From positions 1 through 64,000 of the forward strand of contig JBHHUM010000001.1 in the NCBI GenBank assembly GCA_046861645.1: a stretch of 64,000 nucleotides of DNA, read 5' to 3'. The stretch comes from Fidelibacterota bacterium. GTDB taxonomy: Bacteria; Fidelibacterota; Marinisomatia; Marinisomatales; UBA2128. Shown here piece after piece: positions 1 to 64,000 of the stretch. The first letter of the stretch is position 1; each line of letters starts with the position of its first letter. Both the position numbers and the translations under genes were made by a program. The notes beneath the pieces were generated by a model, which saw only the letters and a program-made list of their open reading frames with translations, ran no database searches and was not told the DNA's origin.

Positions 1-1269
1 CTTCAATTCTTGCTAAAACAGAGCCACAATTTGAGCAGAGAGGTTCAGCTTCATCATCTGTCACAGGGTGGACTCTTTAGAACTCTTCAACAATTAAGAG
101 AAGGTGAGATACCACTTTCCTTTGGAAGTTTCGAGGCAATCCGGGATACCTGTTTCATTACAACCGAACGGAAAGGACTTTTTCATGAAATATCCTCTAC
201 TGCTTACATAGGTAGTGACACTGTTCGTACAAGAGCTATCTTGGGATATTCAGTAGACAGACTCTTCGACAATGCTCTTTCCTTAACAGGGACCAGGCCT
301 ATGCTAGTGATATCGTCAGGCACATATGTTGAGGGTAGCGTCGGTTTAAACGATGGGTTAGTGCGGTATTCACCCCCCTACATTGAGGAGCAACAACCCC
401 TCAATGGACAAGTAGTGGAAGATAGTTCCTTTGGAGATTTCACCCTCGCTGCTGGAGCTTTGGACTCGATCTTGGGCAGTTACAGATCCCGACTGGAAGA
501 ATATGATCCGTCACTTTTCAACGTTATCGAGGGTGGGATTTATGATGCCCAGGAATTAACGGCTTATTCTCACGTTTATGTTGATGGTGATCTTGTTCTG
601 AAATCCGATAGCGGATATCTGGAACAGACTGAAATCATAATCTGCAAGCACAACCTCACTGTTGAAGGACGGATAACAATATCTAAACCGATAGAACTCA
701 TCGCTGGAGAGAACGTGTTCATCAAGGACAGTAGCCAAGTTACAAACGCAGTCATCTTCGCTAAGGGGGGGATCTACTTTCAAGGGTTCTGCAATGCCAC
801 GGGGCAATTTCTCTCCGAGAAGCAAATTATGGTTACCGGTCATGCCAGCTTAAGGTTTCCCTCTTATCTGGTTGTACCTGTCAACTCAGAAAAGGTGTTT
901 GGCGATCCAGAAGTGGCTATTCTTAAGAACTCGAGCTTTGCAGGGTCTGTTTTGGTCTATCAACGAAATGAGTCAAGTGATCAGGACGGCTCATTTAATC
1001 TTCCTGGTCGGGTGAAAGTCGAATCTTCAGCTTCGTTTACGGGTGGTATCTATTGTGAAGGCAATGCCGAAATCTACGGTAAGATTGACGGTTTCATTCA
1101 TGCCGAGAACCTGGAACAGATGGATGGTGTCACTCGCTGGACAAATCTCCTCAAGAATACTCAACTTTATAGACATACTCTATCACCTGACTATCCACTA
1201 CCACCTGTCTTTAATTCCATGCAGGAATTATCTTTTCTAGAGATTAGGAGAGTAGACAACTTGCAATGA
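1..1269 (+). CDS. Pilus/T2SS-cluster protein with C-terminal beta-helix-like repeats (PilX/GspK-like), 5' partial
   Basis: Frame is open from base 1; repetitive xIxxxGxIx strands in the C-terminal half; overlaps the next prepilin gene (ATGA). Confidence 0.5.
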   Translation, partial: LQFLLKQSHNLSREVQLHHLSQGGLFRTLQQLREGEIPLSFGSFEAIRDTCFITTERKGLFHEISSTAYIGSDTVRTRAILGYSVDRLFDNALSLTGTRPMLVISSGTYVEGSVGLNDGLVRYSPPYIEEQQPLNGQVVEDSSFGDFTLAAGALDSILGSYRSRLEEYDPSLFNVIEGGIYDAQELTAYSHVYVDGDLVLKSDSGYLEQTEIIICKHNLTVEGRITISKPIELIAGENVFIKDSSQVTNAVIFAKGGIYFQGFCNATGQFLSEKQIMVTGHASLRFPSYLVVPVNSEKVFGDPEVAILKNSSFAGSVLVYQRNESSDQDGSFNLPGRVKVESSASFTGGIYCEGNAEIYGKIDGFIHAENLEQMDGVTRWTNLLKNTQLYRHTLSPDYPLPPVFNSMQELSFLEIRRVDNLQ

Positions 1270-1631
1270 CACACGATAACAAAAAGATCACTAACACCAA
1301 CAGCTCAGAGGGTTTTACTCTAATAGAGGTTTTGGTTTCAGTAGCTCTCTTGGGACTCGTTGTCTTGTTGATGGGTGGCATCTTTTCTTTTCTGAATCAA
1401 CCCACCCTTCTACACCGATCCAAAATTATCCTGCATGCCAATGAGCAGTTTGAGGGGTTGGTAGCAGGGACACTGAAACCCGACGATATTGAGCCTCTAT
1501 ATAAGAGACTTCTCTTCGAATCACAAGTGGACTCATTCGGAGGACTTGTCACGTTTAGGTTAGATATTAAGAAGAGAAGATCAGAGAAAACTATCTATCA
1601 ACTTAGAACCTATCGGGTTTATAGAGAATGA
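1266..1631 (+). CDS. Prepilin-type N-terminal cleavage/methylation protein (minor pilin/pseudopilin)
   Basis: G|FTLIEVLVSVALLG class III signal with E+5. Confidence 0.85.
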   Translation: MTHDNKKITNTNSSEGFTLIEVLVSVALLGLVVLLMGGIFSFLNQPTLLHRSKIILHANEQFEGLVAGTLKPDDIEPLYKRLLFESQVDSFGGLVTFRLDIKKRRSEKTIYQLRTYRVYRE

Positions 1632-2212
1632 AGAAGCATCTGCACCAGAAAGGATACACCTTAACTGAGATGCTTGTGGCTATGGGACTATTAGGGTTGG
1701 TATTCATCTTTTCCTTAAACTTCGTACGGTTTTCTAACGCGAGGTTTACATTGTGGCATAAAAGAGCTGATGAAGAGATTGATCTTTCCCGGATGCAGAG
1801 AACGATGGTCAATGATATGGCAGAAGGGAGATTTTGCTATCAGCTTGATTCTCTTCTGGTAAATTTATCTACAGATAGTAACCTAATTATCTACACATTC
1901 AAAAATGGGAAGATCCAGAAAAATGGACGTACTGTCATTGATGGTACTTTGGGGATAGATTCGGTACGGTTTGTATTAGACGTGTGGAACACAAAGGAAG
2001 AAAAGATCAAAAAAGTTTTTGCAGACTCGTTGGATAAGTACCTTCAAGAGATGACACCTAATGAAAAAGAATATCTCTTTATCACCAGCTACAGTCTAAA
2101 GATTTTTACCTCAACCATTGGCATCGACTCGAGCCACACCATGCGAAGTCTATTCCCCATCTCAGCTTTTACACCGTTGAAACTCGTTTATAGGGTAAGC
2201 CATGCCGAGTAG
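1628..2212 (+). CDS. Prepilin-type protein (minor pilin/pseudopilin)
   Basis: KG|YTLTEMLVAMGLLG class III signal. Confidence 0.85.
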   Translation: MKKHLHQKGYTLTEMLVAMGLLGLVFIFSLNFVRFSNARFTLWHKRADEEIDLSRMQRTMVNDMAEGRFCYQLDSLLVNLSTDSNLIIYTFKNGKIQKNGRTVIDGTLGIDSVRFVLDVWNTKEEKIKKVFADSLDKYLQEMTPNEKEYLFITSYSLKIFTSTIGIDSSHTMRSLFPISAFTPLKLVYRVSHAE

Positions 2213-3163
2213 TACTCTTGTTTTGAGAGCAGAGGTGACTCAGAGATTCAAGTTGCTAAATTGGATCCCTAGCCGGCAGAGGCGGCAGCTCGTTCATACT
2301 ATGGTAAGAAAATTAAGCATGTTGTTGGATTCCGGGATTCAGCTAAACAAAAGCCTGCGACTAGTATCTCAAACGGGCAAGAAGAAGAGACAGAAGACCT
2401 TCCAAGCTGTTACTCAGCAACTTAGTCAAGCAGTAGAGTCTGGGGTAAGTTTTCATGAAGGTCTGGGAAAGTACCCTCTATGGTTCTCTCCTATGATGGT
2501 GGCTCTTGTGAGAGTGGGGGAAGAGAGTGGTCGTTTGACTAAAGTCATTCAGGAACTTCTTAGATACATGGATGTCCGGGAGAAGTATCGTAAGAGGTTG
2601 GCAGCGGCCTTGACCTATCCCCTAGTAGTGGTGGGAGTGGCCATCTTGACAGTTGTATTTCTGATAGTTTTTGTCCTCCCCACCTTTTCTTCCATGTACG
2701 CTGATATGGGCATGGAGCTACCAAAATTCACATCTTTTCTGCTATCTGTTGGCAACTCCTTAGGTATTATCATTGTAGGAATGATCGTTGTTATCATTCC
2801 TCTTGCTATAATAGTTTAGAGGTCTGTAAGACAATAACTCGGTATCCCTTTACACGGGGAATGTTCGATTTTATGATTCGCCATTTCATGGAGGGTAGAA
2901 CTTTTTCCGATTTGGTATCACAAATAGATATTCTGGAGCCGGAATATACTCATATAATCGCCATCAGCGAAAATACTGGTAACCTAACAAGCGCTTTTAG
3001 GCACATTAGAGATACAGTAACATCAGAATTTGAGAGCAGGCTTGAAGGGCTGAGCTCACTACTGGAGCCAGTCATTGTTGTAGGTCTCGGCCTAATAGTG
3101 GGTCTCATTCTGGTGGGGATGTATCTTCCATTATTTGAGCTTTCTTCAACAGCAGCATTTTAA
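2202..3163 (+). pseudogene. Type II secretion F / PilC platform protein, disrupted (stop at 2817-2819, frame change, probable internal deletion)
   Basis: LSMLLDSG..GEESGRL..ALTYP in the first part; ISENTGNL..SLLEPVIVV..MYLPLF in another frame; PilC-like text (NSLEVCKTITRYPF) continues upstream of 2861 in the second frame. Confidence 0.8.
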
Positions 3164-3178
3164 TGGAGGTATGATACT

Positions 3179-3598
3179 ATGAGACTGAACAAAATAAGAG
3201 CAAAGTATCTGTCGAGTCAGGGTGGGTTTACGTTAACAGAATTGCTAGTCGTCCTGGTGATAATAGGTCTTCTGGTCCTCTTGGCAGTACCAAAGTTCAC
3301 ATCAGTAGTGGGGAAGACCAAGAAGACAGAAGCCAAGTTGATGTTAAACCAGGTGCATGTCCTTGAGGAATCCTATAGAGATGAACATGACCGTTATTCC
3401 CAGGACTTGGAGGAAATCGGCTTTGAACAGGAGAAACTTACAACAGAAGGGGGTAAGGCAAGGTACAAAATTGAGATTGTGGAAGCAGACGATACCTCCT
3501 TCGTGGCCACAGCCATTGCTGTAGTAGATATTGACAGGGATGGTGTAATGGACAAGTGGCAGATTGACCATCAAAAAGAGCTAAAGAACCTGAAATAG
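3179..3598 (+). CDS. Major type IV pilin / GspG-like pseudopilin
   Basis: GG|FTLTELLVVLVIIGLLVLLAVP; C-terminal FVATA..DIDRDGVMDKW; RBS GGAGG upstream. Confidence 0.85.
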   Translation: MRLNKIRAKYLSSQGGFTLTELLVVLVIIGLLVLLAVPKFTSVVGKTKKTEAKLMLNQVHVLEESYRDEHDRYSQDLEEIGFEQEKLTTEGGKARYKIEIVEADDTSFVATAIAVVDIDRDGVMDKWQIDHQKELKNLK

Positions 3599-3793
3599 TA
3601 TCAACATTTATATCTCGTCTAGGGAGTCTGTACTACTGTACACCCACGTCCTTGAGTAATAGATCCTAAACGGAATCAGTCCACTTTCCTTTTTGGTGGA
3701 AAAGCAAGTAAAAAAGACGAAAATAGGTGAACTGTCTAGATTAAAATAACTTCCTAGACACGTCGATAAAATGCGTGTTTCTCTAAGTCTACT

Positions 3794-5296
3794 TTACTGC
3801 ATAGAGCTAGTCTTCAGTGCCACCAGAGCGTAGGAGACACCCAGCGCTTCAGCTACCTTCTTCTTATTGTGTTGATATTTGGCCAAGATGAAAGTGAATA
3901 GATCTTCTTCGAACTTCTCATTGGCCTGTCGCCAGGTCAGAGGTATTAAAGACTCTATGTAGTCATTGAAATGGACATTACCCTTAAGAGGTCCTTTTCT
4001 GGGTCGCCCTCTTTTTAGATCAAGCTTCTTCTGGTATTTGAAGTAAGTACGAGTGTTAATCTTAAGATGGTGGCACATCTCGGGAGCGTTCTTTGTTCTT
4101 TCCAAGTGGAGGATAAGAAGACTTCTGTGGAATATCTCTCGAATTTCCTGTAGAGTTTTATTCATGGTAAATCCGAATATCTTATCTTTAATCTCTATAT
4201 GGGGGAAGCTCTGGTTTCTATCGAGGAAGTTTATGTATGCGTCTAACAACTTCTTTCTGTAGCCAGTCAGTCGTAGCCCAGTATCGATTTCTTTCTGAAG
4301 CTCCAGGAATCCCTTTCTGTAGAAGTAATCAGCCATACCTGGTTCTCCCAACTTCTCATGACAAAGACCAAGTTTGTAATAGTCCTCAAACGCCATATCT
4401 CTCATCTTATATATAGTAGTAATTCTTAGAGATTGAATATGATGCTTGACTGCTTCGCGGTAGTTCTCCCGCTCGAATTCCAAGTAGCCGATATTCTGTA
4501 GAGCTAAAGCCAGTGGATATGGAGTAAGATTTTTTTTAATGAGTTTGTTAAACAGTTCTCTTGCCTTATTGTACTCCTCATTTTGAATTAACAGCCACCC
4601 TTTATCATTGTGTACTGAGTTTAGGATATTAGAAAGAGATTTCTCTACGGCGATTTCGGCAGTTTCCTCTAGGAGACTTTCCGCCTTATCCAACTGACCG
4701 AGATTCCTATAAGAAGATGCCATGTGACGTAAAATTCTTGCTATTCGTACATGGTTTTTCTCCAACTGATAATGTTTTAGACAATTGGATAACATCTCAA
4801 GCGACAGTTCTGGGTTTGAGTCCTCGTAACAGAGAGCTTTCTGTGTTCTAAGTTTCCATGTTAGTTTCTTATTCTGGGTTAACTCTTCTGCTTGGTCCAG
4901 GATAGCTACCGCTTCTCGTTCATAGCCAAGCTTCCTTAACAGAGCCGATAATTCAGAATATACAATTGCTTGCAGCTCAGGAGTTTTCACTAGAGCGAGA
5001 GCTCTGTGGAATGCTGAAAAAGATCTGTTATAGTCGCCTGTGAAAGTATGGACTCCTGCCACTGTGGCTAATGCTGCTCCCTTCAGGTCTGGATCTGATA
5101 TGCTGGTAATATGATCGAGCTTCTCGAGTGATTTATCTGTAGAAATAACATTGGTGTCATAGATGTCGTTGAGAATTTCAGTGTAGTGATCGATAAGAAT
5201 ATTCTTAACAAGATCTGCCTCTGAATGGGGTGATTCGGGAAGAGGTATCAAGCTAGTTGCTTCTATAGATACTGTGCCGGTAATTAAACGCATCAA
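3794..5296 (-). CDS. TPR-repeat protein with two C-terminal Fis-like HTH segments (putative regulator)
   Basis: Tandem TPR helices (ALALQNIGYLEFERENYREA; YYKLGLCHEKLGE); NAPEMCHHLKINTRTYFKY and NKKKVAEALGVSY HTH-like motifs. Confidence 0.65.
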   Translation of the reverse strand: MMRLITGTVSIEATSLIPLPESPHSEADLVKNILIDHYTEILNDIYDTNVISTDKSLEKLDHITSISDPDLKGAALATVAGVHTFTGDYNRSFSAFHRALALVKTPELQAIVYSELSALLRKLGYEREAVAILDQAEELTQNKKLTWKLRTQKALCYEDSNPELSLEMLSNCLKHYQLEKNHVRIARILRHMASSYRNLGQLDKAESLLEETAEIAVEKSLSNILNSVHNDKGWLLIQNEEYNKARELFNKLIKKNLTPYPLALALQNIGYLEFERENYREAVKHHIQSLRITTIYKMRDMAFEDYYKLGLCHEKLGEPGMADYFYRKGFLELQKEIDTGLRLTGYRKKLLDAYINFLDRNQSFPHIEIKDKIFGFTMNKTLQEIREIFHRSLLILHLERTKNAPEMCHHLKINTRTYFKYQKKLDLKRGRPRKGPLKGNVHFNDYIESLIPLTWRQANEKFEEDLFTFILAKYQHNKKKVAEALGVSYALVALKTSSMQ

Positions 5297-5582
5297 TTAT
5301 TTCCTCACGTATGTTTTATGGTGTTTGTACTTTTATCTGCTGATTCTCAGTTATCAAGGATTTTGTCATGGTCCATTTCTCTTCTATAGTAAACCGAACT
5401 ATTAATAAATTTAAGGACTATCTTAATACTAATCTAAGAATTATTATAAAATTTTATCTAATTATTCTTGAAGTTTAATCTGAGTGTGTGGATTTCCCCC
5501 ATACTTGATACTTGCTTATGAATATCTCTTTTTTCCATTATATCATTTATACTAAAAAAACCAACTCAATTTATGAGTTTTG

Positions 5583-5741
5583 TGTCAGTTAAGTGACAGC
5601 TCCTAATATGTGACAGAAACCAGATACGCCCGAACCAAGCATGTCCTGATTTTGTCACATTTTCTGGGCTTGTTTTTCCAGCTCTTCTTTTGTGACAATT
5701 AAGGTAAACGCCCGGACCAGGCTTGCCTAGAAAGTGTCACA
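5583..5741. promoter_or_regulatory. Cluster of inverted-repeat sites: TGTCA-N6-TGACA plus two 51-bp TGTGACA-N37-TGTCACA units
   Basis: Units at 5609-5659 and 5691-5741 have identical spacing and a shared core (ACGCCCGRACCARGC) at the same offset. Confidence 0.6.
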
Positions 5742-6342
5742 TAAACTGAGCTGTGAATATGAGTATTCTACAACTGATATAATTGTCTTCTTAGTGACGA
5801 GGATAGAGAAGTATAAAAACCTTTTGGTTGAGGAGGATTTTCTGGTTATTCAAGGGGGATACGCTTATTGCCACCCCCATAATACACATTTCACCACCCA
5901 AGAAATACAGCATTTGACAAATTGCGGGGTTCCCTGATATCGAGTATATTGTAATAGATTAAGTTAAATCCTAATGATTGCAAGACCATGAAAATGGCCT
6001 TAGTGAAATAAGCGGAACTGAAGACCCCTTTCGTTAACTTGGGTTCTTGCTCTTTTACCAGCTTAAGACTTGATTGAATTTTCTTGAATAAGTGGCTGGA
6101 TGCACTCAAATTTGAAATAAGATGTCTTTATTGCTAACCATATTCCATTCGTTTATCAGGTTGTTTTGCCTGTTAATACTCACAGAGAGATTGATCGGTT
6201 CCTCCAGGGTTGATGTGACCTTCAGAAAATGGAACAAGACAGCATATGACTTTCATAAAATGATTAGTATGGGTAGAATAGTTAGTAAAACTAAGGCATT
6301 TGAAAGAATTGGACATATATTTAATCTAACTACAAATGCACA

Positions 6343-7539
6343 TTGAAAGAACATTTGCTTGATGCAAATAAATTGAAACTAATAATAACCATAGTAACGA
6401 CAGTCTTCTTTTTTGGGGGCTGCTACAATGAGCCAACTTCACAACATAATGGAGAAGACGGACAGACAGATTCCACAGCCTACCGTTTGTATGCCACATA
6501 TTATAGCAGTAACTATGAAAATGGGGTATTAATTATAGACCCCCTATCTTTAACTGTTTTAGATACCATTCAACTCAATATATCTACATACTTTATAAGG
6601 ATATCCAATGATTCCAACTACTTTTATCTTGGGGAAATATTAGATTTTAGCTTCAATCCACCAACGATAGTTACTAAGGTACATAAATACAATATCGAGA
6701 CAATCGAAGTTATTGACACCTGGGATGTTCCTGGAGATATTATTGAAATGTCAAGTAACGAAAGATATTTATTTATTAATAGTAGTATCGCTGTTGATAC
6801 ATTTTGGGTTTACGACACATATAATAAAGAAATCATATATAAGGATTCTACTTTTCGGGTCTGGGCAAGAGCTTTTGATCCGGATGATTCTGGATTTTAT
6901 GTGATGTATCGTCATGCTGATTCTACGTATGGTACCAATGGGATTTTTCATTTTGACCCAGAAGTTGGACAAATTGACCGATTTTATGAAATAGGAACAA
7001 TACATGAACAACGAGAAATTATTCCCGATGATTTGGTTACAACTCACGATGGAAGTAAGTTGATGTTTACCTATATGACCACTGACCTCTTTAATGATGC
7101 AAGACTTCGTGTTATTAATACGGAGACAGGAGAAATAGAGACTACAATACAGATTAATGGTCAAGCAAAGTTAGCTATTACAAACAATGATGATTATGTG
7201 TACATTGCTGATTCAGGTTTATGGGAGCTGGACGTTTCTCCAAGTGGAATTATTTGCAAATATGACGTAAATAATCAAACAGTAGAATTTTTAATAGATA
7301 TGAAAAATTTCATTGATACTCCACACTTTAATATTTATCCAATTGCAAATCAACCTTTACTTTTTTCAAGGGACAGCTTATTAGCACTATCATCTATATA
7401 TCCTAATACAGATTTTGATTTAATGGTGTGGAATCTCAACAATAAAACACTGATAGGTACACTTCAAATAGATACAACGGAAGTATGGACCAATATCTAC
7501 ACAATGATATTAAAAGAGATATCTATACATACACAATAA
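6343..7539 (+). CDS. Lipoprotein, YncE/YVTN-like beta-propeller
   Basis: Hydrophobic signal ending FFFGG-C; repeated propeller blades (VLIIDPLSLTVLDTIQL, LRVINTETGEIETTIQI); AT-rich. Confidence 0.6.
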   Translation: MKEHLLDANKLKLIITIVTTVFFFGGCYNEPTSQHNGEDGQTDSTAYRLYATYYSSNYENGVLIIDPLSLTVLDTIQLNISTYFIRISNDSNYFYLGEILDFSFNPPTIVTKVHKYNIETIEVIDTWDVPGDIIEMSSNERYLFINSSIAVDTFWVYDTYNKEIIYKDSTFRVWARAFDPDDSGFYVMYRHADSTYGTNGIFHFDPEVGQIDRFYEIGTIHEQREIIPDDLVTTHDGSKLMFTYMTTDLFNDARLRVINTETGEIETTIQINGQAKLAITNNDDYVYIADSGLWELDVSPSGIICKYDVNNQTVEFLIDMKNFIDTPHFNIYPIANQPLLFSRDSLLALSSIYPNTDFDLMVWNLNNKTLIGTLQIDTTEVWTNIYTMILKEISIHTQ

Positions 7540-7601
7540 TTCACATGATATTTTTAAATTGACACAAATATGATAAAAACGAAAATGAGGAGGATATAGT
7601 C

Positions 7602-9827
7602 ATGTCAAGAAACACATTATTATCACTTTTTATATTTTTGTTTCCTTGGGTGCTAATGTCTCAAGATTTCTACTACAGTTTGGATAAGCAAATACCTCTA
7701 ATTGATTCTGAAAACCAAGTTGTGATAATGATTGATGAAACAGATCCCTCAATGGTTAATGATGCAATTGAAAATGTTTGGTTTATTGATGAGTTTAAAT
7801 CAATATTCGCTAGTAGAGGTATCTTTCAATTCAACATATTACAAGGCTTATCTCTGGATGCTGCTGAGATAGAGCTAAATAGGATATTCAATGTTATTAA
7901 AAGAATTCCGGCTTTCTATCAGATTGACTTTAATGGAGATAAGTGGGACATGATCATGGCTGATGAATTTGTAGTAAAATTCGGTCCAGATGTAACTGAA
8001 GAACAGATAATTGCTTTAAACTCAGAACACAATGTAGAAATAATGTCATACAGTCCATGGTTAGGATATCTATTAAGGGTAACAGAGAATTCACAGTTAA
8101 ACGCCCTTGAAATAGCAAACCTCTATTATGAAAATCCACTTACGGTTTGGTCACACCCCAACTTTGTAGCAGAGGTGCGATTTGAACAGATTGAGGATGA
8201 TTTATTCGATAAACAGTGGTACCTCGATGACTCTAATCCAAGCCAGATAGATATTGACGCTGTACGAGCTTGGGGTGTCATAACTGGTAGCTCGGATATC
8301 ATTGTGGGAGTTCTTGATAGCGGTGTCGAAGAACACGAAGACCTTCCGGCAGAAGCACTTGTACAAGGTTACGATGCGGGGACAGGTCTTATTGGAGGAG
8401 GACCAACATCAATTGCTCACAGACATGGACAGTGTGTTGCCGGGATTATTGCTGCAAGACACAATACGATAGGTGTTCGCGGATTAGCAGACAACGTGAA
8501 AATAATGCCCATTCAGATTTTCAACTGGGGAGAAGTGCCACCACCAGACCCTATAAAGCCCAAGGAATTGCAGATGCTATAAATTGGGCATGGCAGCAAG
8601 GTGCCGATATACTTAATATGAGTTTTAAGACTGTTGAATTTGATGTTATTTCGCAATCTATTCGGGATGCTCTCCAGTATGGTCGAGATGGAAAAGGTAC
8701 AATGGTGGTGAAGTCGTCTGGTAACACGGAGGGTGGTGGTGTGACATACCCAGGGACCGTGCCAGGTGTGCTTGTGGTGGGAGCAGTAGACAGGTACGGA
8801 GATCCACAGTATTATACTGCTAGCGACCCGGAGGTAGATGTTGTAGCTCCCAGTTCTGAATACGGTCCTTGCGATTACAATGATATCGGTATATGGTCGA
8901 TCGACCGTGATCCATACGGCTACTCACCGAATTTCTGTGATGAATACCACGGGGACAATGAAGGGAAATACTTCTCTAACTTCACAGGTACTTCAGCAGC
9001 AGCGCCACAAGTTGCAGGCATTGGTGCACTGTTATTGTCATTAGATCCGTCTTTGGAGGCCAGAGCTGTGGGTCCGGACAAAAATCCTGAATTACAAGAT
9101 ATCATCAAAGAATCCGCTATTGATTTAGGAGACTATGATTGGGCTGGGCATGGTCTTGTAAATGCCTACTACGCAGTTGCGCCACCAGCTGCACCTCAGA
9201 ACCTTACGTTGACCAACGAGGGTGGTAACCCCCGTCTCAATTGGGATGCCAATACAGAGCCTGATCTAGACAAATACCATGTATATAAGAGGCTAACGTA
9301 TAATTGCCCACCTACTTGTGATACAGAAAATTTTATGTTCATTACAGACGAAAATACTTACATTGATAATGGATTTGACATTGGTGGCAGACCACCCTTC
9401 GACTTGGCAGAATACTGGATTAAGGCAGTAGATATCGGTGGACAGGAATCGAGTTCTTCAAACTCCGTTATAAAACCAGGGCATCAAACCGCACAGTGGA
9501 AAGAGTTGGTTGAAATGGCTCCCAATGTTCCGGAGGATTATAATCTTTCAGCAAACTCTCAATCCATTCAACCCTGTCACCACAATCCGCTACGATTTGC
9601 CAGAGGTTTCTCATGTCTCTCTGGTGATTTATGATATTCTTGGAAGAGAAGTACGCACACTCCTTGACAACAGAGAAGATACGGGGTTTAAGCGTGTAGT
9701 CTGGGATGGTAAGGATAATAGTGGGAATATAGCTTCTGCTGGGATTTACATCTATGCACTGAGAGCATGGTCACAAGAGAGTGAGAAAACATATCACAAA
9801 ACCCAGAAGATGGTGTTGTTGAGATGA
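7602..9827 (+). pseudogene. S8 subtilase with FN3-like and FlgD/T9SS-type C-terminal domain, two frameshifts (~8550, ~9558)
   Basis: Triad VGVLDSG / HRHGQCVAG / GTSAAAP split over ORFs 7602-8582 and 8432-9634; C-terminal NPFNPVTTIRYDLP..WDGKD..KMVLLR in ORF 9510-9827. Confidence 0.85.
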
Positions 9828-10080
9828 AGAGAAGACCTGTCCCTCGTAATGAAGTGGAGAGGGATTGTCTTGTTACGATAGTTTCCGGCTCTCAAAATCC
9901 CTAAGAGAAATACCTTAAAAGTGTAAACATTCTGCCGACTATGTTTTTCACGTATTTGTCTGCGTAGCTCCACGCTTTATGTTCTTGTTCTAGGTGTGTC
10001 TGGTTTTATCCCTGGTAGTTGAGCAGCGTTTCTGGTATGGTATATTGTTTTCTCTTCAAATCCTAAGTTTATTAAGTTTG

Positions 10081-10176
10081 ACGGTTGCTAACCCTGAAGG
10101 AAAGGAAATGATTCAACCACATCATTTAAGTGAAGCTATACAGTACCGGAGTCTTGACAGGCAGTTGTGGTTGTAA
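10081..10176 (+). pseudogene. comM: 3' fragment of comM/yifB (Mg-chelatase-like AAA+ ATPase)
   Basis: TVANPEGKEMIQPHHLSEAIQYRSLDRQLWL* resembles the ComM C-terminus (RTIADL..I...H..EAIQYR.LDR); no upstream ComM sequence. Confidence 0.75.
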
Positions 10177-11324
10177 AATTGTCCAGTAAAAGAAAAAGGA
10201 AGAGTAAGAAGAAGCACAGTCGATTTGGCCTTTTGGGCTTTGTATTTAATACGCTTACTTATTTAATAATAGCTGTAGTTGTTTTCTGTGTAGGAGCTGT
10301 CCTCTTCTTGGATGCTCCCGATATCGAGCCTGCTCCGTACGCTCCGCCGATAGCACCCAAAATGGAGGGAGCTCTCAGAGAAAACAGTGCCCTGACAGGT
10401 GTTCGCCTTCTTGCAAAAGGCAAACTGGAAGGTCCCGAGGATGTCGCCGTGGATAGGGATGGAAACGTCTTTACCGGGCTCGAAGACGGCAAGATAGTTA
10501 AGATATCTCCCGAGGGAGATGTGGAGACGTTTGCTGAAACAGATGGACGCCCTTTGGGGCTGCAGTGGGGACCTCGCGGAGATCTCATCGTGGCCGATGC
10601 CGTCAGAGGACTTCTACGGGTGAACTCTAAGGGAGAAGTTTCAGTACTTGTCGCCAGAGCTCAAACCGTGCCTTTAGAAATGGCCGATGACCTGGATGTT
10701 TCAAGGGATGGCATGATCTATTTCTCTGATGCCACGGGGCCAGAAGTTGACATGGATTATTATCAAGATTTCCTTCTTCATCGACCTCTGGGACGGCTTC
10801 TGCGCTTCGATTACTATACAGACGAACTTAAGGTGTTACTCACTGATCTTTACTTTGCTAATGGAGTGGCTTTAGCCCCGGAAGAAAATTTTGTATTGGT
10901 ATGTGAAACCAGTGATTATCGAATTACCCGCTTATGGCTAAAGGGCCCTAAGGCAGGAGAGCGAGATATTTTTGCTGATAATCTCCCAGGCTTTCCTGAT
11001 GGTATTAGTGGTGATGGAAAGGGCAATTACTGGGTCGCTTTAGCCTCAAAGCGTCTCTGGTTTATAGATAATATCTTACTCCCCAACCTTTGGCTCAGAA
11101 AGTTACTACTCCACTTTCCTGCGTGGGCTCGCTTGAGCGGTTCCTCGTACGGTCTTATTATTCAACTGAACAGTGAAGGAGAGGTTATCGAAAGCCTTCA
11201 TGATCCTACCGGAAATACATTGCAGGGTATTACCAATGTTATAGAGCAAGGAGGTAAACTTTTTATCGGAACCCTGGAGGGCGATGCGATAGGTGTATAT
11301 GATAGGGAAAATAACAATATCTGA
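10167..11324 (+). CDS. Strictosidine synthase-like / SMP-30 beta-propeller hydrolase, membrane anchored
   Basis: GPED, GRPLGL, YFSDA, LYFANGVAL, NLPGFPDGI motifs; N-terminal TM. Confidence 0.85.
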   Translation: MVVKLSSKRKRKSKKKHSRFGLLGFVFNTLTYLIIAVVVFCVGAVLFLDAPDIEPAPYAPPIAPKMEGALRENSALTGVRLLAKGKLEGPEDVAVDRDGNVFTGLEDGKIVKISPEGDVETFAETDGRPLGLQWGPRGDLIVADAVRGLLRVNSKGEVSVLVARAQTVPLEMADDLDVSRDGMIYFSDATGPEVDMDYYQDFLLHRPLGRLLRFDYYTDELKVLLTDLYFANGVALAPEENFVLVCETSDYRITRLWLKGPKAGERDIFADNLPGFPDGISGDGKGNYWVALASKRLWFIDNILLPNLWLRKLLLHFPAWARLSGSSYGLIIQLNSEGEVIESLHDPTGNTLQGITNVIEQGGKLFIGTLEGDAIGVYDRENNNI

Positions 11325-11333
11325 CCTGATATT

Positions 11334-12842
11334 ATGAGATGTCTCCTCCTTTCCCTGGTAACTACATTTTTTTTCTTATCTTGTGCGAAAGTTCTTGTAG
11401 AGCATCAGATTACCCTCGATGGTGTTCGCGAAATCCATCAATACCTGAAAAGTGGAAGGGATTCAACCCTGGTGGCGAAAATTGTCTATGATAGTCTGGG
11501 TCGTAAGGTCGAAGAAGCCCACTTCAGCGATTTTAAGTTGGACGGAGAATATACTACGTGGTATCCGAATGGGCAAAGGTCCACTGTTCAAATGTTAAAG
11601 AAAGGGGTATTAAACGGTGAATCTTTCTGGTGGAATGAAACAGGGAAACTCGATTCGCAAAGAGTCTACAAAGATGGATTGCTGGATGGGAAAGAAATCA
11701 TTTATTACCCTAATGGCGAAAGAAAGATTGAAGCGTCATATCGAAAAGGTCGTTTAGATGGCGAAAAGATGTGGTGGAGCGAATCAGGAGTACTCGACTC
11801 TCAAAAAGTTTATGATGATGGACTTTTGGATGGCGAAATAAATCTCTATTACTCAAATGGAAATCTGAAGATTAAAGCCTTTTATAAAAAGAATCTTCTT
11901 CATGGAGAAAAGACATGGTGGAGTGAGTCGGGCGCACTGGATTCCCAAAAAGTTTACAAAGCCGGTATTCAAAATGGACCGGAAATATACTGGTTTCCCA
12001 ACGGTCAGATGCAGTCTACCGTAAAATTCTCCCAAGGGGTAAAAACAGGTAAGATGATCATCTGGGATGAAAATGGTCATCAACTTGAACTCCGTAAATA
12101 TAAGGAAGGACAGTTGGACGGGAAAATTCTTCGCTGGTATCCTATTGGCCAACTCGCTGCTGAGGAAGAGTATAAGGATGGTTTGTTGAACGGCACTTCA
12201 AGATATTGGTATGAGAATGGACATCTTTCCAGGGTAGATGAATATGTAGATGGTCTTCTTCACGGAACATCTGTACTTTGGGCTGAGTACGGCGCCAAAA
12301 CTGTAGAGCAGGAATACCGTAACGGTTTGTTGTATGGGAAAAGATTCGAATTTTACGATGAGGACAGGATATTTACAGAAACGGATTATGTAGCTGATTT
12401 AAAGCATGGTGTTCGCATTCAATATTCACCTTCAGGATCAATGGTTCGTCATGAACTGTTTTTCGAAGATGAACCAGTTTCTTACATTGCCTGGGATCAG
12501 GAAAAGACCCTCAGGGAAATACGAATTTTCAAAGAAGGTGAAACTGTATGGCGGACACGTTGGGATAAACACAAGCGGAGACCCAGGAAGGATCGGTGGC
12601 GGGATAAGTCGTATCTTGAGAAAGAGTGGCATTCCAACGGACGCATTATGGTAGAAAGAGATATGTTCCTAGGGAAAAAGCATGGTGCGGAAATTATTTA
12701 TGATAAAAAAGGAAGATTACAACGTATTTCTTTATTCCTGGAGGATGAAATTATCGCTCTTATAGGATGGGATTCCAATGGTCAATTAATGAGTACCGAA
12801 ATATTTGAAGACAATAAAGTAATTTGGGCGATGGAAGAATAA
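11334..12842 (+). CDS. MORN2/YwqK-type repeat lipoprotein
   Basis: FFFLS-C lipobox; many YKDGLLDGxxxxYYPNG 24-aa repeats. Confidence 0.8.
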   Translation: MRCLLLSLVTTFFFLSCAKVLVEHQITLDGVREIHQYLKSGRDSTLVAKIVYDSLGRKVEEAHFSDFKLDGEYTTWYPNGQRSTVQMLKKGVLNGESFWWNETGKLDSQRVYKDGLLDGKEIIYYPNGERKIEASYRKGRLDGEKMWWSESGVLDSQKVYDDGLLDGEINLYYSNGNLKIKAFYKKNLLHGEKTWWSESGALDSQKVYKAGIQNGPEIYWFPNGQMQSTVKFSQGVKTGKMIIWDENGHQLELRKYKEGQLDGKILRWYPIGQLAAEEEYKDGLLNGTSRYWYENGHLSRVDEYVDGLLHGTSVLWAEYGAKTVEQEYRNGLLYGKRFEFYDEDRIFTETDYVADLKHGVRIQYSPSGSMVRHELFFEDEPVSYIAWDQEKTLREIRIFKEGETVWRTRWDKHKRRPRKDRWRDKSYLEKEWHSNGRIMVERDMFLGKKHGAEIIYDKKGRLQRISLFLEDEIIALIGWDSNGQLMSTEIFEDNKVIWAMEE

Positions 12843-12908
12843 TGACAATTAGTACAAAGGTAAAGGTGGAGGTTTGTAAATTAGGATCAACTAAGTGGAG
12901 GTATTGTT

Positions 12909-13940
12909 TTGGGAAATTTTGAATCATATATCTTACCGCTGGCTTTATTAGCTGGAGCTATTTTATTAGGTTGGTTATTCAAGGTAGTAATTAGTCACCG
13001 GTTGAAGACCTTGGCTTCAAAGACTAAATGGAGAGGGGATGATGTAGTCATATCTGCTTTTCAATCTTCTATTCTGTTCTGGTTTATTTTAGGAGGTTTG
13101 TTTCTGGCTATAGAGCAGCTTCCAGAACAAGTACCACTGGACAAGTCTGCCATCAGTACTTTCCAGGTAATTATTCTTGTATTATTCATCTTATCCCTAT
13201 CAGCGGCATTGTCACGAGTGGCAGTGGGTTTGATGGAAATGTATGCTGAAAGTACCGGGGGTGTTTTTCCTTCTACCAGTATGTTTACCAACCTGGCGAG
13301 AATTTTTATAATGACTATTGGTTTACTGGTTATTTTTCAAACAGTGGGGATATCAATCACCCCGGTTCTGACTGCTCTAGGTGTGGGGGGGTTAGCTGTA
13401 TCCTTAGCTTTGAAAGACACCCTTTCAGACCTGTTTGCCGGTCTGCATATCATCTTATCCCGCAAGTTGAAACCCGGTGATCTCGTAGAATTAGATAGTG
13501 GTCAACGGGGTACTGTGGATAATATTACCTGGCGACAGACCACACTTCGGGATCGTAAAAACAACCTCATTGTGATACCTAATGGTAAACTTTCAGCGGC
13601 GATAATGATCAACTATGATGTTCCTCTCAAAGAGATGATCGTCCGGGTTAATTGTGGTGTGGCTTACGATAGTGATCTCGACAGAGTGGAGCAAATAGTT
13701 CTGGAAATAGCCAGGAAGGTAGTCAATACGACTCCTGGAGGTGTACCTGATTCTGAAGTGGGCATGAACTTTATCAATTTTGGTGATTCAAGTATTGATT
13801 TCAGGGTATCCATGCGGGCTCAAGACTATTCTGGTCAGTGGTCCGTGGCCCATGAATTCATTAAAAGACTCCATAAACGGTTTAATGAAGAAGGGATAGA
13901 GATACCCTTCCCCATTAGAACAGTTTACCAGAAAAACTGA
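12909..13940 (+). CDS. Small-conductance mechanosensitive channel (MscS family)
   Basis: LGVGGLAVSLALKDTLSDLFAG; IPNG; GIEIPFP. Confidence 0.9.
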   Translation: MGNFESYILPLALLAGAILLGWLFKVVISHRLKTLASKTKWRGDDVVISAFQSSILFWFILGGLFLAIEQLPEQVPLDKSAISTFQVIILVLFILSLSAALSRVAVGLMEMYAESTGGVFPSTSMFTNLARIFIMTIGLLVIFQTVGISITPVLTALGVGGLAVSLALKDTLSDLFAGLHIILSRKLKPGDLVELDSGQRGTVDNITWRQTTLRDRKNNLIVIPNGKLSAAIMINYDVPLKEMIVRVNCGVAYDSDLDRVEQIVLEIARKVVNTTPGGVPDSEVGMNFINFGDSSIDFRVSMRAQDYSGQWSVAHEFIKRLHKRFNEEGIEIPFPIRTVYQKN

Positions 13941-13998
13941 ACATTCTTAAGTGATCCACCGGATTTGATCATTTATTACCGGTGGGAATCCCCTTTAT

Positions 13999-15363
13999 AT
14001 GATATTAAAACCCAAAAGGGTCTTAGGTACTTTCGACGCTACTTTTATGGTAGTGGGCAATATGATTGGTTCTGGCATATTCGTTCTCTCCGGATATGCT
14101 GCTGCGCCTGTAAGTAGTGGAACGTGGCTTATTCTGGCCTGGATAGGAGGAGGCATTATCGCTCTTTTAGGAGCGTACTGTATATCAGAACTGGCGACAA
14201 GATTCCCGGAAACAGGGGGAGACTTTCTCTATTTACAAAAAGTTTATGGGTCCTATCCAGCTTTCCTTTATGGATGGATGAGTCTCTTCATCTTCGAGAG
14301 TGGATCCATCGCGATATTGGCTCTGTTTGGTGCAAAATACTTTATCAATCTTCCGTTATTAGGCAGTATAAACCTTACTGAGACAGCAATAGCATCTGTA
14401 TTTGTCCTTATTTTATCTCTGTTACATTGTTTGAAGGTTGAAGTAGGATCTCGAGTACAGTCTATATTAACCGTACTGAAAATTTCCGGTTTAATTATTC
14501 TCATTACACTCTTATGGGGAGCTCACGAAACAGCAGGGGGATCAATAACCCGAAGTCAGGTTATTTCGAATCCTGTGATGGGTTTTTCCAGAGCATTAAT
14601 TCCCATCTTCTTTGCTTACACGGGTTGGAATGTAGCTGGTTATATAGCTGGTGAAATCAAGGATCCTGGACGTACTCTTCCCGTCGCTTTGATAGGAGGT
14701 ACTGTTATTACCACTTTGCTTTATGTATTTGTAGAACTGGGTTTTCTGACTACGGCTGGGCTGGAGGTTATGCGGGGTGAAGAGCTGGTGCCACTGATAG
14801 CTCTACAATCAGCAGGGAAGGGAAGTTGGAGTCCCTATTTGACATTCCTCATCTTTGTAAGCGTAATCAGTTCATTGTCAATTACAATTCAAACTGCGGG
14901 AGCACGAGTTATCCAGGCTATGGGTGAACAGGGTCTATTTTTCAGGATTACAGGAAAGCGTAATTCCCGATTTGGTACTCCAGTTAATGCATTTGTAGTC
15001 CAGGCTGTGTGGACAATTATTCTGTTGTTTCTACTGGATGTAGAGACGCTGGTCGACTCGACTGTGGTCGTCATGATATTATTTTCTGCGTTGACAATTT
15101 CCACTCTGCTTAGATATCATTCTCGACCAGACTTTACGCTAAAGAAACAGAAGCTGCACTTTACAACACCCTTGTATCCTCTAATGCCGGTGATGTACAT
15201 TTTCTGTGTTATTTTTGTGTCGATTGGAGTGATAAGATACTATTTTGAACCAACTGTTATTGCAGAAAAGGGCGGCTTTATACCCCTGTGGGGTCTTGTT
15301 TCCATAGCAGTGGGATCATTAGTTTACTGGGTCTGGATTCGACTAAAGCGAGATAATAATTGA
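13999..15363 (+). CDS. APC-family amino acid permease
   Basis: GNMIGSGIF; ELATRFPETGGDFLYL; FAYTGW; GEIKDPGRTLP. Confidence 0.9.
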   Translation: MILKPKRVLGTFDATFMVVGNMIGSGIFVLSGYAAAPVSSGTWLILAWIGGGIIALLGAYCISELATRFPETGGDFLYLQKVYGSYPAFLYGWMSLFIFESGSIAILALFGAKYFINLPLLGSINLTETAIASVFVLILSLLHCLKVEVGSRVQSILTVLKISGLIILITLLWGAHETAGGSITRSQVISNPVMGFSRALIPIFFAYTGWNVAGYIAGEIKDPGRTLPVALIGGTVITTLLYVFVELGFLTTAGLEVMRGEELVPLIALQSAGKGSWSPYLTFLIFVSVISSLSITIQTAGARVIQAMGEQGLFFRITGKRNSRFGTPVNAFVVQAVWTIILLFLLDVETLVDSTVVVMILFSALTISTLLRYHSRPDFTLKKQKLHFTTPLYPLMPVMYIFCVIFVSIGVIRYYFEPTVIAEKGGFIPLWGLVSIAVGSLVYWVWIRLKRDNN

Positions 15364-15797
15364 TACTGAGAGTTAAACCTCTTCACGAAGAGACTGCAAA
15401 ATATTATCATAACCATGGTCATTTTCACGATGGTGATGCCGGGTTTGATATTTTTATTGTAGAGGAAGTTTCTTTTGCACCACGGGAAACCAAAGCAATT
15501 CACCTGGGTATCGCCTGTGAAACTGAAGGAAATGTTCCTTATTTCCTGATTCCACGCTCCAGTATATCCAAGACTCCTCTGCGGATGAGTAATTCCATTG
15601 GTCTGATTGATGGGGGATATCGAGGAGAAATTACCGCTTATTGTGACAATATTAGTGATCATCCTTACACTGTGGCAGTCGGTCAGAGATTGTTTCAACT
15701 TGTTTCAATGGATGGTTCGCCTATAGAATTTACACTGGTGGATAAGCTTACTGAAACCAGTCGTGGAGCTGGTGGTTTTGGGAGTACAGGAAGCTGA
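15360..15797 (+). CDS. dut: Trimeric dUTP diphosphatase
   Basis: DAGFD, PRSS, GLIDGGYRGE, RGAGGFGSTG motifs. Confidence 0.92.
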   Translation: MILRVKPLHEETAKYYHNHGHFHDGDAGFDIFIVEEVSFAPRETKAIHLGIACETEGNVPYFLIPRSSISKTPLRMSNSIGLIDGGYRGEITAYCDNISDHPYTVAVGQRLFQLVSMDGSPIEFTLVDKLTETSRGAGGFGSTGS

Positions 15798-15839
15798 ATC
15801 CTCACGTTATTTCCCTTTGAACTGACGGGATTAATTACT

Positions 15840-15866
15840 TTAGCACTCTATAAAGTAAAGTGCTAA
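15840..15866 (+). promoter_or_regulatory. CIRCE element (HrcA operator)
   Basis: TTAGCACTC-N9-AAGTGCTAA, one mismatch to consensus, upstream of groES. Confidence 0.9.
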
Positions 15867-15961
15867 AAAAGCTTGCTATCGGCAAGTTAATGATAATAAA
15901 TTTGGATGCTCGATTAGATTAAATGTTAACTCGGAAACATAACGTAAGGAGAATATAAAAA

Positions 15962-16255
15962 ATGGCACTGAAAGTAAAGCCTTTATCCGATCGTATTGTA
16001 GTCCGTCAAGCCGATGCCGAAGAGGTTTCTTCGGGAGGAATAATTTTACCTGACACGGCCAAGGAGAAGCCACAACAGGGTGAAATAATGGCAGTAGGAC
16101 CCGGTAAAGTAGCTGACAATGGCGAACTGATAAAAATGTCCTTAAAGGTCGGTGATCGTGTACTGTACGGAAAATATTCTGGGACAGAAGTGAGCATCGA
16201 CGGTGAAGACTACGTTTTCATGCGCGAGAGTGATATTCTCGCTATATTAAAATAG
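15962..16255 (+). CDS. groES: Co-chaperonin GroES
   Basis: [30 protein letters not shown]. Confidence 0.98.
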
Positions 16256-16274
16256 ATAAAGAGGTAACCCTTAG

Positions 16275-17909
<1,635 letters not shown>

Positions 17910-17932
17910 TAGCGTTGTTTACAGCGTATTTG

Positions 17933-17972
17933 GAAAGCCCTTTTACCAGATGGTAGAAGGGTTTTCTTTTTT
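17933..17972 (+). terminator. Rho-independent terminator after groEL
   Basis: GAAAGCCCTTTTACC / GGTAGAAGGGTTTTC stem followed by a T run. Confidence 0.8.
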
Positions 17973-18042
17973 AGGTGATACCATCGATCTTGACTATCCG
18001 TAAGCCCTCGACTAAATTCATCTGTTAAACACGGAGCTGGAA

Positions 18043-18408
18043 ATGGGAAAGATAAGACTGAACCAGATGTTGTTTTATGGATACCATGGAGCGGATGAAT
18101 CCGAGCAATCCCGCGGAGGAACATTTGAGGTGGATCTTGAAATAGATACGCATATTCGCGATGCCGCAGAATCGGATCATCTTGAAGATACCATTAACTA
18201 TGCCGATGTTTATTCTACTGTCCATGATTCTCTTACATCCAAAAAGCATTATCTCCTTGAATCCCTGGCCCAGGAAGTGGCTGATGCCATCATGAAGAAA
18301 TTTCCTATCAATGCTGTGAAAGTAAACGTACGCAAACCTCATGCACCGGTAAAAGGTGTGATCGGAAGTGTGGAAGTAGAAATCGTGAGAAACAGGAGTA
18401 ATGACTGA
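18043..18408 (+). CDS. folB: Dihydroneopterin aldolase
   Basis: FYGYHG, TINYA, LLESLA, KPHAP. Confidence 0.93.
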   Translation: MGKIRLNQMLFYGYHGADESEQSRGGTFEVDLEIDTHIRDAAESDHLEDTINYADVYSTVHDSLTSKKHYLLESLAQEVADAIMKKFPINAVKVNVRKPHAPVKGVIGSVEVEIVRNRSND

Positions 18409-18913
18409 ACCTGTAACAGTTTTCCTTAGTCTGGGATCGAATTTAGGAGACCCTTTTTTTCAAGTGGAGCGGGGGATAGACACAATGAACTATCATCCTT
18501 TAATTTCTATCAGGAAAGTTTCTCCATTTTATCGTACAGAACCAGTAGAAGCCCCCGGGCAAGCTGAATACATTAATTGCGTCGTGGAACTTTCTACCTC
18601 CCTCGATCCTCAATCTCTACTTGAAGTCTGCCATGACGTTGAAGAACAATCAGGACGAATTAGGGGATCTCTGAAAAATTCTCCCCGCACTTTGGATATG
18701 GACATAATTTTTTATGGTGGTCATCTAATTAAAGAAGAGTCCCTTACAATACCTCACCCACGCTATGCCCAGCGCCGTTTTGTATTGGAACCCTTAGTGG
18801 ATATTGCTCCTGACTTTATCTGTCCAGACAGCGATTTATCAACTTCAGAAGCCTTGCAGCGTTGTGAAGATTTCTCCCGTGTTGAGCTCCTCGAGCCAGA
18901 GGATATTTCGTGA
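18401..18913 (+). CDS. folK: HPPK (2-amino-4-hydroxy-6-hydroxymethyldihydropteridine diphosphokinase)
   Basis: LSLGSNLG, PRTLDMDI, IPHPR, RRFVLEPL. Confidence 0.95.
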   Translation: MTEPVTVFLSLGSNLGDPFFQVERGIDTMNYHPLISIRKVSPFYRTEPVEAPGQAEYINCVVELSTSLDPQSLLEVCHDVEEQSGRIRGSLKNSPRTLDMDIIFYGGHLIKEESLTIPHPRYAQRRFVLEPLVDIAPDFICPDSDLSTSEALQRCEDFSRVELLEPEDIS

Positions 18914-19551
18914 GAAATCTTTATTCTGTTGCCATAGAAGGAGTAATAGGTGTTGGCAAGACAAGCCTGGCTCGACTTTTAGCTGACCATCTTGATGCCA
19001 AATTGATTCTTGAAAAATTTGAAGAAAATCCTTTTCTTCCGGATTTTTATCGTGATCCTGAACGCTATGCTTTTCAAACACAACTCTTCTTTTTATTAAG
19101 CCGTTATCGTCAGCAACAGGAAATTCGGCAAACAGATATGTTCCATAAATTGATTATCTCAGACTATATGTTTGAGAAAGACCGGCTCTTTGCTTCATTA
19201 AATCTTGATGACAACGAAATGACTTTATACGATTCAGTAGCAAACCTGCTCCAGAGAAATGTTATTCCCCCTGATCTGGTTATCTATCTGCAAGCAGATA
19301 CCACTACATTGATGAAGCGAATCCGCTCCCGGGAACGGGATTTTGAAAAAGCTATCTCATCAGATTATATTGACGCCCTCTCTCAGGTTTATAATGAATT
19401 CTTTTTCCGTTACGAATCAAGCCCTTTACTGATAATTAATACTAACGATATCGATTTTGTAAATAATAAAAATGATTTGGAAGAGGTAATCCGCTACATC
19501 AGACAACCAGTGAGTGGAACCAAATTCTACAATCCCGCAGCGCAACTGTGA
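18910..19551 (+). CDS. Deoxynucleoside kinase
   Basis: IEGVIGVGKTS; FQTQLFFL; follows folK. Confidence 0.9.
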   Translation: MRNLYSVAIEGVIGVGKTSLARLLADHLDAKLILEKFEENPFLPDFYRDPERYAFQTQLFFLLSRYRQQQEIRQTDMFHKLIISDYMFEKDRLFASLNLDDNEMTLYDSVANLLQRNVIPPDLVIYLQADTTTLMKRIRSRERDFEKAISSDYIDALSQVYNEFFFRYESSPLLIINTNDIDFVNNKNDLEEVIRYIRQPVSGTKFYNPAAQL

Positions 19552-19736
19552 CTTTTTTCAGACTACTCCTGATCGCAGGTATCGCTTATGCTGTTTATGG
19601 TTTGTTGAAGTTTCTTTTTCCCACTTCTCAAGAAAAAATTAATTCCAAAACTTCAGGTCGAAGAAAAAGGAAGATTGATATTAATGATGCGGATGTCCGT
19701 GACGCCGATTTTCATGATATTGATGATGAAAAGTAA
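19548..19736 (+). CDS. Small single-TM hypothetical protein
   Basis: Overlaps both neighbours; N-terminal TM, acidic tail. Confidence 0.6.
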   Translation: MTFFRLLLIAGIAYAVYGLLKFLFPTSQEKINSKTSGRRKRKIDINDADVRDADFHDIDDEK

Positions 19737-20173
19737 TGGTAATTGGACCCCAAATAACTCGTCTTAGGTTTCCAGAATATCTGGATATCGGATTATTAAT
19801 AGTACGCGTTTGTACTGGAGTAGTGTTTATGTATCATGGTTATCCTAAAATGTTTGGGGGGATCATCGCTTGGGAAAAATATGGTGCCCTGGGAATGAGT
19901 AGTATTGGCGTCGACTTTTTCCTCCCTTTTTGGGGATTTATGGCCGCATTTTCAGAATTTATAGGTGGTTTGTTCCTCCTATTTGGTTTATTCTCTAGAC
20001 CAGCTCTAATCCTGATTTTTTTAACCATGTTTTTTGCTGTTCTGTATCATATAAACTCTGGCAAAGGTAGCCCGGTCTCGGCCATGCAATGGATTGCCAT
20101 TACAACTGCTCTTTTCTTAGCTGGCTCAGGCAAATACAGTCTTGACTATCTGTTAGTCAATAAAACTTTATGA
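19736..20173 (+). CDS. DoxX family membrane protein
   Basis: LIVRV..HGYPK; EFIGGL; GSGKYSLD. Confidence 0.88.
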   Translation: MVIGPQITRLRFPEYLDIGLLIVRVCTGVVFMYHGYPKMFGGIIAWEKYGALGMSSIGVDFFLPFWGFMAAFSEFIGGLFLLFGLFSRPALILIFLTMFFAVLYHINSGKGSPVSAMQWIAITTALFLAGSGKYSLDYLLVNKTL

Positions 20174-21192
20174 AAGCTGTTCGTATTCACGAGCATGGTG
20201 GGCCAGAAGTCTTGTGTTGGGAGAAGATATCAGCTCCTAAAATGGATCGGAATGAAGTATTAGTAGAAATCAAAGCGGCAGCTATGAATCATCTCGACAT
20301 CTGGGTCAGAGAAGGTTTACCCAGGGTGCCCCTCCCTGTGATAATGGGGAGTGACGGGAGTGGGGTAATTGTTGAGACCGGTTCAGACACTGAAGGTTGG
20401 CAGATCGGTGATGAAGTAATGATCCAACCGGGAACCTATTGTGGTACCTGCAATTGGTGCCTCTCCGGACAGGAGAATTACTGTGCGAATTATGGAATTT
20501 TAGGTGAAACTGAGGACGGTACCCAGTGTGAATTTCTTGCCATTCAACCTGGTAACCTGATACGTAAGCCATCTACGATCACTTTTGATGACGCGGCTGC
20601 TTTTTCTTTGGTTTTCCTGACGGCTCATGCCATGCTAATCCGGCGAGCTCACCTCCAAGCCGGTGAAACGGTTTTAGTGCTGGGAGGTGCTTCAGGAGTA
20701 GGAACCGCTGCTATACAAATCGCCAAACTCTTTAACTGTATTGTTATTGCCGTGGCCGGAAATGAAAAAAAATTAGAGCTTTGTCGTGAGTTGGGTGCGG
20801 ATCATTTGATTTCTTATCGAGAGGAAAAAATTTACCAACGAGTGAAGAAGATTACAGGGGGTTTGGGTGTAGATATTGTTGTGGAGCATGTTGGCTCTGC
20901 AACCTGGTTGGATAGTTTGCGGTCTTTAGCTTTGGGTGGAAGGTTAGTCACCTGTGGTGCCACAACAGGTGCACAGGTTGAAATTGACCTAAGACATCTG
21001 TTCCGAAAACAGCAATCAATTTTGGGCTCCACGATGGGAGACCTCCAGAGCTTCCGCGAAGTAGTCAGCTGGTTGGCAGAGGGGAAAGTACGTCCGGTTG
21101 TCGATAGAATATTCCCAATGCGCGAAATTCGCCAAGCACACCGTTATCTTGAAACAGGGCAGCAATCTGGTAAAGTCGTTCTAAATCCGTAA
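20170..21192 (+). CDS. Zinc-binding MDR dehydrogenase / quinone oxidoreductase
   Basis: HEHGGPEVL; CGTCNWC..C structural Zn motif; GGASGVG; GKVVL. Confidence 0.9.
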   Translation: MKAVRIHEHGGPEVLCWEKISAPKMDRNEVLVEIKAAAMNHLDIWVREGLPRVPLPVIMGSDGSGVIVETGSDTEGWQIGDEVMIQPGTYCGTCNWCLSGQENYCANYGILGETEDGTQCEFLAIQPGNLIRKPSTITFDDAAAFSLVFLTAHAMLIRRAHLQAGETVLVLGGASGVGTAAIQIAKLFNCIVIAVAGNEKKLELCRELGADHLISYREEKIYQRVKKITGGLGVDIVVEHVGSATWLDSLRSLALGGRLVTCGATTGAQVEIDLRHLFRKQQSILGSTMGDLQSFREVVSWLAEGKVRPVVDRIFPMREIRQAHRYLETGQQSGKVVLNP

Positions 21193-21551
21193 TGAGTTCC
21201 CGTCGATTTGAGAAACATATTTTTGTTTGTGTTAACGAACGACCTCCTGAAAATACAAAGGGTTGTTGTTCAGCAAAAGGGGGCTACGATATTCGCCTGG
21301 CATTCGCTAAACTTATTGCTGAACATGGTTTGAAAAGTAAGGTTAGAGCAAATAAATCCGGTTGTCTAGATTCTTGCGAATTAGGAGCAACTGTAGTGAT
21401 ATATCCTGAAGGATACTGGTACACTGAAGTATCACCAGAAGATGTTCTGGAAATCTTTGAGAAGTCAGTATTAAAAGACGAACCGGTATCACGATTATTG
21501 GCAGATCACAAGACATGGCACCGGCTGCGAGTGATTCGGGATAAAAATTGA
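21192..21551 (+). CDS. Thioredoxin-like [2Fe-2S] ferredoxin
   Basis: FVCVNER..GCC; SGCLDSC; VIYPEGYWY. Confidence 0.9.
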   Translation: MSSRRFEKHIFVCVNERPPENTKGCCSAKGGYDIRLAFAKLIAEHGLKSKVRANKSGCLDSCELGATVVIYPEGYWYTEVSPEDVLEIFEKSVLKDEPVSRLLADHKTWHRLRVIRDKN

Positions 21552-21577
21552 TGATGTTTTTATTAACTGGATAAACT

Positions 21578-22879
21578 ATGGGACGTTCTGCAGCAAAAGA
21601 ACGTATTCTCTACGATTTCAGGAAATATGTGTCTCCGGGAAAGGCTGACTTTTTCCAGAAATACGGAATGGATTTTGTTATGGGGAAAAGGGAAGGAGCC
21701 TTCATTTACGATATTGACGGGGAGAAACGTCTGTTTAACCTGCACTGCAATGGTGGGGTGTTTAATTTAGGACATAGGGATGAAGAACTTATAGAGCTTC
21801 TCAGGGTAAGTCTGGAAGAAATCGATATCGGCAACCATCACCTGATGAGCCGGGAACGGGCAAATCTGGCCAGGCAGTTAGCAGAATTAATGCCCAGGGA
21901 TTTGAACTATTCAGTCTTTGGAGTCAGCGGGGGAGAAGCGGTGGATCTGGCGATCAAAGTTGCCAGGGGTTTTACTCAACGCTCAAAAATTATTTCCGCT
22001 CGGGGAGGTTATCACGGACATACTGGATTGGCATTGGCTACGGGAGATGAACATTATCGCAAACCTTTTGGGCCTCAACCCCCTGGATTTTTTCAGATAC
22101 CATTTGGTGATTTAGAGTTATTAAATGCAGAAGCAGATGAGGATACGGCCGCTATTATTCTGGAAACCATCCCTGCTACATTGGGGATAGTTATTCCTTC
22201 TTTAGAGTACATGCAGGGTGTCCGACAACTTTGTGACAGCTTGGGTATTATTCTCATTCTTGATGAAGTACAGACCGGATTTGGACGGACAGGAAAACTG
22301 TGGGCATTTGAACATTTTGAAATTATTCCAGATATTGTAGTTCTGGGTAAGGGTATGTCTGGTGGAATTTATCCCATCACTGCTACTGTACTTCGCCAGC
22401 CTCTAGAATCGGTTTTCCACGATGATCCCTTTATTCATATTTCCACCTTTGGTGGAGCTGAGCCAGGGTGTAGATTAGCCCAGCGTGTATTGGAGATTTC
22501 ATCCGATCTTAAGTTTCTTGATAACGTACGAAGACTATCCCAACTTTTCACAGATGGTCTAATGGAATTACAAAACAGACATGGCAAGTTCCTGAAGGGT
22601 TGGCGTCAATTAGGATTGATGATAGGACTTGAACTTCGTGATGAGCTCTCTGGTCCCCTGCTTACCAAGACTGCTTATGAAAATGATCTTTTGATGGTTT
22701 ACGCTGGAAACAATACTTCTATCAGTCAGCTTTTACCTCCTCTGATCATGAACAAATCAGACGTGACTTATGTCATGGATCGGTTGAATCGTGCCCTGGG
22801 TTCAGCCAAAAAGCTTAGACCTCTGGCAAAAGCTAAGTATGGTTTGAGGAAATTTATTATGAAAAAGGGTGATCGTTGA
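21578..22879 (+). CDS. Class III PLP-dependent aminotransferase
   Basis: SGGEAVD; GYHGHT; LDEVQTGFGRTG; LGKG (PLP lysine); STFGG. Confidence 0.92.
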   Translation: MGRSAAKERILYDFRKYVSPGKADFFQKYGMDFVMGKREGAFIYDIDGEKRLFNLHCNGGVFNLGHRDEELIELLRVSLEEIDIGNHHLMSRERANLARQLAELMPRDLNYSVFGVSGGEAVDLAIKVARGFTQRSKIISARGGYHGHTGLALATGDEHYRKPFGPQPPGFFQIPFGDLELLNAEADEDTAAIILETIPATLGIVIPSLEYMQGVRQLCDSLGIILILDEVQTGFGRTGKLWAFEHFEIIPDIVVLGKGMSGGIYPITATVLRQPLESVFHDDPFIHISTFGGAEPGCRLAQRVLEISSDLKFLDNVRRLSQLFTDGLMELQNRHGKFLKGWRQLGLMIGLELRDELSGPLLTKTAYENDLLMVYAGNNTSISQLLPPLIMNKSDVTYVMDRLNRALGSAKKLRPLAKAKYGLRKFIMKKGDR

Positions 22880-23110
22880 AGTTTATTAGAAAGCCATACC
22901 CTTTGAAAAAAGAGGATCAAAGAAGAGCTATGCTAAATGAGAATTAAAGGTTAAAAAGTTTTAGGATTGGGAATATTGAGGTATTGAATGATGTGGATTT
23001 CGCTCGTAACGAGATTGGAAAGTTTGTGGAGGTAATAATCGTGAAAGATTACTCTCACCCACTAAAAGATCCTACGGTAAAGTGGGGGATGATTCATCTT
23101 TTCTTTAATA

Positions 23111-24034
23111 ATGATTGAGATCCCTGAAAACAGCAACACACTTGAGGCATTTGAGCGTGATCTTAATCCTAATGACCTCGGCAGGGCCAGTATCTCTGCC
23201 CAAGTTCTTGGTTATGGAGAGATTTCCACTGTTTTTGCTATCGGGAATGACGAGAATCATGCTTTTAAAAGAATGCCGTTGTTCGACTCTCGTTTGGCAG
23301 CACAAACCTACGCTGCCGACTATCGTCGTTATTGTGGCTGGCTAAGAGATGCGGGACTTAAACTTCCAGAAGATAGTACAGAGATCATTGAGCTACCCGG
23401 AAGACCAGTAGTGCTTTACATCGTCCAACAACAACTCCGGAGAGATTGGTTTGCACATCACCTGATCCATCATATCACAGAAGAGGAGTTGGAATTGATC
23501 ATCAGTCTTATTGTAAAAGAAATAGTGAAAGTATGGCGGTTCAATAAGGAGCATCAACCTGAACTGGAATTAGCTATTGATGGTCAACTATCCAATTGGG
23601 TGTTTACTAATGATGGGACGCTTTATTATGTAGATACCAGCACACCCCTGTTTCGTTTAAGTGGGGAAGAGCAGCTCGATCCGGAACTATTTCTGAAGAG
23701 TGCTCCCAGCTTTCTGCGATGGATCATCCGCTTGTTTTTCTTGAAGGATGTCATGAACCGATATTACGACCCTCGCCAGGTGTTCATCGATCTGGCTGCG
23801 AATCTTCACAAAGAGCAGCGGTCTGATATGGTACCTAAAACGGTGGAGATTATTAATCGTGATTTGGATAGTGAATTAGATCCCTTGACGGTTGATGAAG
23901 TTGAGAAATACTACAAGGGAGATAAGATCATCTGGTCACTATTTTTAGCTTTCCGCCGCTTTGACCGCTGGCTTAAGACGACCATCTTACGGAAACGGTA
24001 CGAGTTCATTCTTCCAGGTAAGATTAAGCGCTGA
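23111..24034 (+). CDS. Kinase-like-fold hypothetical protein (DUF6206-like)
   Basis: LGYGEIS Gly-loop, AFKR lysine, IDGQLSNW catalytic-loop-like, YVDTS. Confidence 0.55.
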   Translation: MIEIPENSNTLEAFERDLNPNDLGRASISAQVLGYGEISTVFAIGNDENHAFKRMPLFDSRLAAQTYAADYRRYCGWLRDAGLKLPEDSTEIIELPGRPVVLYIVQQQLRRDWFAHHLIHHITEEELELIISLIVKEIVKVWRFNKEHQPELELAIDGQLSNWVFTNDGTLYYVDTSTPLFRLSGEEQLDPELFLKSAPSFLRWIIRLFFLKDVMNRYYDPRQVFIDLAANLHKEQRSDMVPKTVEIINRDLDSELDPLTVDEVEKYYKGDKIIWSLFLAFRRFDRWLKTTILRKRYEFILPGKIKR

Positions 24035-24036
24035 TT

Positions 24037-25332
24037 ATGTGTGATACTTTTGTTGTCACCCCCTCTGCCACAGCGGATGGGTCCACAATCTTTGGTAAGA
24101 ACAGTGATCGTGAACCCAATGAAGCTCAGGTGCTGGAGTATCATTCAGCAAAGAATTTTCCTGAAGGAGAATTTGTCCGCTGCACCCATATCGAGATTCC
24201 CCAGGTAAGTGAAACTTTTGGTGTTTTACTTAGTCATCCTTTTTGGATGTGGGGTGCTGAGATGGGAGTAAACGAACGGGGGGTAGTCATAGGCAATGAA
24301 GCCGTTTGGACCAAAATGCCCCTGTCACGAGAAAGAGGGTTGACCGGAATGGATTTATTACGGTTGGCCCTGGAGCGTAGTCCTTCTGCTGAGCGGGCTC
24401 TGGAAGTCATAACCGATTTACTGGCCGAACATGGTCAGGGAGGTGTCTGTGGATATGAAGACCGGAAGTTGACCTACCATAACAGCTTTATCATAGCTGA
24501 TCTAAGCGAAGCCTGGGTGCTGGAAACCGCGGGTTCACTCTGGGCAGCCAGGAGGGTAAAAGAAATGTATTCCATCAGCAATGGTCTGACTATTGGTGAG
24601 CAGTTTGATTTAAGTCACCCTTATCTAATAGAGATAGCCCTGCAAAAAGGGTGGTTGAAGCGGGGCAGGACTTTTAATTTTGCAGATTGTTACGCTGACT
24701 GGTTTTACCATACTTTTACGGCCTGTCGACCTCGGCGCAGACGTTCGAAAAAGCTATTGGTGGAGGAGCAACCATTTGAGGTCAAGGGGGCTTTTGCTCT
24801 TCTACGGGATCACGGGGGAGAAAAACTTTACCGACCGGATCGCCATTTTCTTATGAATCACCTCTGTGCTCATTCAGCCAATACTCTTTCTCGTCATGCT
24901 ACGCAATCTACTGCATCGTTGGTGGCACACCTTTCCTCCCAGGCGATAACCGTTTGGGTTACTGGTACTTCAGCCCCGTGTACAGGGATTTTCAAACCTC
25001 TCAGCTTGGATGGAAGTGAATTCCCTGATTTCGGTCCGAAACCTGAAGGGAAATACAATCCTGAGACATTGTGGTGGCGACATGAGAAACTCCACCGTGC
25101 CATGCTCCTCGATTTTCCTTCTCGACTGGCTACAATTCATCAGGATAGAGAACAGTTGGAAACAAACTGGTTGGAAAACCCACCTCATACTTCTGTAGCA
25201 TTTCAAGAGTCCTTAGCACTGGAAGAAGAATGGTTGGAGAGAATCAGTACCATACCAGTAAAGGAGAACGTCAAGTTAAGTTATCGACGCTACTGGCGGA
25301 AACAGAATCAAAAGGCAGGGATAAGTGTTTAA
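24037..25332 (+). CDS. C69-family dipeptidase / secernin-like Ntn hydrolase
   Basis: N-terminal MCDT; GKNSDREPNEAQ; WMWGAEMGVNE; GMDLLRLALER. Confidence 0.9.
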   Translation: MCDTFVVTPSATADGSTIFGKNSDREPNEAQVLEYHSAKNFPEGEFVRCTHIEIPQVSETFGVLLSHPFWMWGAEMGVNERGVVIGNEAVWTKMPLSRERGLTGMDLLRLALERSPSAERALEVITDLLAEHGQGGVCGYEDRKLTYHNSFIIADLSEAWVLETAGSLWAARRVKEMYSISNGLTIGEQFDLSHPYLIEIALQKGWLKRGRTFNFADCYADWFYHTFTACRPRRRRSKKLLVEEQPFEVKGAFALLRDHGGEKLYRPDRHFLMNHLCAHSANTLSRHATQSTASLVAHLSSQAITVWVTGTSAPCTGIFKPLSLDGSEFPDFGPKPEGKYNPETLWWRHEKLHRAMLLDFPSRLATIHQDREQLETNWLENPPHTSVAFQESLALEEEWLERISTIPVKENVKLSYRRYWRKQNQKAGISV

Positions 25333-25382
25333 GTGACAACAAGTTTACCAACCTCTTTCAGCAAATTTTAAATGAAAATCTA

Positions 25383-25482
25383 TAATAACGACCAAGCTCA
25401 GCAGCAGGCGAAAGTGGCGCGTAATTTTGTATTGTGAAAAATAACGATGCTTTTGGCTGTCCGCTGGAGCGCCTTGTTAGCT
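25383..25482 (-). repeat. attC site (after GNAT cassette)
   Basis: Minus strand: R'' AGCTAAC (overlaps stop), L'' GCTCCAGC, L' GCTGAGC, R' GTTATTA; hairpin with extrahelical base. Confidence 0.85.
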
Positions 25483-25893
25483 TCTGATATTTTGTTCACG
25501 ATCAAGTATCCAGCATCTTTTATTATTCGTAAACCCAATATGCTCATAGTATGAATTTGCTGCTGGGGCAGCAACCAAGATTAATTTGCATTGAGACCCT
25601 AATTGCTCCTGAGTTATGACCAGCAATTTCTTACCGATGCCTTTTTTCTGATGATTTTTATGAACAGCAAGATCAGAAAGATAACAAGCATAGTGGAAAT
25701 CTGTCATTGAACGTGCAACACCTATCAATTTATCTCCCAGCCATGCTGTTACTATTAGGTTGCTGCTTTCCACCATTCCTTCCATACAATTCCGGTCATG
25801 AATTGGTCTTCTCTTGCCAAGAGTAGATTCACGGAGCAGCTCAATGAATTGATCTGCTGTTACAGGGGTATTGATTTTGTATTCTATGCTCAT
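25477..25893 (-). CDS. GNAT N-acetyltransferase (integron cassette 3)
   Basis: LSDLAV..HQKKGIGKKL; YYEHIGF; core site GTTAGTT at 25913-25907 just upstream of the RBS. Confidence 0.88.
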   Translation of the reverse strand: MSIEYKINTPVTADQFIELLRESTLGKRRPIHDRNCMEGMVESSNLIVTAWLGDKLIGVARSMTDFHYACYLSDLAVHKNHQKKGIGKKLLVITQEQLGSQCKLILVAAPAANSYYEHIGFTNNKRCWILDREQNIRS

Positions 25894-25913
25894 GGATTCC
25901 TTTGGGAACTAAC

Positions 25914-26286
25914 GATATCTATGTTCCTCTTTGCCAGCATGATGTAAGATCTCTTTGACATCCTGATGGGAGGTCAGGTAAGCACCACACACTGTAAAGG
26001 GGAACGGTCATGGCTAATCACAACTCTCTCATAGAGAAACGTCGATTTGTTAAAGGAAAACTAATCATCGGGATTGATCCTGCCAATGATAAACGCAAAG
26101 TTCAGATAGTCTACAATTACGGTATACCGTTGGGGAGGTCATTTTCTTTTCCCAACACATACAAAGGAGATCACACTATTTTGTGGAAACGGGTAAGAAG
26201 ATATCTGACAGATGAAGTATACTGGAAGCCGGCTTTAATCTTTGCCGTAAAGACAACCTGCGACTTTTAGATCACAGTATATCTAT
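25914..26286 (+). mobile_element. IS110-family remnant (structured non-coding end + truncated DEDD transposase 26010-26270) lying within an attC
   Basis: LIIGIDPA..GRSFSFPNTYKG..FAVKTTCDF* resembles the IS110 RuvC-like N-terminus; ATATCTAT repeated at 25915-25922 and 26279-26286. Confidence 0.7.
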
Positions 26287-26365
26287 AGACCACAGAGCTC
26301 GAGACGAGCAACCAACCTTTAATTTCGCACAGCGCACCGCTGTAAAGTACAGCCAATGGTTAGGC
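26287..26365 (-). repeat. attC site, interrupted (R''/L'' half)
   Basis: Minus strand GCCTAAC-CATTG-GCTGTAC shortly after the cassette-2 stop; complementary to TTAGGC at the start of the same cassette. Confidence 0.7.
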
Positions 26366-26397
26366 AAATTAATGATTATTAAATTCTATTTCTCCTC

Positions 26398-26892
26398 TTA
26401 AGGAGTAAATCGATAGATATAACCTATATTGGCACTTGGAACAAAAGGATCATCTGCTAAATTACCCAGGTTATCTTGTAAGATCCTTGCTATCCCTAAT
26501 TCTAAAAATAATCCTCGATATCCCAAGATAGAAAAATTCAGACCATATGCAATTCCAGTATAAGCAAAATCATAATCAGCGCCTGGATCACTCCCAACAT
26601 ATCTCCCTGCTAAAAGATTTATACTTTGTTGAGTTTTTTCATTATCTGACAGCTTAAATCCAAGATTTAGCATCATTTGATTGTCAGTTTTATTAAGATA
26701 ATATTGTGATAAGCGAAGACCAGTTCTTTTATACCAATAACCAAGGTTAATACCAGATGTTGTAAAACCAAGCTCAGGATATGAAGTTTCTTTTAAATCT
26801 CTCTGATTACTCTTCTCATCAGCCCATATGTCGCTAGTTCCAAAAAGTACAAAAGCAAAAATAAAAAAGATAAAATACTTTTTCTCAACCAC
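26398..26892 (-). CDS. Hypothetical exported protein, possible small beta-barrel (integron cassette 2)
   Basis: Signal peptide; alternating beta-strands; terminal NIGYIYRF. Confidence 0.65.
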   Translation of the reverse strand: MVEKKYFIFFIFAFVLFGTSDIWADEKSNQRDLKETSYPELGFTTSGINLGYWYKRTGLRLSQYYLNKTDNQMMLNLGFKLSDNEKTQQSINLLAGRYVGSDPGADYDFAYTGIAYGLNFSILGYRGLFLELGIARILQDNLGNLADDPFVPSANIGYIYRFTP

Positions 26893-27171
26893 TTATTCCT
26901 GATTAATATTCTCCAATAACTTTTTTCAGAAGCTTGCTCTATCATGTCATTTATATTCATATTAATACTCCCCGAATCAGAGATTTCCCAGATCAAAATC
27001 TTGTAAGTTACTAAATTGCGAAAATCCTTTATGTAAATGAAGAATACGTATTATCATTTCTTTGCTAAGGATTTTGCGCTTGGTATCGTTTCATCTTCCA
27101 ATTCATTTGGATGATAAACACTCAAATATCCAATTATAACTCTTATTTCCCCTTGTTCTTGTTCAAATTAC

Positions 27172-27304
27172 GCCTAAAGGAAAAAGTAACCTGCACAAAC
27201 TTGACTATACTTTTGTAGAACACTTAACAAAATGGTTTCCAAATATCTTTAATTTTCAAAATCACGCTGTCATCATTTCAGGTCGGGTTGAGTGTGGGTT
27301 ATAT
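27172..27304 (-). repeat. attC site (after RM cassette), degenerate
   Basis: Minus strand R'' ATATAAC, L'' ACTCAACC, L' GGTTACT, R' TTTAGGC (GTT crossover G replaced by T). Confidence 0.7.
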
Positions 27305-27315
27305 TTTCCTGCTTT

Positions 27316-28095
27316 TTAGATGTCAATTTTGGTATCAGCTATTTCTTTGATTTTATCTGCAATGCTATTTTTGTAAGTTTTGCCGATGTTATCAAAAAGT
27401 TCCAATAATTCGACAAATGTATTATCCCCACCAAGATAATCCCAAAACTGTTCACCAATTAAGAAATCTTCACCAGGTTTTAACAGTCCTTGAAGTGTGA
27501 ATCTTTCGTAAAGATCGGGATGATAAGGGTTATATGGAAAAGCCAAAAACACCTTCACATATTTCCTTCTTCTAGCAATCCATTCCAAGAGTTTTGCCTT
27601 TGATTTTGTGAATACATCAATATTTGGTTTAACGGTTTTTATTTCAAAATACTGTTCAATCCCGTTTCGTTTCATATAAAAATCTGCTATACGACCTTCT
27701 TTTTGTACTTTACCATTTGAAGGATCTGCATTTAAAACTTCTTGGGTTTCTTTTTCAATATTTGATTCACGATCACCATTTCTTAATTCTCGAATTATAT
27801 TATCAATTACAGATTTTTGATTTCGTGAAATAACTCCGCCAATATCATATTTTGTAAAACATTCTTCAGTGCTTTCATTCGTAATAATCTTTGACACATC
27901 TTCATAAATTGACATTCCAAGTGTTGTTGCAAGAGAATGAATAAAAGAATATGCTGCCACCTTTTCCTTGTCCTGCATTAACTTGACAAGAAATGGCATT
28001 GATGTGGATTCTCTTGCGTATCTTTGTAGTTTTGCATCTAATTTAGAGGACAGAAGATCAGTAATTAGTTGTTTTTGACCATTAGTTAAACTCAA
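27316..28095 (-). CDS. Type II restriction endonuclease, TdeIII/MjaII-like
   Basis: SLATTLG; ADF..EIKTVKPN PD-(D/E)XK motif; AFPYNPY; FWDYLGG; coupled to the MTase. Confidence 0.8.
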   Translation of the reverse strand: MSLTNGQKQLITDLLSSKLDAKLQRYARESTSMPFLVKLMQDKEKVAAYSFIHSLATTLGMSIYEDVSKIITNESTEECFTKYDIGGVISRNQKSVIDNIIRELRNGDRESNIEKETQEVLNADPSNGKVQKEGRIADFYMKRNGIEQYFEIKTVKPNIDVFTKSKAKLLEWIARRRKYVKVFLAFPYNPYHPDLYERFTLQGLLKPGEDFLIGEQFWDYLGGDNTFVELLELFDNIGKTYKNSIADKIKEIADTKIDI

Positions 28096-28096
28096 A

Positions 28097-29518
28097 TCAG
28101 TTACCCTTTTTCTTCATATAAAAAATTGTTTCTTGATATGCATTATTCCCTTGTTCAGTTCTTTTTGTTACTGCACGATGATGCTCTTTTACAATTGTCA
28201 ATCCACTTTTTTCTGCGATAGTAGGATAAAGGTTAAACCTATCATTTGCCACAATAAATATTTTAGCATCATCTTTCAAATACTTATTCATATTGCTGAA
28301 TACAGCAGATATTCCATTCACATAATTTTCTTTTGCCTTAATCGATTTTCCTGATTTTTTAGGACCAATTTCTTTATCATCGTATCTTTTAATTCCAAAT
28401 AATTCATAAGCGTAAATATGTTGTTCGTGATAATCAATTTGTCCCACATAAGGCGGGGAGGTATAAATACCATCGTATTTTTTATTGCCAATCGGTGAAT
28501 TTTTCAATTTTTCCAAAAGGTTGATTTTTGTTGAATCACCTTGTATAACTGAAATTGATCTATCCGATCGCAATTTATTAAATTGTTTAATTCTTCTTAC
28601 TGTGTCCATACCATAATTATGAATTTTCACTAAAAGTTGTTCAATAGGTTTACAGTATTTGTTATGTTTTCTGCACCAATATTCTTTTCCCGGTTCAACT
28701 GGTTTCTTTGGAGTTGCTAAATCGTAATGAGGGACGAGTCTTGAAGAACGGGTTGCACGACTTAATAAAACTGATAGTAAATCCTGATAATAAAATTCTT
28801 TGATTAATCGTTTGTAATACATCATTTCAAAAAGCGTCCGTTCAGCAAACCAGGTTTTAAGATACTCACTTGTAACACCAGCTAATAGAGATTTTTTTAG
28901 TTCATCCATTTTTTCTTCGGGAAAAAGTTGGATTTGTTTTGGGTCATTTGTTATCAAACGATTACTAAATCTTGTAAGACGATTTTCTGCTTCTAACACT
29001 TCATTTTTTAATTTATATAAATCATATTTATTTGTTTTGACTTTTGCGATTCGACAATTGAATTCAGAAATATCAACACCAATTGTATGAATTTTTAATT
29101 CGTTACCTTGGACAAGAGTTGTTCCTGAACCCATAAAGGGATCAAGAACAATTTCATTTTCTTTAAAATATTTGATGAGAAACCACTCTACTAATTGAGG
29201 AATAAATTTCCCCAAATATGGATGAAGTCGATGAACGTGTTTTGTCCGCTCACGTTCGGGAAGATTATAGAAACCGAGTTCTGCGTTTAAACCGGCTCGG
29301 TGGTGATGTGAGTTTCCTTGCTCAATTAGTTTAAGAAAGGTTTTTAATTCCTTCAAAGAAACTCGAAGTTCACCATTTTTGGCTTTTCTTTTGATAAGTT
29401 TACCATCAGGTGTGTATTTTCCAATCCGTTTGTAATCAATATAATAGCGAATATTGTGGACAGTTTTCCCAACTATCTCTGCCGCTTCTGAAATTGTTAA
29501 AAGGTCAGAATGAATCAT
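28097..29518 (-). CDS. Amino-methyltransferase (likely m4C) with N-terminal HTH
   Basis: LTISEAAEIVGKT HTH; HPYLGKFIPQ; motif I DPFMGSGTT before motif IV TSPPY. Confidence 0.9.
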   Translation of the reverse strand: MIHSDLLTISEAAEIVGKTVHNIRYYIDYKRIGKYTPDGKLIKRKAKNGELRVSLKELKTFLKLIEQGNSHHHRAGLNAELGFYNLPERERTKHVHRLHPYLGKFIPQLVEWFLIKYFKENEIVLDPFMGSGTTLVQGNELKIHTIGVDISEFNCRIAKVKTNKYDLYKLKNEVLEAENRLTRFSNRLITNDPKQIQLFPEEKMDELKKSLLAGVTSEYLKTWFAERTLFEMMYYKRLIKEFYYQDLLSVLLSRATRSSRLVPHYDLATPKKPVEPGKEYWCRKHNKYCKPIEQLLVKIHNYGMDTVRRIKQFNKLRSDRSISVIQGDSTKINLLEKLKNSPIGNKKYDGIYTSPPYVGQIDYHEQHIYAYELFGIKRYDDKEIGPKKSGKSIKAKENYVNGISAVFSNMNKYLKDDAKIFIVANDRFNLYPTIAEKSGLTIVKEHHRAVTKRTEQGNNAYQETIFYMKKKGN

Positions 29519-29617
29519 TAATTCTTCAATTTCCCTTTAAATCTACATTCCAAAGATAATAAAACCATTTGAATTAAGAAGTATCGTATCCTGAATTTTA
29601 TAAAGAAATTTCTGGAA

Positions 29618-29649
29618 ATATAACTCGTCAATAAATGGAAATATTTCCA
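29618..29649 (-). other. attI site (core GTTATAT)
   Basis: Core at 29624-29618 is the exact complement of R'' ATATAAC of the first attC; lies between the first cassette and the 5' end of divergent intI. Confidence 0.75.
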
Positions 29650-29700
29650 CTATATCACCCTTATAGACTGGAAATTATTCTTTATAATATTATCCATTAC

Positions 29701-29729
29701 TTGAAAAGAAGGAAAATATCCTGTAAGTT
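29701..29729 (+). promoter_or_regulatory. Candidate intI promoter
   Basis: TTGAAA-N17-TAAGTT. Confidence 0.4.
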
Positions 29730-29845
29730 ATCCATATATTTAATTAACTCCTCTATAATGATGAAATCTACCAGAATAGCATTTGGAAAACAAGAAAAAA
29801 ACCTTACCCCTGTACGCCCCTGCCTTGTCGGCAGACAGACAGCAG

Positions 29846-30901
29846 ATGGGTAAATTCCCTCCAGACACTGAACTGTACACAGCACACAACGTCCTGCGGA
29901 CATCCTATGGGGAGCTGATGGATCAGGTCCGGCAGGTACTGCGTTATCACCATTACGCCTACCGTACCGAGTTGACTTATTGTAATTGGATTGTTCGCTA
30001 TATAAAGTTCCATGGCAGCAAAAAGCATCCTCGTGATATGGGCAAGTGTGAAATTGAATTATATCTCCATCATCTTGCTGAGGATAAGGATGCTTCGGTG
30101 GCGACACAAAGGCAGGCTCACAATGCCATTATCTTTCTCTATGATCAAGTTCTTTGTTTTCCAGTCAGTGAATCTATTGAACCGGTCAAAGCAAAGCAGC
30201 AGCGTCATTTACCGGTTGTGATGACTCAAGAGGAAGTGAAGTTGGTTCTCAACCAGATGTAGAGGTATCATTTAATGATGGCGAAGCTACTGTACGGAGG
30301 CGGTCTGCGGTTAATAGAGTGTATCCGACTGAGAATTGGAGATCTCGATTTTGAAAGGAACCGGATCAATGTCCGGGGTGCCAAAGGAGGTAAAAATCGT
30401 CTGACCTTATTCCCACAGTCAATCCAGGAGGAGTTACGAATTCATATAGCAAAAGTAAAACAATTACATGATCAGGATTTAGCTGAAGGATACGGCAGTA
30501 CCTATCTTCCTCATGCGTTAGCTAAAAAGTACCCCTACGCTGCCAAAGAGTTGACTTGGCAGTATCTGTTCCCAGCAAAAAAATTAAGTGAAGATCCACG
30601 AACAGGAATCATACGTCGGCACCATGTAATGGAATCCGGGTTACAAAAAGCCGTCATGGCTGCAGTGTCTCGAGCGGGCATTACAAAACGAGTTAGCTGT
30701 CATACTTTTCGTCACTGTTTTGCTACTCACTTATTAGAAAATGGTGTCAATATTCATGCTGTCCAAGAGTTGATGGGGCATAAAAGTATAAAGACAACTG
30801 AAATTTATACTCATGTCATGGAAAAGGAACTTGAGGAAACTCGCAGTCCTTTGGATATACTGGGAGAAAGAGAAAACGATATACTTGACGAGAAGAAATA
30901 G
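29846..30901 (+). pseudogene. intI: Integron integrase with in-frame TAG at 30260-30262 (start uncertain, 29783 or 29846)
   Basis: LRYHHYAYRTE..Y..WI; GLRLIEC; KGGKNR; IntI patch DLAEGYGSTYLPHALAKKYP..WQYLFPA; HTFRHCFATHLLE; GHKSIKTTEIYTHV; both halves in one frame. Confidence 0.93.
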
Positions 30902-30968
30902 CCTTCCAGAAAGATAAGAACATACCTGTCTTATTAAGATTGTCACCTGTCTACCACCAACTTATACT

Positions 30969-31070
30969 TGAACCATAATTTTCCTAATTTAGAGGATTTT
31001 CAAGATTACTTAATCAGGTTAATCATTGTAGTCCTTGTCATCCCTGTCTATCGGTAGGCAGGAGGGTTCA
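30969..31070. repeat. Degenerate palindromic (MITE-like) element with a nested CCTGTCTATCGGTAGGCAGG palindrome
   Basis: TGAACC...GGTTCA ends, GATTA/TAATC centre; nested 20-mer at 31043-31062 resembles 29819-29838. Confidence 0.5.
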
Positions 31071-31313
31071 GGCAGTTTGAGGATTATCATAGAGCTGGCT
31101 ATTTCGACCTGGCAGGACTTTTCCGATCGGCCTGGTTTGCTGCCATTGTAACCCGTTTACGTTTTCTTTACGACTGACGGGTTGCCACCAGCTAACTGCC
31201 AACTATCAACTGTACTGGTTGTTGTCTTCTCTATAATTCCCAATGTCAATATATCTTGCACCTCTCTGACGCTCTCGACTAAATTTGTTAGCTTTTCTCG
31301 AAACGGAAACGGT

Positions 31314-32642
31314 ATGTTCACACTTTTACAGGAAAAATTTGGTATTATCCTCCGCAACCTGAGGGGTCTGGGGAAGATTTCTGAGAAAAATATCTCGGAA
31401 ACTAACCGTCTGATACGGCGGGCGCTTTTAGAGGCTGATGTGAATCTCCAGGTCGTGAAAGATTTTGTTACCTCGGTGGAGGAAAAGGCTCACGGATTAA
31501 CGGTAACCAAATCGGTTACACCCGGTCAACAGTTTACCAAGATCATTCATGATGAATTGACTGATCTACTGGGCAGGGAAGTAGCACCTCTAGTCTTTGC
31601 ACCCAAGCCTCCCACGGTAATTTTATTGGCCGGGCTCCAAGGATCTGGGAAGACCACCACGGCAGCAAAGTTGGCTAATAACCTGAAGAAGGAAGGTCGA
31701 CAACCCTACCTGGTAGCGGCGGATGTGTATCGTCCTGCAGCAGTGGAACAGTTGCAGACCCTCGGCCGGCAGATTGAGGTTCCCGTTTGGACTGAAGACC
31801 GTGATCCTGTTGCTATTTGCCGGAATGGTATGGATGAAGCCAGACGTCAATCATACGATGTGGTCATTCTTGATACGGCCGGTCGTCTCCATGTGGATAG
31901 TGAGATGATGGAAGAGATTGTAGACATCGCCGATGTGACGAAACCTACGGAGATACTTTTCGTAGCGGACGGGATGACCGGTCAGGATGCAGTACACTCT
32001 GCCCAGGCTTTTGCTCATGCTCTGGAGATTACCGGATCGATATTGACAAAACTCGATGGCGATGCCCGGGGAGGTGCAGCAGTTTCTATTGCCGCTGTCA
32101 CCGGTAAACCCATTAAGTTTATTGGTGTTAGTGAAAAGATGAACGGTTTGGAGATATTCTATCCGGATAGAATGGCTGGTCGTATCCTGGGTATGGGTGA
32201 TATTGTCACCTTGGTAGAAAAGGCACAGGATGTAGTAGCTCGGGAACAGTCAGCCCAAACGGCAGAGAAATTATCACAACAAAAGTTTACACTGGAAGAT
32301 TTTCAGGAGCAACTCCATCAGATGCAAAAGATGGGTTCTCTCGACCAGCTTATGGGAATGATACCCGGCTTGGGGAAACTGACTAAAAATATGGTATTGG
32401 ACGAAAAAAAGCTGGTATGGACAGATGCCATTATCTATTCCATGACTCCAGAGGAGCGACATAACCCGGTGATTATTGATGGCAGCCGCAGAAAAAGAAT
32501 TGCCCGGGGTAGTGGCAGGTCTATTCAGGAAGTGAACAGTCTCCTGAAACAATTCGGACAGCTTCAGAAAATGATGAAGACTCTCTCCCGGTCGAAAAGG
32601 AACCGTAAGATGATGGGACAACTAAACAGTATATTTAACTGA
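31314..32642 (+). CDS. ffh: Signal recognition particle protein
   Basis: GLQGSGKTT, DTAGR, TKLDGDARGG, M-domain; start moved to ATG 31314. Confidence 0.97.
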   Translation: MFTLLQEKFGIILRNLRGLGKISEKNISETNRLIRRALLEADVNLQVVKDFVTSVEEKAHGLTVTKSVTPGQQFTKIIHDELTDLLGREVAPLVFAPKPPTVILLAGLQGSGKTTTAAKLANNLKKEGRQPYLVAADVYRPAAVEQLQTLGRQIEVPVWTEDRDPVAICRNGMDEARRQSYDVVILDTAGRLHVDSEMMEEIVDIADVTKPTEILFVADGMTGQDAVHSAQAFAHALEITGSILTKLDGDARGGAAVSIAAVTGKPIKFIGVSEKMNGLEIFYPDRMAGRILGMGDIVTLVEKAQDVVAREQSAQTAEKLSQQKFTLEDFQEQLHQMQKMGSLDQLMGMIPGLGKLTKNMVLDEKKLVWTDAIIYSMTPEERHNPVIIDGSRRKRIARGSGRSIQEVNSLLKQFGQLQKMMKTLSRSKRNRKMMGQLNSIFN

Positions 32643-32652
32643 GGAGATAAAC

Positions 32653-33378
32653 TTGGCTACAAAAATAAGATTGAAAAGATTAGGACGACGAAACAGACCT
32701 TTTTTCCGAGTAATCGTTATTGATTCACGTAAACGTAGAGATGGCGCTGCTATCGAAGAAGTAGGCTGGTATGATCCCATTAAGCAAGATAGTAAGAATT
32801 ACAAGCTGGAAGCAGAACGTATCCTCCACTGGCTGAATAATGGGGCACAACCAACGTTTACCGTACGCAATTTAATGAAAAAGGAAGGACTCCTTTACCG
32901 CTGGCATTTAATGCGTCAGGGTTTAGATGAGAAAACTATCGACCAGGAGATGCAGAAGTGGGCGATGGATCGCGAAATTCGTTTGAAGGAGAAAGCTGAA
33001 AAAACTCCGGAAAAGTCGAAGAAGAAGACTGATATTGAACCAACGGCTGAAGAGACAGTTGCAGAGGCAGAAGCAGCTGTGGAAACTGAATCAAAGGGTG
33101 AGGGTGTATCTGAGGCTGAGGAGGAAATAGAAGAAGTAACACCTGAAGATGAAAGTAAGACAGAAGCAGAACCGGAGTCTGAAGCAGAGGCAGGAGCTGA
33201 GTCAGAGGGTGAGGGTGAAGCTAAGGCTGAGGAGAAGATAGAAGCAGCAACGACTGAAGATGAAAGTAAAGTAGTGCCAGAGGCGGTATCAGAAACAGAA
33301 GAAGAGGATGAAGGTGCAACTGAAACCGAAACAGAAAATAATTCCAACGACACTGACGAAAAAATTAAGGAAGAATAA
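32653..33378 (+). CDS. rpsP: 30S ribosomal protein S16 with long acidic C-terminal extension
   Basis: KIRLKRLGRRNRPFFRVIV.DSR..RDG; GAQPT. Confidence 0.95.
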   Translation: MATKIRLKRLGRRNRPFFRVIVIDSRKRRDGAAIEEVGWYDPIKQDSKNYKLEAERILHWLNNGAQPTFTVRNLMKKEGLLYRWHLMRQGLDEKTIDQEMQKWAMDREIRLKEKAEKTPEKSKKKTDIEPTAEETVAEAEAAVETESKGEGVSEAEEEIEEVTPEDESKTEAEPESEAEAGAESEGEGEAKAEEKIEAATTEDESKVVPEAVSETEEEDEGATETETENNSNDTDEKIKEE

Positions 33379-33407
33379 TCTTTAGGTTCGTACAAGGGTA
33401 TAGTTCT

Positions 33408-34151
33408 GTGAGTGATACTGGAGATAATTTAAGTGTGACTTTAAAGAAGATATTCATTATTACACCATTTCCTGAAATGGTGGAAGCAGTATTAGGAGAG
33501 AGTATACTCCGACGGGCTGCTGAGAAAAAGATTGTGGAATACCACATCATTAATTTACGTGATTACGCTACAGGAAAATTTAAACAGATAGACGATTACC
33601 CTTTTGGGGGTGGTACAGGTATGATCATGATGCCAGAGCCCATTATGAAAGCCATGGATCGAGTTAAGGAAATCGATACCTCTGCTTCAAACATGAGTGT
33701 GATTTTTCCAACTCCTCAGGGGGAGCAACTTACCCAGGAGAAATCCTGGAAGCTATCCCGGTCAGAGGCGTTGGTATTTATTTCCGGTCACTATAAGGGG
33801 ATGGACGAGCGCATTCGGGAGTCCATTATAACTGATGAAATATCGATTGGTGATTATGTATTAACTAACGGGGAACTCCCCACGCTGGTAATCCTTGATA
33901 CGGTCGTCAGATTAATTCCCGGAGTCCTGGGTGATGAGGAATCGGCTAACAGCGATTCTTTTACGAATGAGCTACTGGATCATCCGCATTATACCAGGCC
34001 GGCAGAAGTTCGCGGCCTGCAAGTTCCAGAAGTACTTTTAAGTGGGCATCATAGCAGAATTGAAGAGTGGCGGTTAAAACAGCGCGAAAAGCGAACTCGA
34101 TCCCGCCGTCCAGATCTATGGAAGGCATATAAAGGAAAACAAACCAGTTGA
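33408..34151 (+). CDS. trmD: tRNA (guanine37-N1)-methyltransferase (start may be GTG 33435)
   Basis: [31 protein letters not shown]. Confidence 0.96.
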
Positions 34152-34161
34152 GGTAAATACG

Positions 34162-34500
34162 ATGGAACCACAGAAATTTACAAAAAATTATCTGCGAGAT
34201 GATATTCCGGATTTTCGAGCAGGAGATACCGTGGGCGTAAATGTGAAAGTAGTTGAAGGAGGTAAGGAACGTATTCAACGGTTTGAAGGAGTCGTGCTCT
34301 CTAAAAGAGGTTCAGGAACCAACTCTACATTTACAGTACGCAAGGTCTCTTCAGGTATCGGCGTGGAGCGTATCTTTCCCCTCCATTCACCCACTATTGC
34401 TAATATTGTTGTAACACGTAGGGGAAAAGTGAGAAGGGCAAAACTGTATTATTTACGGAAGCTCAGGGGTAAAGCAGCCCGAATCAAGGAACGCCGATAG
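34162..34500 (+). CDS. rplS: 50S ribosomal protein L19
   Basis: [28 protein letters not shown]. Confidence 0.98.
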
Positions 34501-34529
34501 AGTTCTTATTAATAAAGATGGAATCTGTG

Positions 34530-34559
34530 GCAGGGGTGAACAGTTTGTTTAACCCCTGT
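34530..34559 (+). terminator. Hairpin after rplS (probable terminator)
   Basis: GCAGGGG.TGAACA / TGTTTA.ACCCCTGT. Confidence 0.5.
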
Positions 34560-34575
34560 CTTGTCTTAAATAGTA

Positions 34576-35763
34576 TTGATTTGCAGCTCTGAAAGTATGG
34601 CGACTCGCGAATCTAAGACTATTATTATCATTACCGGGTTATCCCATTTTGCTGTGCACAGCAGTATGCTTTTTTTCCCTGCTCTTTTGTTAGTTTTTCA
34701 AAATGAATTCTCTGCTGAGCCTGTCTCTCTGGCCAAGCTTGGATGGATCTATACCTTATCCAATTTCATGTTCGGATTAGGTGCGATACCTGCCGGTTGG
34801 ATTGAAGGAAAAGTTGGTGGCAGAAAACTCTTATTAGTTTACCAGTTTGGAGCTGCAGTTTCAGCTTTGATGGCGGCATTATCATGGAATTTAGCTTTTC
34901 TGACCATCGCCCTTGTCTTTCTGGGGTTGTTTTCCTCTATCTACCATCCAGCCGGCCTAACTATTATATCTCGTAGAATTCGTCAAACCAGTCGAGCTAT
35001 GGGATATCACGGGATAGCCGGTAGTGCCGGTTTGGCTGCCGGTCCGATCTTTGCTTCCCTAATGGCGGTTACTGGATCCTGGCGTATGGCTTATGCTACG
35101 ATTGGAATCTTCTGCCTGTTCTTAGCCTGGGCGACTAAGTTCTTCATTCCGGCTCGAAAAAGCGAAGTTGAAGAAGATATTATCCAGACGGAAATTACAA
35201 GGATGAAACCACTGGCAATTTATTATCTAATAGCTGTTTTTATCGGACTTACCTTCTACGGTTTTAAAACTTACATGCCGGTACATTTCAGCTTGAATGC
35301 CACAGGACTATTGGAAAAGTGGGATATTATCATCCGGGGTGGATTGTTTTCAACTATTGTGCTTTTAGCAGGAATTGGGGGGCAGATTATCGGTGGTAGA
35401 TTAGGTGATCGGTATAATCGTCCTAATCTGTTGGTCTTGATTTTTATGATACAAACCCCTGTGTTAATTGCTTTTGGTCTTAGCACTGGACCTTCTGTCT
35501 TGGTCTGGGGTGTATTGCTGGGAGTGTTACACTTCTCCCATCAACCCGTCGGGAATTCATTAATAGCTCAATATACTACCTCACTCAACCGGGGAATGGG
35601 TTATGGTATTTCGTTTTTTCTGAGTTTTGGATTAGGATCTTTTGCCTCTGGAATTAGTGGTTCTTTGGCGGAAAGTCATGGCGTTCAAGTCGTTTTTCCC
35701 TTTGTCGCTATTTTTATGGCTTGTGCCTTTCTACTTGCGCTATATTTACGGAAGATTTCATGA
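34576..35763 (+). CDS. MFS transporter
   Basis: About 12 TM segments; SIYHPAG; GRLGDRYNR. Confidence 0.88.
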   Translation: MICSSESMATRESKTIIIITGLSHFAVHSSMLFFPALLLVFQNEFSAEPVSLAKLGWIYTLSNFMFGLGAIPAGWIEGKVGGRKLLLVYQFGAAVSALMAALSWNLAFLTIALVFLGLFSSIYHPAGLTIISRRIRQTSRAMGYHGIAGSAGLAAGPIFASLMAVTGSWRMAYATIGIFCLFLAWATKFFIPARKSEVEEDIIQTEITRMKPLAIYYLIAVFIGLTFYGFKTYMPVHFSLNATGLLEKWDIIIRGGLFSTIVLLAGIGGQIIGGRLGDRYNRPNLLVLIFMIQTPVLIAFGLSTGPSVLVWGVLLGVLHFSHQPVGNSLIAQYTTSLNRGMGYGISFFLSFGLGSFASGISGSLAESHGVQVVFPFVAIFMACAFLLALYLRKIS

Positions 35764-35828
35764 ATTATCTGTTGTTTCCCTTGCAATTAAGTGATCCCCC
35801 TTCTATCTTGTTAAGTTGAGATGATATA

Positions 35829-37205
35829 ATGAAACTACAAGAAATTCCATCGGTCAATACTATTTTGGAAAGCCTTGATTTATCTACAATCACTGTACCT
35901 CGAAGTTTCGTCACCGACTTGATTCGCCTGGAACTTTCAATGCTGCGCCGAGAAGTTGGATTGGGGAAGATAAGGAAGACTCGCAGTGAATTAATTGAGC
36001 AAGTCCAACAGAATGTAATTCATGCCACTGAGAAAAGCCTAAAGCAGGTTATTAATGGGACGGGAATTGTCCTGCATACAGGTCTTGGACGTGCGCCTCT
36101 TGACCAGCAAGTCATTCTGCAATCGGTCAAACGGGTAGCTGGTTATACCAATCTGGAACTTGATCTCGAAACAGGGAGAAGAGGTGAACGACTTAATCAC
36201 GTTGAGGCTCTACTTAATTCCCTCGCGGGTTCAGAAGCCTCCCTATTAGTTAATAACAATGCTGCTGCTGTACTTTTGGCACTTAATACCGTGGCGGAGG
36301 GGCAGGAAGTTATCATCTCCCGGGGGCAGTTGGTGGAAATTGGAGGTTCTTTCAGGATTCCAGATGTAATCATCAAAAGTGGAGCCATTCTTAAAGAAGT
36401 CGGGACTACAAACCGTACTCATGAAAAAGATTATAGACAAGCAATTACTCCTCAGACTGGTGCAATCCTTTATGCCCACACCAGCAATTATCGGATTGAA
36501 GGATTTACTCAAGAAGTAGTTATCTTCGATTTAGCCCGGCTTGCAAGAAAAAAACACCTACCTCTGATTGTTGATTTAGGTAGTGGGGCTCTCTTCGATT
36601 TGATGGAAATCAACCTTCCCTCAGAACCAGTAGTGAAAGAAGTTTTAAAGCAAGGTGCTCATCTGGTTACATTCTCAGGTGATAAGCTGTTGGGAGGTCC
36701 ACAGGCGGGTCTCGTCTGTGGTCAAAAGGTGATCGTAAAGAAGTTGCTGAAAAATCCTCTTTATCGAGCCCTCAGATGTGATAAAATGACTTTAGGCTTA
36801 ATGGAGGAGACATTGAGAAATTATCAGGATGTTCCTACCTTGAGTAAGAATTTAACCTATCGCTTGTTGAAGACCAATCGATCAAGTTTAATTAGACGAG
36901 CTAAACGAATAGTGGATAGTTTACCTAAACCAGTCGTACAGCAGCTTGGTATCACGGTAGTAACTTCTCAAGCGGAGGCTGGAAGTGGTTCCTTACCTAC
37001 AGAGACCATGGAAAGTGCCGCTCTGCAATTTAATAGTAAAGCCATAAAACCTTCATTACTGGCAGCCGCGTTCCGGCGAGGAACTCCGCCGGTTTTGGGC
37101 TACATTTCTGATAACAAATTCTTCCTGGATATGAAAGCTATCTTACCCTCACAAACCAGACCTTTATCAGCTTTTATAAAAGCTGTTTTTAATGAAGTCT
37201 CATAA
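35829..37205 (+). CDS. selA: L-seryl-tRNA(Sec) selenium transferase
   Basis: INGTGIVLHTGLGRA; VNNNAAA; EIGGSFRIP; FSGDKLLGGPQAG. Confidence 0.96.
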   Translation: MKLQEIPSVNTILESLDLSTITVPRSFVTDLIRLELSMLRREVGLGKIRKTRSELIEQVQQNVIHATEKSLKQVINGTGIVLHTGLGRAPLDQQVILQSVKRVAGYTNLELDLETGRRGERLNHVEALLNSLAGSEASLLVNNNAAAVLLALNTVAEGQEVIISRGQLVEIGGSFRIPDVIIKSGAILKEVGTTNRTHEKDYRQAITPQTGAILYAHTSNYRIEGFTQEVVIFDLARLARKKHLPLIVDLGSGALFDLMEINLPSEPVVKEVLKQGAHLVTFSGDKLLGGPQAGLVCGQKVIVKKLLKNPLYRALRCDKMTLGLMEETLRNYQDVPTLSKNLTYRLLKTNRSSLIRRAKRIVDSLPKPVVQQLGITVVTSQAEAGSGSLPTETMESAALQFNSKAIKPSLLAAAFRRGTPPVLGYISDNKFFLDMKAILPSQTRPLSAFIKAVFNEVS

Positions 37206-39088
37206 TGATGTCTCAAGTCATAATTGGCACCGCCGGACATATCGATCATGGTAAAACAGCTCTGGTTAAAGCGTTAACCGGTACAGATACTGATCGATTA
37301 CCGGAAGAGCAACGTCGGGGAATGACTATCGACCTCGGTTTTGCGTTCCTGACTGATCATATCACAATCATTGATGTTCCTGGGCATGAAAAGTTTATCC
37401 GTAATATGGTAGCTGGAGTTAGTACAGTGGACATTGCTTTACTGGCCATTGCTGCCGATGATGGTATCATGCCCCAGACCCGGGAACATCTTGACATCCT
37501 GCAACTCTTAAAAGTGCAGAAAGGGTGTGTAGCAATAACAAAATGTGATCTATCTGAAAGCAAGGAGTGGCTTTATTTATTGGAAGAAGATATTAAAGAT
37601 TATATAGGTGGTACCACTCTAAAAGAAATGCCCATCGTCAGGACATCTGCTGTCACTGGGGAGGGTATTACCGATCTTAAAAAGTACCTTTTGAATCTTT
37701 CCAATCAGGTGCAAGCTCGAAGTGACCGTGGGTTTTTCCGGCAATCCATTGATCGAGTGTTCACCATGAAAGGTTTTGGTACGGTGGTTACTGGCACTGT
37801 TATCAGTGGTTCTGCCACCGTCGGAGATTCTATCGAGATTGTGCCTGGTGAAGTAACAGCTAAAATCAGGAGTTTGCAATCCCACGGCAAAGATGTTAAA
37901 ATGGTGCAGGTGGGCGATAGATCGGCTGTGAATCTGAGTGGGGTTGATCGTCAATCGTTGAAACGAGGTTCGCAAATCGTCTCAGACGGTTTTCTCAAAG
38001 CTGTAAAATCATTTGGAGCCCATATCTCTCTGACTTTAAATACGTCCCGTAAATTGAAACATGAGCAACGAGTTCGTGTTCATATTGGTACGGACGAGAT
38101 CATGGGTCGGGTCTACATTGTGAGTTCTAATCGCCACAAAAGTATTCAGGGTGGAGAAGAGGCTACGGTTCTTATCCGCCTGGAAAAGCCAGCTCCATTA
38201 GCTATGGATGATCCCTTAATCATTCGCCTCTATTCTCCACCGGAAACTCTGGGCGGTGGGACGGTCATCGATACCTATCCACCATTCAGATGGAAAGATA
38301 CCAGAAAGTGGTTACAAGTTCTTGATGAATCTTCAAACGATATTCGCCCAACTCTTTTTTTCAAGCAGGATAAATCCGCTCCCAAAACATTGTTACAGTT
38401 GTGCCAGAGATTTCAAATGGGCTCAGATCAATTGCAAGCATATCTAGAGACATTGGATTTAATTCATTTTGGTCCCGAACGCGATCCTTTTATTGCACTT
38501 GCAGATGATATTGAAGAACAAAAGTTGGCGTTGTTGGATGTTGTGAACACCTATCACGAACAGAAAGTTTATCGTTTGGGTATACCCAGGGATGAACTCC
38601 GACAGAAATTGGGTTATAGCGAAGCACTTTTTGATTTTCTCCTAAGTGAACTAGTGGGAAAGAAGGAGTTGGAGATCAGAGATGGACTTGTCAGGGCCAG
38701 TGGGTATGTAATGACACTCAGTGAAAGTGACCAGGTTCAGGTTCAGAAGGTTTTCAATAAGCTTCAGAAATATGGTACTACCCCACCAGTGGTTATTGAT
38801 TTAGCACGAGAACTGGGATTGTCTGAAAAAAAGGTCCAGGAAATTTTACATGTTTTGAAAAATGAGCAACGGGTAACAGATATCTCTAGGAATTTATGGT
38901 ACAGTACCAAAGTCCTTTCTGAATTGGAGAGGACAATTCGAAAATATTTTACTACTCACCAAACTATGTCAGTCCTTGATTTCAAGAGTCTCACCAAGAC
39001 CACACGTAAACATGCGATTCCATTGCTTGAGTATTTAGATCGTCATGAAATAACGCTTCGTGAGGGTGACAGGAGAGTTTTAGCATGA
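37205..39088 (+). CDS. selB: Selenocysteine-specific elongation factor
   Basis: [21 protein letters not shown]-terminal winged helix [19 protein letters not shown]. Confidence 0.96.
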
Positions 39089-41697
39089 CATCCTCGAAAA
39101 AAGGAAAATCAGGGAAAATGACACCCCTCATGAAACAATATTATGAGGTTAAGAGTCAACATCCAGATGCATTGGTACTTTTTAGGATGGGAGATTTTTT
39201 CGAGACATTTGATGAAGATGCCAAAATCACTTCCCGGATTTTGGATATTACTCTGACAAAGAGGTCAAATGGAGCTGCTGCAGAAGTGCCCTTGGCCGGC
39301 TTTCCCCATCATGCTTTGGACTCTTATCTACCCAAATTAGTGGAGGCGGGACTCCGTGTAGCCATTTGCGAACAGGTTGAAGACCCCAAACTGGCCAAAG
39401 GAATTGTCAAGAGGGAAGTGATCGAGGTAGTGACTCCAGGTACCGCTTCTGTTGAAGGTATTTCCCGTCCCCAAAGAAACAATTTTTTAGGAGCCTTTTT
39501 CAGCGGACATGAAAGAGTAGGTTTTTCTTTTCTGGATCATTCCACAGGCGAATTTTACGTCGGTGAGTGTCCAGAAGAAAATCTATCGGAAACAGTACTG
39601 AAATTTTCTCCAAGGGAAGTTATTATAGAGGAAGGACGTCCCTACAGTGAAGAGCAATGGTATCAACGTTTAAAACCTTTCATTACTGAGATGGATGAGT
39701 GGGCTTTTGACATAAAAGCGGCACAGCAATCTCTTACCGAACAATTGGGGACACCTTCTTTGAAACCCTTTGGTTGTGATGATCTCAATGAAGGAATTGC
39801 AGCTGCTGGAATAATCTTGAGTTATGTACAACGTAATATTCCTAACAGTGTTGCTCATATCACTCGACTGAGGAGAGTACGAGATGAAAATGTTATGGGA
39901 CTGGATGCCTTCACGATTCGCAATTTGGAGCTGTTTCAGTCTCTATCCACACAGGGAACCCATGGAACGCTCATTTCAATATTAGATCAAACGGTTACTC
40001 CCGGGGGAGGGCGACTGTTGCGCAGACGGCTACAGTATCCCCTGGTGAACTGTAAAGAAATAGAACATAGACTGGATCGGGTGGCAGGGTTTTTAGAGGA
40101 TAGTGATCTAAGATCGGAAGTGAGACATCAGCTCTCTCTCTGTACTGATTTGGAGCGTAATCTGGCCCGTTTGAGTCGAGGGCGAGGTTCACCACGAGAT
40201 GCGGCAAGTATTAGTTCAACCCTCTCCTTGTTTCCAGAAATCTGTGTCACAATAGGTGAATCAGATAACAATTCCTTACATGAGTTAGTTTCTGAAACAC
40301 CAGATACGTCATCAATTGTCCAACGAATTGTTACTACCTTGGTGGATGATGTGCCCATCAGTCTGACCAAAGGAAGAGTTATACGTCAGGGAGTGGATAG
40401 CGAACTAGACGAACTCAGGGCTATCGCCGTCAGTGGCAAAGATTGGATTGCAGCTATGCAGGAAAGTGAACGGCAGGCCACAGGTATTCCTTCCTTGAAA
40501 GTTGGTTATAACAAGGTATTTGGATATTATTTGTCTGTCACAAAGAGCCAACTGGAAAAAGTACCTGAACATTATATACGAAAGCAGACGCTCGTTAATG
40601 CAGAAAGATATGTGACACCTGAGCTGAAAGAATATGAGGAGAAAATTCTCACTTCCGAGGAGAAGATACTGGAAATTGAATTACGGATCTTTAACGAGTT
40701 GCGGTTGTGGATTTTGGAACAAGCTAAGCTTATTCAGCAAAGTGCCTTTCTGCTAAACGAAATTGATTTTATTACTACGTTAGCCGAGGTTGCCCAGCAA
40801 AATAATTATGTTAAGCCACGTATAACTGATGAGACACGTTTAATCTTAAAGGAGTCTCGACATCCAGTGATAGAAGCTATTCTTCCTTCTGGCGAAGAGT
40901 TCGTTGCCAATGATTTAAGCATGAATTGCTCTAAGAGTCAGATTCTACTCATTACGGGACCTAATATGGCTGGGAAATCCACTTATCTACGCCAGATAGG
41001 CTTAATCGTAGTCCTGGCTCAGATGGGCAGTTTTGTACCTGCCCGAGAGGCTGAAATAGGTATAGTAGATCGCCTTTTCACACGTGTAGGTGCAAGTGAT
41101 AACCTGGCTGGAGGGGAATCTACGTTCCTCGTCGAAATGATTGAAGCCGCCAATATACTCAATAATGCTACCCCTCAAAGCCTGATTATTTTCGATGAAA
41201 TCGGTCGTGGAACGGCCACTTTTGATGGTCTGTCGTTGGCCTGGGCTATAACCGAATTTGTACATAACACGCCTTATGCTCAGGCTCGTACGCTTTTTGC
41301 CACCCACTATCATGAACTGACTGAATTAGAAGAAATTCTGGAAAGGGTAGTTAATTATAATGTAGCCGTAAAGGAATTTGGTGATAAAGTGGTATTTTTA
41401 AGAAAGATTGTTCCTGGTCCAACTGATAAAAGCTATGGCATTCATGTGGCGAAAATGGCTGGACTACCCGGTCCGGTGATTAACCGAGCTACTGAGATTC
41501 TCAGTCACTTAATCAGACACGAATCTCTACAAGTTGATGGAACCGCACCGCCCAAGGATGCGTCTAAGCAGATAAACTTGTTTCAGGAAGAAGAATCCAA
41601 TTTGAAAAAAAAGTTGGCCGAACTCGAGATTAATAACATGACTCCATTGGAAGCTCTGCAAGAGTTAGACAGGCTCAAGTCTGAATACGGACTCTGA
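39085..41697 (+). CDS. mutS: DNA mismatch repair protein MutS
   Basis: TPLMKQY; FRMGDFFE; TGPNMAGKST; DEIGRGT; ATHYHEL. Confidence 0.98.
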   Translation: MTSSKKGKSGKMTPLMKQYYEVKSQHPDALVLFRMGDFFETFDEDAKITSRILDITLTKRSNGAAAEVPLAGFPHHALDSYLPKLVEAGLRVAICEQVEDPKLAKGIVKREVIEVVTPGTASVEGISRPQRNNFLGAFFSGHERVGFSFLDHSTGEFYVGECPEENLSETVLKFSPREVIIEEGRPYSEEQWYQRLKPFITEMDEWAFDIKAAQQSLTEQLGTPSLKPFGCDDLNEGIAAAGIILSYVQRNIPNSVAHITRLRRVRDENVMGLDAFTIRNLELFQSLSTQGTHGTLISILDQTVTPGGGRLLRRRLQYPLVNCKEIEHRLDRVAGFLEDSDLRSEVRHQLSLCTDLERNLARLSRGRGSPRDAASISSTLSLFPEICVTIGESDNNSLHELVSETPDTSSIVQRIVTTLVDDVPISLTKGRVIRQGVDSELDELRAIAVSGKDWIAAMQESERQATGIPSLKVGYNKVFGYYLSVTKSQLEKVPEHYIRKQTLVNAERYVTPELKEYEEKILTSEEKILEIELRIFNELRLWILEQAKLIQQSAFLLNEIDFITTLAEVAQQNNYVKPRITDETRLILKESRHPVIEAILPSGEEFVANDLSMNCSKSQILLITGPNMAGKSTYLRQIGLIVVLAQMGSFVPAREAEIGIVDRLFTRVGASDNLAGGESTFLVEMIEAANILNNATPQSLIIFDEIGRGTATFDGLSLAWAITEFVHNTPYAQARTLFATHYHELTELEEILERVVNYNVAVKEFGDKVVFLRKIVPGPTDKSYGIHVAKMAGLPGPVINRATEILSHLIRHESLQVDGTAPPKDASKQINLFQEEESNLKKKLAELEINNMTPLEALQELDRLKSEYGL

Positions 41698-41704
41698 ACT
41701 GTAC

Positions 41705-42730
41705 ATGAAGTTTCTTGAATTAACACTAATATTTACTCTTTCAGTGACCCTTCTTCCTGGTGAGTCCATTTGGATAAAGTATGGAAATCAGGCTTTTAAA
41801 GGTGCAGGTGATGCTCGTACTATCGCCCTTAGTGAATCTAATTCGGCTGTTATTACAGGTCCCTTTGCCGCCCTCTGGAATCCATCTAATTTAGCTTTGG
41901 AGGGTAGACAAACATTTGTTTATGCACATCAAGAGCGGTTTGCAGGGATCGTGAATTTTGATGTTGTAGCAGTTAATCTTAAGAAATACTTGGATATGAA
42001 TTGGTCCTTGGTACTAATTAGACAAGGGGTGGAGGGAATACCTAATACTACTCAGGCTCTTTACCTCGGTACAGGATCACTTGATAATCCAGATGAAAGA
42101 ATTCTGGAATCAGAAGTGACCTATTTCAATCAGGTACAATGGGCTGCGGTATTCGGAGGAGGATTTAAAAGAGGACAGTGGGATTTGGGCAGTAATTTGC
42201 GTTTGTTAAATCATCGCTTAGGAAGATATTCTGGTTATGGGGTTGGCTTTGATTTAAGTATATCCCGGAATTTCTTCCGAGGGAACAGAAGTGCCCTTAT
42301 CCTTAAAGATATTACTACCTCCTGGGTTGTGTGGGATTCTGGAACAGTAGAACGAATTGCTCCTACCATCGTCTTAAGTGATGGTCAAAAGCTGAAATTG
42401 GAAAAAATGAATACGGATATTACTCTGACTACCTCAGTGAATCTTAATCTTAACGGTAGAAACCTGACGGATGATTTTACTTTAGGTACTATAGGGGCTC
42501 AGTATTTTGGGGGGGTGGAAATTGGCTATCGGGATAGGGTTCATCTGCGTTTAGGCAGACATCCGCTAACTGAATTTACATTAGGAGTGGGGTTGACTTT
42601 TCCCTTTGGTGGACTTGATTATGCTTTTTCTCCTTCTCCAGGAAGTAGCATCCTGGGTAATAGTCACCATGTTGCTTTGAAACTAAGGCTTGAATACCTA
42701 CATTTACTGCGTGAGCGTTTGCTTGGTTGA
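41705..42730 (+). CDS. Outer-membrane beta-barrel, PorV/FadL-like
   Basis: Signal peptide; GDARTIAL..WNPSNL N-terminal pattern; LDYAF..GNSHHVAL C-terminal strands. Confidence 0.6.
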   Translation: MKFLELTLIFTLSVTLLPGESIWIKYGNQAFKGAGDARTIALSESNSAVITGPFAALWNPSNLALEGRQTFVYAHQERFAGIVNFDVVAVNLKKYLDMNWSLVLIRQGVEGIPNTTQALYLGTGSLDNPDERILESEVTYFNQVQWAAVFGGGFKRGQWDLGSNLRLLNHRLGRYSGYGVGFDLSISRNFFRGNRSALILKDITTSWVVWDSGTVERIAPTIVLSDGQKLKLEKMNTDITLTTSVNLNLNGRNLTDDFTLGTIGAQYFGGVEIGYRDRVHLRLGRHPLTEFTLGVGLTFPFGGLDYAFSPSPGSSILGNSHHVALKLRLEYLHLLRERLLG

Positions 42731-42831
42731 ATGTGGATAACTTCTTGATAATCGGAGTTTTATTCATCCAGTTTGCTGTTGCACCACCGAGTGAGTTCCG
42801 GTAAATTCCAACTCTTCATCGAAAGATAAAA

Positions 42832-43695
42832 TTGATAAAAAGTATGACAGGTTTTGGCTCTGGTTCTTTAGAGTCGATAGATCACAGATTATTCATAGAA
42901 GTCCGTGCAGTAAATGGACGTTTCTTTGAGGCAAAAATTAGACTGCCTCGAACGGCGGTTTCTTTGGAGCATCTCATCAGAAAGAAGGTTAAGGAAATCT
43001 GTCAGCGGGGGCATTTCTCTGTGCTGGTGGAAATTGAGAGAAATGTGGGTGAGAATGGTTCTACACTCTTCGATAGAGAGAAGTTTGAGAACTATCGATC
43101 GATACTTGCCGCAATTAAAGAAGAATATGGAGAAAGTCTTGACATTGATCAAGTCATCACTATTAATGATCTATTGCAGCATCAAAAAAAGTTTGAGGTT
43201 AGTACTGATGATCTGATGAGAATTTTAGTGGATGCTTTAGAGCAATTAGATAAAATGCGCGCTGCTGAAGGTATGATTCTCGCTGAAGATATGCAGGCAC
43301 GAACTCAAAAGTTAAGTAGCTACCTAAAAGAAATTGAGGACTACTGGGGAAAACGGTCATCGTTAATTCGTGAGGAATATGAATCCAAAATAGCTCAAAT
43401 AGCAGGGGAAGTGAACACTGAATCTTCAAGGATAATCCAGGAAGCGGCCATATTAGCAGAAAAGTTAGATATCACCGAAGAATGTGTCCGCTGCCAAAGT
43501 CATCTTGATCAGTTTGCATCATTACTTGAGTCAGAGGATCCAGTAGGTAAAAGGATGAACTTTCTGTTGCAGGAAATTAACCGCGAAATCAACACTGTTG
43601 GAGCCAAATCGAATCAACTGGAAGTCATTCAAAGAGTTGTGGATATGAAAGATGAAGTAGAAAAATTGAAGGAACAGGTTCAGAACGTTCTGTGA
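42832..43695 (+). CDS. yicC: YicC/YloC family endoribonuclease
   Basis: SMTGFG; DITEE; QEINREINT; EQVQN. Confidence 0.93.
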   Translation: MIKSMTGFGSGSLESIDHRLFIEVRAVNGRFFEAKIRLPRTAVSLEHLIRKKVKEICQRGHFSVLVEIERNVGENGSTLFDREKFENYRSILAAIKEEYGESLDIDQVITINDLLQHQKKFEVSTDDLMRILVDALEQLDKMRAAEGMILAEDMQARTQKLSSYLKEIEDYWGKRSSLIREEYESKIAQIAGEVNTESSRIIQEAAILAEKLDITEECVRCQSHLDQFASLLESEDPVGKRMNFLLQEINREINTVGAKSNQLEVIQRVVDMKDEVEKLKEQVQNVL

Positions 43696-44273
43696 TGAAA
43701 AATTTAATAGTAATTTCTGCTCCTTCTGGAGCGGGTAAAACCACCATCTGCCGGGAACTGCAGAAACGACGCCCAGATTTGGAATTTTCCGTATCTTGTA
43801 CGACTCGTCCCAAACGATCTTACGAAATAGAAGGTGTTGATTATGAGTTTATTGATGAAAAAGAGTTCCAAAGACGTGTAGTTGACAACGAACTGGTGGA
43901 ACATGAAGAAGTCCATGGTTTTCTTTATGGAACCCCCCGTAAAGTGGTGGAGAAAGTTATTGCTGAGGATAGATTATTGCTACTTGAAGTAGATGTAAAG
44001 GGAGGTCTCTCCATTAAGAATAGCTATCCAAAAAACACTTTGGCTATTTTCATAAAGCCACCTAGTGTGGAAGAACTCCAACGCAGACTAAGACGACGGG
44101 GGTCTGAACCGGAAGAACGAATAGTAAAACGGCTTGAACGGATGGAATTAGAAATGTTATATGAACCAAAGTATGATATTACCGTGGTGAATGAAGATTT
44201 GGATGCAACGGTGACATCAGTCATGAATTCAATTGAATTAACTAACCAGGTAGAGGAGGAAACATGGGATTGA
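43692..44273 (+). CDS. gmk: Guanylate kinase
   Basis: SAPSGAGKTT; SCTTRPKR; GVDYEF; YGTP. Confidence 0.96.
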   Translation: MMKNLIVISAPSGAGKTTICRELQKRRPDLEFSVSCTTRPKRSYEIEGVDYEFIDEKEFQRRVVDNELVEHEEVHGFLYGTPRKVVEKVIAEDRLLLLEVDVKGGLSIKNSYPKNTLAIFIKPPSVEELQRRLRRRGSEPEERIVKRLERMELEMLYEPKYDITVVNEDLDATVTSVMNSIELTNQVEEETWD

Positions 44274-44551
44274 AAAGTGTTCCCAATAGGGAGATTGAGA
44301 AACTTGCCGGAGATATGTTTGAAGCAACAGTAGTAACCTCTCAAAGGTCTCGTCAGATTGTGGCCAGGCGCCATGCTTTGAAGGAAATAAGGGAATTTGA
44401 AGAAGAACCGAACCTGATGGACGAAGCTTTAGTACAGGAAGAAGATTATATTGAAGAGGAAAAGGCCACCACGGTGGCTCTGAAGGAATTTCTTCGAGGA
44501 GAACTTAAATGGAAGTACAGTTACAGTGTGGAGGAAAACGAAGAGATTTAG
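44264..44551 (+). CDS. rpoZ: RNA polymerase omega subunit
   Basis: FEATVVTSQRSRQI..KATTVALKEF; follows gmk. Confidence 0.75.
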   Translation: MGLKSVPNREIEKLAGDMFEATVVTSQRSRQIVARRHALKEIREFEEEPNLMDEALVQEEDYIEEEKATTVALKEFLRGELKWKYSYSVEENEEI

Positions 44552-45216
44552 TGGGTGAGAAAATTTCTACAAATGAACTGATTAAACGTTATTTCTCACA
44601 GACAAAGGAAATGTTTGGGGACGATCTATTTATATCTTTTCCTGAGAACAGTTCAGTCGGAAACACTATCAAGAGTCTTGCAGATTTCGAGCGATCAATC
44701 TCGAACTGTAGAAAATGCAATCTCTGGAAGGGGAGAACAAACTTTGTGTTTGGAGTTGGTGATCCCCACGCTGATTTGGTGCTTGTAGGTGAAGCCCCAG
44801 GCCGGGAAGAGGATTTGCAGGGAGAACCTTTTGTAGGGCGAGCAGGTCATCTTTTAGACAAAATTTTGGCGGCTATTAACTTAAAACGGGCAGAGGTATA
44901 CATCTGTAATGTTCTGAAAAGTCGACCACCTGATAACCGTACACCTCATCAAGATGAAATTGATACTTGTCTGCCTTATTTGGAAACCCAGTTAGAAATT
45001 ATCGATCCTAAGCTCATTGTTGCTTTGGGCGCCACAGCAGCCCAAACATTGTTGAAAGTCAAAACTCCACTGGGGAAATTGAGGTCGCAATTATGGAGTT
45101 GGCGGCGGTATAGACTCGTTGTAACATATCATCCTGCTGCTCTGCTACGTAATCAGAGTTGGAAACACCCAGCCTGGGAGGATTTTCAATGGATACAAAA
45201 GTTACTTGAGGCTTAA
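44551..45216 (+). CDS. Family 4 uracil-DNA glycosylase
   Basis: [32 protein letters not shown]; start placed at GTG 44551. Confidence 0.93.
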
Positions 45217-45218
45217 TT

Positions 45219-46586
45219 ATGGCCAATGAACAGGTTCAATCTGAATTAAGAATTCCACCACAGGCTCTTGAAGCGGAAGAAGCTGTCCTCGGGGCGATGT
45301 TGACTTCAAAAGATGCTGTAGGTAGGGCTATGGAGATATTGACAGCGGAAAATTTTTATAAAGAAGCCCATGTGAAAATATTCCGGGCGATGGAAGATAT
45401 ATTTAATTCAGGTGATCCGGTCGATTCCATCTCTCTTATTAACGAACTGAAGAAACGTAAGGAACTCGATGCCTGTGGAGGGTCTTATTATATCACCGGT
45501 TTGGCAGAGAGTGTTCCTACTTCTGCTAATACAGAGCACTACGCCAAGATAGTACTGGAAAAAGCTAGCTTAAGACGACTGATTGAAGTGGCTGCTACTT
45601 TATCTCAGGATGCGTATCGAGATCAGGTTGATGTAGATGATATTCTCGATAGGGCAGAGCAAAGAATCTTTTCCATTTCCCAGAACCGCCTTAGAGGTGG
45701 ATTTTTGCAACTGAATCCTGTTTTGCAGCAAACATTTGAAGAGTTGGATAGAATCCATCAAAAGCCCGGGACAGTGACTGGAATTCCCTCCGGATTGATA
45801 GATCTTGATGAAATCACCAGTGGCTTTCAGAATAGTGAATTGATCATAGTTGCTGGTCGCCCAGGAATGGGGAAAACTGCCCTGGCGCTCACCTTTGCGC
45901 GTAATGCTGCTGTTGATTATGGAGTACCTTCAGGGGTTTTCAGCCTGGAAATGTCCAATCAACAGTTAGCCTTGAGGTTGTTGTGCTCAGAGGCCAGGGT
46001 AGACAGTCATCTCGTTCGCACAGGAAGGTTGCCTAAGGATCAGTGGAAAAATCTCTCCTTCTCCGTGGGTACTTTAGCCGATGCGCCCATATATCTGGAT
46101 GATACTCCGGCAATGGGCATAACGGAATTGAGAGCTAAAGCGAGGCGTTTGAAGGCTGAGAAGGATGTACAGATGATTATTGTCGACTATCTTCAACTTA
46201 TGAAAGGACCGGCTCGTATAGAAAACCGCCAACAGGAAATCTCAACTATTTCCCGATCACTGAAAGCTTTGGCAAAAGAAATAAATGTTCCGGTGCTTGC
46301 TGTCTCTCAGCTCTCCCGTGCAGTGGAAGCTAGAAGTGATCATCGTCCTCAACTGGCTGATTTGCGAGAAAGTGGTGCAATCGAACAGGATGCAGATTTG
46401 GTGATGTTCCTTTATCGAAAGTGGATGTATTCTCGTGATGAAGAAGATAGAGGTTTAGCCGATATTATTGTTGCCAAACAGAGAAACGGTCCAACTCGAA
46501 CAATTCAAGCCACTTTTGTAGATAAGTACGCCAAGTTCGAGAGCAAGGCAAGACTTGAGGAGGCAACTGCTGAAGTACCCTTTTAA
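45219..46586 (+). CDS. dnaB: Replicative DNA helicase
   Basis: GRPGMGKT; VDYLQLM; SQLSR; DLRESGAIEQDAD; KQRNGP; no intein. Confidence 0.98.
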   Translation: MANEQVQSELRIPPQALEAEEAVLGAMLTSKDAVGRAMEILTAENFYKEAHVKIFRAMEDIFNSGDPVDSISLINELKKRKELDACGGSYYITGLAESVPTSANTEHYAKIVLEKASLRRLIEVAATLSQDAYRDQVDVDDILDRAEQRIFSISQNRLRGGFLQLNPVLQQTFEELDRIHQKPGTVTGIPSGLIDLDEITSGFQNSELIIVAGRPGMGKTALALTFARNAAVDYGVPSGVFSLEMSNQQLALRLLCSEARVDSHLVRTGRLPKDQWKNLSFSVGTLADAPIYLDDTPAMGITELRAKARRLKAEKDVQMIIVDYLQLMKGPARIENRQQEISTISRSLKALAKEINVPVLAVSQLSRAVEARSDHRPQLADLRESGAIEQDADLVMFLYRKWMYSRDEEDRGLADIIVAKQRNGPTRTIQATFVDKYAKFESKARLEEATAEVPF

Positions 46587-48772
46587 TGAAAATCGCTAGC
46601 CTTATACCAACTGTCACAGGAGCTTATCCTAAGGATTTCACATTACTTGTAGATCTTGTAACGGGGAATGGTAGAGCGTCGAAAGAAGATATTACAGATT
46701 TTTTTTGGAAAGCCTATCAATATAGTCAATCTAAACATGAAGGACAAAGTCGAGAATCGGGGAAGCCTTATTTTGGTCACTGTTATGCTGTAGCTAAGTT
46801 ATTGGCCGAATGGCAAATGGACACAGCAACCATCATTTCCGGTATTCTTCATGACAGTTTAGAAGATACTGAGGCAACTTACGACGAACTGGTCGAAATG
46901 TTTGGACTTGATGTTGCCGATCTTGTTGATGGAGTGACAAAGTTGGCTGACGTTCGCTTCAGTAGTCGAAAACAGGAGCAAGCAGAGAACCTGATGAAAA
47001 TGCTATTATCCATGGCCAGGGATATTCGGGTTATTATCATAAAATTCGCCGATCGCTACCACAATATGATGACTATCGAACATCTACCTCTCAGGAGACA
47101 ACACCGCATCGCCATAGAGACGAGAGACGTTTACTCTCCTCTGGCACACCGCTTGGGGATGCATCAGGTAAAGAGCCAGTTGGATGACTTAGTTCTTAAA
47201 ACTCTTGAACCCGATTTATTTAAGGAAATCAGAAAGAGCTTGAAATCTACATTTGGGTACCGACAAAAGTATGTTCGTGAAATAACTTTACCTTTGAAAG
47301 AACAATTACAAAAATTAGGGGTAGAATATTCGGTAAGTAGTCGACTTAAGTCCTACTCTTCTATTGCGGGAAAGATGAAAAAAAGCCAAAAACCTTTGAA
47401 TGAGCTTTACGATATTTACGCTATCAGAGTTATAGTTCAGGATATTCCAGCTTGTTATACTGTTCTTGGTACAATCCATCAACTCTTTACTCCCGTTCAT
47501 GAACGATTCAAAGATTTTATTGCTACACCTAAAATTAATGGGTACCAATCATTACATACCACAGTTGTGGGATCCTCAGGTCGAATGGTGGAAATACAAA
47601 TTCGTACTCAGGAAATGGATAGAACTGCAGAAATAGGGGTTGCTGCTCATTGGCGTTATAAAGAAAACGAAAAAAGCGATGGTGATTTGGATAGGCATAT
47701 TAATTGGTTACGGGATTTGGTAGCCATTCTTCAGGATGAATCTTCTAATCCAGCAGAATTTATGAATCTTCTCCAGATTGATCTTTTTCAGGATGAAGTA
47801 TTTTGTTTTACTCCAGCTGGCGATCTAATTCAGCTTCCGGTCAATTCTACACCAATTGATTTTGCATATGCTGTCCACACCGAAGTAGGAAACCATTGTC
47901 TTAGCGCCAAGGTTAACGGTAAGATAGTACCCCTCAATACTTCTTTACAGAGTGGACAGACCATAGAGATAATCACTTCTGATTCTCAATCTCCAAGTTA
48001 CGGTTGGCTAAAGGTTGTACGAACGAGCAAAGCACGTACATCTATCCGTCGTTGGATTCATAAAGTGGAACGTGAGGAAAGTATTAAATTAGGACGGGAA
48101 ATTCTCGATAAAACACTCCGTCGTTTGAAATTGACTCACTTGATTAAGGAGATAAAGAAAGCCCCTCCAGCTACGGGATATGGTGATGAGGAATCCATCA
48201 TGGCGGCTATCGGAGCAGGTCAGATTACAGTTCGAGATCTCATCCTGAAAATATCTCCAGAAACTGAAGAATCAGGGCTTAATGAGATTGATGAAAAGGA
48301 GCGTTTCTTATCTGCTGCTCGTAGAACTGTTAAAGGAGTTCGCGTTCATGGAATTGACAATATTATGATGAATTTTGGTAAGTGTTGTAATCCTATTCCA
48401 GGAGATGATATTATTGGTTTTGTGACCCGGGGTAGAGGTGTAACAGTTCATCGTCTGGCGTGTAAAAATCTTCCCGTCATGAGTGAGGATTTGGACAGGA
48501 TCTTAGAAGTGGAGTGGAATGTTAGTCGTAAAGAGGAATTTTTAGTAAGACTAAAGGTAGTTGCTGAGGATCGGAAAGGATATCTCAAAGATTTAACAGA
48601 AGCTATCTCGGGATTAAATATCAATATCACGAGTGTAGACATCAAAGTGGATGAAAGCGGTGTAGCAAACTGCTTCTTGGTTGTGACTGTACCTAATCTG
48701 CGCCGGTTGAATTCGGTACTGCGACGGATTGGTGAGGTCACAGGAACAATATACTCAGAAAGGGCATCTTAA
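46586..48772 (+). CDS. rel: Bifunctional (p)ppGpp synthetase/hydrolase
   Basis: ILHD..ED HD domain; NGYQSLHT; EIQIRT; TGS and ACT domains. Confidence 0.95.
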   Translation: MKIASLIPTVTGAYPKDFTLLVDLVTGNGRASKEDITDFFWKAYQYSQSKHEGQSRESGKPYFGHCYAVAKLLAEWQMDTATIISGILHDSLEDTEATYDELVEMFGLDVADLVDGVTKLADVRFSSRKQEQAENLMKMLLSMARDIRVIIIKFADRYHNMMTIEHLPLRRQHRIAIETRDVYSPLAHRLGMHQVKSQLDDLVLKTLEPDLFKEIRKSLKSTFGYRQKYVREITLPLKEQLQKLGVEYSVSSRLKSYSSIAGKMKKSQKPLNELYDIYAIRVIVQDIPACYTVLGTIHQLFTPVHERFKDFIATPKINGYQSLHTTVVGSSGRMVEIQIRTQEMDRTAEIGVAAHWRYKENEKSDGDLDRHINWLRDLVAILQDESSNPAEFMNLLQIDLFQDEVFCFTPAGDLIQLPVNSTPIDFAYAVHTEVGNHCLSAKVNGKIVPLNTSLQSGQTIEIITSDSQSPSYGWLKVVRTSKARTSIRRWIHKVEREESIKLGREILDKTLRRLKLTHLIKEIKKAPPATGYGDEESIMAAIGAGQITVRDLILKISPETEESGLNEIDEKERFLSAARRTVKGVRVHGIDNIMMNFGKCCNPIPGDDIIGFVTRGRGVTVHRLACKNLPVMSEDLDRILEVEWNVSRKEEFLVRLKVVAEDRKGYLKDLTEAISGLNINITSVDIKVDESGVANCFLVVTVPNLRRLNSVLRRIGEVTGTIYSERAS

Positions 48773-48773
48773 A

Positions 48774-49079
48774 ATGAGCACAAAATACACAAAAAAAGAT
48801 ATTTCAAAAGAAGTCGCATCAAGAATGGGAAAAAGTTTTCTTGAATCTCATTCCCTGGTTTCGGAAGTATTCAATATTATCCAGGAAATGCTTTCCGGGG
48901 ATGATCACAATATTCGCATCGAAGTCAGGGGATTTGGTACTCTTCAAGTTAAGCCGACCAAGGCAAAACCTCGAGCTCGTAATCCTCGGACCAACGAAGA
49001 AGTTTTCGTACCTCCTCACCGGAAGACCCATTTTAAACCCGGCCGAATCCTGAAAGAAAAACTTTCTCGACCCATTTAG
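48774..49079 (+). CDS. HU/IHF family DNA-binding protein
   Basis: IEVRGFGT; ARNPRT; FKPG; start placed at ATG 48774. Confidence 0.92.
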   Translation: MSTKYTKKDISKEVASRMGKSFLESHSLVSEVFNIIQEMLSGDDHNIRIEVRGFGTLQVKPTKAKPRARNPRTNEEVFVPPHRKTHFKPGRILKEKLSRPI

Positions 49080-49093
49080 TTCTGTCCCTAAAC

Positions 49094-49507
49094 ATGGGTA
49101 GGATCCTTGGAATCGATTACGGCTCCAAACGAGTAGGTCTGGCTATTTCTGATGCCAACCAGACAATCGCTTCTCCGTATATTACAATTTCAACCAGTGA
49201 TCTAAATGAATTATTAAGAGAACTGGCTGGGATTGTGGAAGCTGAAGAAGTGAAACAGATTGTGATTGGGTTGCCAATTGGACTCAAGGGTGGTCATACT
49301 GAACAGACTAACGAAATTATTTCCTTTACTGATACCATTCGAAAACAGTTTGCTGTGAAAGTGATAAATTTCGATGAGAGGCTAACTTCAATTCAAGCCA
49401 AACGGGCCCTTATGTCAGTAGGAAAAAAGCCAAGTCTGGAACGGGATTTAGTGAATAAAACTGCTGCTGCTATTATGCTACAGGCATTTCTCGACAGCAG
49501 AAAATGA
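49094..49507 (+). CDS. ruvX: YqgF/RuvX nuclease
   Basis: LGIDYGSKRVGLA; IGLP; DERLTS. Confidence 0.94.
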   Translation: MGRILGIDYGSKRVGLAISDANQTIASPYITISTSDLNELLRELAGIVEAEEVKQIVIGLPIGLKGGHTEQTNEIISFTDTIRKQFAVKVINFDERLTSIQAKRALMSVGKKPSLERDLVNKTAAAIMLQAFLDSRK

Positions 49508-51012
49508 ACGTCTTCCTGCCCTTATTAAAGAGACCATACTGGCAATTAGCAGTTGCATCGGGTGTTCTAACAGGACTTTCTTATCCGCCCTTTAAACTGG
49601 GTGTACTGGCCTATATAGGATTCATTCCTTTTATAGAAATTATCACTTCAGCTCCCCCAGGAAAGGCGTCTCGCTGGGGATTAATTACTGGCTTAATTTC
49701 CAATACCATCGTTCTATATTGGTTGGCTTTTAACTCTGGGGCAACATTCTGGGTAGTCTTTTTATCTCTATTAGGTGCTGTAATTTACTTATCGTTTTAT
49801 TGGTTTCTTTTTTCAGCTATTATCTCGTGGTTCCATTCTCGCACTGGAAAGGGTTTATTACTCATTCCCTTTCTATGGGTTACCATGGAATTATGCCAAT
49901 CATTTGGACTGTTGGCTTTCCCCTGGATCTCACTGGCTACCACACAGGCAGACTATTTACCACCTATTCAAATAGTAGAATTTACAGGAATTTATGGGAT
50001 ATCATTCTGGATCATCCTTTTAAATACTCTACTGTACCAAATGTTTCGAGCACCCGCCCCTTTGTACCCTCGATTGCAAAAGTGGGCGGCTGTTATTCTT
50101 GTCCTGCCCTGGCTTTATGGGTATAGCAGGCTGGTTACTCTTCCGAAAGATAATAATGGTGAGGAAAAAATTACAATCGCTGTCGTGCAACCCAATATGG
50201 GTCCTCATGATAAGTGGGATAGTACCAAGCGTCAATGGGTTTTTGATGTTTTAGATTCCCTATATGTTCAGGCTGCTCAAGAGGGAATTGACATGGTGGT
50301 TTGGCCAGAAAGTGCCGTTCCTACTTATCTACGGAGTGATCGCTATAGACGAAGACGTATTCAACAAAGAGTTACAGAATATGATACTCCTCTTTTCACT
50401 GGTGCTTTAGACTATAGTAGAAAAGAAGGGTATCTGGAACACTATAATAGCATATTCATGTTTTCAACTGATGGAAATATTGTTTCGTATGATAAGATTC
50501 ATCTTGTACCTATGGCAGAATACAATCCCCTTGATGCTAAAGTATCTTTGACCGAGAATTTGAGTTTTGGTCAATTTAATCCAGGAACACGTTACACAGA
50601 TTTTTTCCTGGATGATATTCAGTTTGCGGGTGTAATCTGTTATGAGTCCACCTTCCCACGACTCGTTAAGCAGTTGGTTTCTCAAGGGGCAAAATTTTTA
50701 GTTGTGGTGGTGAATGATGGTTGGTTTGGGAATACTTCTGAACCCTATCAACATGCCGCCTTAGCTCGTTTACGGGCGGTGGAACATCGTATGCCAGTAT
50801 TGCGTAGTGCGAATACTGGAATTTCTCTTCACATTGATAAGTCAGGGAGGTTTATTTCTAAACTGAATTTAGACGAGAGAGGGGTGATCTATGCTGGCAT
50901 TTCTCCAGCTGATGAATTAACCTTCTATGGTCAGAATGGTGATATTTTTGCCTGGATAGCAACCTTATGTACTTGTTTAGGAGGATTTTTGATTTGGCGC
51001 AGAAAACAATAG
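49504..51012 (+). CDS. lnt: Apolipoprotein N-acyltransferase
   Basis: WPESA; YDKIHLVP; ICYES; NDGWFG; RSANTGIS. Confidence 0.95.
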   Translation: MNVFLPLLKRPYWQLAVASGVLTGLSYPPFKLGVLAYIGFIPFIEIITSAPPGKASRWGLITGLISNTIVLYWLAFNSGATFWVVFLSLLGAVIYLSFYWFLFSAIISWFHSRTGKGLLLIPFLWVTMELCQSFGLLAFPWISLATTQADYLPPIQIVEFTGIYGISFWIILLNTLLYQMFRAPAPLYPRLQKWAAVILVLPWLYGYSRLVTLPKDNNGEEKITIAVVQPNMGPHDKWDSTKRQWVFDVLDSLYVQAAQEGIDMVVWPESAVPTYLRSDRYRRRRIQQRVTEYDTPLFTGALDYSRKEGYLEHYNSIFMFSTDGNIVSYDKIHLVPMAEYNPLDAKVSLTENLSFGQFNPGTRYTDFFLDDIQFAGVICYESTFPRLVKQLVSQGAKFLVVVVNDGWFGNTSEPYQHAALARLRAVEHRMPVLRSANTGISLHIDKSGRFISKLNLDERGVIYAGISPADELTFYGQNGDIFAWIATLCTCLGGFLIWRRKQ

Positions 51013-51668
51013 TATTGTTGTACATATTTGCTCTGGTATTTCCTTGCCAAATTGATGCCTCTGGATTTGAAACAGAAACCAGCAATTCCTCAGTAAATTT
51101 ATTTCTATCAACTCAGAGTAGTCAAAATACAGTGCAACGAACTATAGTAAAATCACTTTTACTTCCAGGATTAGGGGAATTTTCCATGGGAGAAAATAGA
51201 CGAGGACGTTTTTTTGTACGAAGTGAACTTGGATTTTGGCTTATCTTGGCTGGAAGTTTGTGGTCAGCTTCCTCTGATGACTCTCGATTAAGGGTTTATG
51301 CTATTCAATATGCTGGGGCAGATCTTTCTGGAAAAGATGATCGATTCTTTGTTAATATGAGTACTTACGAAAGTATGGACACTTACAATGCTTATCAGCA
51401 GCGAGCCCGTTCACCTTATGATACTTATTCAACTGCTGCTGGTTATTACTGGTCTTGGGTGAGTGAAAATCATCGACAGAAATATCGTGATTTCCTCATT
51501 CGTCGTGATCAAGCAAAATCTGTAGCATCTTTTTCTTTAGCTGGAATGATTCTGAATCGAATAGTATCTGCTATTGATGTAGTCAGCTTAAATAGAAAAG
51601 GACTTTTTGAGGCGAACGTTCAACAAACGCCTGAAGGAGCAGAACTGAAATTAATATTCTGTTTTTGA
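50967..51668 (+). CDS. Hypothetical membrane/exported protein
   Basis: SLLLPGLGE motif; overlaps lnt; start uncertain. Confidence 0.6.
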   Translation: MYLFRRIFDLAQKTIVLLYIFALVFPCQIDASGFETETSNSSVNLFLSTQSSQNTVQRTIVKSLLLPGLGEFSMGENRRGRFFVRSELGFWLILAGSLWSASSDDSRLRVYAIQYAGADLSGKDDRFFVNMSTYESMDTYNAYQQRARSPYDTYSTAAGYYWSWVSENHRQKYRDFLIRRDQAKSVASFSLAGMILNRIVSAIDVVSLNRKGLFEANVQQTPEGAELKLIFCF

Positions 51669-51672
51669 TAAA

Positions 51673-52401
51673 GTGAAAAAGACCCGGCTGAATCCTCTTA
51701 CCTGGCTTTTGATAGCGGCTATTATGTTAGTTTTGATCTTTAGTGCTTCTTCTCCCGAACATTTTATCTGGCTTGCGTTCAGTATGGGTTTGATTGCCTT
51801 AATTAACCGACTTTCTTTTTCGACCATAATTCATAGAATAAAACCGTTTATTTTTTACTTACCAGTCATGGTGGTTTTATACCTGTTATTGTCAATACTT
51901 TTGACGGGAACAGGTGTTATCATGCAATTAAAAGTACTTGTAATGCCAGTGTTAAGGATGATATTTATACTCTTGAGTATGGCAGTTTTTCTGGAGCTTG
52001 TATCAGCGTCAGAAGTGCTTGATTCGGTAAGGACACTCTGGCGAGTAACCGGGAGGAAATGGCGATGGGTAGAATTTGCTTTTCAGATGCTATATCTGGT
52101 TTTCCGTTTTTTTCCTTTGTTTCGGGATGAATTTAATACCCGAAGAGAGATGGAACAGGCTCTTAGTTTTCATTATGAAACTGGAAAATTTTCAAACATA
52201 ACCAGATTAGCGCGATATCTCCCCGCGATAGTTTCTAATATTTTTCACCGGGCTGAGAATCTTGGTCTGGCAATGACAATCCGCAGATTCGGTGAAACAG
52301 TTCCCCGGGGAATTGCTCTACCAAGATATTTCGGACTGGTTGATATGATTGCTATGGGAGTCATTATTTTAGCGTTTCTGGGATATAATTCGCTTGCCTA
52401 A
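51673..52401 (+). CDS. ECF transporter T component (EcfT/CbiQ-like)
   Basis: LNPLTWL; FRFFPLF; RAENLGLAMTIRRF. Confidence 0.75.
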   Translation: MKKTRLNPLTWLLIAAIMLVLIFSASSPEHFIWLAFSMGLIALINRLSFSTIIHRIKPFIFYLPVMVVLYLLLSILLTGTGVIMQLKVLVMPVLRMIFILLSMAVFLELVSASEVLDSVRTLWRVTGRKWRWVEFAFQMLYLVFRFFPLFRDEFNTRREMEQALSFHYETGKFSNITRLARYLPAIVSNIFHRAENLGLAMTIRRFGETVPRGIALPRYFGLVDMIAMGVIILAFLGYNSLA

Positions 52402-53125
52402 CTATTGTATCACTATCGAATATGATGGGAGCGCCTTCGCTGGTTGGCAACTCCAGCCTGAGCAACGTACAATCCAGGGGGAGTTGGAGTCAGCATTAGC
52501 CAGGTTGAATCGTGGAAAACCCACTCGTATTCATGGTGCAGGCAGGACGGATACAGGTGTACATGCCCGGGGACAGGTTGCTAATTTCATTATTGATCAG
52601 AAGTGGGATGAAGAAGAACTACGTAGAGCCATAAATGGCAACGTGGGCCGCGATGTTTATATACATAAATGTCAAAAAGTAGATGATGATTTTCATGCGC
52701 GCTTCAGTGCCCGAAGCCGACGATATTCATATCGCTGTCGAATAAACAATGCTATTTTAGATCGTAATTATGTCTGGCGTCTAGGATGGCTTCCTGCTGT
52801 CGAGATATTACAAGCCTGTGCTGATATAGTTAAAGGTGAACACGATTTTACTTCATTCAGTAAATGGTCATCTGGTGTAAAAAATAGAAGTTGTATTGTT
52901 CAGCAATCGAGGTGGATAAATGACGGGGATTTTGTAACTTATACGATAGAAGCAAACCACTTTCTACAGCATATGATCAGGTATTTAGTTGGGACGATGA
53001 TAGAGGTAGCAAAAAAAAAGATTTCTGTTGAGGATTTTCAATTCCTTTTGGAGGAACGTAATCCTCAAGCGAGGATTTACAAGGCACCTGCAGAAGGTTT
53101 AATTCTCGAAGAAGTGAATTACTGA
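52394..53125 (+). CDS. truA: tRNA pseudouridine(38-40) synthase
   Basis: YDGSAFAGWQ; GRTDTGVHA; FHARFSA. Confidence 0.96.
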   Translation: MPNYCITIEYDGSAFAGWQLQPEQRTIQGELESALARLNRGKPTRIHGAGRTDTGVHARGQVANFIIDQKWDEEELRRAINGNVGRDVYIHKCQKVDDDFHARFSARSRRYSYRCRINNAILDRNYVWRLGWLPAVEILQACADIVKGEHDFTSFSKWSSGVKNRSCIVQQSRWINDGDFVTYTIEANHFLQHMIRYLVGTMIEVAKKKISVEDFQFLLEERNPQARIYKAPAEGLILEEVNY

Positions 53126-54228
53126 TGAAAGATAATTTGTCCATCTCTCTTATAGCTTTATTCATGACATTATTTATTTTGAATGCTCCTGCAGCTGCTG
53201 GTTCACTTGATAAAAGTCGTGAAACAGCTATTACACATACCATTGAAAAAGTGGGACCTGCTGTGGCCAGTGTAAATGTTATCCAGACGGCTGAGTTTAG
53301 TAGATCGCCATTTTTCAATGATCCTTTCTTTGAATTTTGGTTTCCGCGAGATATTTATCGCCGTTCAGTCAAAACCTTTGGCTCCGGAGTCGTTATTAGT
53401 CCTGATGGATACATCATTACTAATCAGCATGTAGTTGAAAAAGCACAAGAAATAAAGGTAACTCTTCCCGGAGGATTAGAATACAAAGCCGAGATTGTTG
53501 GTTCGGATCGAAGCAGCGATATTGCTCTTCTAAAGATCGAAGGAAAAGACCTCCCTTATGCGGATCTCGGTAACTCAGATGATATCATTATTGGTGAGTG
53601 GGTCGTCGCAATGGGAAATCCTTTTGGTTTGGCTGATGTTAACAAACAGCCTACTGCGACGGCAGGGATAGTAAGTTCAGTAGATCTTAATTTAGGACGG
53701 GAGATTGATGGAAGAGTGTACATTGGTATGATTCAAACTGACGCTTCCATAAACCCGGGACATAGCGGTGGTCCTCTATGCAATGCCAGAGGAGAAGTCA
53801 TTGGGATCAATGCTTTTATTTACACTGGAGGTGGTTATTCTGAAGGATCCATTGGTATTGGTTTTGCCATTCCTATCAATAGAGCCCGGGAGATCGCCCA
53901 GGAACTTAAATTGTACGGCAGAATTGATCGGAGCTTTGCAACTGGACTAAGGGTGCAGAGGGTAGATCGTTATCTAGCTCAGACTCTTGATTTACCTAAA
54001 GTTACCGGGGTTATTATAACCGATGTAGCTGTAGGTAGTAGTTCAGATGATGCCGGGCTTCAAGTGGGAGATGTTATCCTAAAAGTCAATGGTTTCGCCG
54101 TGAATTCCAGACATGATATTCTTAAGATAATTGAAGAAGCTGATCTCCGTTCAGGTGATTCCATTCATATTTCTTTTTTTCGGGATGGTCTCTATTTTGA
54201 GACTGCCGTTACTCTATCGGATGTATAA
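53125..54228 (+). CDS. HtrA/DegP-family serine protease with one PDZ domain
   Basis: GSGVVI; TNQHV; DIAL; QTDASINPGHSGGPL. Confidence 0.93.
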   Translation: MKDNLSISLIALFMTLFILNAPAAAGSLDKSRETAITHTIEKVGPAVASVNVIQTAEFSRSPFFNDPFFEFWFPRDIYRRSVKTFGSGVVISPDGYIITNQHVVEKAQEIKVTLPGGLEYKAEIVGSDRSSDIALLKIEGKDLPYADLGNSDDIIIGEWVVAMGNPFGLADVNKQPTATAGIVSSVDLNLGREIDGRVYIGMIQTDASINPGHSGGPLCNARGEVIGINAFIYTGGGYSEGSIGIGFAIPINRAREIAQELKLYGRIDRSFATGLRVQRVDRYLAQTLDLPKVTGVIITDVAVGSSSDDAGLQVGDVILKVNGFAVNSRHDILKIIEEADLRSGDSIHISFFRDGLYFETAVTLSDV

Positions 54229-54891
54229 ATGTTGAATAATAAACTGACATTGTCTCCAGAAGGTGGCCCTTTTGTTGTCAGTGCCATGGTTGCGGCAATA
54301 CTCTGTGGATTTTTTGGATGGAGAACCGATCTAACGCCACTACTTTTATTATCAGTCATTTTTGTTACCTTTTCAATTTTCTGTTTTCATTTTTTCCGTG
54401 ATCCCAAGAGGATACCTCCAGAAGGAGAAACTCACATCCTTGCACCTGCAGATGGTAAAGTTATCTTCGTTGGAAATATTGAGTATGATCCCGACATGCA
54501 AACTCCTGCTCGACAAATTTCAATATTTTTATCTCTATTCAATGTACATGCTAATCGAATGCCTGTAACTGGAACCATTACTTCCATCAGTTACCGAAAA
54601 GGACGTTTCCTGGCTGCTTTCAAAGAGGCAGCATCTAAAGTTAACGAACAGACGGAAATTCATATCATGACTAGAGAACACTTGGTAAAGGTCAAGCAGA
54701 TAGCAGGAATTCTAGCCCGACGAATTCTCTGCTATCTGCAGGAGGGTGATGAAGTATCCTCAGGTTATAGATTTGGTTTTATTCGATTTGGTTCCAGAAC
54801 CGACATTGTACTCCCATCGGAAGCATCCATACTGGTTACGGTAGGACAAAAAGTTGTTGGTGGAGAGACAATCATAGGAGAATTAATGTGA
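54229..54891 (+). CDS. psd: Phosphatidylserine decarboxylase
   Basis: FFRDP; APADG; NVHANR; RFGSRTD cleavage motif. Confidence 0.94.
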   Translation: MLNNKLTLSPEGGPFVVSAMVAAILCGFFGWRTDLTPLLLLSVIFVTFSIFCFHFFRDPKRIPPEGETHILAPADGKVIFVGNIEYDPDMQTPARQISIFLSLFNVHANRMPVTGTITSISYRKGRFLAAFKEAASKVNEQTEIHIMTREHLVKVKQIAGILARRILCYLQEGDEVSSGYRFGFIRFGSRTDIVLPSEASILVTVGQKVVGGETIIGELM

Positions 54892-55637
54892 AGAGACGTA
54901 TCAGAATCAGGAAAAATGTTATTCCCAGCATATTTACTTTAGTAAACCTATTTTTTGGTCTTTTAGCTATCCTGACAGCTGCCCAGGGGCAGTTCCAAAA
55001 GGCAGCCTGGCTTATCATTGCGGCAGCACTATTTGACGGTTTGGATGGAAAATTAGCCCGATTATTCAAGGTTCCCAGTCGATTTGGAATGGAATTTGAC
55101 TCTATTGCCGATATGGTTTCCTTTTGTACAGCAACGGCAGTGTTGGTCTATTTTGCCTATCTTCATAATCTCCCGCCCCTAGTTGCAACAATCATCAGTT
55201 TTGTACCTCTTCTGGCAGGTGGTATTCGATTGGCTCGTTTTAATGTTTCCAGCGACGATTTTCCACTGCCATTTTTTATTGGTCTTCCAACACCCGCTGC
55301 GGCGATAGTCATCTCCTCCTTTGTTCTTTTCAACAATGCGGTCACAGGTCATGTTGGAGATCCCCGTATCGCTCTTTCACTGATGTTTGGTCTGGCATTA
55401 TTGATGATTAGTCATATCCGTTATGGAAAGATTCCGGATTTAGGTGTGGGTAAAAAATCAATTCTTAAAATGACATTCATTCTTATTTTGGTGATTACCG
55501 TAGTGATCTGGCGAGAATACGCTGTTTTCCCTGGAGCTGTACTCTATGTTATCTGGGGGTTAGTTAACGCCATGACACAACGGGATGAAATTGAAGTACA
55601 ACTTGAGATAAACGAAGATACCAGACACGAATTGTAA
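54888..55637 (+). CDS. pssA: CDP-diacylglycerol--serine O-phosphatidyltransferase
   Basis: DGLDGKLAR..G.EFDSIAD; RLARFN; FIGLPTP. Confidence 0.93.
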   Translation: MKRRIRIRKNVIPSIFTLVNLFFGLLAILTAAQGQFQKAAWLIIAAALFDGLDGKLARLFKVPSRFGMEFDSIADMVSFCTATAVLVYFAYLHNLPPLVATIISFVPLLAGGIRLARFNVSSDDFPLPFFIGLPTPAAAIVISSFVLFNNAVTGHVGDPRIALSLMFGLALLMISHIRYGKIPDLGVGKKSILKMTFILILVITVVIWREYAVFPGAVLYVIWGLVNAMTQRDEIEVQLEINEDTRHEL

Positions 55638-55676
55638 ATATGAAGTACATTTACAATTTCCAGGTAAAAGAATTTC

Positions 55677-55961
55677 ATGCATCGTAAAACTTTGGGTTTT
55701 GTATTACTCGTAATTCTGATTGGAGCTATGTTGGGTTCCCTATTAGGATCAGGTTTGGCATACATTCTGCCTGAAGGTGTGGTAAAGGAATTTTTTCTTA
55801 GGTCAGTTGACTTTTCACTGGGAGGACTATTAGGATTGGATGATGCAATCAAAATCGACTTGCTGGTTGTGCAGTTGATTATTGGATTGAAAATTTCGCT
55901 CAACTTTGCCGCTATATTTGGTCTGGCGGCAGCATACTACTTTTTGAGGTATTTCCGCTAA
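55677..55961 (+). CDS. Small two-TM membrane protein (DUF4321-like)
   Basis: Hydrophobic ORF in operon context. Confidence 0.6.
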   Translation: MHRKTLGFVLLVILIGAMLGSLLGSGLAYILPEGVVKEFFLRSVDFSLGGLLGLDDAIKIDLLVVQLIIGLKISLNFAAIFGLAAAYYFLRYFR

Positions 55962-55982
55962 AACATTCAGAAGGAGGCAATT

Positions 55983-56222
55983 ATGGAACATCTAATGAGT
56001 ATCCCATTTCTTATCGGTCAATTAGGTCCGTGGGAGATTATCCTAATCTTTTTGGCGATTCTACTACTCTTCGGAGCTAAACGTTTACCTGAACTTGCCC
56101 GAGGCTTGGGAAAAGGTATCCGCGAATTTAAGGGCGCCGTTAGTGAAGTTGAAAAAGAGTTGGATGAAGCCACCAAAACGGTAGAAGAAAAGCCTGATGA
56201 GAAAAAATCTGAAGGGGACTGA
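55983..56222 (+). CDS. tatA: Twin-arginine translocase TatA/E
   Basis: LLLFGAKRLPELARGLGKGIREFK; RBS GGAGG. Confidence 0.95.
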   Translation: MEHLMSIPFLIGQLGPWEIILIFLAILLLFGAKRLPELARGLGKGIREFKGAVSEVEKELDEATKTVEEKPDEKKSEGD

Positions 56223-56372
56223 ATATTTCCCCTTAGAAGTAGCGTTAAGCTTTGTACTAACTCTGATAATATTTTTAGTTGTGTAATTCAGAGTACATTA
56301 TCTACAGCGAAGAACTTTCCTATAAAGCGGAAACTTCTAATCATACCGTGCATTATTTCATGAGAAATATTA

Positions 56373-57377
56373 TTGTTGAACATGTTTGAATTCGCACACC
56401 CTTGGATTTTGCTCTTGCTGGGAATTGTCCCCGCCCTCGTCTGGTGGTACCTCCGCTGGGGTCGCCATTGGGAAGGGTCTGTAAGATTTTCTTCTCTAAG
56501 CCTGATCCGAACTTTACCAGGTCTTTCTGGACAATGGAAAGTTTACATCCTGAACATAATGACTTTATTAATCATTGCATTGCTCATCATCGCCTTAGCC
56601 CGGCCTCGAATATCTATACAAGAAAACGAATCTTCCTGGGAAGTAGTGGACATTATGCTGGTTTTGGATATCAGCGGTAGTATGCAGGCAGAAGACTTCA
56701 AGCCTAACAGGTTAGAAGCAGCTAAACAAGAGGCTTTAGATTTCATTTCCGCCCGACAGCATGATCGTATCGGTTTAGTTGTATTTGCTGGAGAAAGCTA
56801 TCTTCAATGTCCGTTGACTGTTGATATTGATGTAATTGCTAATATCCTTAAACAGGTTACAATAATCGATGAGCAACATGACGGTACAGCCATCGGAATG
56901 GCCTTAGCCATGGGTATTAATCGGTTGAGGGATAGTGAGGTGGAGAACAAGGTGTTAGTACTTCTTTCTGACGGGAGTAATAATGCTGGAGAGCTTGATC
57001 CGCTTACAGCTGCAAGAATGGCAAAGGACTATGGGATAAAAATACATACAATTGGAATTGGTAGGGAAGGTAAAGTTCCTTATCCAGTCATCGATCCGTT
57101 TACCGGTCGGAAGCGGTTGGTTTATCAGGAGATGGAAATGGATGAGGAAACGCTATCTACCATTGCTGAGACAACCCAAGGACAATACTCCCGAGCCAGT
57201 GAAAGAGAAGGATTATCTGCTATATTTGCTGAGTTAGATACCTTGGAGCGATCTGAAGTGTCAGTGACCAATTATACTGAATATAAGGAAATTTTTGCCT
57301 GGTTTCTTTTTCCTGCCATTTTTCTTGCAGTTAGTGACCGTTTCATCCAACAATTTTTATTTCGTCAAAGGTATTAA
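56373..57377 (+). CDS. batA: BatA vWA-domain protein
   Basis: ALARP; DISGSM..DFKPNRL; GTAIG; LSDGSNNAG. Confidence 0.88.
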   Translation: MLNMFEFAHPWILLLLGIVPALVWWYLRWGRHWEGSVRFSSLSLIRTLPGLSGQWKVYILNIMTLLIIALLIIALARPRISIQENESSWEVVDIMLVLDISGSMQAEDFKPNRLEAAKQEALDFISARQHDRIGLVVFAGESYLQCPLTVDIDVIANILKQVTIIDEQHDGTAIGMALAMGINRLRDSEVENKVLVLLSDGSNNAGELDPLTAARMAKDYGIKIHTIGIGREGKVPYPVIDPFTGRKRLVYQEMEMDEETLSTIAETTQGQYSRASEREGLSAIFAELDTLERSEVSVTNYTEYKEIFAWFLFPAIFLAVSDRFIQQFLFRQRY

Positions 57378-58409
57378 ATGATAACGTTTCGTTACCCTCT
57401 GATATTTGTTCTATACGGATTGCTGCTTGTAGTAGCAATTTTGAACAGATTATGGCGAGGTAATAGGGAAAGAGAATTGGACCAATGGGGAAATGAAAAG
57501 GTCAGGGAGAGACTCTTTTCCCGGGTGCATCAATCCGCGCGTAGATGGCGTCAACGATTGTACTGGAGTGGTATTCTAGTACTGATTTTTGCAGCAACTG
57601 GTCCCCAAATTGGAACTCAGTTAAGGGAAGTAAAACGAGAAGGTGTAGATGTATTAGTGGCGCTGGATATATCCAACAGTATGTTGGCTAGAGATGTTCG
57701 TCCTTACCGGTTGGCGCGGGCCAAATTCGAAGCCCGGCAGCTCTTTTCCCGTCTGAGAGGGGACAGAGTGGGAATGATTGTTTTTGCTGGTACCAGCCAT
57801 CTCTATCTACCTTTTACTGGTGATTTTAATGCAGCTCGACTCTTTCTGGAAGCCGTAACAACGTCTATGATCGAAATTCAGGGAACTGCACTGGCGGATG
57901 CCATTAATCTGGCTTTGGCATCTTTTCCAGTGGACGATCCTAAATTCCGAACCCTGGTTCTAATTACTGATGGGGAAGATCATGAGGGCGATGTCATGGC
58001 TGCTGTGAGAAATGCTAAGAGTAAGGATATTATCATTCATGTGGCGGGAGTGGGATCTCAAGATCAGGTTCCAATCCCAATACTTGATTCACAAGGTCTA
58101 GTCTCTGATTATAAGAAGCAAGAATCTGGTGAACTGGTTACTACTGGACTTAATGAAGAGATACTCCATACTATTGCATCTGAAACGGGTGGTCAGTATC
58201 TTCGTATTGATGACGGCTCAGCTGGAATTGTCCCTATCGCAGATGCTATTAGTGGAATGGAGAAAAAGACTCTTCAGACTCATGAATATGCTGGTTTCGA
58301 GGATAGATACCAGTTTTTTACTGCTGTAGCCTTAATCATGTTTCTTGGAGAGATGTTAATCTCAACTCGCAGAAAAAAAGAGAGGAAGTGGCGTGGTCGT
58401 TTTGTATAA
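57378..58409 (+). CDS. batB: BatB vWA-domain protein
   Basis: DISNSMLARDVRP.RL; QGTAL; ITDGEDHEG; DRYQ. Confidence 0.88.
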   Translation: MITFRYPLIFVLYGLLLVVAILNRLWRGNRERELDQWGNEKVRERLFSRVHQSARRWRQRLYWSGILVLIFAATGPQIGTQLREVKREGVDVLVALDISNSMLARDVRPYRLARAKFEARQLFSRLRGDRVGMIVFAGTSHLYLPFTGDFNAARLFLEAVTTSMIEIQGTALADAINLALASFPVDDPKFRTLVLITDGEDHEGDVMAAVRNAKSKDIIIHVAGVGSQDQVPIPILDSQGLVSDYKKQESGELVTTGLNEEILHTIASETGGQYLRIDDGSAGIVPIADAISGMEKKTLQTHEYAGFEDRYQFFTAVALIMFLGEMLISTRRKKERKWRGRFV

Positions 58410-59130
58410 AAGTGGTATGCTATTATTACTGAGTTTAACACTCCTTTACGCTCAAAGCGAAGATGTTCTTGATGAAAAGCTGAAATTCAACACTATGTTA
58501 AAAAGTCATCCTGATGTTCCCGAATTACGATTTGATGCTGGCTATGAAGCTTACCTAAATGGGGATTTAAATCAAGCTCAATCTCAGTTTAAGTCTTCGG
58601 CAGAAATGGGTTATCAAGCTTTACAGTTTCCTGCTCTCTACAATTTAGGAAATACACTTTATTCTCAAGCTGAACAACCCGGGAATAGCAACACAGGAAC
58701 TCCACCGGAAAATTCCACATCTTATGCTGATGCAGTCAACGCCTTCCGACAGGCTCTTCAACTTAATGCATCAGATGAAAATGCTAAGTATAACTATGAG
58801 CTTGCATTAAAGAAAATGTTAGCACAACCCCCACAACAACAGAATCAAAAACAGGACCAATCCAAAGAGAATTCTGAAGAACAAGAGAACAAAGACCAAA
58901 AGCAAAAAGAGTCAAATAATAAATCCGAACAACCTCAACAGTCTCCTGAACAAGATAAGAGTCACGAAGAGCATTCACAAGAACAGGAAAATAGTTCCCA
59001 AGAGATAGAAAAGAGTGATCAGAAACCCGATTCGGAGTCAATCTTGGATGCTCTCCGAGCGCAAGAAAAGCTGCAACCCCGGTTATTCATTGATAAGATG
59101 AAAATTAGGAAACCAGAGAAGGATTGGTAA
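58393..59130 (+). CDS. batC: BatC-like TPR protein
   Basis: YNLGN; AKYNYELA; Q/E-rich linker; terminal EKDW. Confidence 0.8.
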   Translation: MVVLYKSGMLLLLSLTLLYAQSEDVLDEKLKFNTMLKSHPDVPELRFDAGYEAYLNGDLNQAQSQFKSSAEMGYQALQFPALYNLGNTLYSQAEQPGNSNTGTPPENSTSYADAVNAFRQALQLNASDENAKYNYELALKKMLAQPPQQQNQKQDQSKENSEEQENKDQKQKESNNKSEQPQQSPEQDKSHEEHSQEQENSSQEIEKSDQKPDSESILDALRAQEKLQPRLFIDKMKIRKPEKDW

Positions 59131-59131
59131 T

Positions 59132-60880
59132 ATGAATCGTCTAACGGTTCTTATTTTTGGATTTTGTACTCTCATTTCAGCCCAGGTAAATGTCGTTGCC
59201 TCAGTAGATAAGAATAATATTTACCTGAATCAATATATCAATTTTGAGATTCGATCTGAGGGTAGTGAAGGGTTTCCTCAAGTTGATTTAAGTCCTATTA
59301 AAGATTTCACTATCACCAGTGGGCCAACTCAGAGCAGCAGTTATCAGATGTTTAATAATAGAGTAACTACAGCGTTTACACTGTCGTGGAACTTCAAACC
59401 CCGCAAGCAGGGAAAGCTTACTATTCCTTCTTTAAAAGTGGTTGTAGATGGGAAATCTTATCGTACTAAAAAGATTTCTGTTGAAGTTTCCAAATCCACT
59501 AAAACTCAAGCCCGCCGCAAGCAAAAGAAAAAACAGGAAACACGATATGTATTCTTAGTAGCTGAAACAGATAAAAGAGAAGCATATATCGGGGAGCAAA
59601 TAACAGTAGAATTCCTTCTTTATACACAAGTTACAATAAACGATATTTCAATGGTACAAAAACCTCAGGGAATTGGCTTCTGGAAGGAGGAACTCCAATC
59701 ACCCCGCTCTCCCAAATTCCACTTGCGTGAACGGAATGGAGTACGATTTAATGTAGCCTCGCTGGGGAAGATTGCCTATTTTGCAACGGAGACTGGGCAG
59801 TTATCTCTGGATCCAATGATTTTAGATGTGGCAGTTGAAAGCCGTTCGGTCAACCGCTTTTTAGATGATTTTCGGTTTGGTGATCCTTTTTCTATTTTTC
59901 CACGTAGTGAACGAAAAAGGTTGGAATCTAAACCGGTGGAATTGACGATTTATCCTTTGCCTGAAGAAGGTCGTCCGGAGAAGGCGAGCCAGGCGGTGGG
60001 AGAATTTTCTCTTCGTACTTTTATCGATACTTCAGTTGTAGAAATGAACAAGGTTGTCACTTTTACCGTTGAACTTGAGGGAACTGGGAATCTGAACCTA
60101 GTGGAAATCGATGAGCCTGATTTTCCTGGCGGAGTGGAAATCTTTGATAGACGAAGACCGGTTTTTGACCGTGATGTATTCCGAGATGATTTAACGGGAG
60201 TTAAGCGTTGGGAATATATTATTATGCCCCGTCGTGCAGGTCGCTTTGTTATTCCTGAAATGGAATTAGCCTACTTTAATCCATCAGAGAATATCTGGAA
60301 GATTACTCACTCTAAACCTGTTAGACTTAATGTAGATCAGGGTAGTGAGTCTTCTTTAGGTAGTAGTAGTACATCCCGTCCGGTGATGCTGTTAGATGAA
60401 GACATCCGTTATATCAGAACTAATCCAGTTCGATTCAGCCTTATCCATAATAAAGTAATACCAACTTTTTTCTGGTGGATAGTAATAACGGGTACTGTTT
60501 TTTTTATTTCTCCTGGTGCAGTTAGACTCGTACAGGGTGATAAAGAATCCCGTCGAAAGGAGGCTCTTTCTCGCAGTGCTTTGCGACGATATCAACGTCA
60601 ACTTAAACAGATTTCTTCTCCAGAAGGTTATGGAGAAGTAGCTGACGCGGTTTCTGGATATGTAAGTGATAAATTCGGATTGCCTCATGCCGGAATGGAT
60701 GGGGAAAGCATTGATGTACTCTTAAAGGGAAATATCTCTGATGTAAAGCGGGAGGAATTAGGTCAAATCTTGAAGGAATGTAACGAAGGACGATTTTCTC
60801 CTAAAGCCGCGGTAAAAAGTGCCGTTGAACTCGCCCATAAAGTTGCTGAACTTTTGAAAAATCTGGAAGAAGAGCTTTGA
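59132..60880 (+). CDS. batD: BatD protein
   Basis: ASVDKN; AVGEF; GTGNL; YFNP; position in bat operon. Confidence 0.82.
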   Translation: MNRLTVLIFGFCTLISAQVNVVASVDKNNIYLNQYINFEIRSEGSEGFPQVDLSPIKDFTITSGPTQSSSYQMFNNRVTTAFTLSWNFKPRKQGKLTIPSLKVVVDGKSYRTKKISVEVSKSTKTQARRKQKKKQETRYVFLVAETDKREAYIGEQITVEFLLYTQVTINDISMVQKPQGIGFWKEELQSPRSPKFHLRERNGVRFNVASLGKIAYFATETGQLSLDPMILDVAVESRSVNRFLDDFRFGDPFSIFPRSERKRLESKPVELTIYPLPEEGRPEKASQAVGEFSLRTFIDTSVVEMNKVVTFTVELEGTGNLNLVEIDEPDFPGGVEIFDRRRPVFDRDVFRDDLTGVKRWEYIIMPRRAGRFVIPEMELAYFNPSENIWKITHSKPVRLNVDQGSESSLGSSSTSRPVMLLDEDIRYIRTNPVRFSLIHNKVIPTFFWWIVITGTVFFISPGAVRLVQGDKESRRKEALSRSALRRYQRQLKQISSPEGYGEVADAVSGYVSDKFGLPHAGMDGESIDVLLKGNISDVKREELGQILKECNEGRFSPKAAVKSAVELAHKVAELLKNLEEEL

Positions 60881-61635
60881 GGTCTATCTTACTGACAATA
60901 TTGTATTTAGCTTCGTTTTCTTTAGCTGAAGATGATGGCTTACTGATGCTGTTTCAAAAGGGAAATCGAGCCTTTGAAGATTCTTCCTGGACTGAGGCAA
61001 TCGATAGTTATGAAACGATCTTAATGAATGGGTTTCATCATTCCGATCTCTACTATAATCTTGGGAATGCTTATTATCGCTTCCGATCTTTAGGACAAGC
61101 AATTTGGGCTTACGAAAGGGGGCTGCTCTTAAAGCCTGGAGATGATGACCTTCTACACAATCTAGCTTTTGTGAAACGTGAAGCAGGAATTTCTGAACTG
61201 CCACAACCCTTCTTCTTGTTCAGAGTTTATGACTCACTGAAAAGTTCTATACAGCCTCAACAATGGTTATTGATTTCTGGGGTAGCTTTCCTAATGAGTG
61301 GTATACTTTTTGTCCTATCACATTTAAGTAACCCAGGGTTTGCCCGAATTACCCAAATACCTTTTATCATGATGATAGGTATAATTTTGATTTCCGGATT
61401 AATCTTTTTGGATGTACATCAGGATGAAATTACCTTGGTGGATGCAATTATTGTTGCTCGAGTAGGTATAGAGGCCAAATCTGCACCTCAAGGAAATGCT
61501 AAAACCCTATTTCATCTTCCGGAAGGGACCAAAGTAAAAATTATCCAGGATCAAAAGGATTGGTTAGAAATTGAGACGATTGACGGCAGTAAAGGTTGGT
61601 TATCATCGATGGATGTGAGAAGTTTGGCTTGGTGA
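60877..61635 (+). CDS. batE: BatE-like TPR + SH3 protein
   Basis: YYNLGNAYY; HLPEGTKV..W..GWL SH3-like tail. Confidence 0.82.
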   Translation: MRSILLTILYLASFSLAEDDGLLMLFQKGNRAFEDSSWTEAIDSYETILMNGFHHSDLYYNLGNAYYRFRSLGQAIWAYERGLLLKPGDDDLLHNLAFVKREAGISELPQPFFLFRVYDSLKSSIQPQQWLLISGVAFLMSGILFVLSHLSNPGFARITQIPFIMMIGIILISGLIFLDVHQDEITLVDAIIVARVGIEAKSAPQGNAKTLFHLPEGTKVKIIQDQKDWLEIETIDGSKGWLSSMDVRSLAW

Positions 61636-62096
61636 AAACCTTAATATCATTCCTCATTCCCTTTTTACTGTTTCCACAGCAAAAACAACCTTCATTGGAC
61701 GAAAGTTTCAACCCAAGTGAACTACAGGAACCCAAGTTGGAATTACCACCCATCATCCTACCTGGTGATGATCTTTCTGGCAAGGAATTGGAAGAAGATT
61801 TTCCATCAGACTCGACTCGGGATGGGTATCGTGTTCAGGTTCTGTCAACGCGGGATCATGAGGAAGCAGATACCCTTCAAGCGCAGCTCATGGAAAGATT
61901 TCCGGGTGAAGTTTATGTTACTTATGATCCACCTATCTACAAGGTACGAGTGGGGAATTTTATCAATCGTCCTCTCGCCGAGGAAGCCCAAACCCGTCTC
62001 AAACGGATGGGTTTTCGCAGAGCTTGGGTGATCAGAACAAGAGTGCTGATGATAACTCAGACCCAAGAGCAGTCCACCTCAACTATAGAGAAATAG
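61632..62096 (+). CDS. SPOR-domain protein
   Basis: GYRVQV; YKVRVGNF; GFRRAWV; start placed at GTG 61632. Confidence 0.85.
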   Translation: MKTLISFLIPFLLFPQQKQPSLDESFNPSELQEPKLELPPIILPGDDLSGKELEEDFPSDSTRDGYRVQVLSTRDHEEADTLQAQLMERFPGEVYVTYDPPIYKVRVGNFINRPLAEEAQTRLKRMGFRRAWVIRTRVLMITQTQEQSTSTIEK

Positions 62097-62429
62097 GTTT
62101 TGTTTTGTTCAATTGTGAAATAATGATAATACACTTTTCGGATATGTCTTTAATAATCTGACACTTTCAACTTTTTACTTTTTATTTAATATATCGTCCT
62201 TAATTGTGTCCTGATTATCTCTCGTCGGGAAAACTGTTGATGCCCTTAGGCATTGTCGCTAAATTTTAACACACTGGTCGTACTCATACTACTACCAATA
62301 CTTAATGAAAAACCTCGGAGATTGTTCTTGAATAGTACTTTACACTGCACCTTCAATGCTCTACACTCTTTATACACAATTCACCATTTTCGAAGGACTC
62401 TGTGGGATAGCTAAACCAAGGATACACTA

Positions 62430-63173
62430 ATGTCCGGTCATTCTAAATGGTCCAGTATCAAGCGGAAGAAAGCAGCGCTAGATGCCAAGCGGGGGAAGAT
62501 TTTTACTAAGATCATCAAAGAAATCACCGTTGCAGCACGGATGGGAGGTGGTGATGAGGAGACTAATCCTCGATTACGACAAGCCATCCTCGCCGCAAAA
62601 GATGCGAATATGCCTGCTGACAATATTAAACGGGCAATACAGAAAGGGACGGGCGATTTAGAGGGGGTTAACTATGAGGAAGCCACATTTGAAGGTTATG
62701 GACCGGGAGGTGTAGCTATCATGATGGAGGTTTTGACCGACAACCGGAAAAGAACGGTGGCTGAACTTCGACATCTTTTAACTAAGTATAACGGGAATTT
62801 AGGTGAAAGTGGATGTGTGGCGTGGATGTTTACGAAAAAGAGTCTCATTACGGTGGATAAGCGTGGTGTAGATGAGGATTTATTATTGGAGACTATTTTA
62901 GAAGGGGGTGGTGACGATTATTTGGAAGAGGATGATGCCTATGAGATCACAGCTACCCCTGAAAATTTGTTGGTCGTTAGGGCGGCTCTAGAACAGGCTG
63001 GATTCAATGTTAAAAGTGCTGAGATTACCATGATTCCTCAAAATACGGTAAAAGTAGAAGGTAGGGAGGGATTATCCTTATTAAGCCTTATGGAAGCTCT
63101 GGAAGATCATGATGATATTCAGACTGTATCAGCTAATTTTGACATTGAGGAAACTGAATTGGAAAAGGTTTAA
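62430..63173 (+). CDS. yebC: YebC/PmpR family protein
   Basis: MSGHSKW; EGYGPGG; TDN..RT. Confidence 0.96.
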
Positions 63174-63175
63174 TC

Positions 63176-63661
63176 TTGACTCGCGTTCTCGGCATAGATC
63201 CTGGCATTACTACTACCGGTTACGGTATTCTCGAACATGTAAAAGGAAGTCAGTCGGTAATTACTTTTGGTACTATCACCCCACCAGCAAAGAAGTCCAA
63301 TCCTGAGAAATTAGCCCATCTTTATACGGAGATAACTGCTATCATTCATGAATTTTCACCTACTGAAATTGCTGTTGAGGAAGCTTTTTTCAGTAAAAAT
63401 GCTCGGACAGCCTTTGTATTGGGGCAAGCTCGTGGGATGGCGCTTTTGGCAGCGGCTCGACTCGAGTTACAATGTTTCGAATATTCTCCTAAAAAGGTAA
63501 AACTGTCTGTAGTGGGTAACGGTAGTGCCTCTAAGGAACAAGTACGTTTTATGGTCAAAGCTATTCTCTCATTAGATCAGATTCCAGAAAAGTTTGATAT
63601 TACTGATGCTTTGGCTGTTGCACTTTGTCACATTAATCATTCAGGGAGTCCTGTACGGTGA
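63176..63661 (+). CDS. ruvC: Holliday junction resolvase RuvC
   Basis: LGIDPG; AVEE; LGQARG; DALAVALCH. Confidence 0.96.
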   Translation: MTRVLGIDPGITTTGYGILEHVKGSQSVITFGTITPPAKKSNPEKLAHLYTEITAIIHEFSPTEIAVEEAFFSKNARTAFVLGQARGMALLAAARLELQCFEYSPKKVKLSVVGNGSASKEQVRFMVKAILSLDQIPEKFDITDALAVALCHINHSGSPVR

Positions 63662-64000
63662 TTGAGTCTGTTCGGGGTAAGCTGGTACAAAAAACACCTA
63701 CAACAGCAGTTGTTGAAGTGGGTGGGATTTCCCTATCCATCGCCATTTCAGTTTCCACATTTGATAGACTTCCCGAAACAGGGAATGAAGTAGCAATAAA
63801 GACCTTTCTGAATGTGCGTGAAGATGTATTGGAACTGTACGGTTTCCATAGCAGTACCGAGCGAGGATTATTTCGTCTGCTTATTGGTATTTCGGGGATA
63901 GGACCTAAAATGGCCATCAATATCCTTTCAGGAACGACCACGGAAGAGTTTAAGAATAGAATTATTGCTGGTGATGTGGGAGCACTTACTGCTTTACCAG
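63658..64000 (+). CDS. ruvA: Holliday junction branch migration protein RuvA, 3' partial (not in the ORF track)
   Basis: GTG start overlapping the ruvC stop: MIESVRGKL..VEVGG..VRED..LYGF..GIGPK. Confidence 0.95.
   Translation, partial: MIESVRGKLVQKTPTTAVVEVGGISLSIAISVSTFDRLPETGNEVAIKTFLNVREDVLELYGFHSSTERGLFRLLIGISGIGPKMAINILSGTTTEEFKNRIIAGDVGALTALP

Follow-up and report, generated by a model that had tools for sequence, protein, structure and literature searches.

A decaying three-cassette chromosomal integron, and the stub of an attC-targeting IS110 element, in a Fidelibacterota genome

The locus of interest occupies positions 25,383–30,901 of a 64,000-nucleotide stretch of DNA (hereafter, the window) from a Fidelibacterota bacterium, and was described in an initial annotation as a complete chromosomal integron, frozen by three independent lesions and in the process of domestication. 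Two questions arise: (i) is this a true integron, and (ii) if so, is it dead, locked in place by selection, or simply on its way out? The answer that we favour, with a probability of roughly 0.78, is that the locus is a short sedentary integron being lost step by step.

The three-cassette array and its integrase gene form a real chromosomal integron of an ordinary kind, and one in decay: the integrase is a true IntI, and two of the attC sites are disabled. All of the paired motifs reported for the array are present on the minus strand—GTTATAT (29624) with ATATAAC (27304), TTAGGC (27177) with GCCTAAC (26365), and GTTAGTT (25913) with AGCTAAC (25482), the last pair with one mismatch. A covariance model was trained on 24 attC sites taken from relatives, none of them from the window. 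Across the 64 kb it gave two matches at E<=5, each after a co-oriented cassette gene: attC3 (40.1 bits) and attC1 (34.1 bits). The model does not detect attC2 in the window, which is expected because that site is split and partly deleted. A hairpin heuristic scored attC3 (20.2), left attC1 unscored, and gave 18.0 to a hairpin in the left end of the insertion sequence (IS) described below; the covariance model was therefore used. The folding energies of attC1 and attC3 are not significant alone (z -0.76 and -0.59), and Rfam yields a single match over 25000–31500, at chance level. The cassettes recur in other arrays: the restriction-modification (RM) cassette in genomes G132 and G104, and the GNAT cassette in G105 and G124.

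The integrase gene, intI (29783..30901, plus strand), has 372 codons with one in-frame TAG, and is the sole intI in the genome. Its product scores 414 bits against model TIGR02249 (cut-off 265; model positions 1–314 covered), while the XerC and XerD models score it below their cut-offs. A quick tree places it within the integron integrases and away from the Xer-type proteins of the same genome, and both the catalytic R-K-H-R-H-Y residues and the IntI insertion can be read from its translation. The start codon is TTG (ATG in 4/5 relatives), and the 5' end carries two short in-frame insertions.

The attI site (29618..29650, minus strand; left limit approximate) was placed using relatives' intI loci. 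Similarity to five such loci of G005 and G020 ends exactly at the G|TT crossover (G at 29624), after which each locus enters a different first cassette; a 14-bp palindrome (29636–29649) adjoins the crossover, and attI looks intact. The conserved block between attI and intI (29621..29807, 75–88% identical to relatives) probably holds the promoters Pc and PintI; a promoter scan of the block returned three promoter-like sites where 2.4 are expected, none of them a clear Pc.

Cassette 1, on the minus strand like the two that follow it, holds two genes. The first encodes an intact 473-aa DNA methyltransferase with an N-terminal HTH (28097..29518; PF01555), 86% identical to a protein of equal length in the G132 integron; the second encodes an intact 259-aa TdeIII-family type II restriction endonuclease (27316..28095; PF09520), with identities of 87% in G132 and 86% in G104. 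Judged by these family matches, the nuclease and methylase genes are a predicted type II RM pair. That the pair is a cassette is supported by its GTTATAT start, shared with the G132 array, and by a 91%-identical copy in the sample: at 29623 exactly, this copy departs from the window and gives way to an attC-like right arm. The layout is that of TdeIII-family systems (PF09520), with a family endonuclease and a methylase gene upstream, one difference being an N6/N4-type methylase that carries an HTH. GGNCC, the TdeIII recognition site, is the most depleted of seven motifs tried (observed/expected 0.85, against 0.90–1.07), a weak hint of cleavage and methylation at that site. By the standard integron mechanism, the RM cassette would have been the last to be acquired. 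The cassette's attC site, attC1 (27172..27304, 133 bp), carries a T at the crossover base, 27178, which breaks a C–G pair; the three informative homologous attC sites of relatives all have G (a fourth row is uninformative), and the G>T change listed in the initial annotation is borne out. In the IntI1 assays reported in PMC2811028, changing the first GTT base in only one partner site cuts recombination 10^3–10^4-fold. By analogy, the T at 27178 should block recombination of attC1 with GTT partners.

Cassette 2 encodes a 164-aa protein (26398..26892, minus strand) with homologues but no match in Pfam or NCBIfam; by eye, its start resembles a signal peptide, and a 285-bp leader precedes it. The gene has DNA homologues in G054 and G176, while G000:C47 holds a broken paralogue. 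Of its attC site, attC2, two minus-strand pieces are left: a left arm containing R'', L'' and part of the loop (26292..26365, inner limit approximate; placed using the attC family beside intact IS copies), and the R' box (25907..25913, placed by motif position), which is also the start of cassette 3. Between them, on the plus strand, lies the left-end stub of an IS110-family element (25914..26291), delimited by comparison with relatives and consisting of a ~96-bp left end and ~93 decayed codons; the transposase lacks its 3' three quarters, and neither the guide RNA nor the right end survives. The stub itself has no Pfam match, and its family placement is by the 45% identity, over 82 aa, of its 86-aa ORF (26010–26270) to the full IS110 transposase P0001. 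The remnant recognized in the initial annotation is thus present, but comparison with intact copies indicates that the lesion arose in two steps: the element first inserted, and part of it was later deleted along with the L' box and spacer. At 63–65% DNA identity to intact copies, with stops and a deletion, the stub appears to be old and the element dead in the window. Across three runs, the contig covering 25909–27208 differs by 0–2 letters and no more than a single gap. A scan of genome contigs with the stub gave one weak match, and promoter scans, at chance level, lend no support to an outward promoter in the stub.

Cassette 3 carries an intact gene for a 138-aa GNAT acetyltransferase (25477..25893, minus strand; family models), on which no resistance-family model reaches its cut-off. 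The DNA of this gene is 91% identical in G105, and a homologue sits beside intI in G124. The array ends with attC3 (25383..25482, minus strand), intact as first described, the arms of which are shared by other contigs in the sample.

Together, these features suggest the following order of events. Firstly, an active IntI would have gathered three cassettes at attI; the anatomy is as described above, and the order is our reconstruction. Secondly, an IS110 element—RNA-guided, to judge from covariation in its intact relatives—entered attC2 antisense to the array, with a single base separating it from the crossover; most of the IS, together with the L' box, was then lost in a deletion of about 1.5 kb. 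Comparison shows both the insertion point and the deletion. Thirdly, attC1 gained the G>T change at its crossover base, with the effect carried over from IntI1. With attC1 and attC2 disabled, the three cassettes thus became a single block of ~4.2 kb, flanked by an intact attI on one side and an intact attC3 on the other. This block may be retained in part because losing it would deprive the cell of methylase and nuclease at once. Fourthly, and most recently, a nonsense allele of intI arose, which coexists in the sample with an intact allele (seen in a single contig, from one run); where the intact allele persists, cells could still acquire cassettes at attI. The attC damage looks older than the intI stop.

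Could selection have favoured the lesions because they hold a useful or addictive RM cassette in place? This is possible but doubtful. In its favour, both RM genes are intact. In G132, an independent insertion by an IS of this clade has broken the attC of the orthologous RM cassette, and in the sample a copy of the cassette follows an attC-like arm with an A at the crossover (one loose end). Locking-in of this kind has been proposed for Xanthomonas (PMC12444791). Against this, G104 carries the same cassette with an intact attC, so that the site is broken in two of three genomes, and G132 is rich in this IS (three left ends, two right ends). Given the intact G104 site, there is no support for attC loss as a rule among RM cassettes; among 17 loci with a TdeIII-like gene, an attC match lies directly after the gene only in the two closest orthologues. 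At the C69 locus of the congener G003, a methylase and partner of a different kind are retained in the absence of intI, a point in favour of locking-in, but the attC match there is weak (17.4 bits; E 0.24 in one search, 0.009 in another). With the queries used, neither G001 (90% complete) nor G002 (83% complete) yielded a match to C69, intI or attC. In the one congener with the C69 gene, this gene is on a different contig from ffh and is followed by other genes, making the association with ffh raised in the initial annotation incidental. Selection to keep the cargo, implied by the term domesticated, is therefore a stronger claim than these comparisons carry, and stepwise loss remains our preferred reading.

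A second alternative is that the integron is a fossil, dead throughout the population. The stop codon, at intI position 160 (30260..30262), is where the initial annotation placed it. It is polymorphic across contigs from four runs (X1–X4) of one vent sample: those of X1, X2 and X4 have the stop, while an X3 contig, the one contig on which this allele rests, has a Gln codon. Presence of the stop in three of the four runs favours a fossil, with the Gln contig coming from a sister strain or an assembly chimera; contigs cannot phase alleles, and no sample piece spans the array to join the Gln allele to the broken attC sites. However, the Gln contig is 99.6% identical to the window over 1223 bp (five differences), continuing through intergenic DNA towards ffh, and two of its further differences restore consensus residues (L165 and D205); a sister strain at 99.6% identity is, in practice, the same population. 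Two other run variants, R72C and A200T, depart from the IntI consensus. A population-wide fossil is accordingly improbable.

The history of intI is consistent with a recent loss. Its dN/dS is 0.095–0.105 against the four nearest integrases, a rough figure because dS (1.25–1.58) is near saturation; a value of about 0.1 points to long purifying selection. The window's IntI has 14 private changes and a longer branch (0–6 changes in its four nearest relatives). Relaxed selection was considered and rejected: four changes fall at columns conserved at >=90%, within the range of intact relatives (up to seven in 31 comparison integrases). Intact intI genes are the usual state, with a stop in only 2/45 over-cut-off matches from 233 genomes. 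Frozen therefore overstates the case, because one of four runs reads Gln and dN/dS is about 0.1; attI and attC3 look intact besides. The lesions are present in the runs' contigs, but the intI stop is not fixed in the sample.

The element behind the attC2 stub can be followed in its intact relatives. By sequence, the stub belongs to a clade of ~444-aa IS110 elements, members of which carry a DEDD RuvC domain (PF01548) and PF02371. The left-end motif occurs at 27 places in 13/307 genomes (control, 0). Polar decay, in the sense of left stubs outnumbering right ends, is not claimed, as the count covers five genomes with patterns of differing strictness. The clade inserts one base from the GTT crossover of attC, beside the R' box and antisense to the array. 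Across 64 distinct left flanks, the last four bases read T (57), A (60), A (61) and C (46). When empty sites were rebuilt by script, 13/24 scored as attC hairpins, against 0.8% of shuffles; the other 11 did not, and the covariance model matched the right-end flank in only 8/51 loci, four of these at E>0.1.

Downstream of the transposase gene, intact relatives encode a putative RNA with a predicted two-loop fold. Its guides change in step with the two ends of the element and with the target flanks on either side. Guides match in 27/27, 36/36 and 24/24 cases, with a further 21/33 against 7.4 when shuffled, and compensatory changes affect 25/28 predicted RNA pairs; these counts ignore relatedness, and the variant elements are few (three for the left target, six for the left donor). 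In this right-end RNA, one loop would recognize attC by pairing with its R' and L' boxes, and the second would pair with the ends of the element itself. The L' box matched by the right target guide is 2–7 nt away from the end of the element, whereas the register of IS621 is fixed. The IS in these relatives most likely works as a bridge/seek-RNA recombinase. It would excise as a circle, the junction of which would form a promoter with its -35 in the right end and its -10 in the left end, 18 bp apart; a promoter scan found no IS promoter above chance.

These guides bear on whether the attC1 change is itself tied to the IS, as an imprecise-excision scar or an escape from the guide, in which case the lesions would not be independent. 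The changed base directly flanks the insertion point and corresponds to the last base of the left target guide, the attC family of attC1 is a proven IS target, and relatives with T or A at that base carry matching guides (3/27). Yet attC1 retains no IS sequence, two A-type relatives appear, by eye, in REP-like repeats rather than attC, and a single-base point mutation requires no special cause. We regard such a tie as slightly less probable still than the fossil, and retain stepwise loss with an ordinary point mutation at attC1. Among the matches listed, contigs of all four runs break at 27179–27208, beside the changed base; a G allele at 27178 may exist in the sample. That the lesions are assembly or binning artefacts of the metagenome-assembled genome is very improbable, for despite mixed alleles and graph forks in the sample, the stop is present in contigs of 3/4 runs, the stub, cassette 2 and the T at 27178 share one contig in both X1 and X3 (the T lying 30 letters from the contig end), and overlapping contigs link the locus to both flanks.

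How does this integron compare with known systems? Inactivated chromosomal integrons are common, and the integron itself is a member of this known phenomenon. Xanthomonas retains its array behind an intI broken by a stop codon (PMC12444791, and Gillings 2005 as cited there), and V. cholerae has CALINs behind pseudogenised integrases (PMC13108822). The window shares with them an intI stop and a retained array with defence cassettes, including RM; it differs in having only three cassettes, in coming from an uncultured vent lineage, and in the co-occurrence of stop and intact allele in one sample.

The nearest counterpart of the IS is the IS1111-attC group, comprising ISPa21, ISKpn4, ISPst6 and ISPa25 (Tetu & Holmes 2008 and Post & Hall 2009, via citing papers; PMC11187229). 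Both are IS110-superfamily DEDD recombinases that sit at a fixed attC position antisense to the array, with a long non-coding region downstream of the gene and the top-strand guide 5' of the bottom-strand guide. However, IS1111-type transposases are given as 330–350 aa (PMC11187229), and clade proteins measure 441–478 aa against 347 aa for ISPa21, with about 20–26% identity over part of the protein. With ISPa21 and IS4321 as the IS1111 references, the tree separates the clade from IS1111-attC at 100/100 and 100/99. Sub-terminal inverted repeats of 7–17 bp are described for IS1111 elements (PMC11208160), 13 bp in ISPa21, whereas the clade has a short imperfect end-motif match (by eye) and no long repeat. 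The landing points also differ: the clade inserts beside R' at the crossover, and ISPa21 between R'' and L'', at the other attC end (one ISPa21 copy compared). With the bridge-RNA recombinases IS621 and ISCro4 (PMC11208160; PDB 8wt6, 9t56), the clade shares a two-loop RNA with target- and donor-matching guides, here predicted. Sequence similarity to them is weak (E 4e-7 and 2e-3), and the clade differs in a right-end location of the RNA, a longer protein, and the variable 2–7 nt between the element end and the box matched by the right target guide.

On balance, we lean towards the view that the stub represents an undescribed, widespread lineage of long IS110-type RNA-guided recombinases. Such a lineage would have reached attC independently of IS1111-attC and would insert one base from the IntI crossover. 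It would read R' and L' as two separate boxes, skipping a spacer between them that varies in length, and much of the integron decay in bacteria of the deep sea and of sediments would be its work.

Decayed chromosomal integrons being common, the integron alone carries little weight. Intact and nonsense intI alleles in one sample, above older attC damage, do however offer a testable order of decay in a wild population. The newer element is the IS lineage, probably an undescribed variant of a known attC parasite: it would represent an independent origin of attC parasitism with a different landing point, and its guides, reprogrammed in nature, can be deduced from sequence data. If true, its two-box guide would handle degenerate targets, unlike fixed-register bridge RNAs; and if the variable spacing between the core and the right guide is real, it would bear on the spacer tolerance of bridge/seek RNAs and on the design of programmable recombinases.

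The integron region, at 25.4–30.9 kb of the window, is flanked by a C69 peptidase gene and ffh and is AT-rich, with 31–36% GC at 26–30 kb (versus about 42%) and a GC skew that is flipped across it. Its source genome is 2.5 Mb in size and 94% complete; the source sequence is present in four sequencing runs (X1–X4) from one hydrothermal-vent sample. Further AT-rich stretches of the window, at 1–8000 and 18000–20000 (5–8 kb at 32–37% GC), may be additional islands.

The claim of the initial annotation that this region is an integron is upheld. Read through its single TAG, the ORF at 29783–30901 scores 414 bits against TIGR02249 (cut-off 265) and falls under the cut-offs of both the XerC and the XerD models; in a phylogenetic tree its product groups within the integron integrases of the same order (closest relative: 78% identity). 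It is the only intI copy in the genome, and intI scores over the cut-off in 35 of 233 genomes of the order. One relative, G005, carries six integron integrases over the cut-off (contigs C13, C50, C54, C57, C65 and C71), and also six IS left-end copies.

We place attI at 29624, because five intI loci of the relatives G005 and G020 share an upstream block and diverge exactly at the crossover, past which the first cassette differs at each locus. A covariance model was built from 24 attC sites of relatives' arrays, with the window's sites and the three closest homologues of attC1 left out. It matched two sites in the 64-kb window—attC3 (40.1 bits), as intact as had been proposed, and attC1 (34.1 bits)—and one further site in the rest of the genome; attC2, the remaining proposed site, was not among the window matches. 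Folding energy by itself gave no significance for attC1 or attC3. Two motifs kept in five relatives, a 14-bp palindrome adjoining attI (29636–29649) and an inverted motif in the attI–intI block (about 29710–29740), are candidate integrase or regulator sites. Short palindromic REP-like insertions occur at 29813–29845, 29872–29910 and 31040–31062, and at two further loci (L016:4081–4104 and L032); some lie in frame within intI and the IS110 gene, and they are present in some relatives and absent from others. A crude REP-like pattern gave 10 matches in the genome versus 3 in a reversed control.

Cassette 1 encodes a DNA methylase and a TdeIII-like nuclease, both intact; it is 86–87% identical to a cassette of the relative G132, with a GTTATAT start in both, and has another counterpart in G104. 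Cassette 2 encodes a 164-aa protein of unknown kind behind an unusually long, 285-bp leader (26893–27177) with stop-interrupted frames, perhaps the decayed 5' part of a gene. The product of cassette 3 is a GNAT protein with homologues in G105 and G124; over 25593–25911, a more abundant organism of the sample also carries a GNAT gene, about 90–95% identical and in another context. Upstream of the G132 RM cassette lies a three-gene cassette (L217:1221–4335, on G132:C64) with, by eye, kinase-like, vWA-like and PP2C-like genes, an arrangement resembling TerY-P triads.

The array had been described as frozen by three lesions, the first of them an in-frame TAG in intI. The TAG is present in contigs of X1, X2 and X4 (among the matches listed), but it is not fixed: an X3 contig spanning 30044–31266, with five other letters and no gap, has a Gln codon in its place, which makes 'frozen' too strong a word. 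The remaining four differences on that contig are L165 (21/31 relatives), D205 (30/31), G125, where the column is variable, and a silent one. A mixed picture comes from the other 5'-end variants of intI, E44K lying towards the consensus and R72C and A200T away from it. Since contigs keep a single bubble path, and yet runs of the same sample chose differently, these data suggest that the stop and Gln alleles are both common in the sample. With respect to the four nearest integrases, dN/dS is 0.095–0.105 (dS being near saturation), and the window's IntI, on a longer branch, has 14 private changes versus 0–6. It departs from the residue kept in ≥90% of sequences at 4 columns; the 31 integrases compared with it do so at up to 7. 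An intact intI is usual in the order, a stop being found in only 2 of 45 over-cut-off matches among the 233 genomes. Given the Gln allele, the low dN/dS, the few conserved-column changes and the rarity of stops elsewhere, loss of intI is probably recent.

The second lesion, a G>T change at the attC1 crossover (27178), is confirmed and is the derived state, with GTTA at three homologous sites. Among the matches listed, the T is found on X1 and X3 contigs, only 30 letters from the contig end. Assembly breaks at 27179–27208 in all four runs, and therefore this attC1 arm has a second neighbour in the sample. In IntI1 assays, changing the first GTT base in one partner only lowers recombination 10^3–10^4-fold (PMC2811028).

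The third lesion, an IS110 remnant in attC2, is also present, but as the outcome of two events rather than one, an insertion and a later deletion. The left end begins at 25914, one base off the crossover G; the stub shares 63–65% DNA identity with intact IS copies up to about 26290, where the similarity jumps into the attC2 loop. Judging from the size of intact elements, about 1.5 kb was lost, including the attC2 L' box and the guide RNA, which the stub lacks. Among the matches listed, the stub contig differs by 0–2 letters in three runs, with no more than one gap. As IS decay is advanced and the contig near-uniform across these runs, we infer that the attC2 lesion is the oldest of the three. 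The three cassettes are left as one 4.2-kb block, with an intact attI on one side and an intact attC3 on the other. The ribosome-binding site of the transposase gene lies within a hairpin formed by the IS left end (25920–26005; z -1.7); close relatives preserve the pairing, and the hairpin may silence read-through transcripts. At a distance from any intI, a lone degenerate attC (34.6 bits) holds a second same-clade copy, full-length but frameshifted (G000:C107:25905–27426; L016:3906–5427). At L040:1499–1602 (G130:C79), two IS left ends joined back to back form an inverted repeat of 100 bp, with a cassette start on either side; recombination or misassembly could have produced it.

In intact relatives of the stub, the encoded protein is 441–478 aa long and carries PF01548 and PF02371; at E≤0.001, matches numbered 407 proteins. 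A search of 307 genomes of the class for the 19-base left-end motif found it 27 times, in 13 genomes, versus 0 for the control; by eye, about half of these are stubs at cassette starts. Our locus set comprises 79 metagenome and 13 genome loci: 92 with a match, 70 with the left-end motif and 64 with distinct flanks. Across these 64 left flanks, the final four positions are mostly T, A, A and C, in 57, 60, 61 and 46 cases respectively, with T in another 13 at the last position. A conserved motif, mostly 380–500 nt past the stop codon, closes the right end; beyond it come the spacer and L' box of an attC. Of 24 empty sites rebuilt by script, 13 scored as attC hairpins, versus 0.8% of 480 shuffles; on right-end flanks, which are without the R' box, the covariance model (default filters) gave matches at 8 of 51 loci, with weak matches at 4 of these. 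In one subclade (L108–L112, L114, L126, L156 and L159) the left flank ends in T, not C, and the right end does not fit the closing motif. Two members with changed guides (L153 and L154), seemingly in REP-like repeats rather than attC by eye, appear to be natural reprogramming of the guide. Were the element circularized with one G shared between its ends, their junction would create a promoter with -35 and -10 boxes spaced by 18 bp.

A full right end was present in 40 elements; guides were parsed in 36 of these, and 4 were dropped. In match tests that ignore the relatedness of elements, (i) the left target guide matches the base preceding the element in 27/27 (shuffle mean 21.5), (ii) the right-end 5-mer matches its guide in 36/36 (25.5), and (iii) the left-end 3-mer matches its guide in 24/24 (11.0). 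For a further guide, a match of 5 nt or more to the L' box was seen in 21 of 33 elements (shuffled: 7.4), at 2–7 nt from the element end; here, three rows were dropped and three with a mis-picked window were scored as misses. RNAalifold, applied to 16 of the parsed elements, predicts a two-loop guide RNA: two hairpins, one loop holding the target guides and the other the donor guides, with compensatory change in 25 of 28 predicted pairs.

IS1111-attC elements are already known (PMC11187229, PMC3001079 and PMC11616780). The first of these sources gives 330–350 aa for IS1111 and 395–455 aa for the IS110 subgroup, and a downstream non-coding region for some IS110 members; its supplementary tree may already contain a member of the clade. 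The ISPa21 copy that PMC6739498 and PMC7232449 report for pME-1a could be located; its record annotates it as IS110 transposase only. This single copy encodes 347 aa and has 13-bp inverted repeats, in contrast to the 441–478 aa of our clade, and lies between R'' and L'', at the opposite attC end from the clade's crossover site; identity is about 20–26% across part of the protein. A tree of 19 proteins, with long branches and few references, recovers the clade as monophyletic (100/100), groups it with long IS110-type proteins (96/90) and pairs ISPa21 with IS4321 (100/99). Within the texts reached by our literature search, mostly outside subscription journals, we found no long IS110 at an attC crossover and nothing on integrons of this phylum. 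The stub is the remains of an element that probably represents a novel variant of an attC parasite type already known.

The lesions bear out the proposed decay, but not the proposed domestication: the attC of the orthologous RM cassette is broken in G132, by an IS right end of the same clade at the same base, but intact in G104. Selection to retain the RM cassette is possible. In the congener G003, the C69 gene is followed by another kind of methylase, from PF02086, and its partner gene, by a weak match (17.4 bits) resembling attC and by 72 bp that match the DNA directly after the window's intI; no intI was found at that place, and C69 and ffh are not neighbours. This thin evidence is consistent with an old integron locus in which decay has gone further. 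Elsewhere, Xanthomonas integrases are inactivated by stops and deletions while arrays are stable (PMC12444791), and in V. cholerae pseudogenised integrases lie ahead of CALINs (PMC13108822). RM genes are over-represented among cassettes (10.1101/2024.07.02.601686). The integron described here is unremarkable: it is decaying but, across its population, not yet dead.
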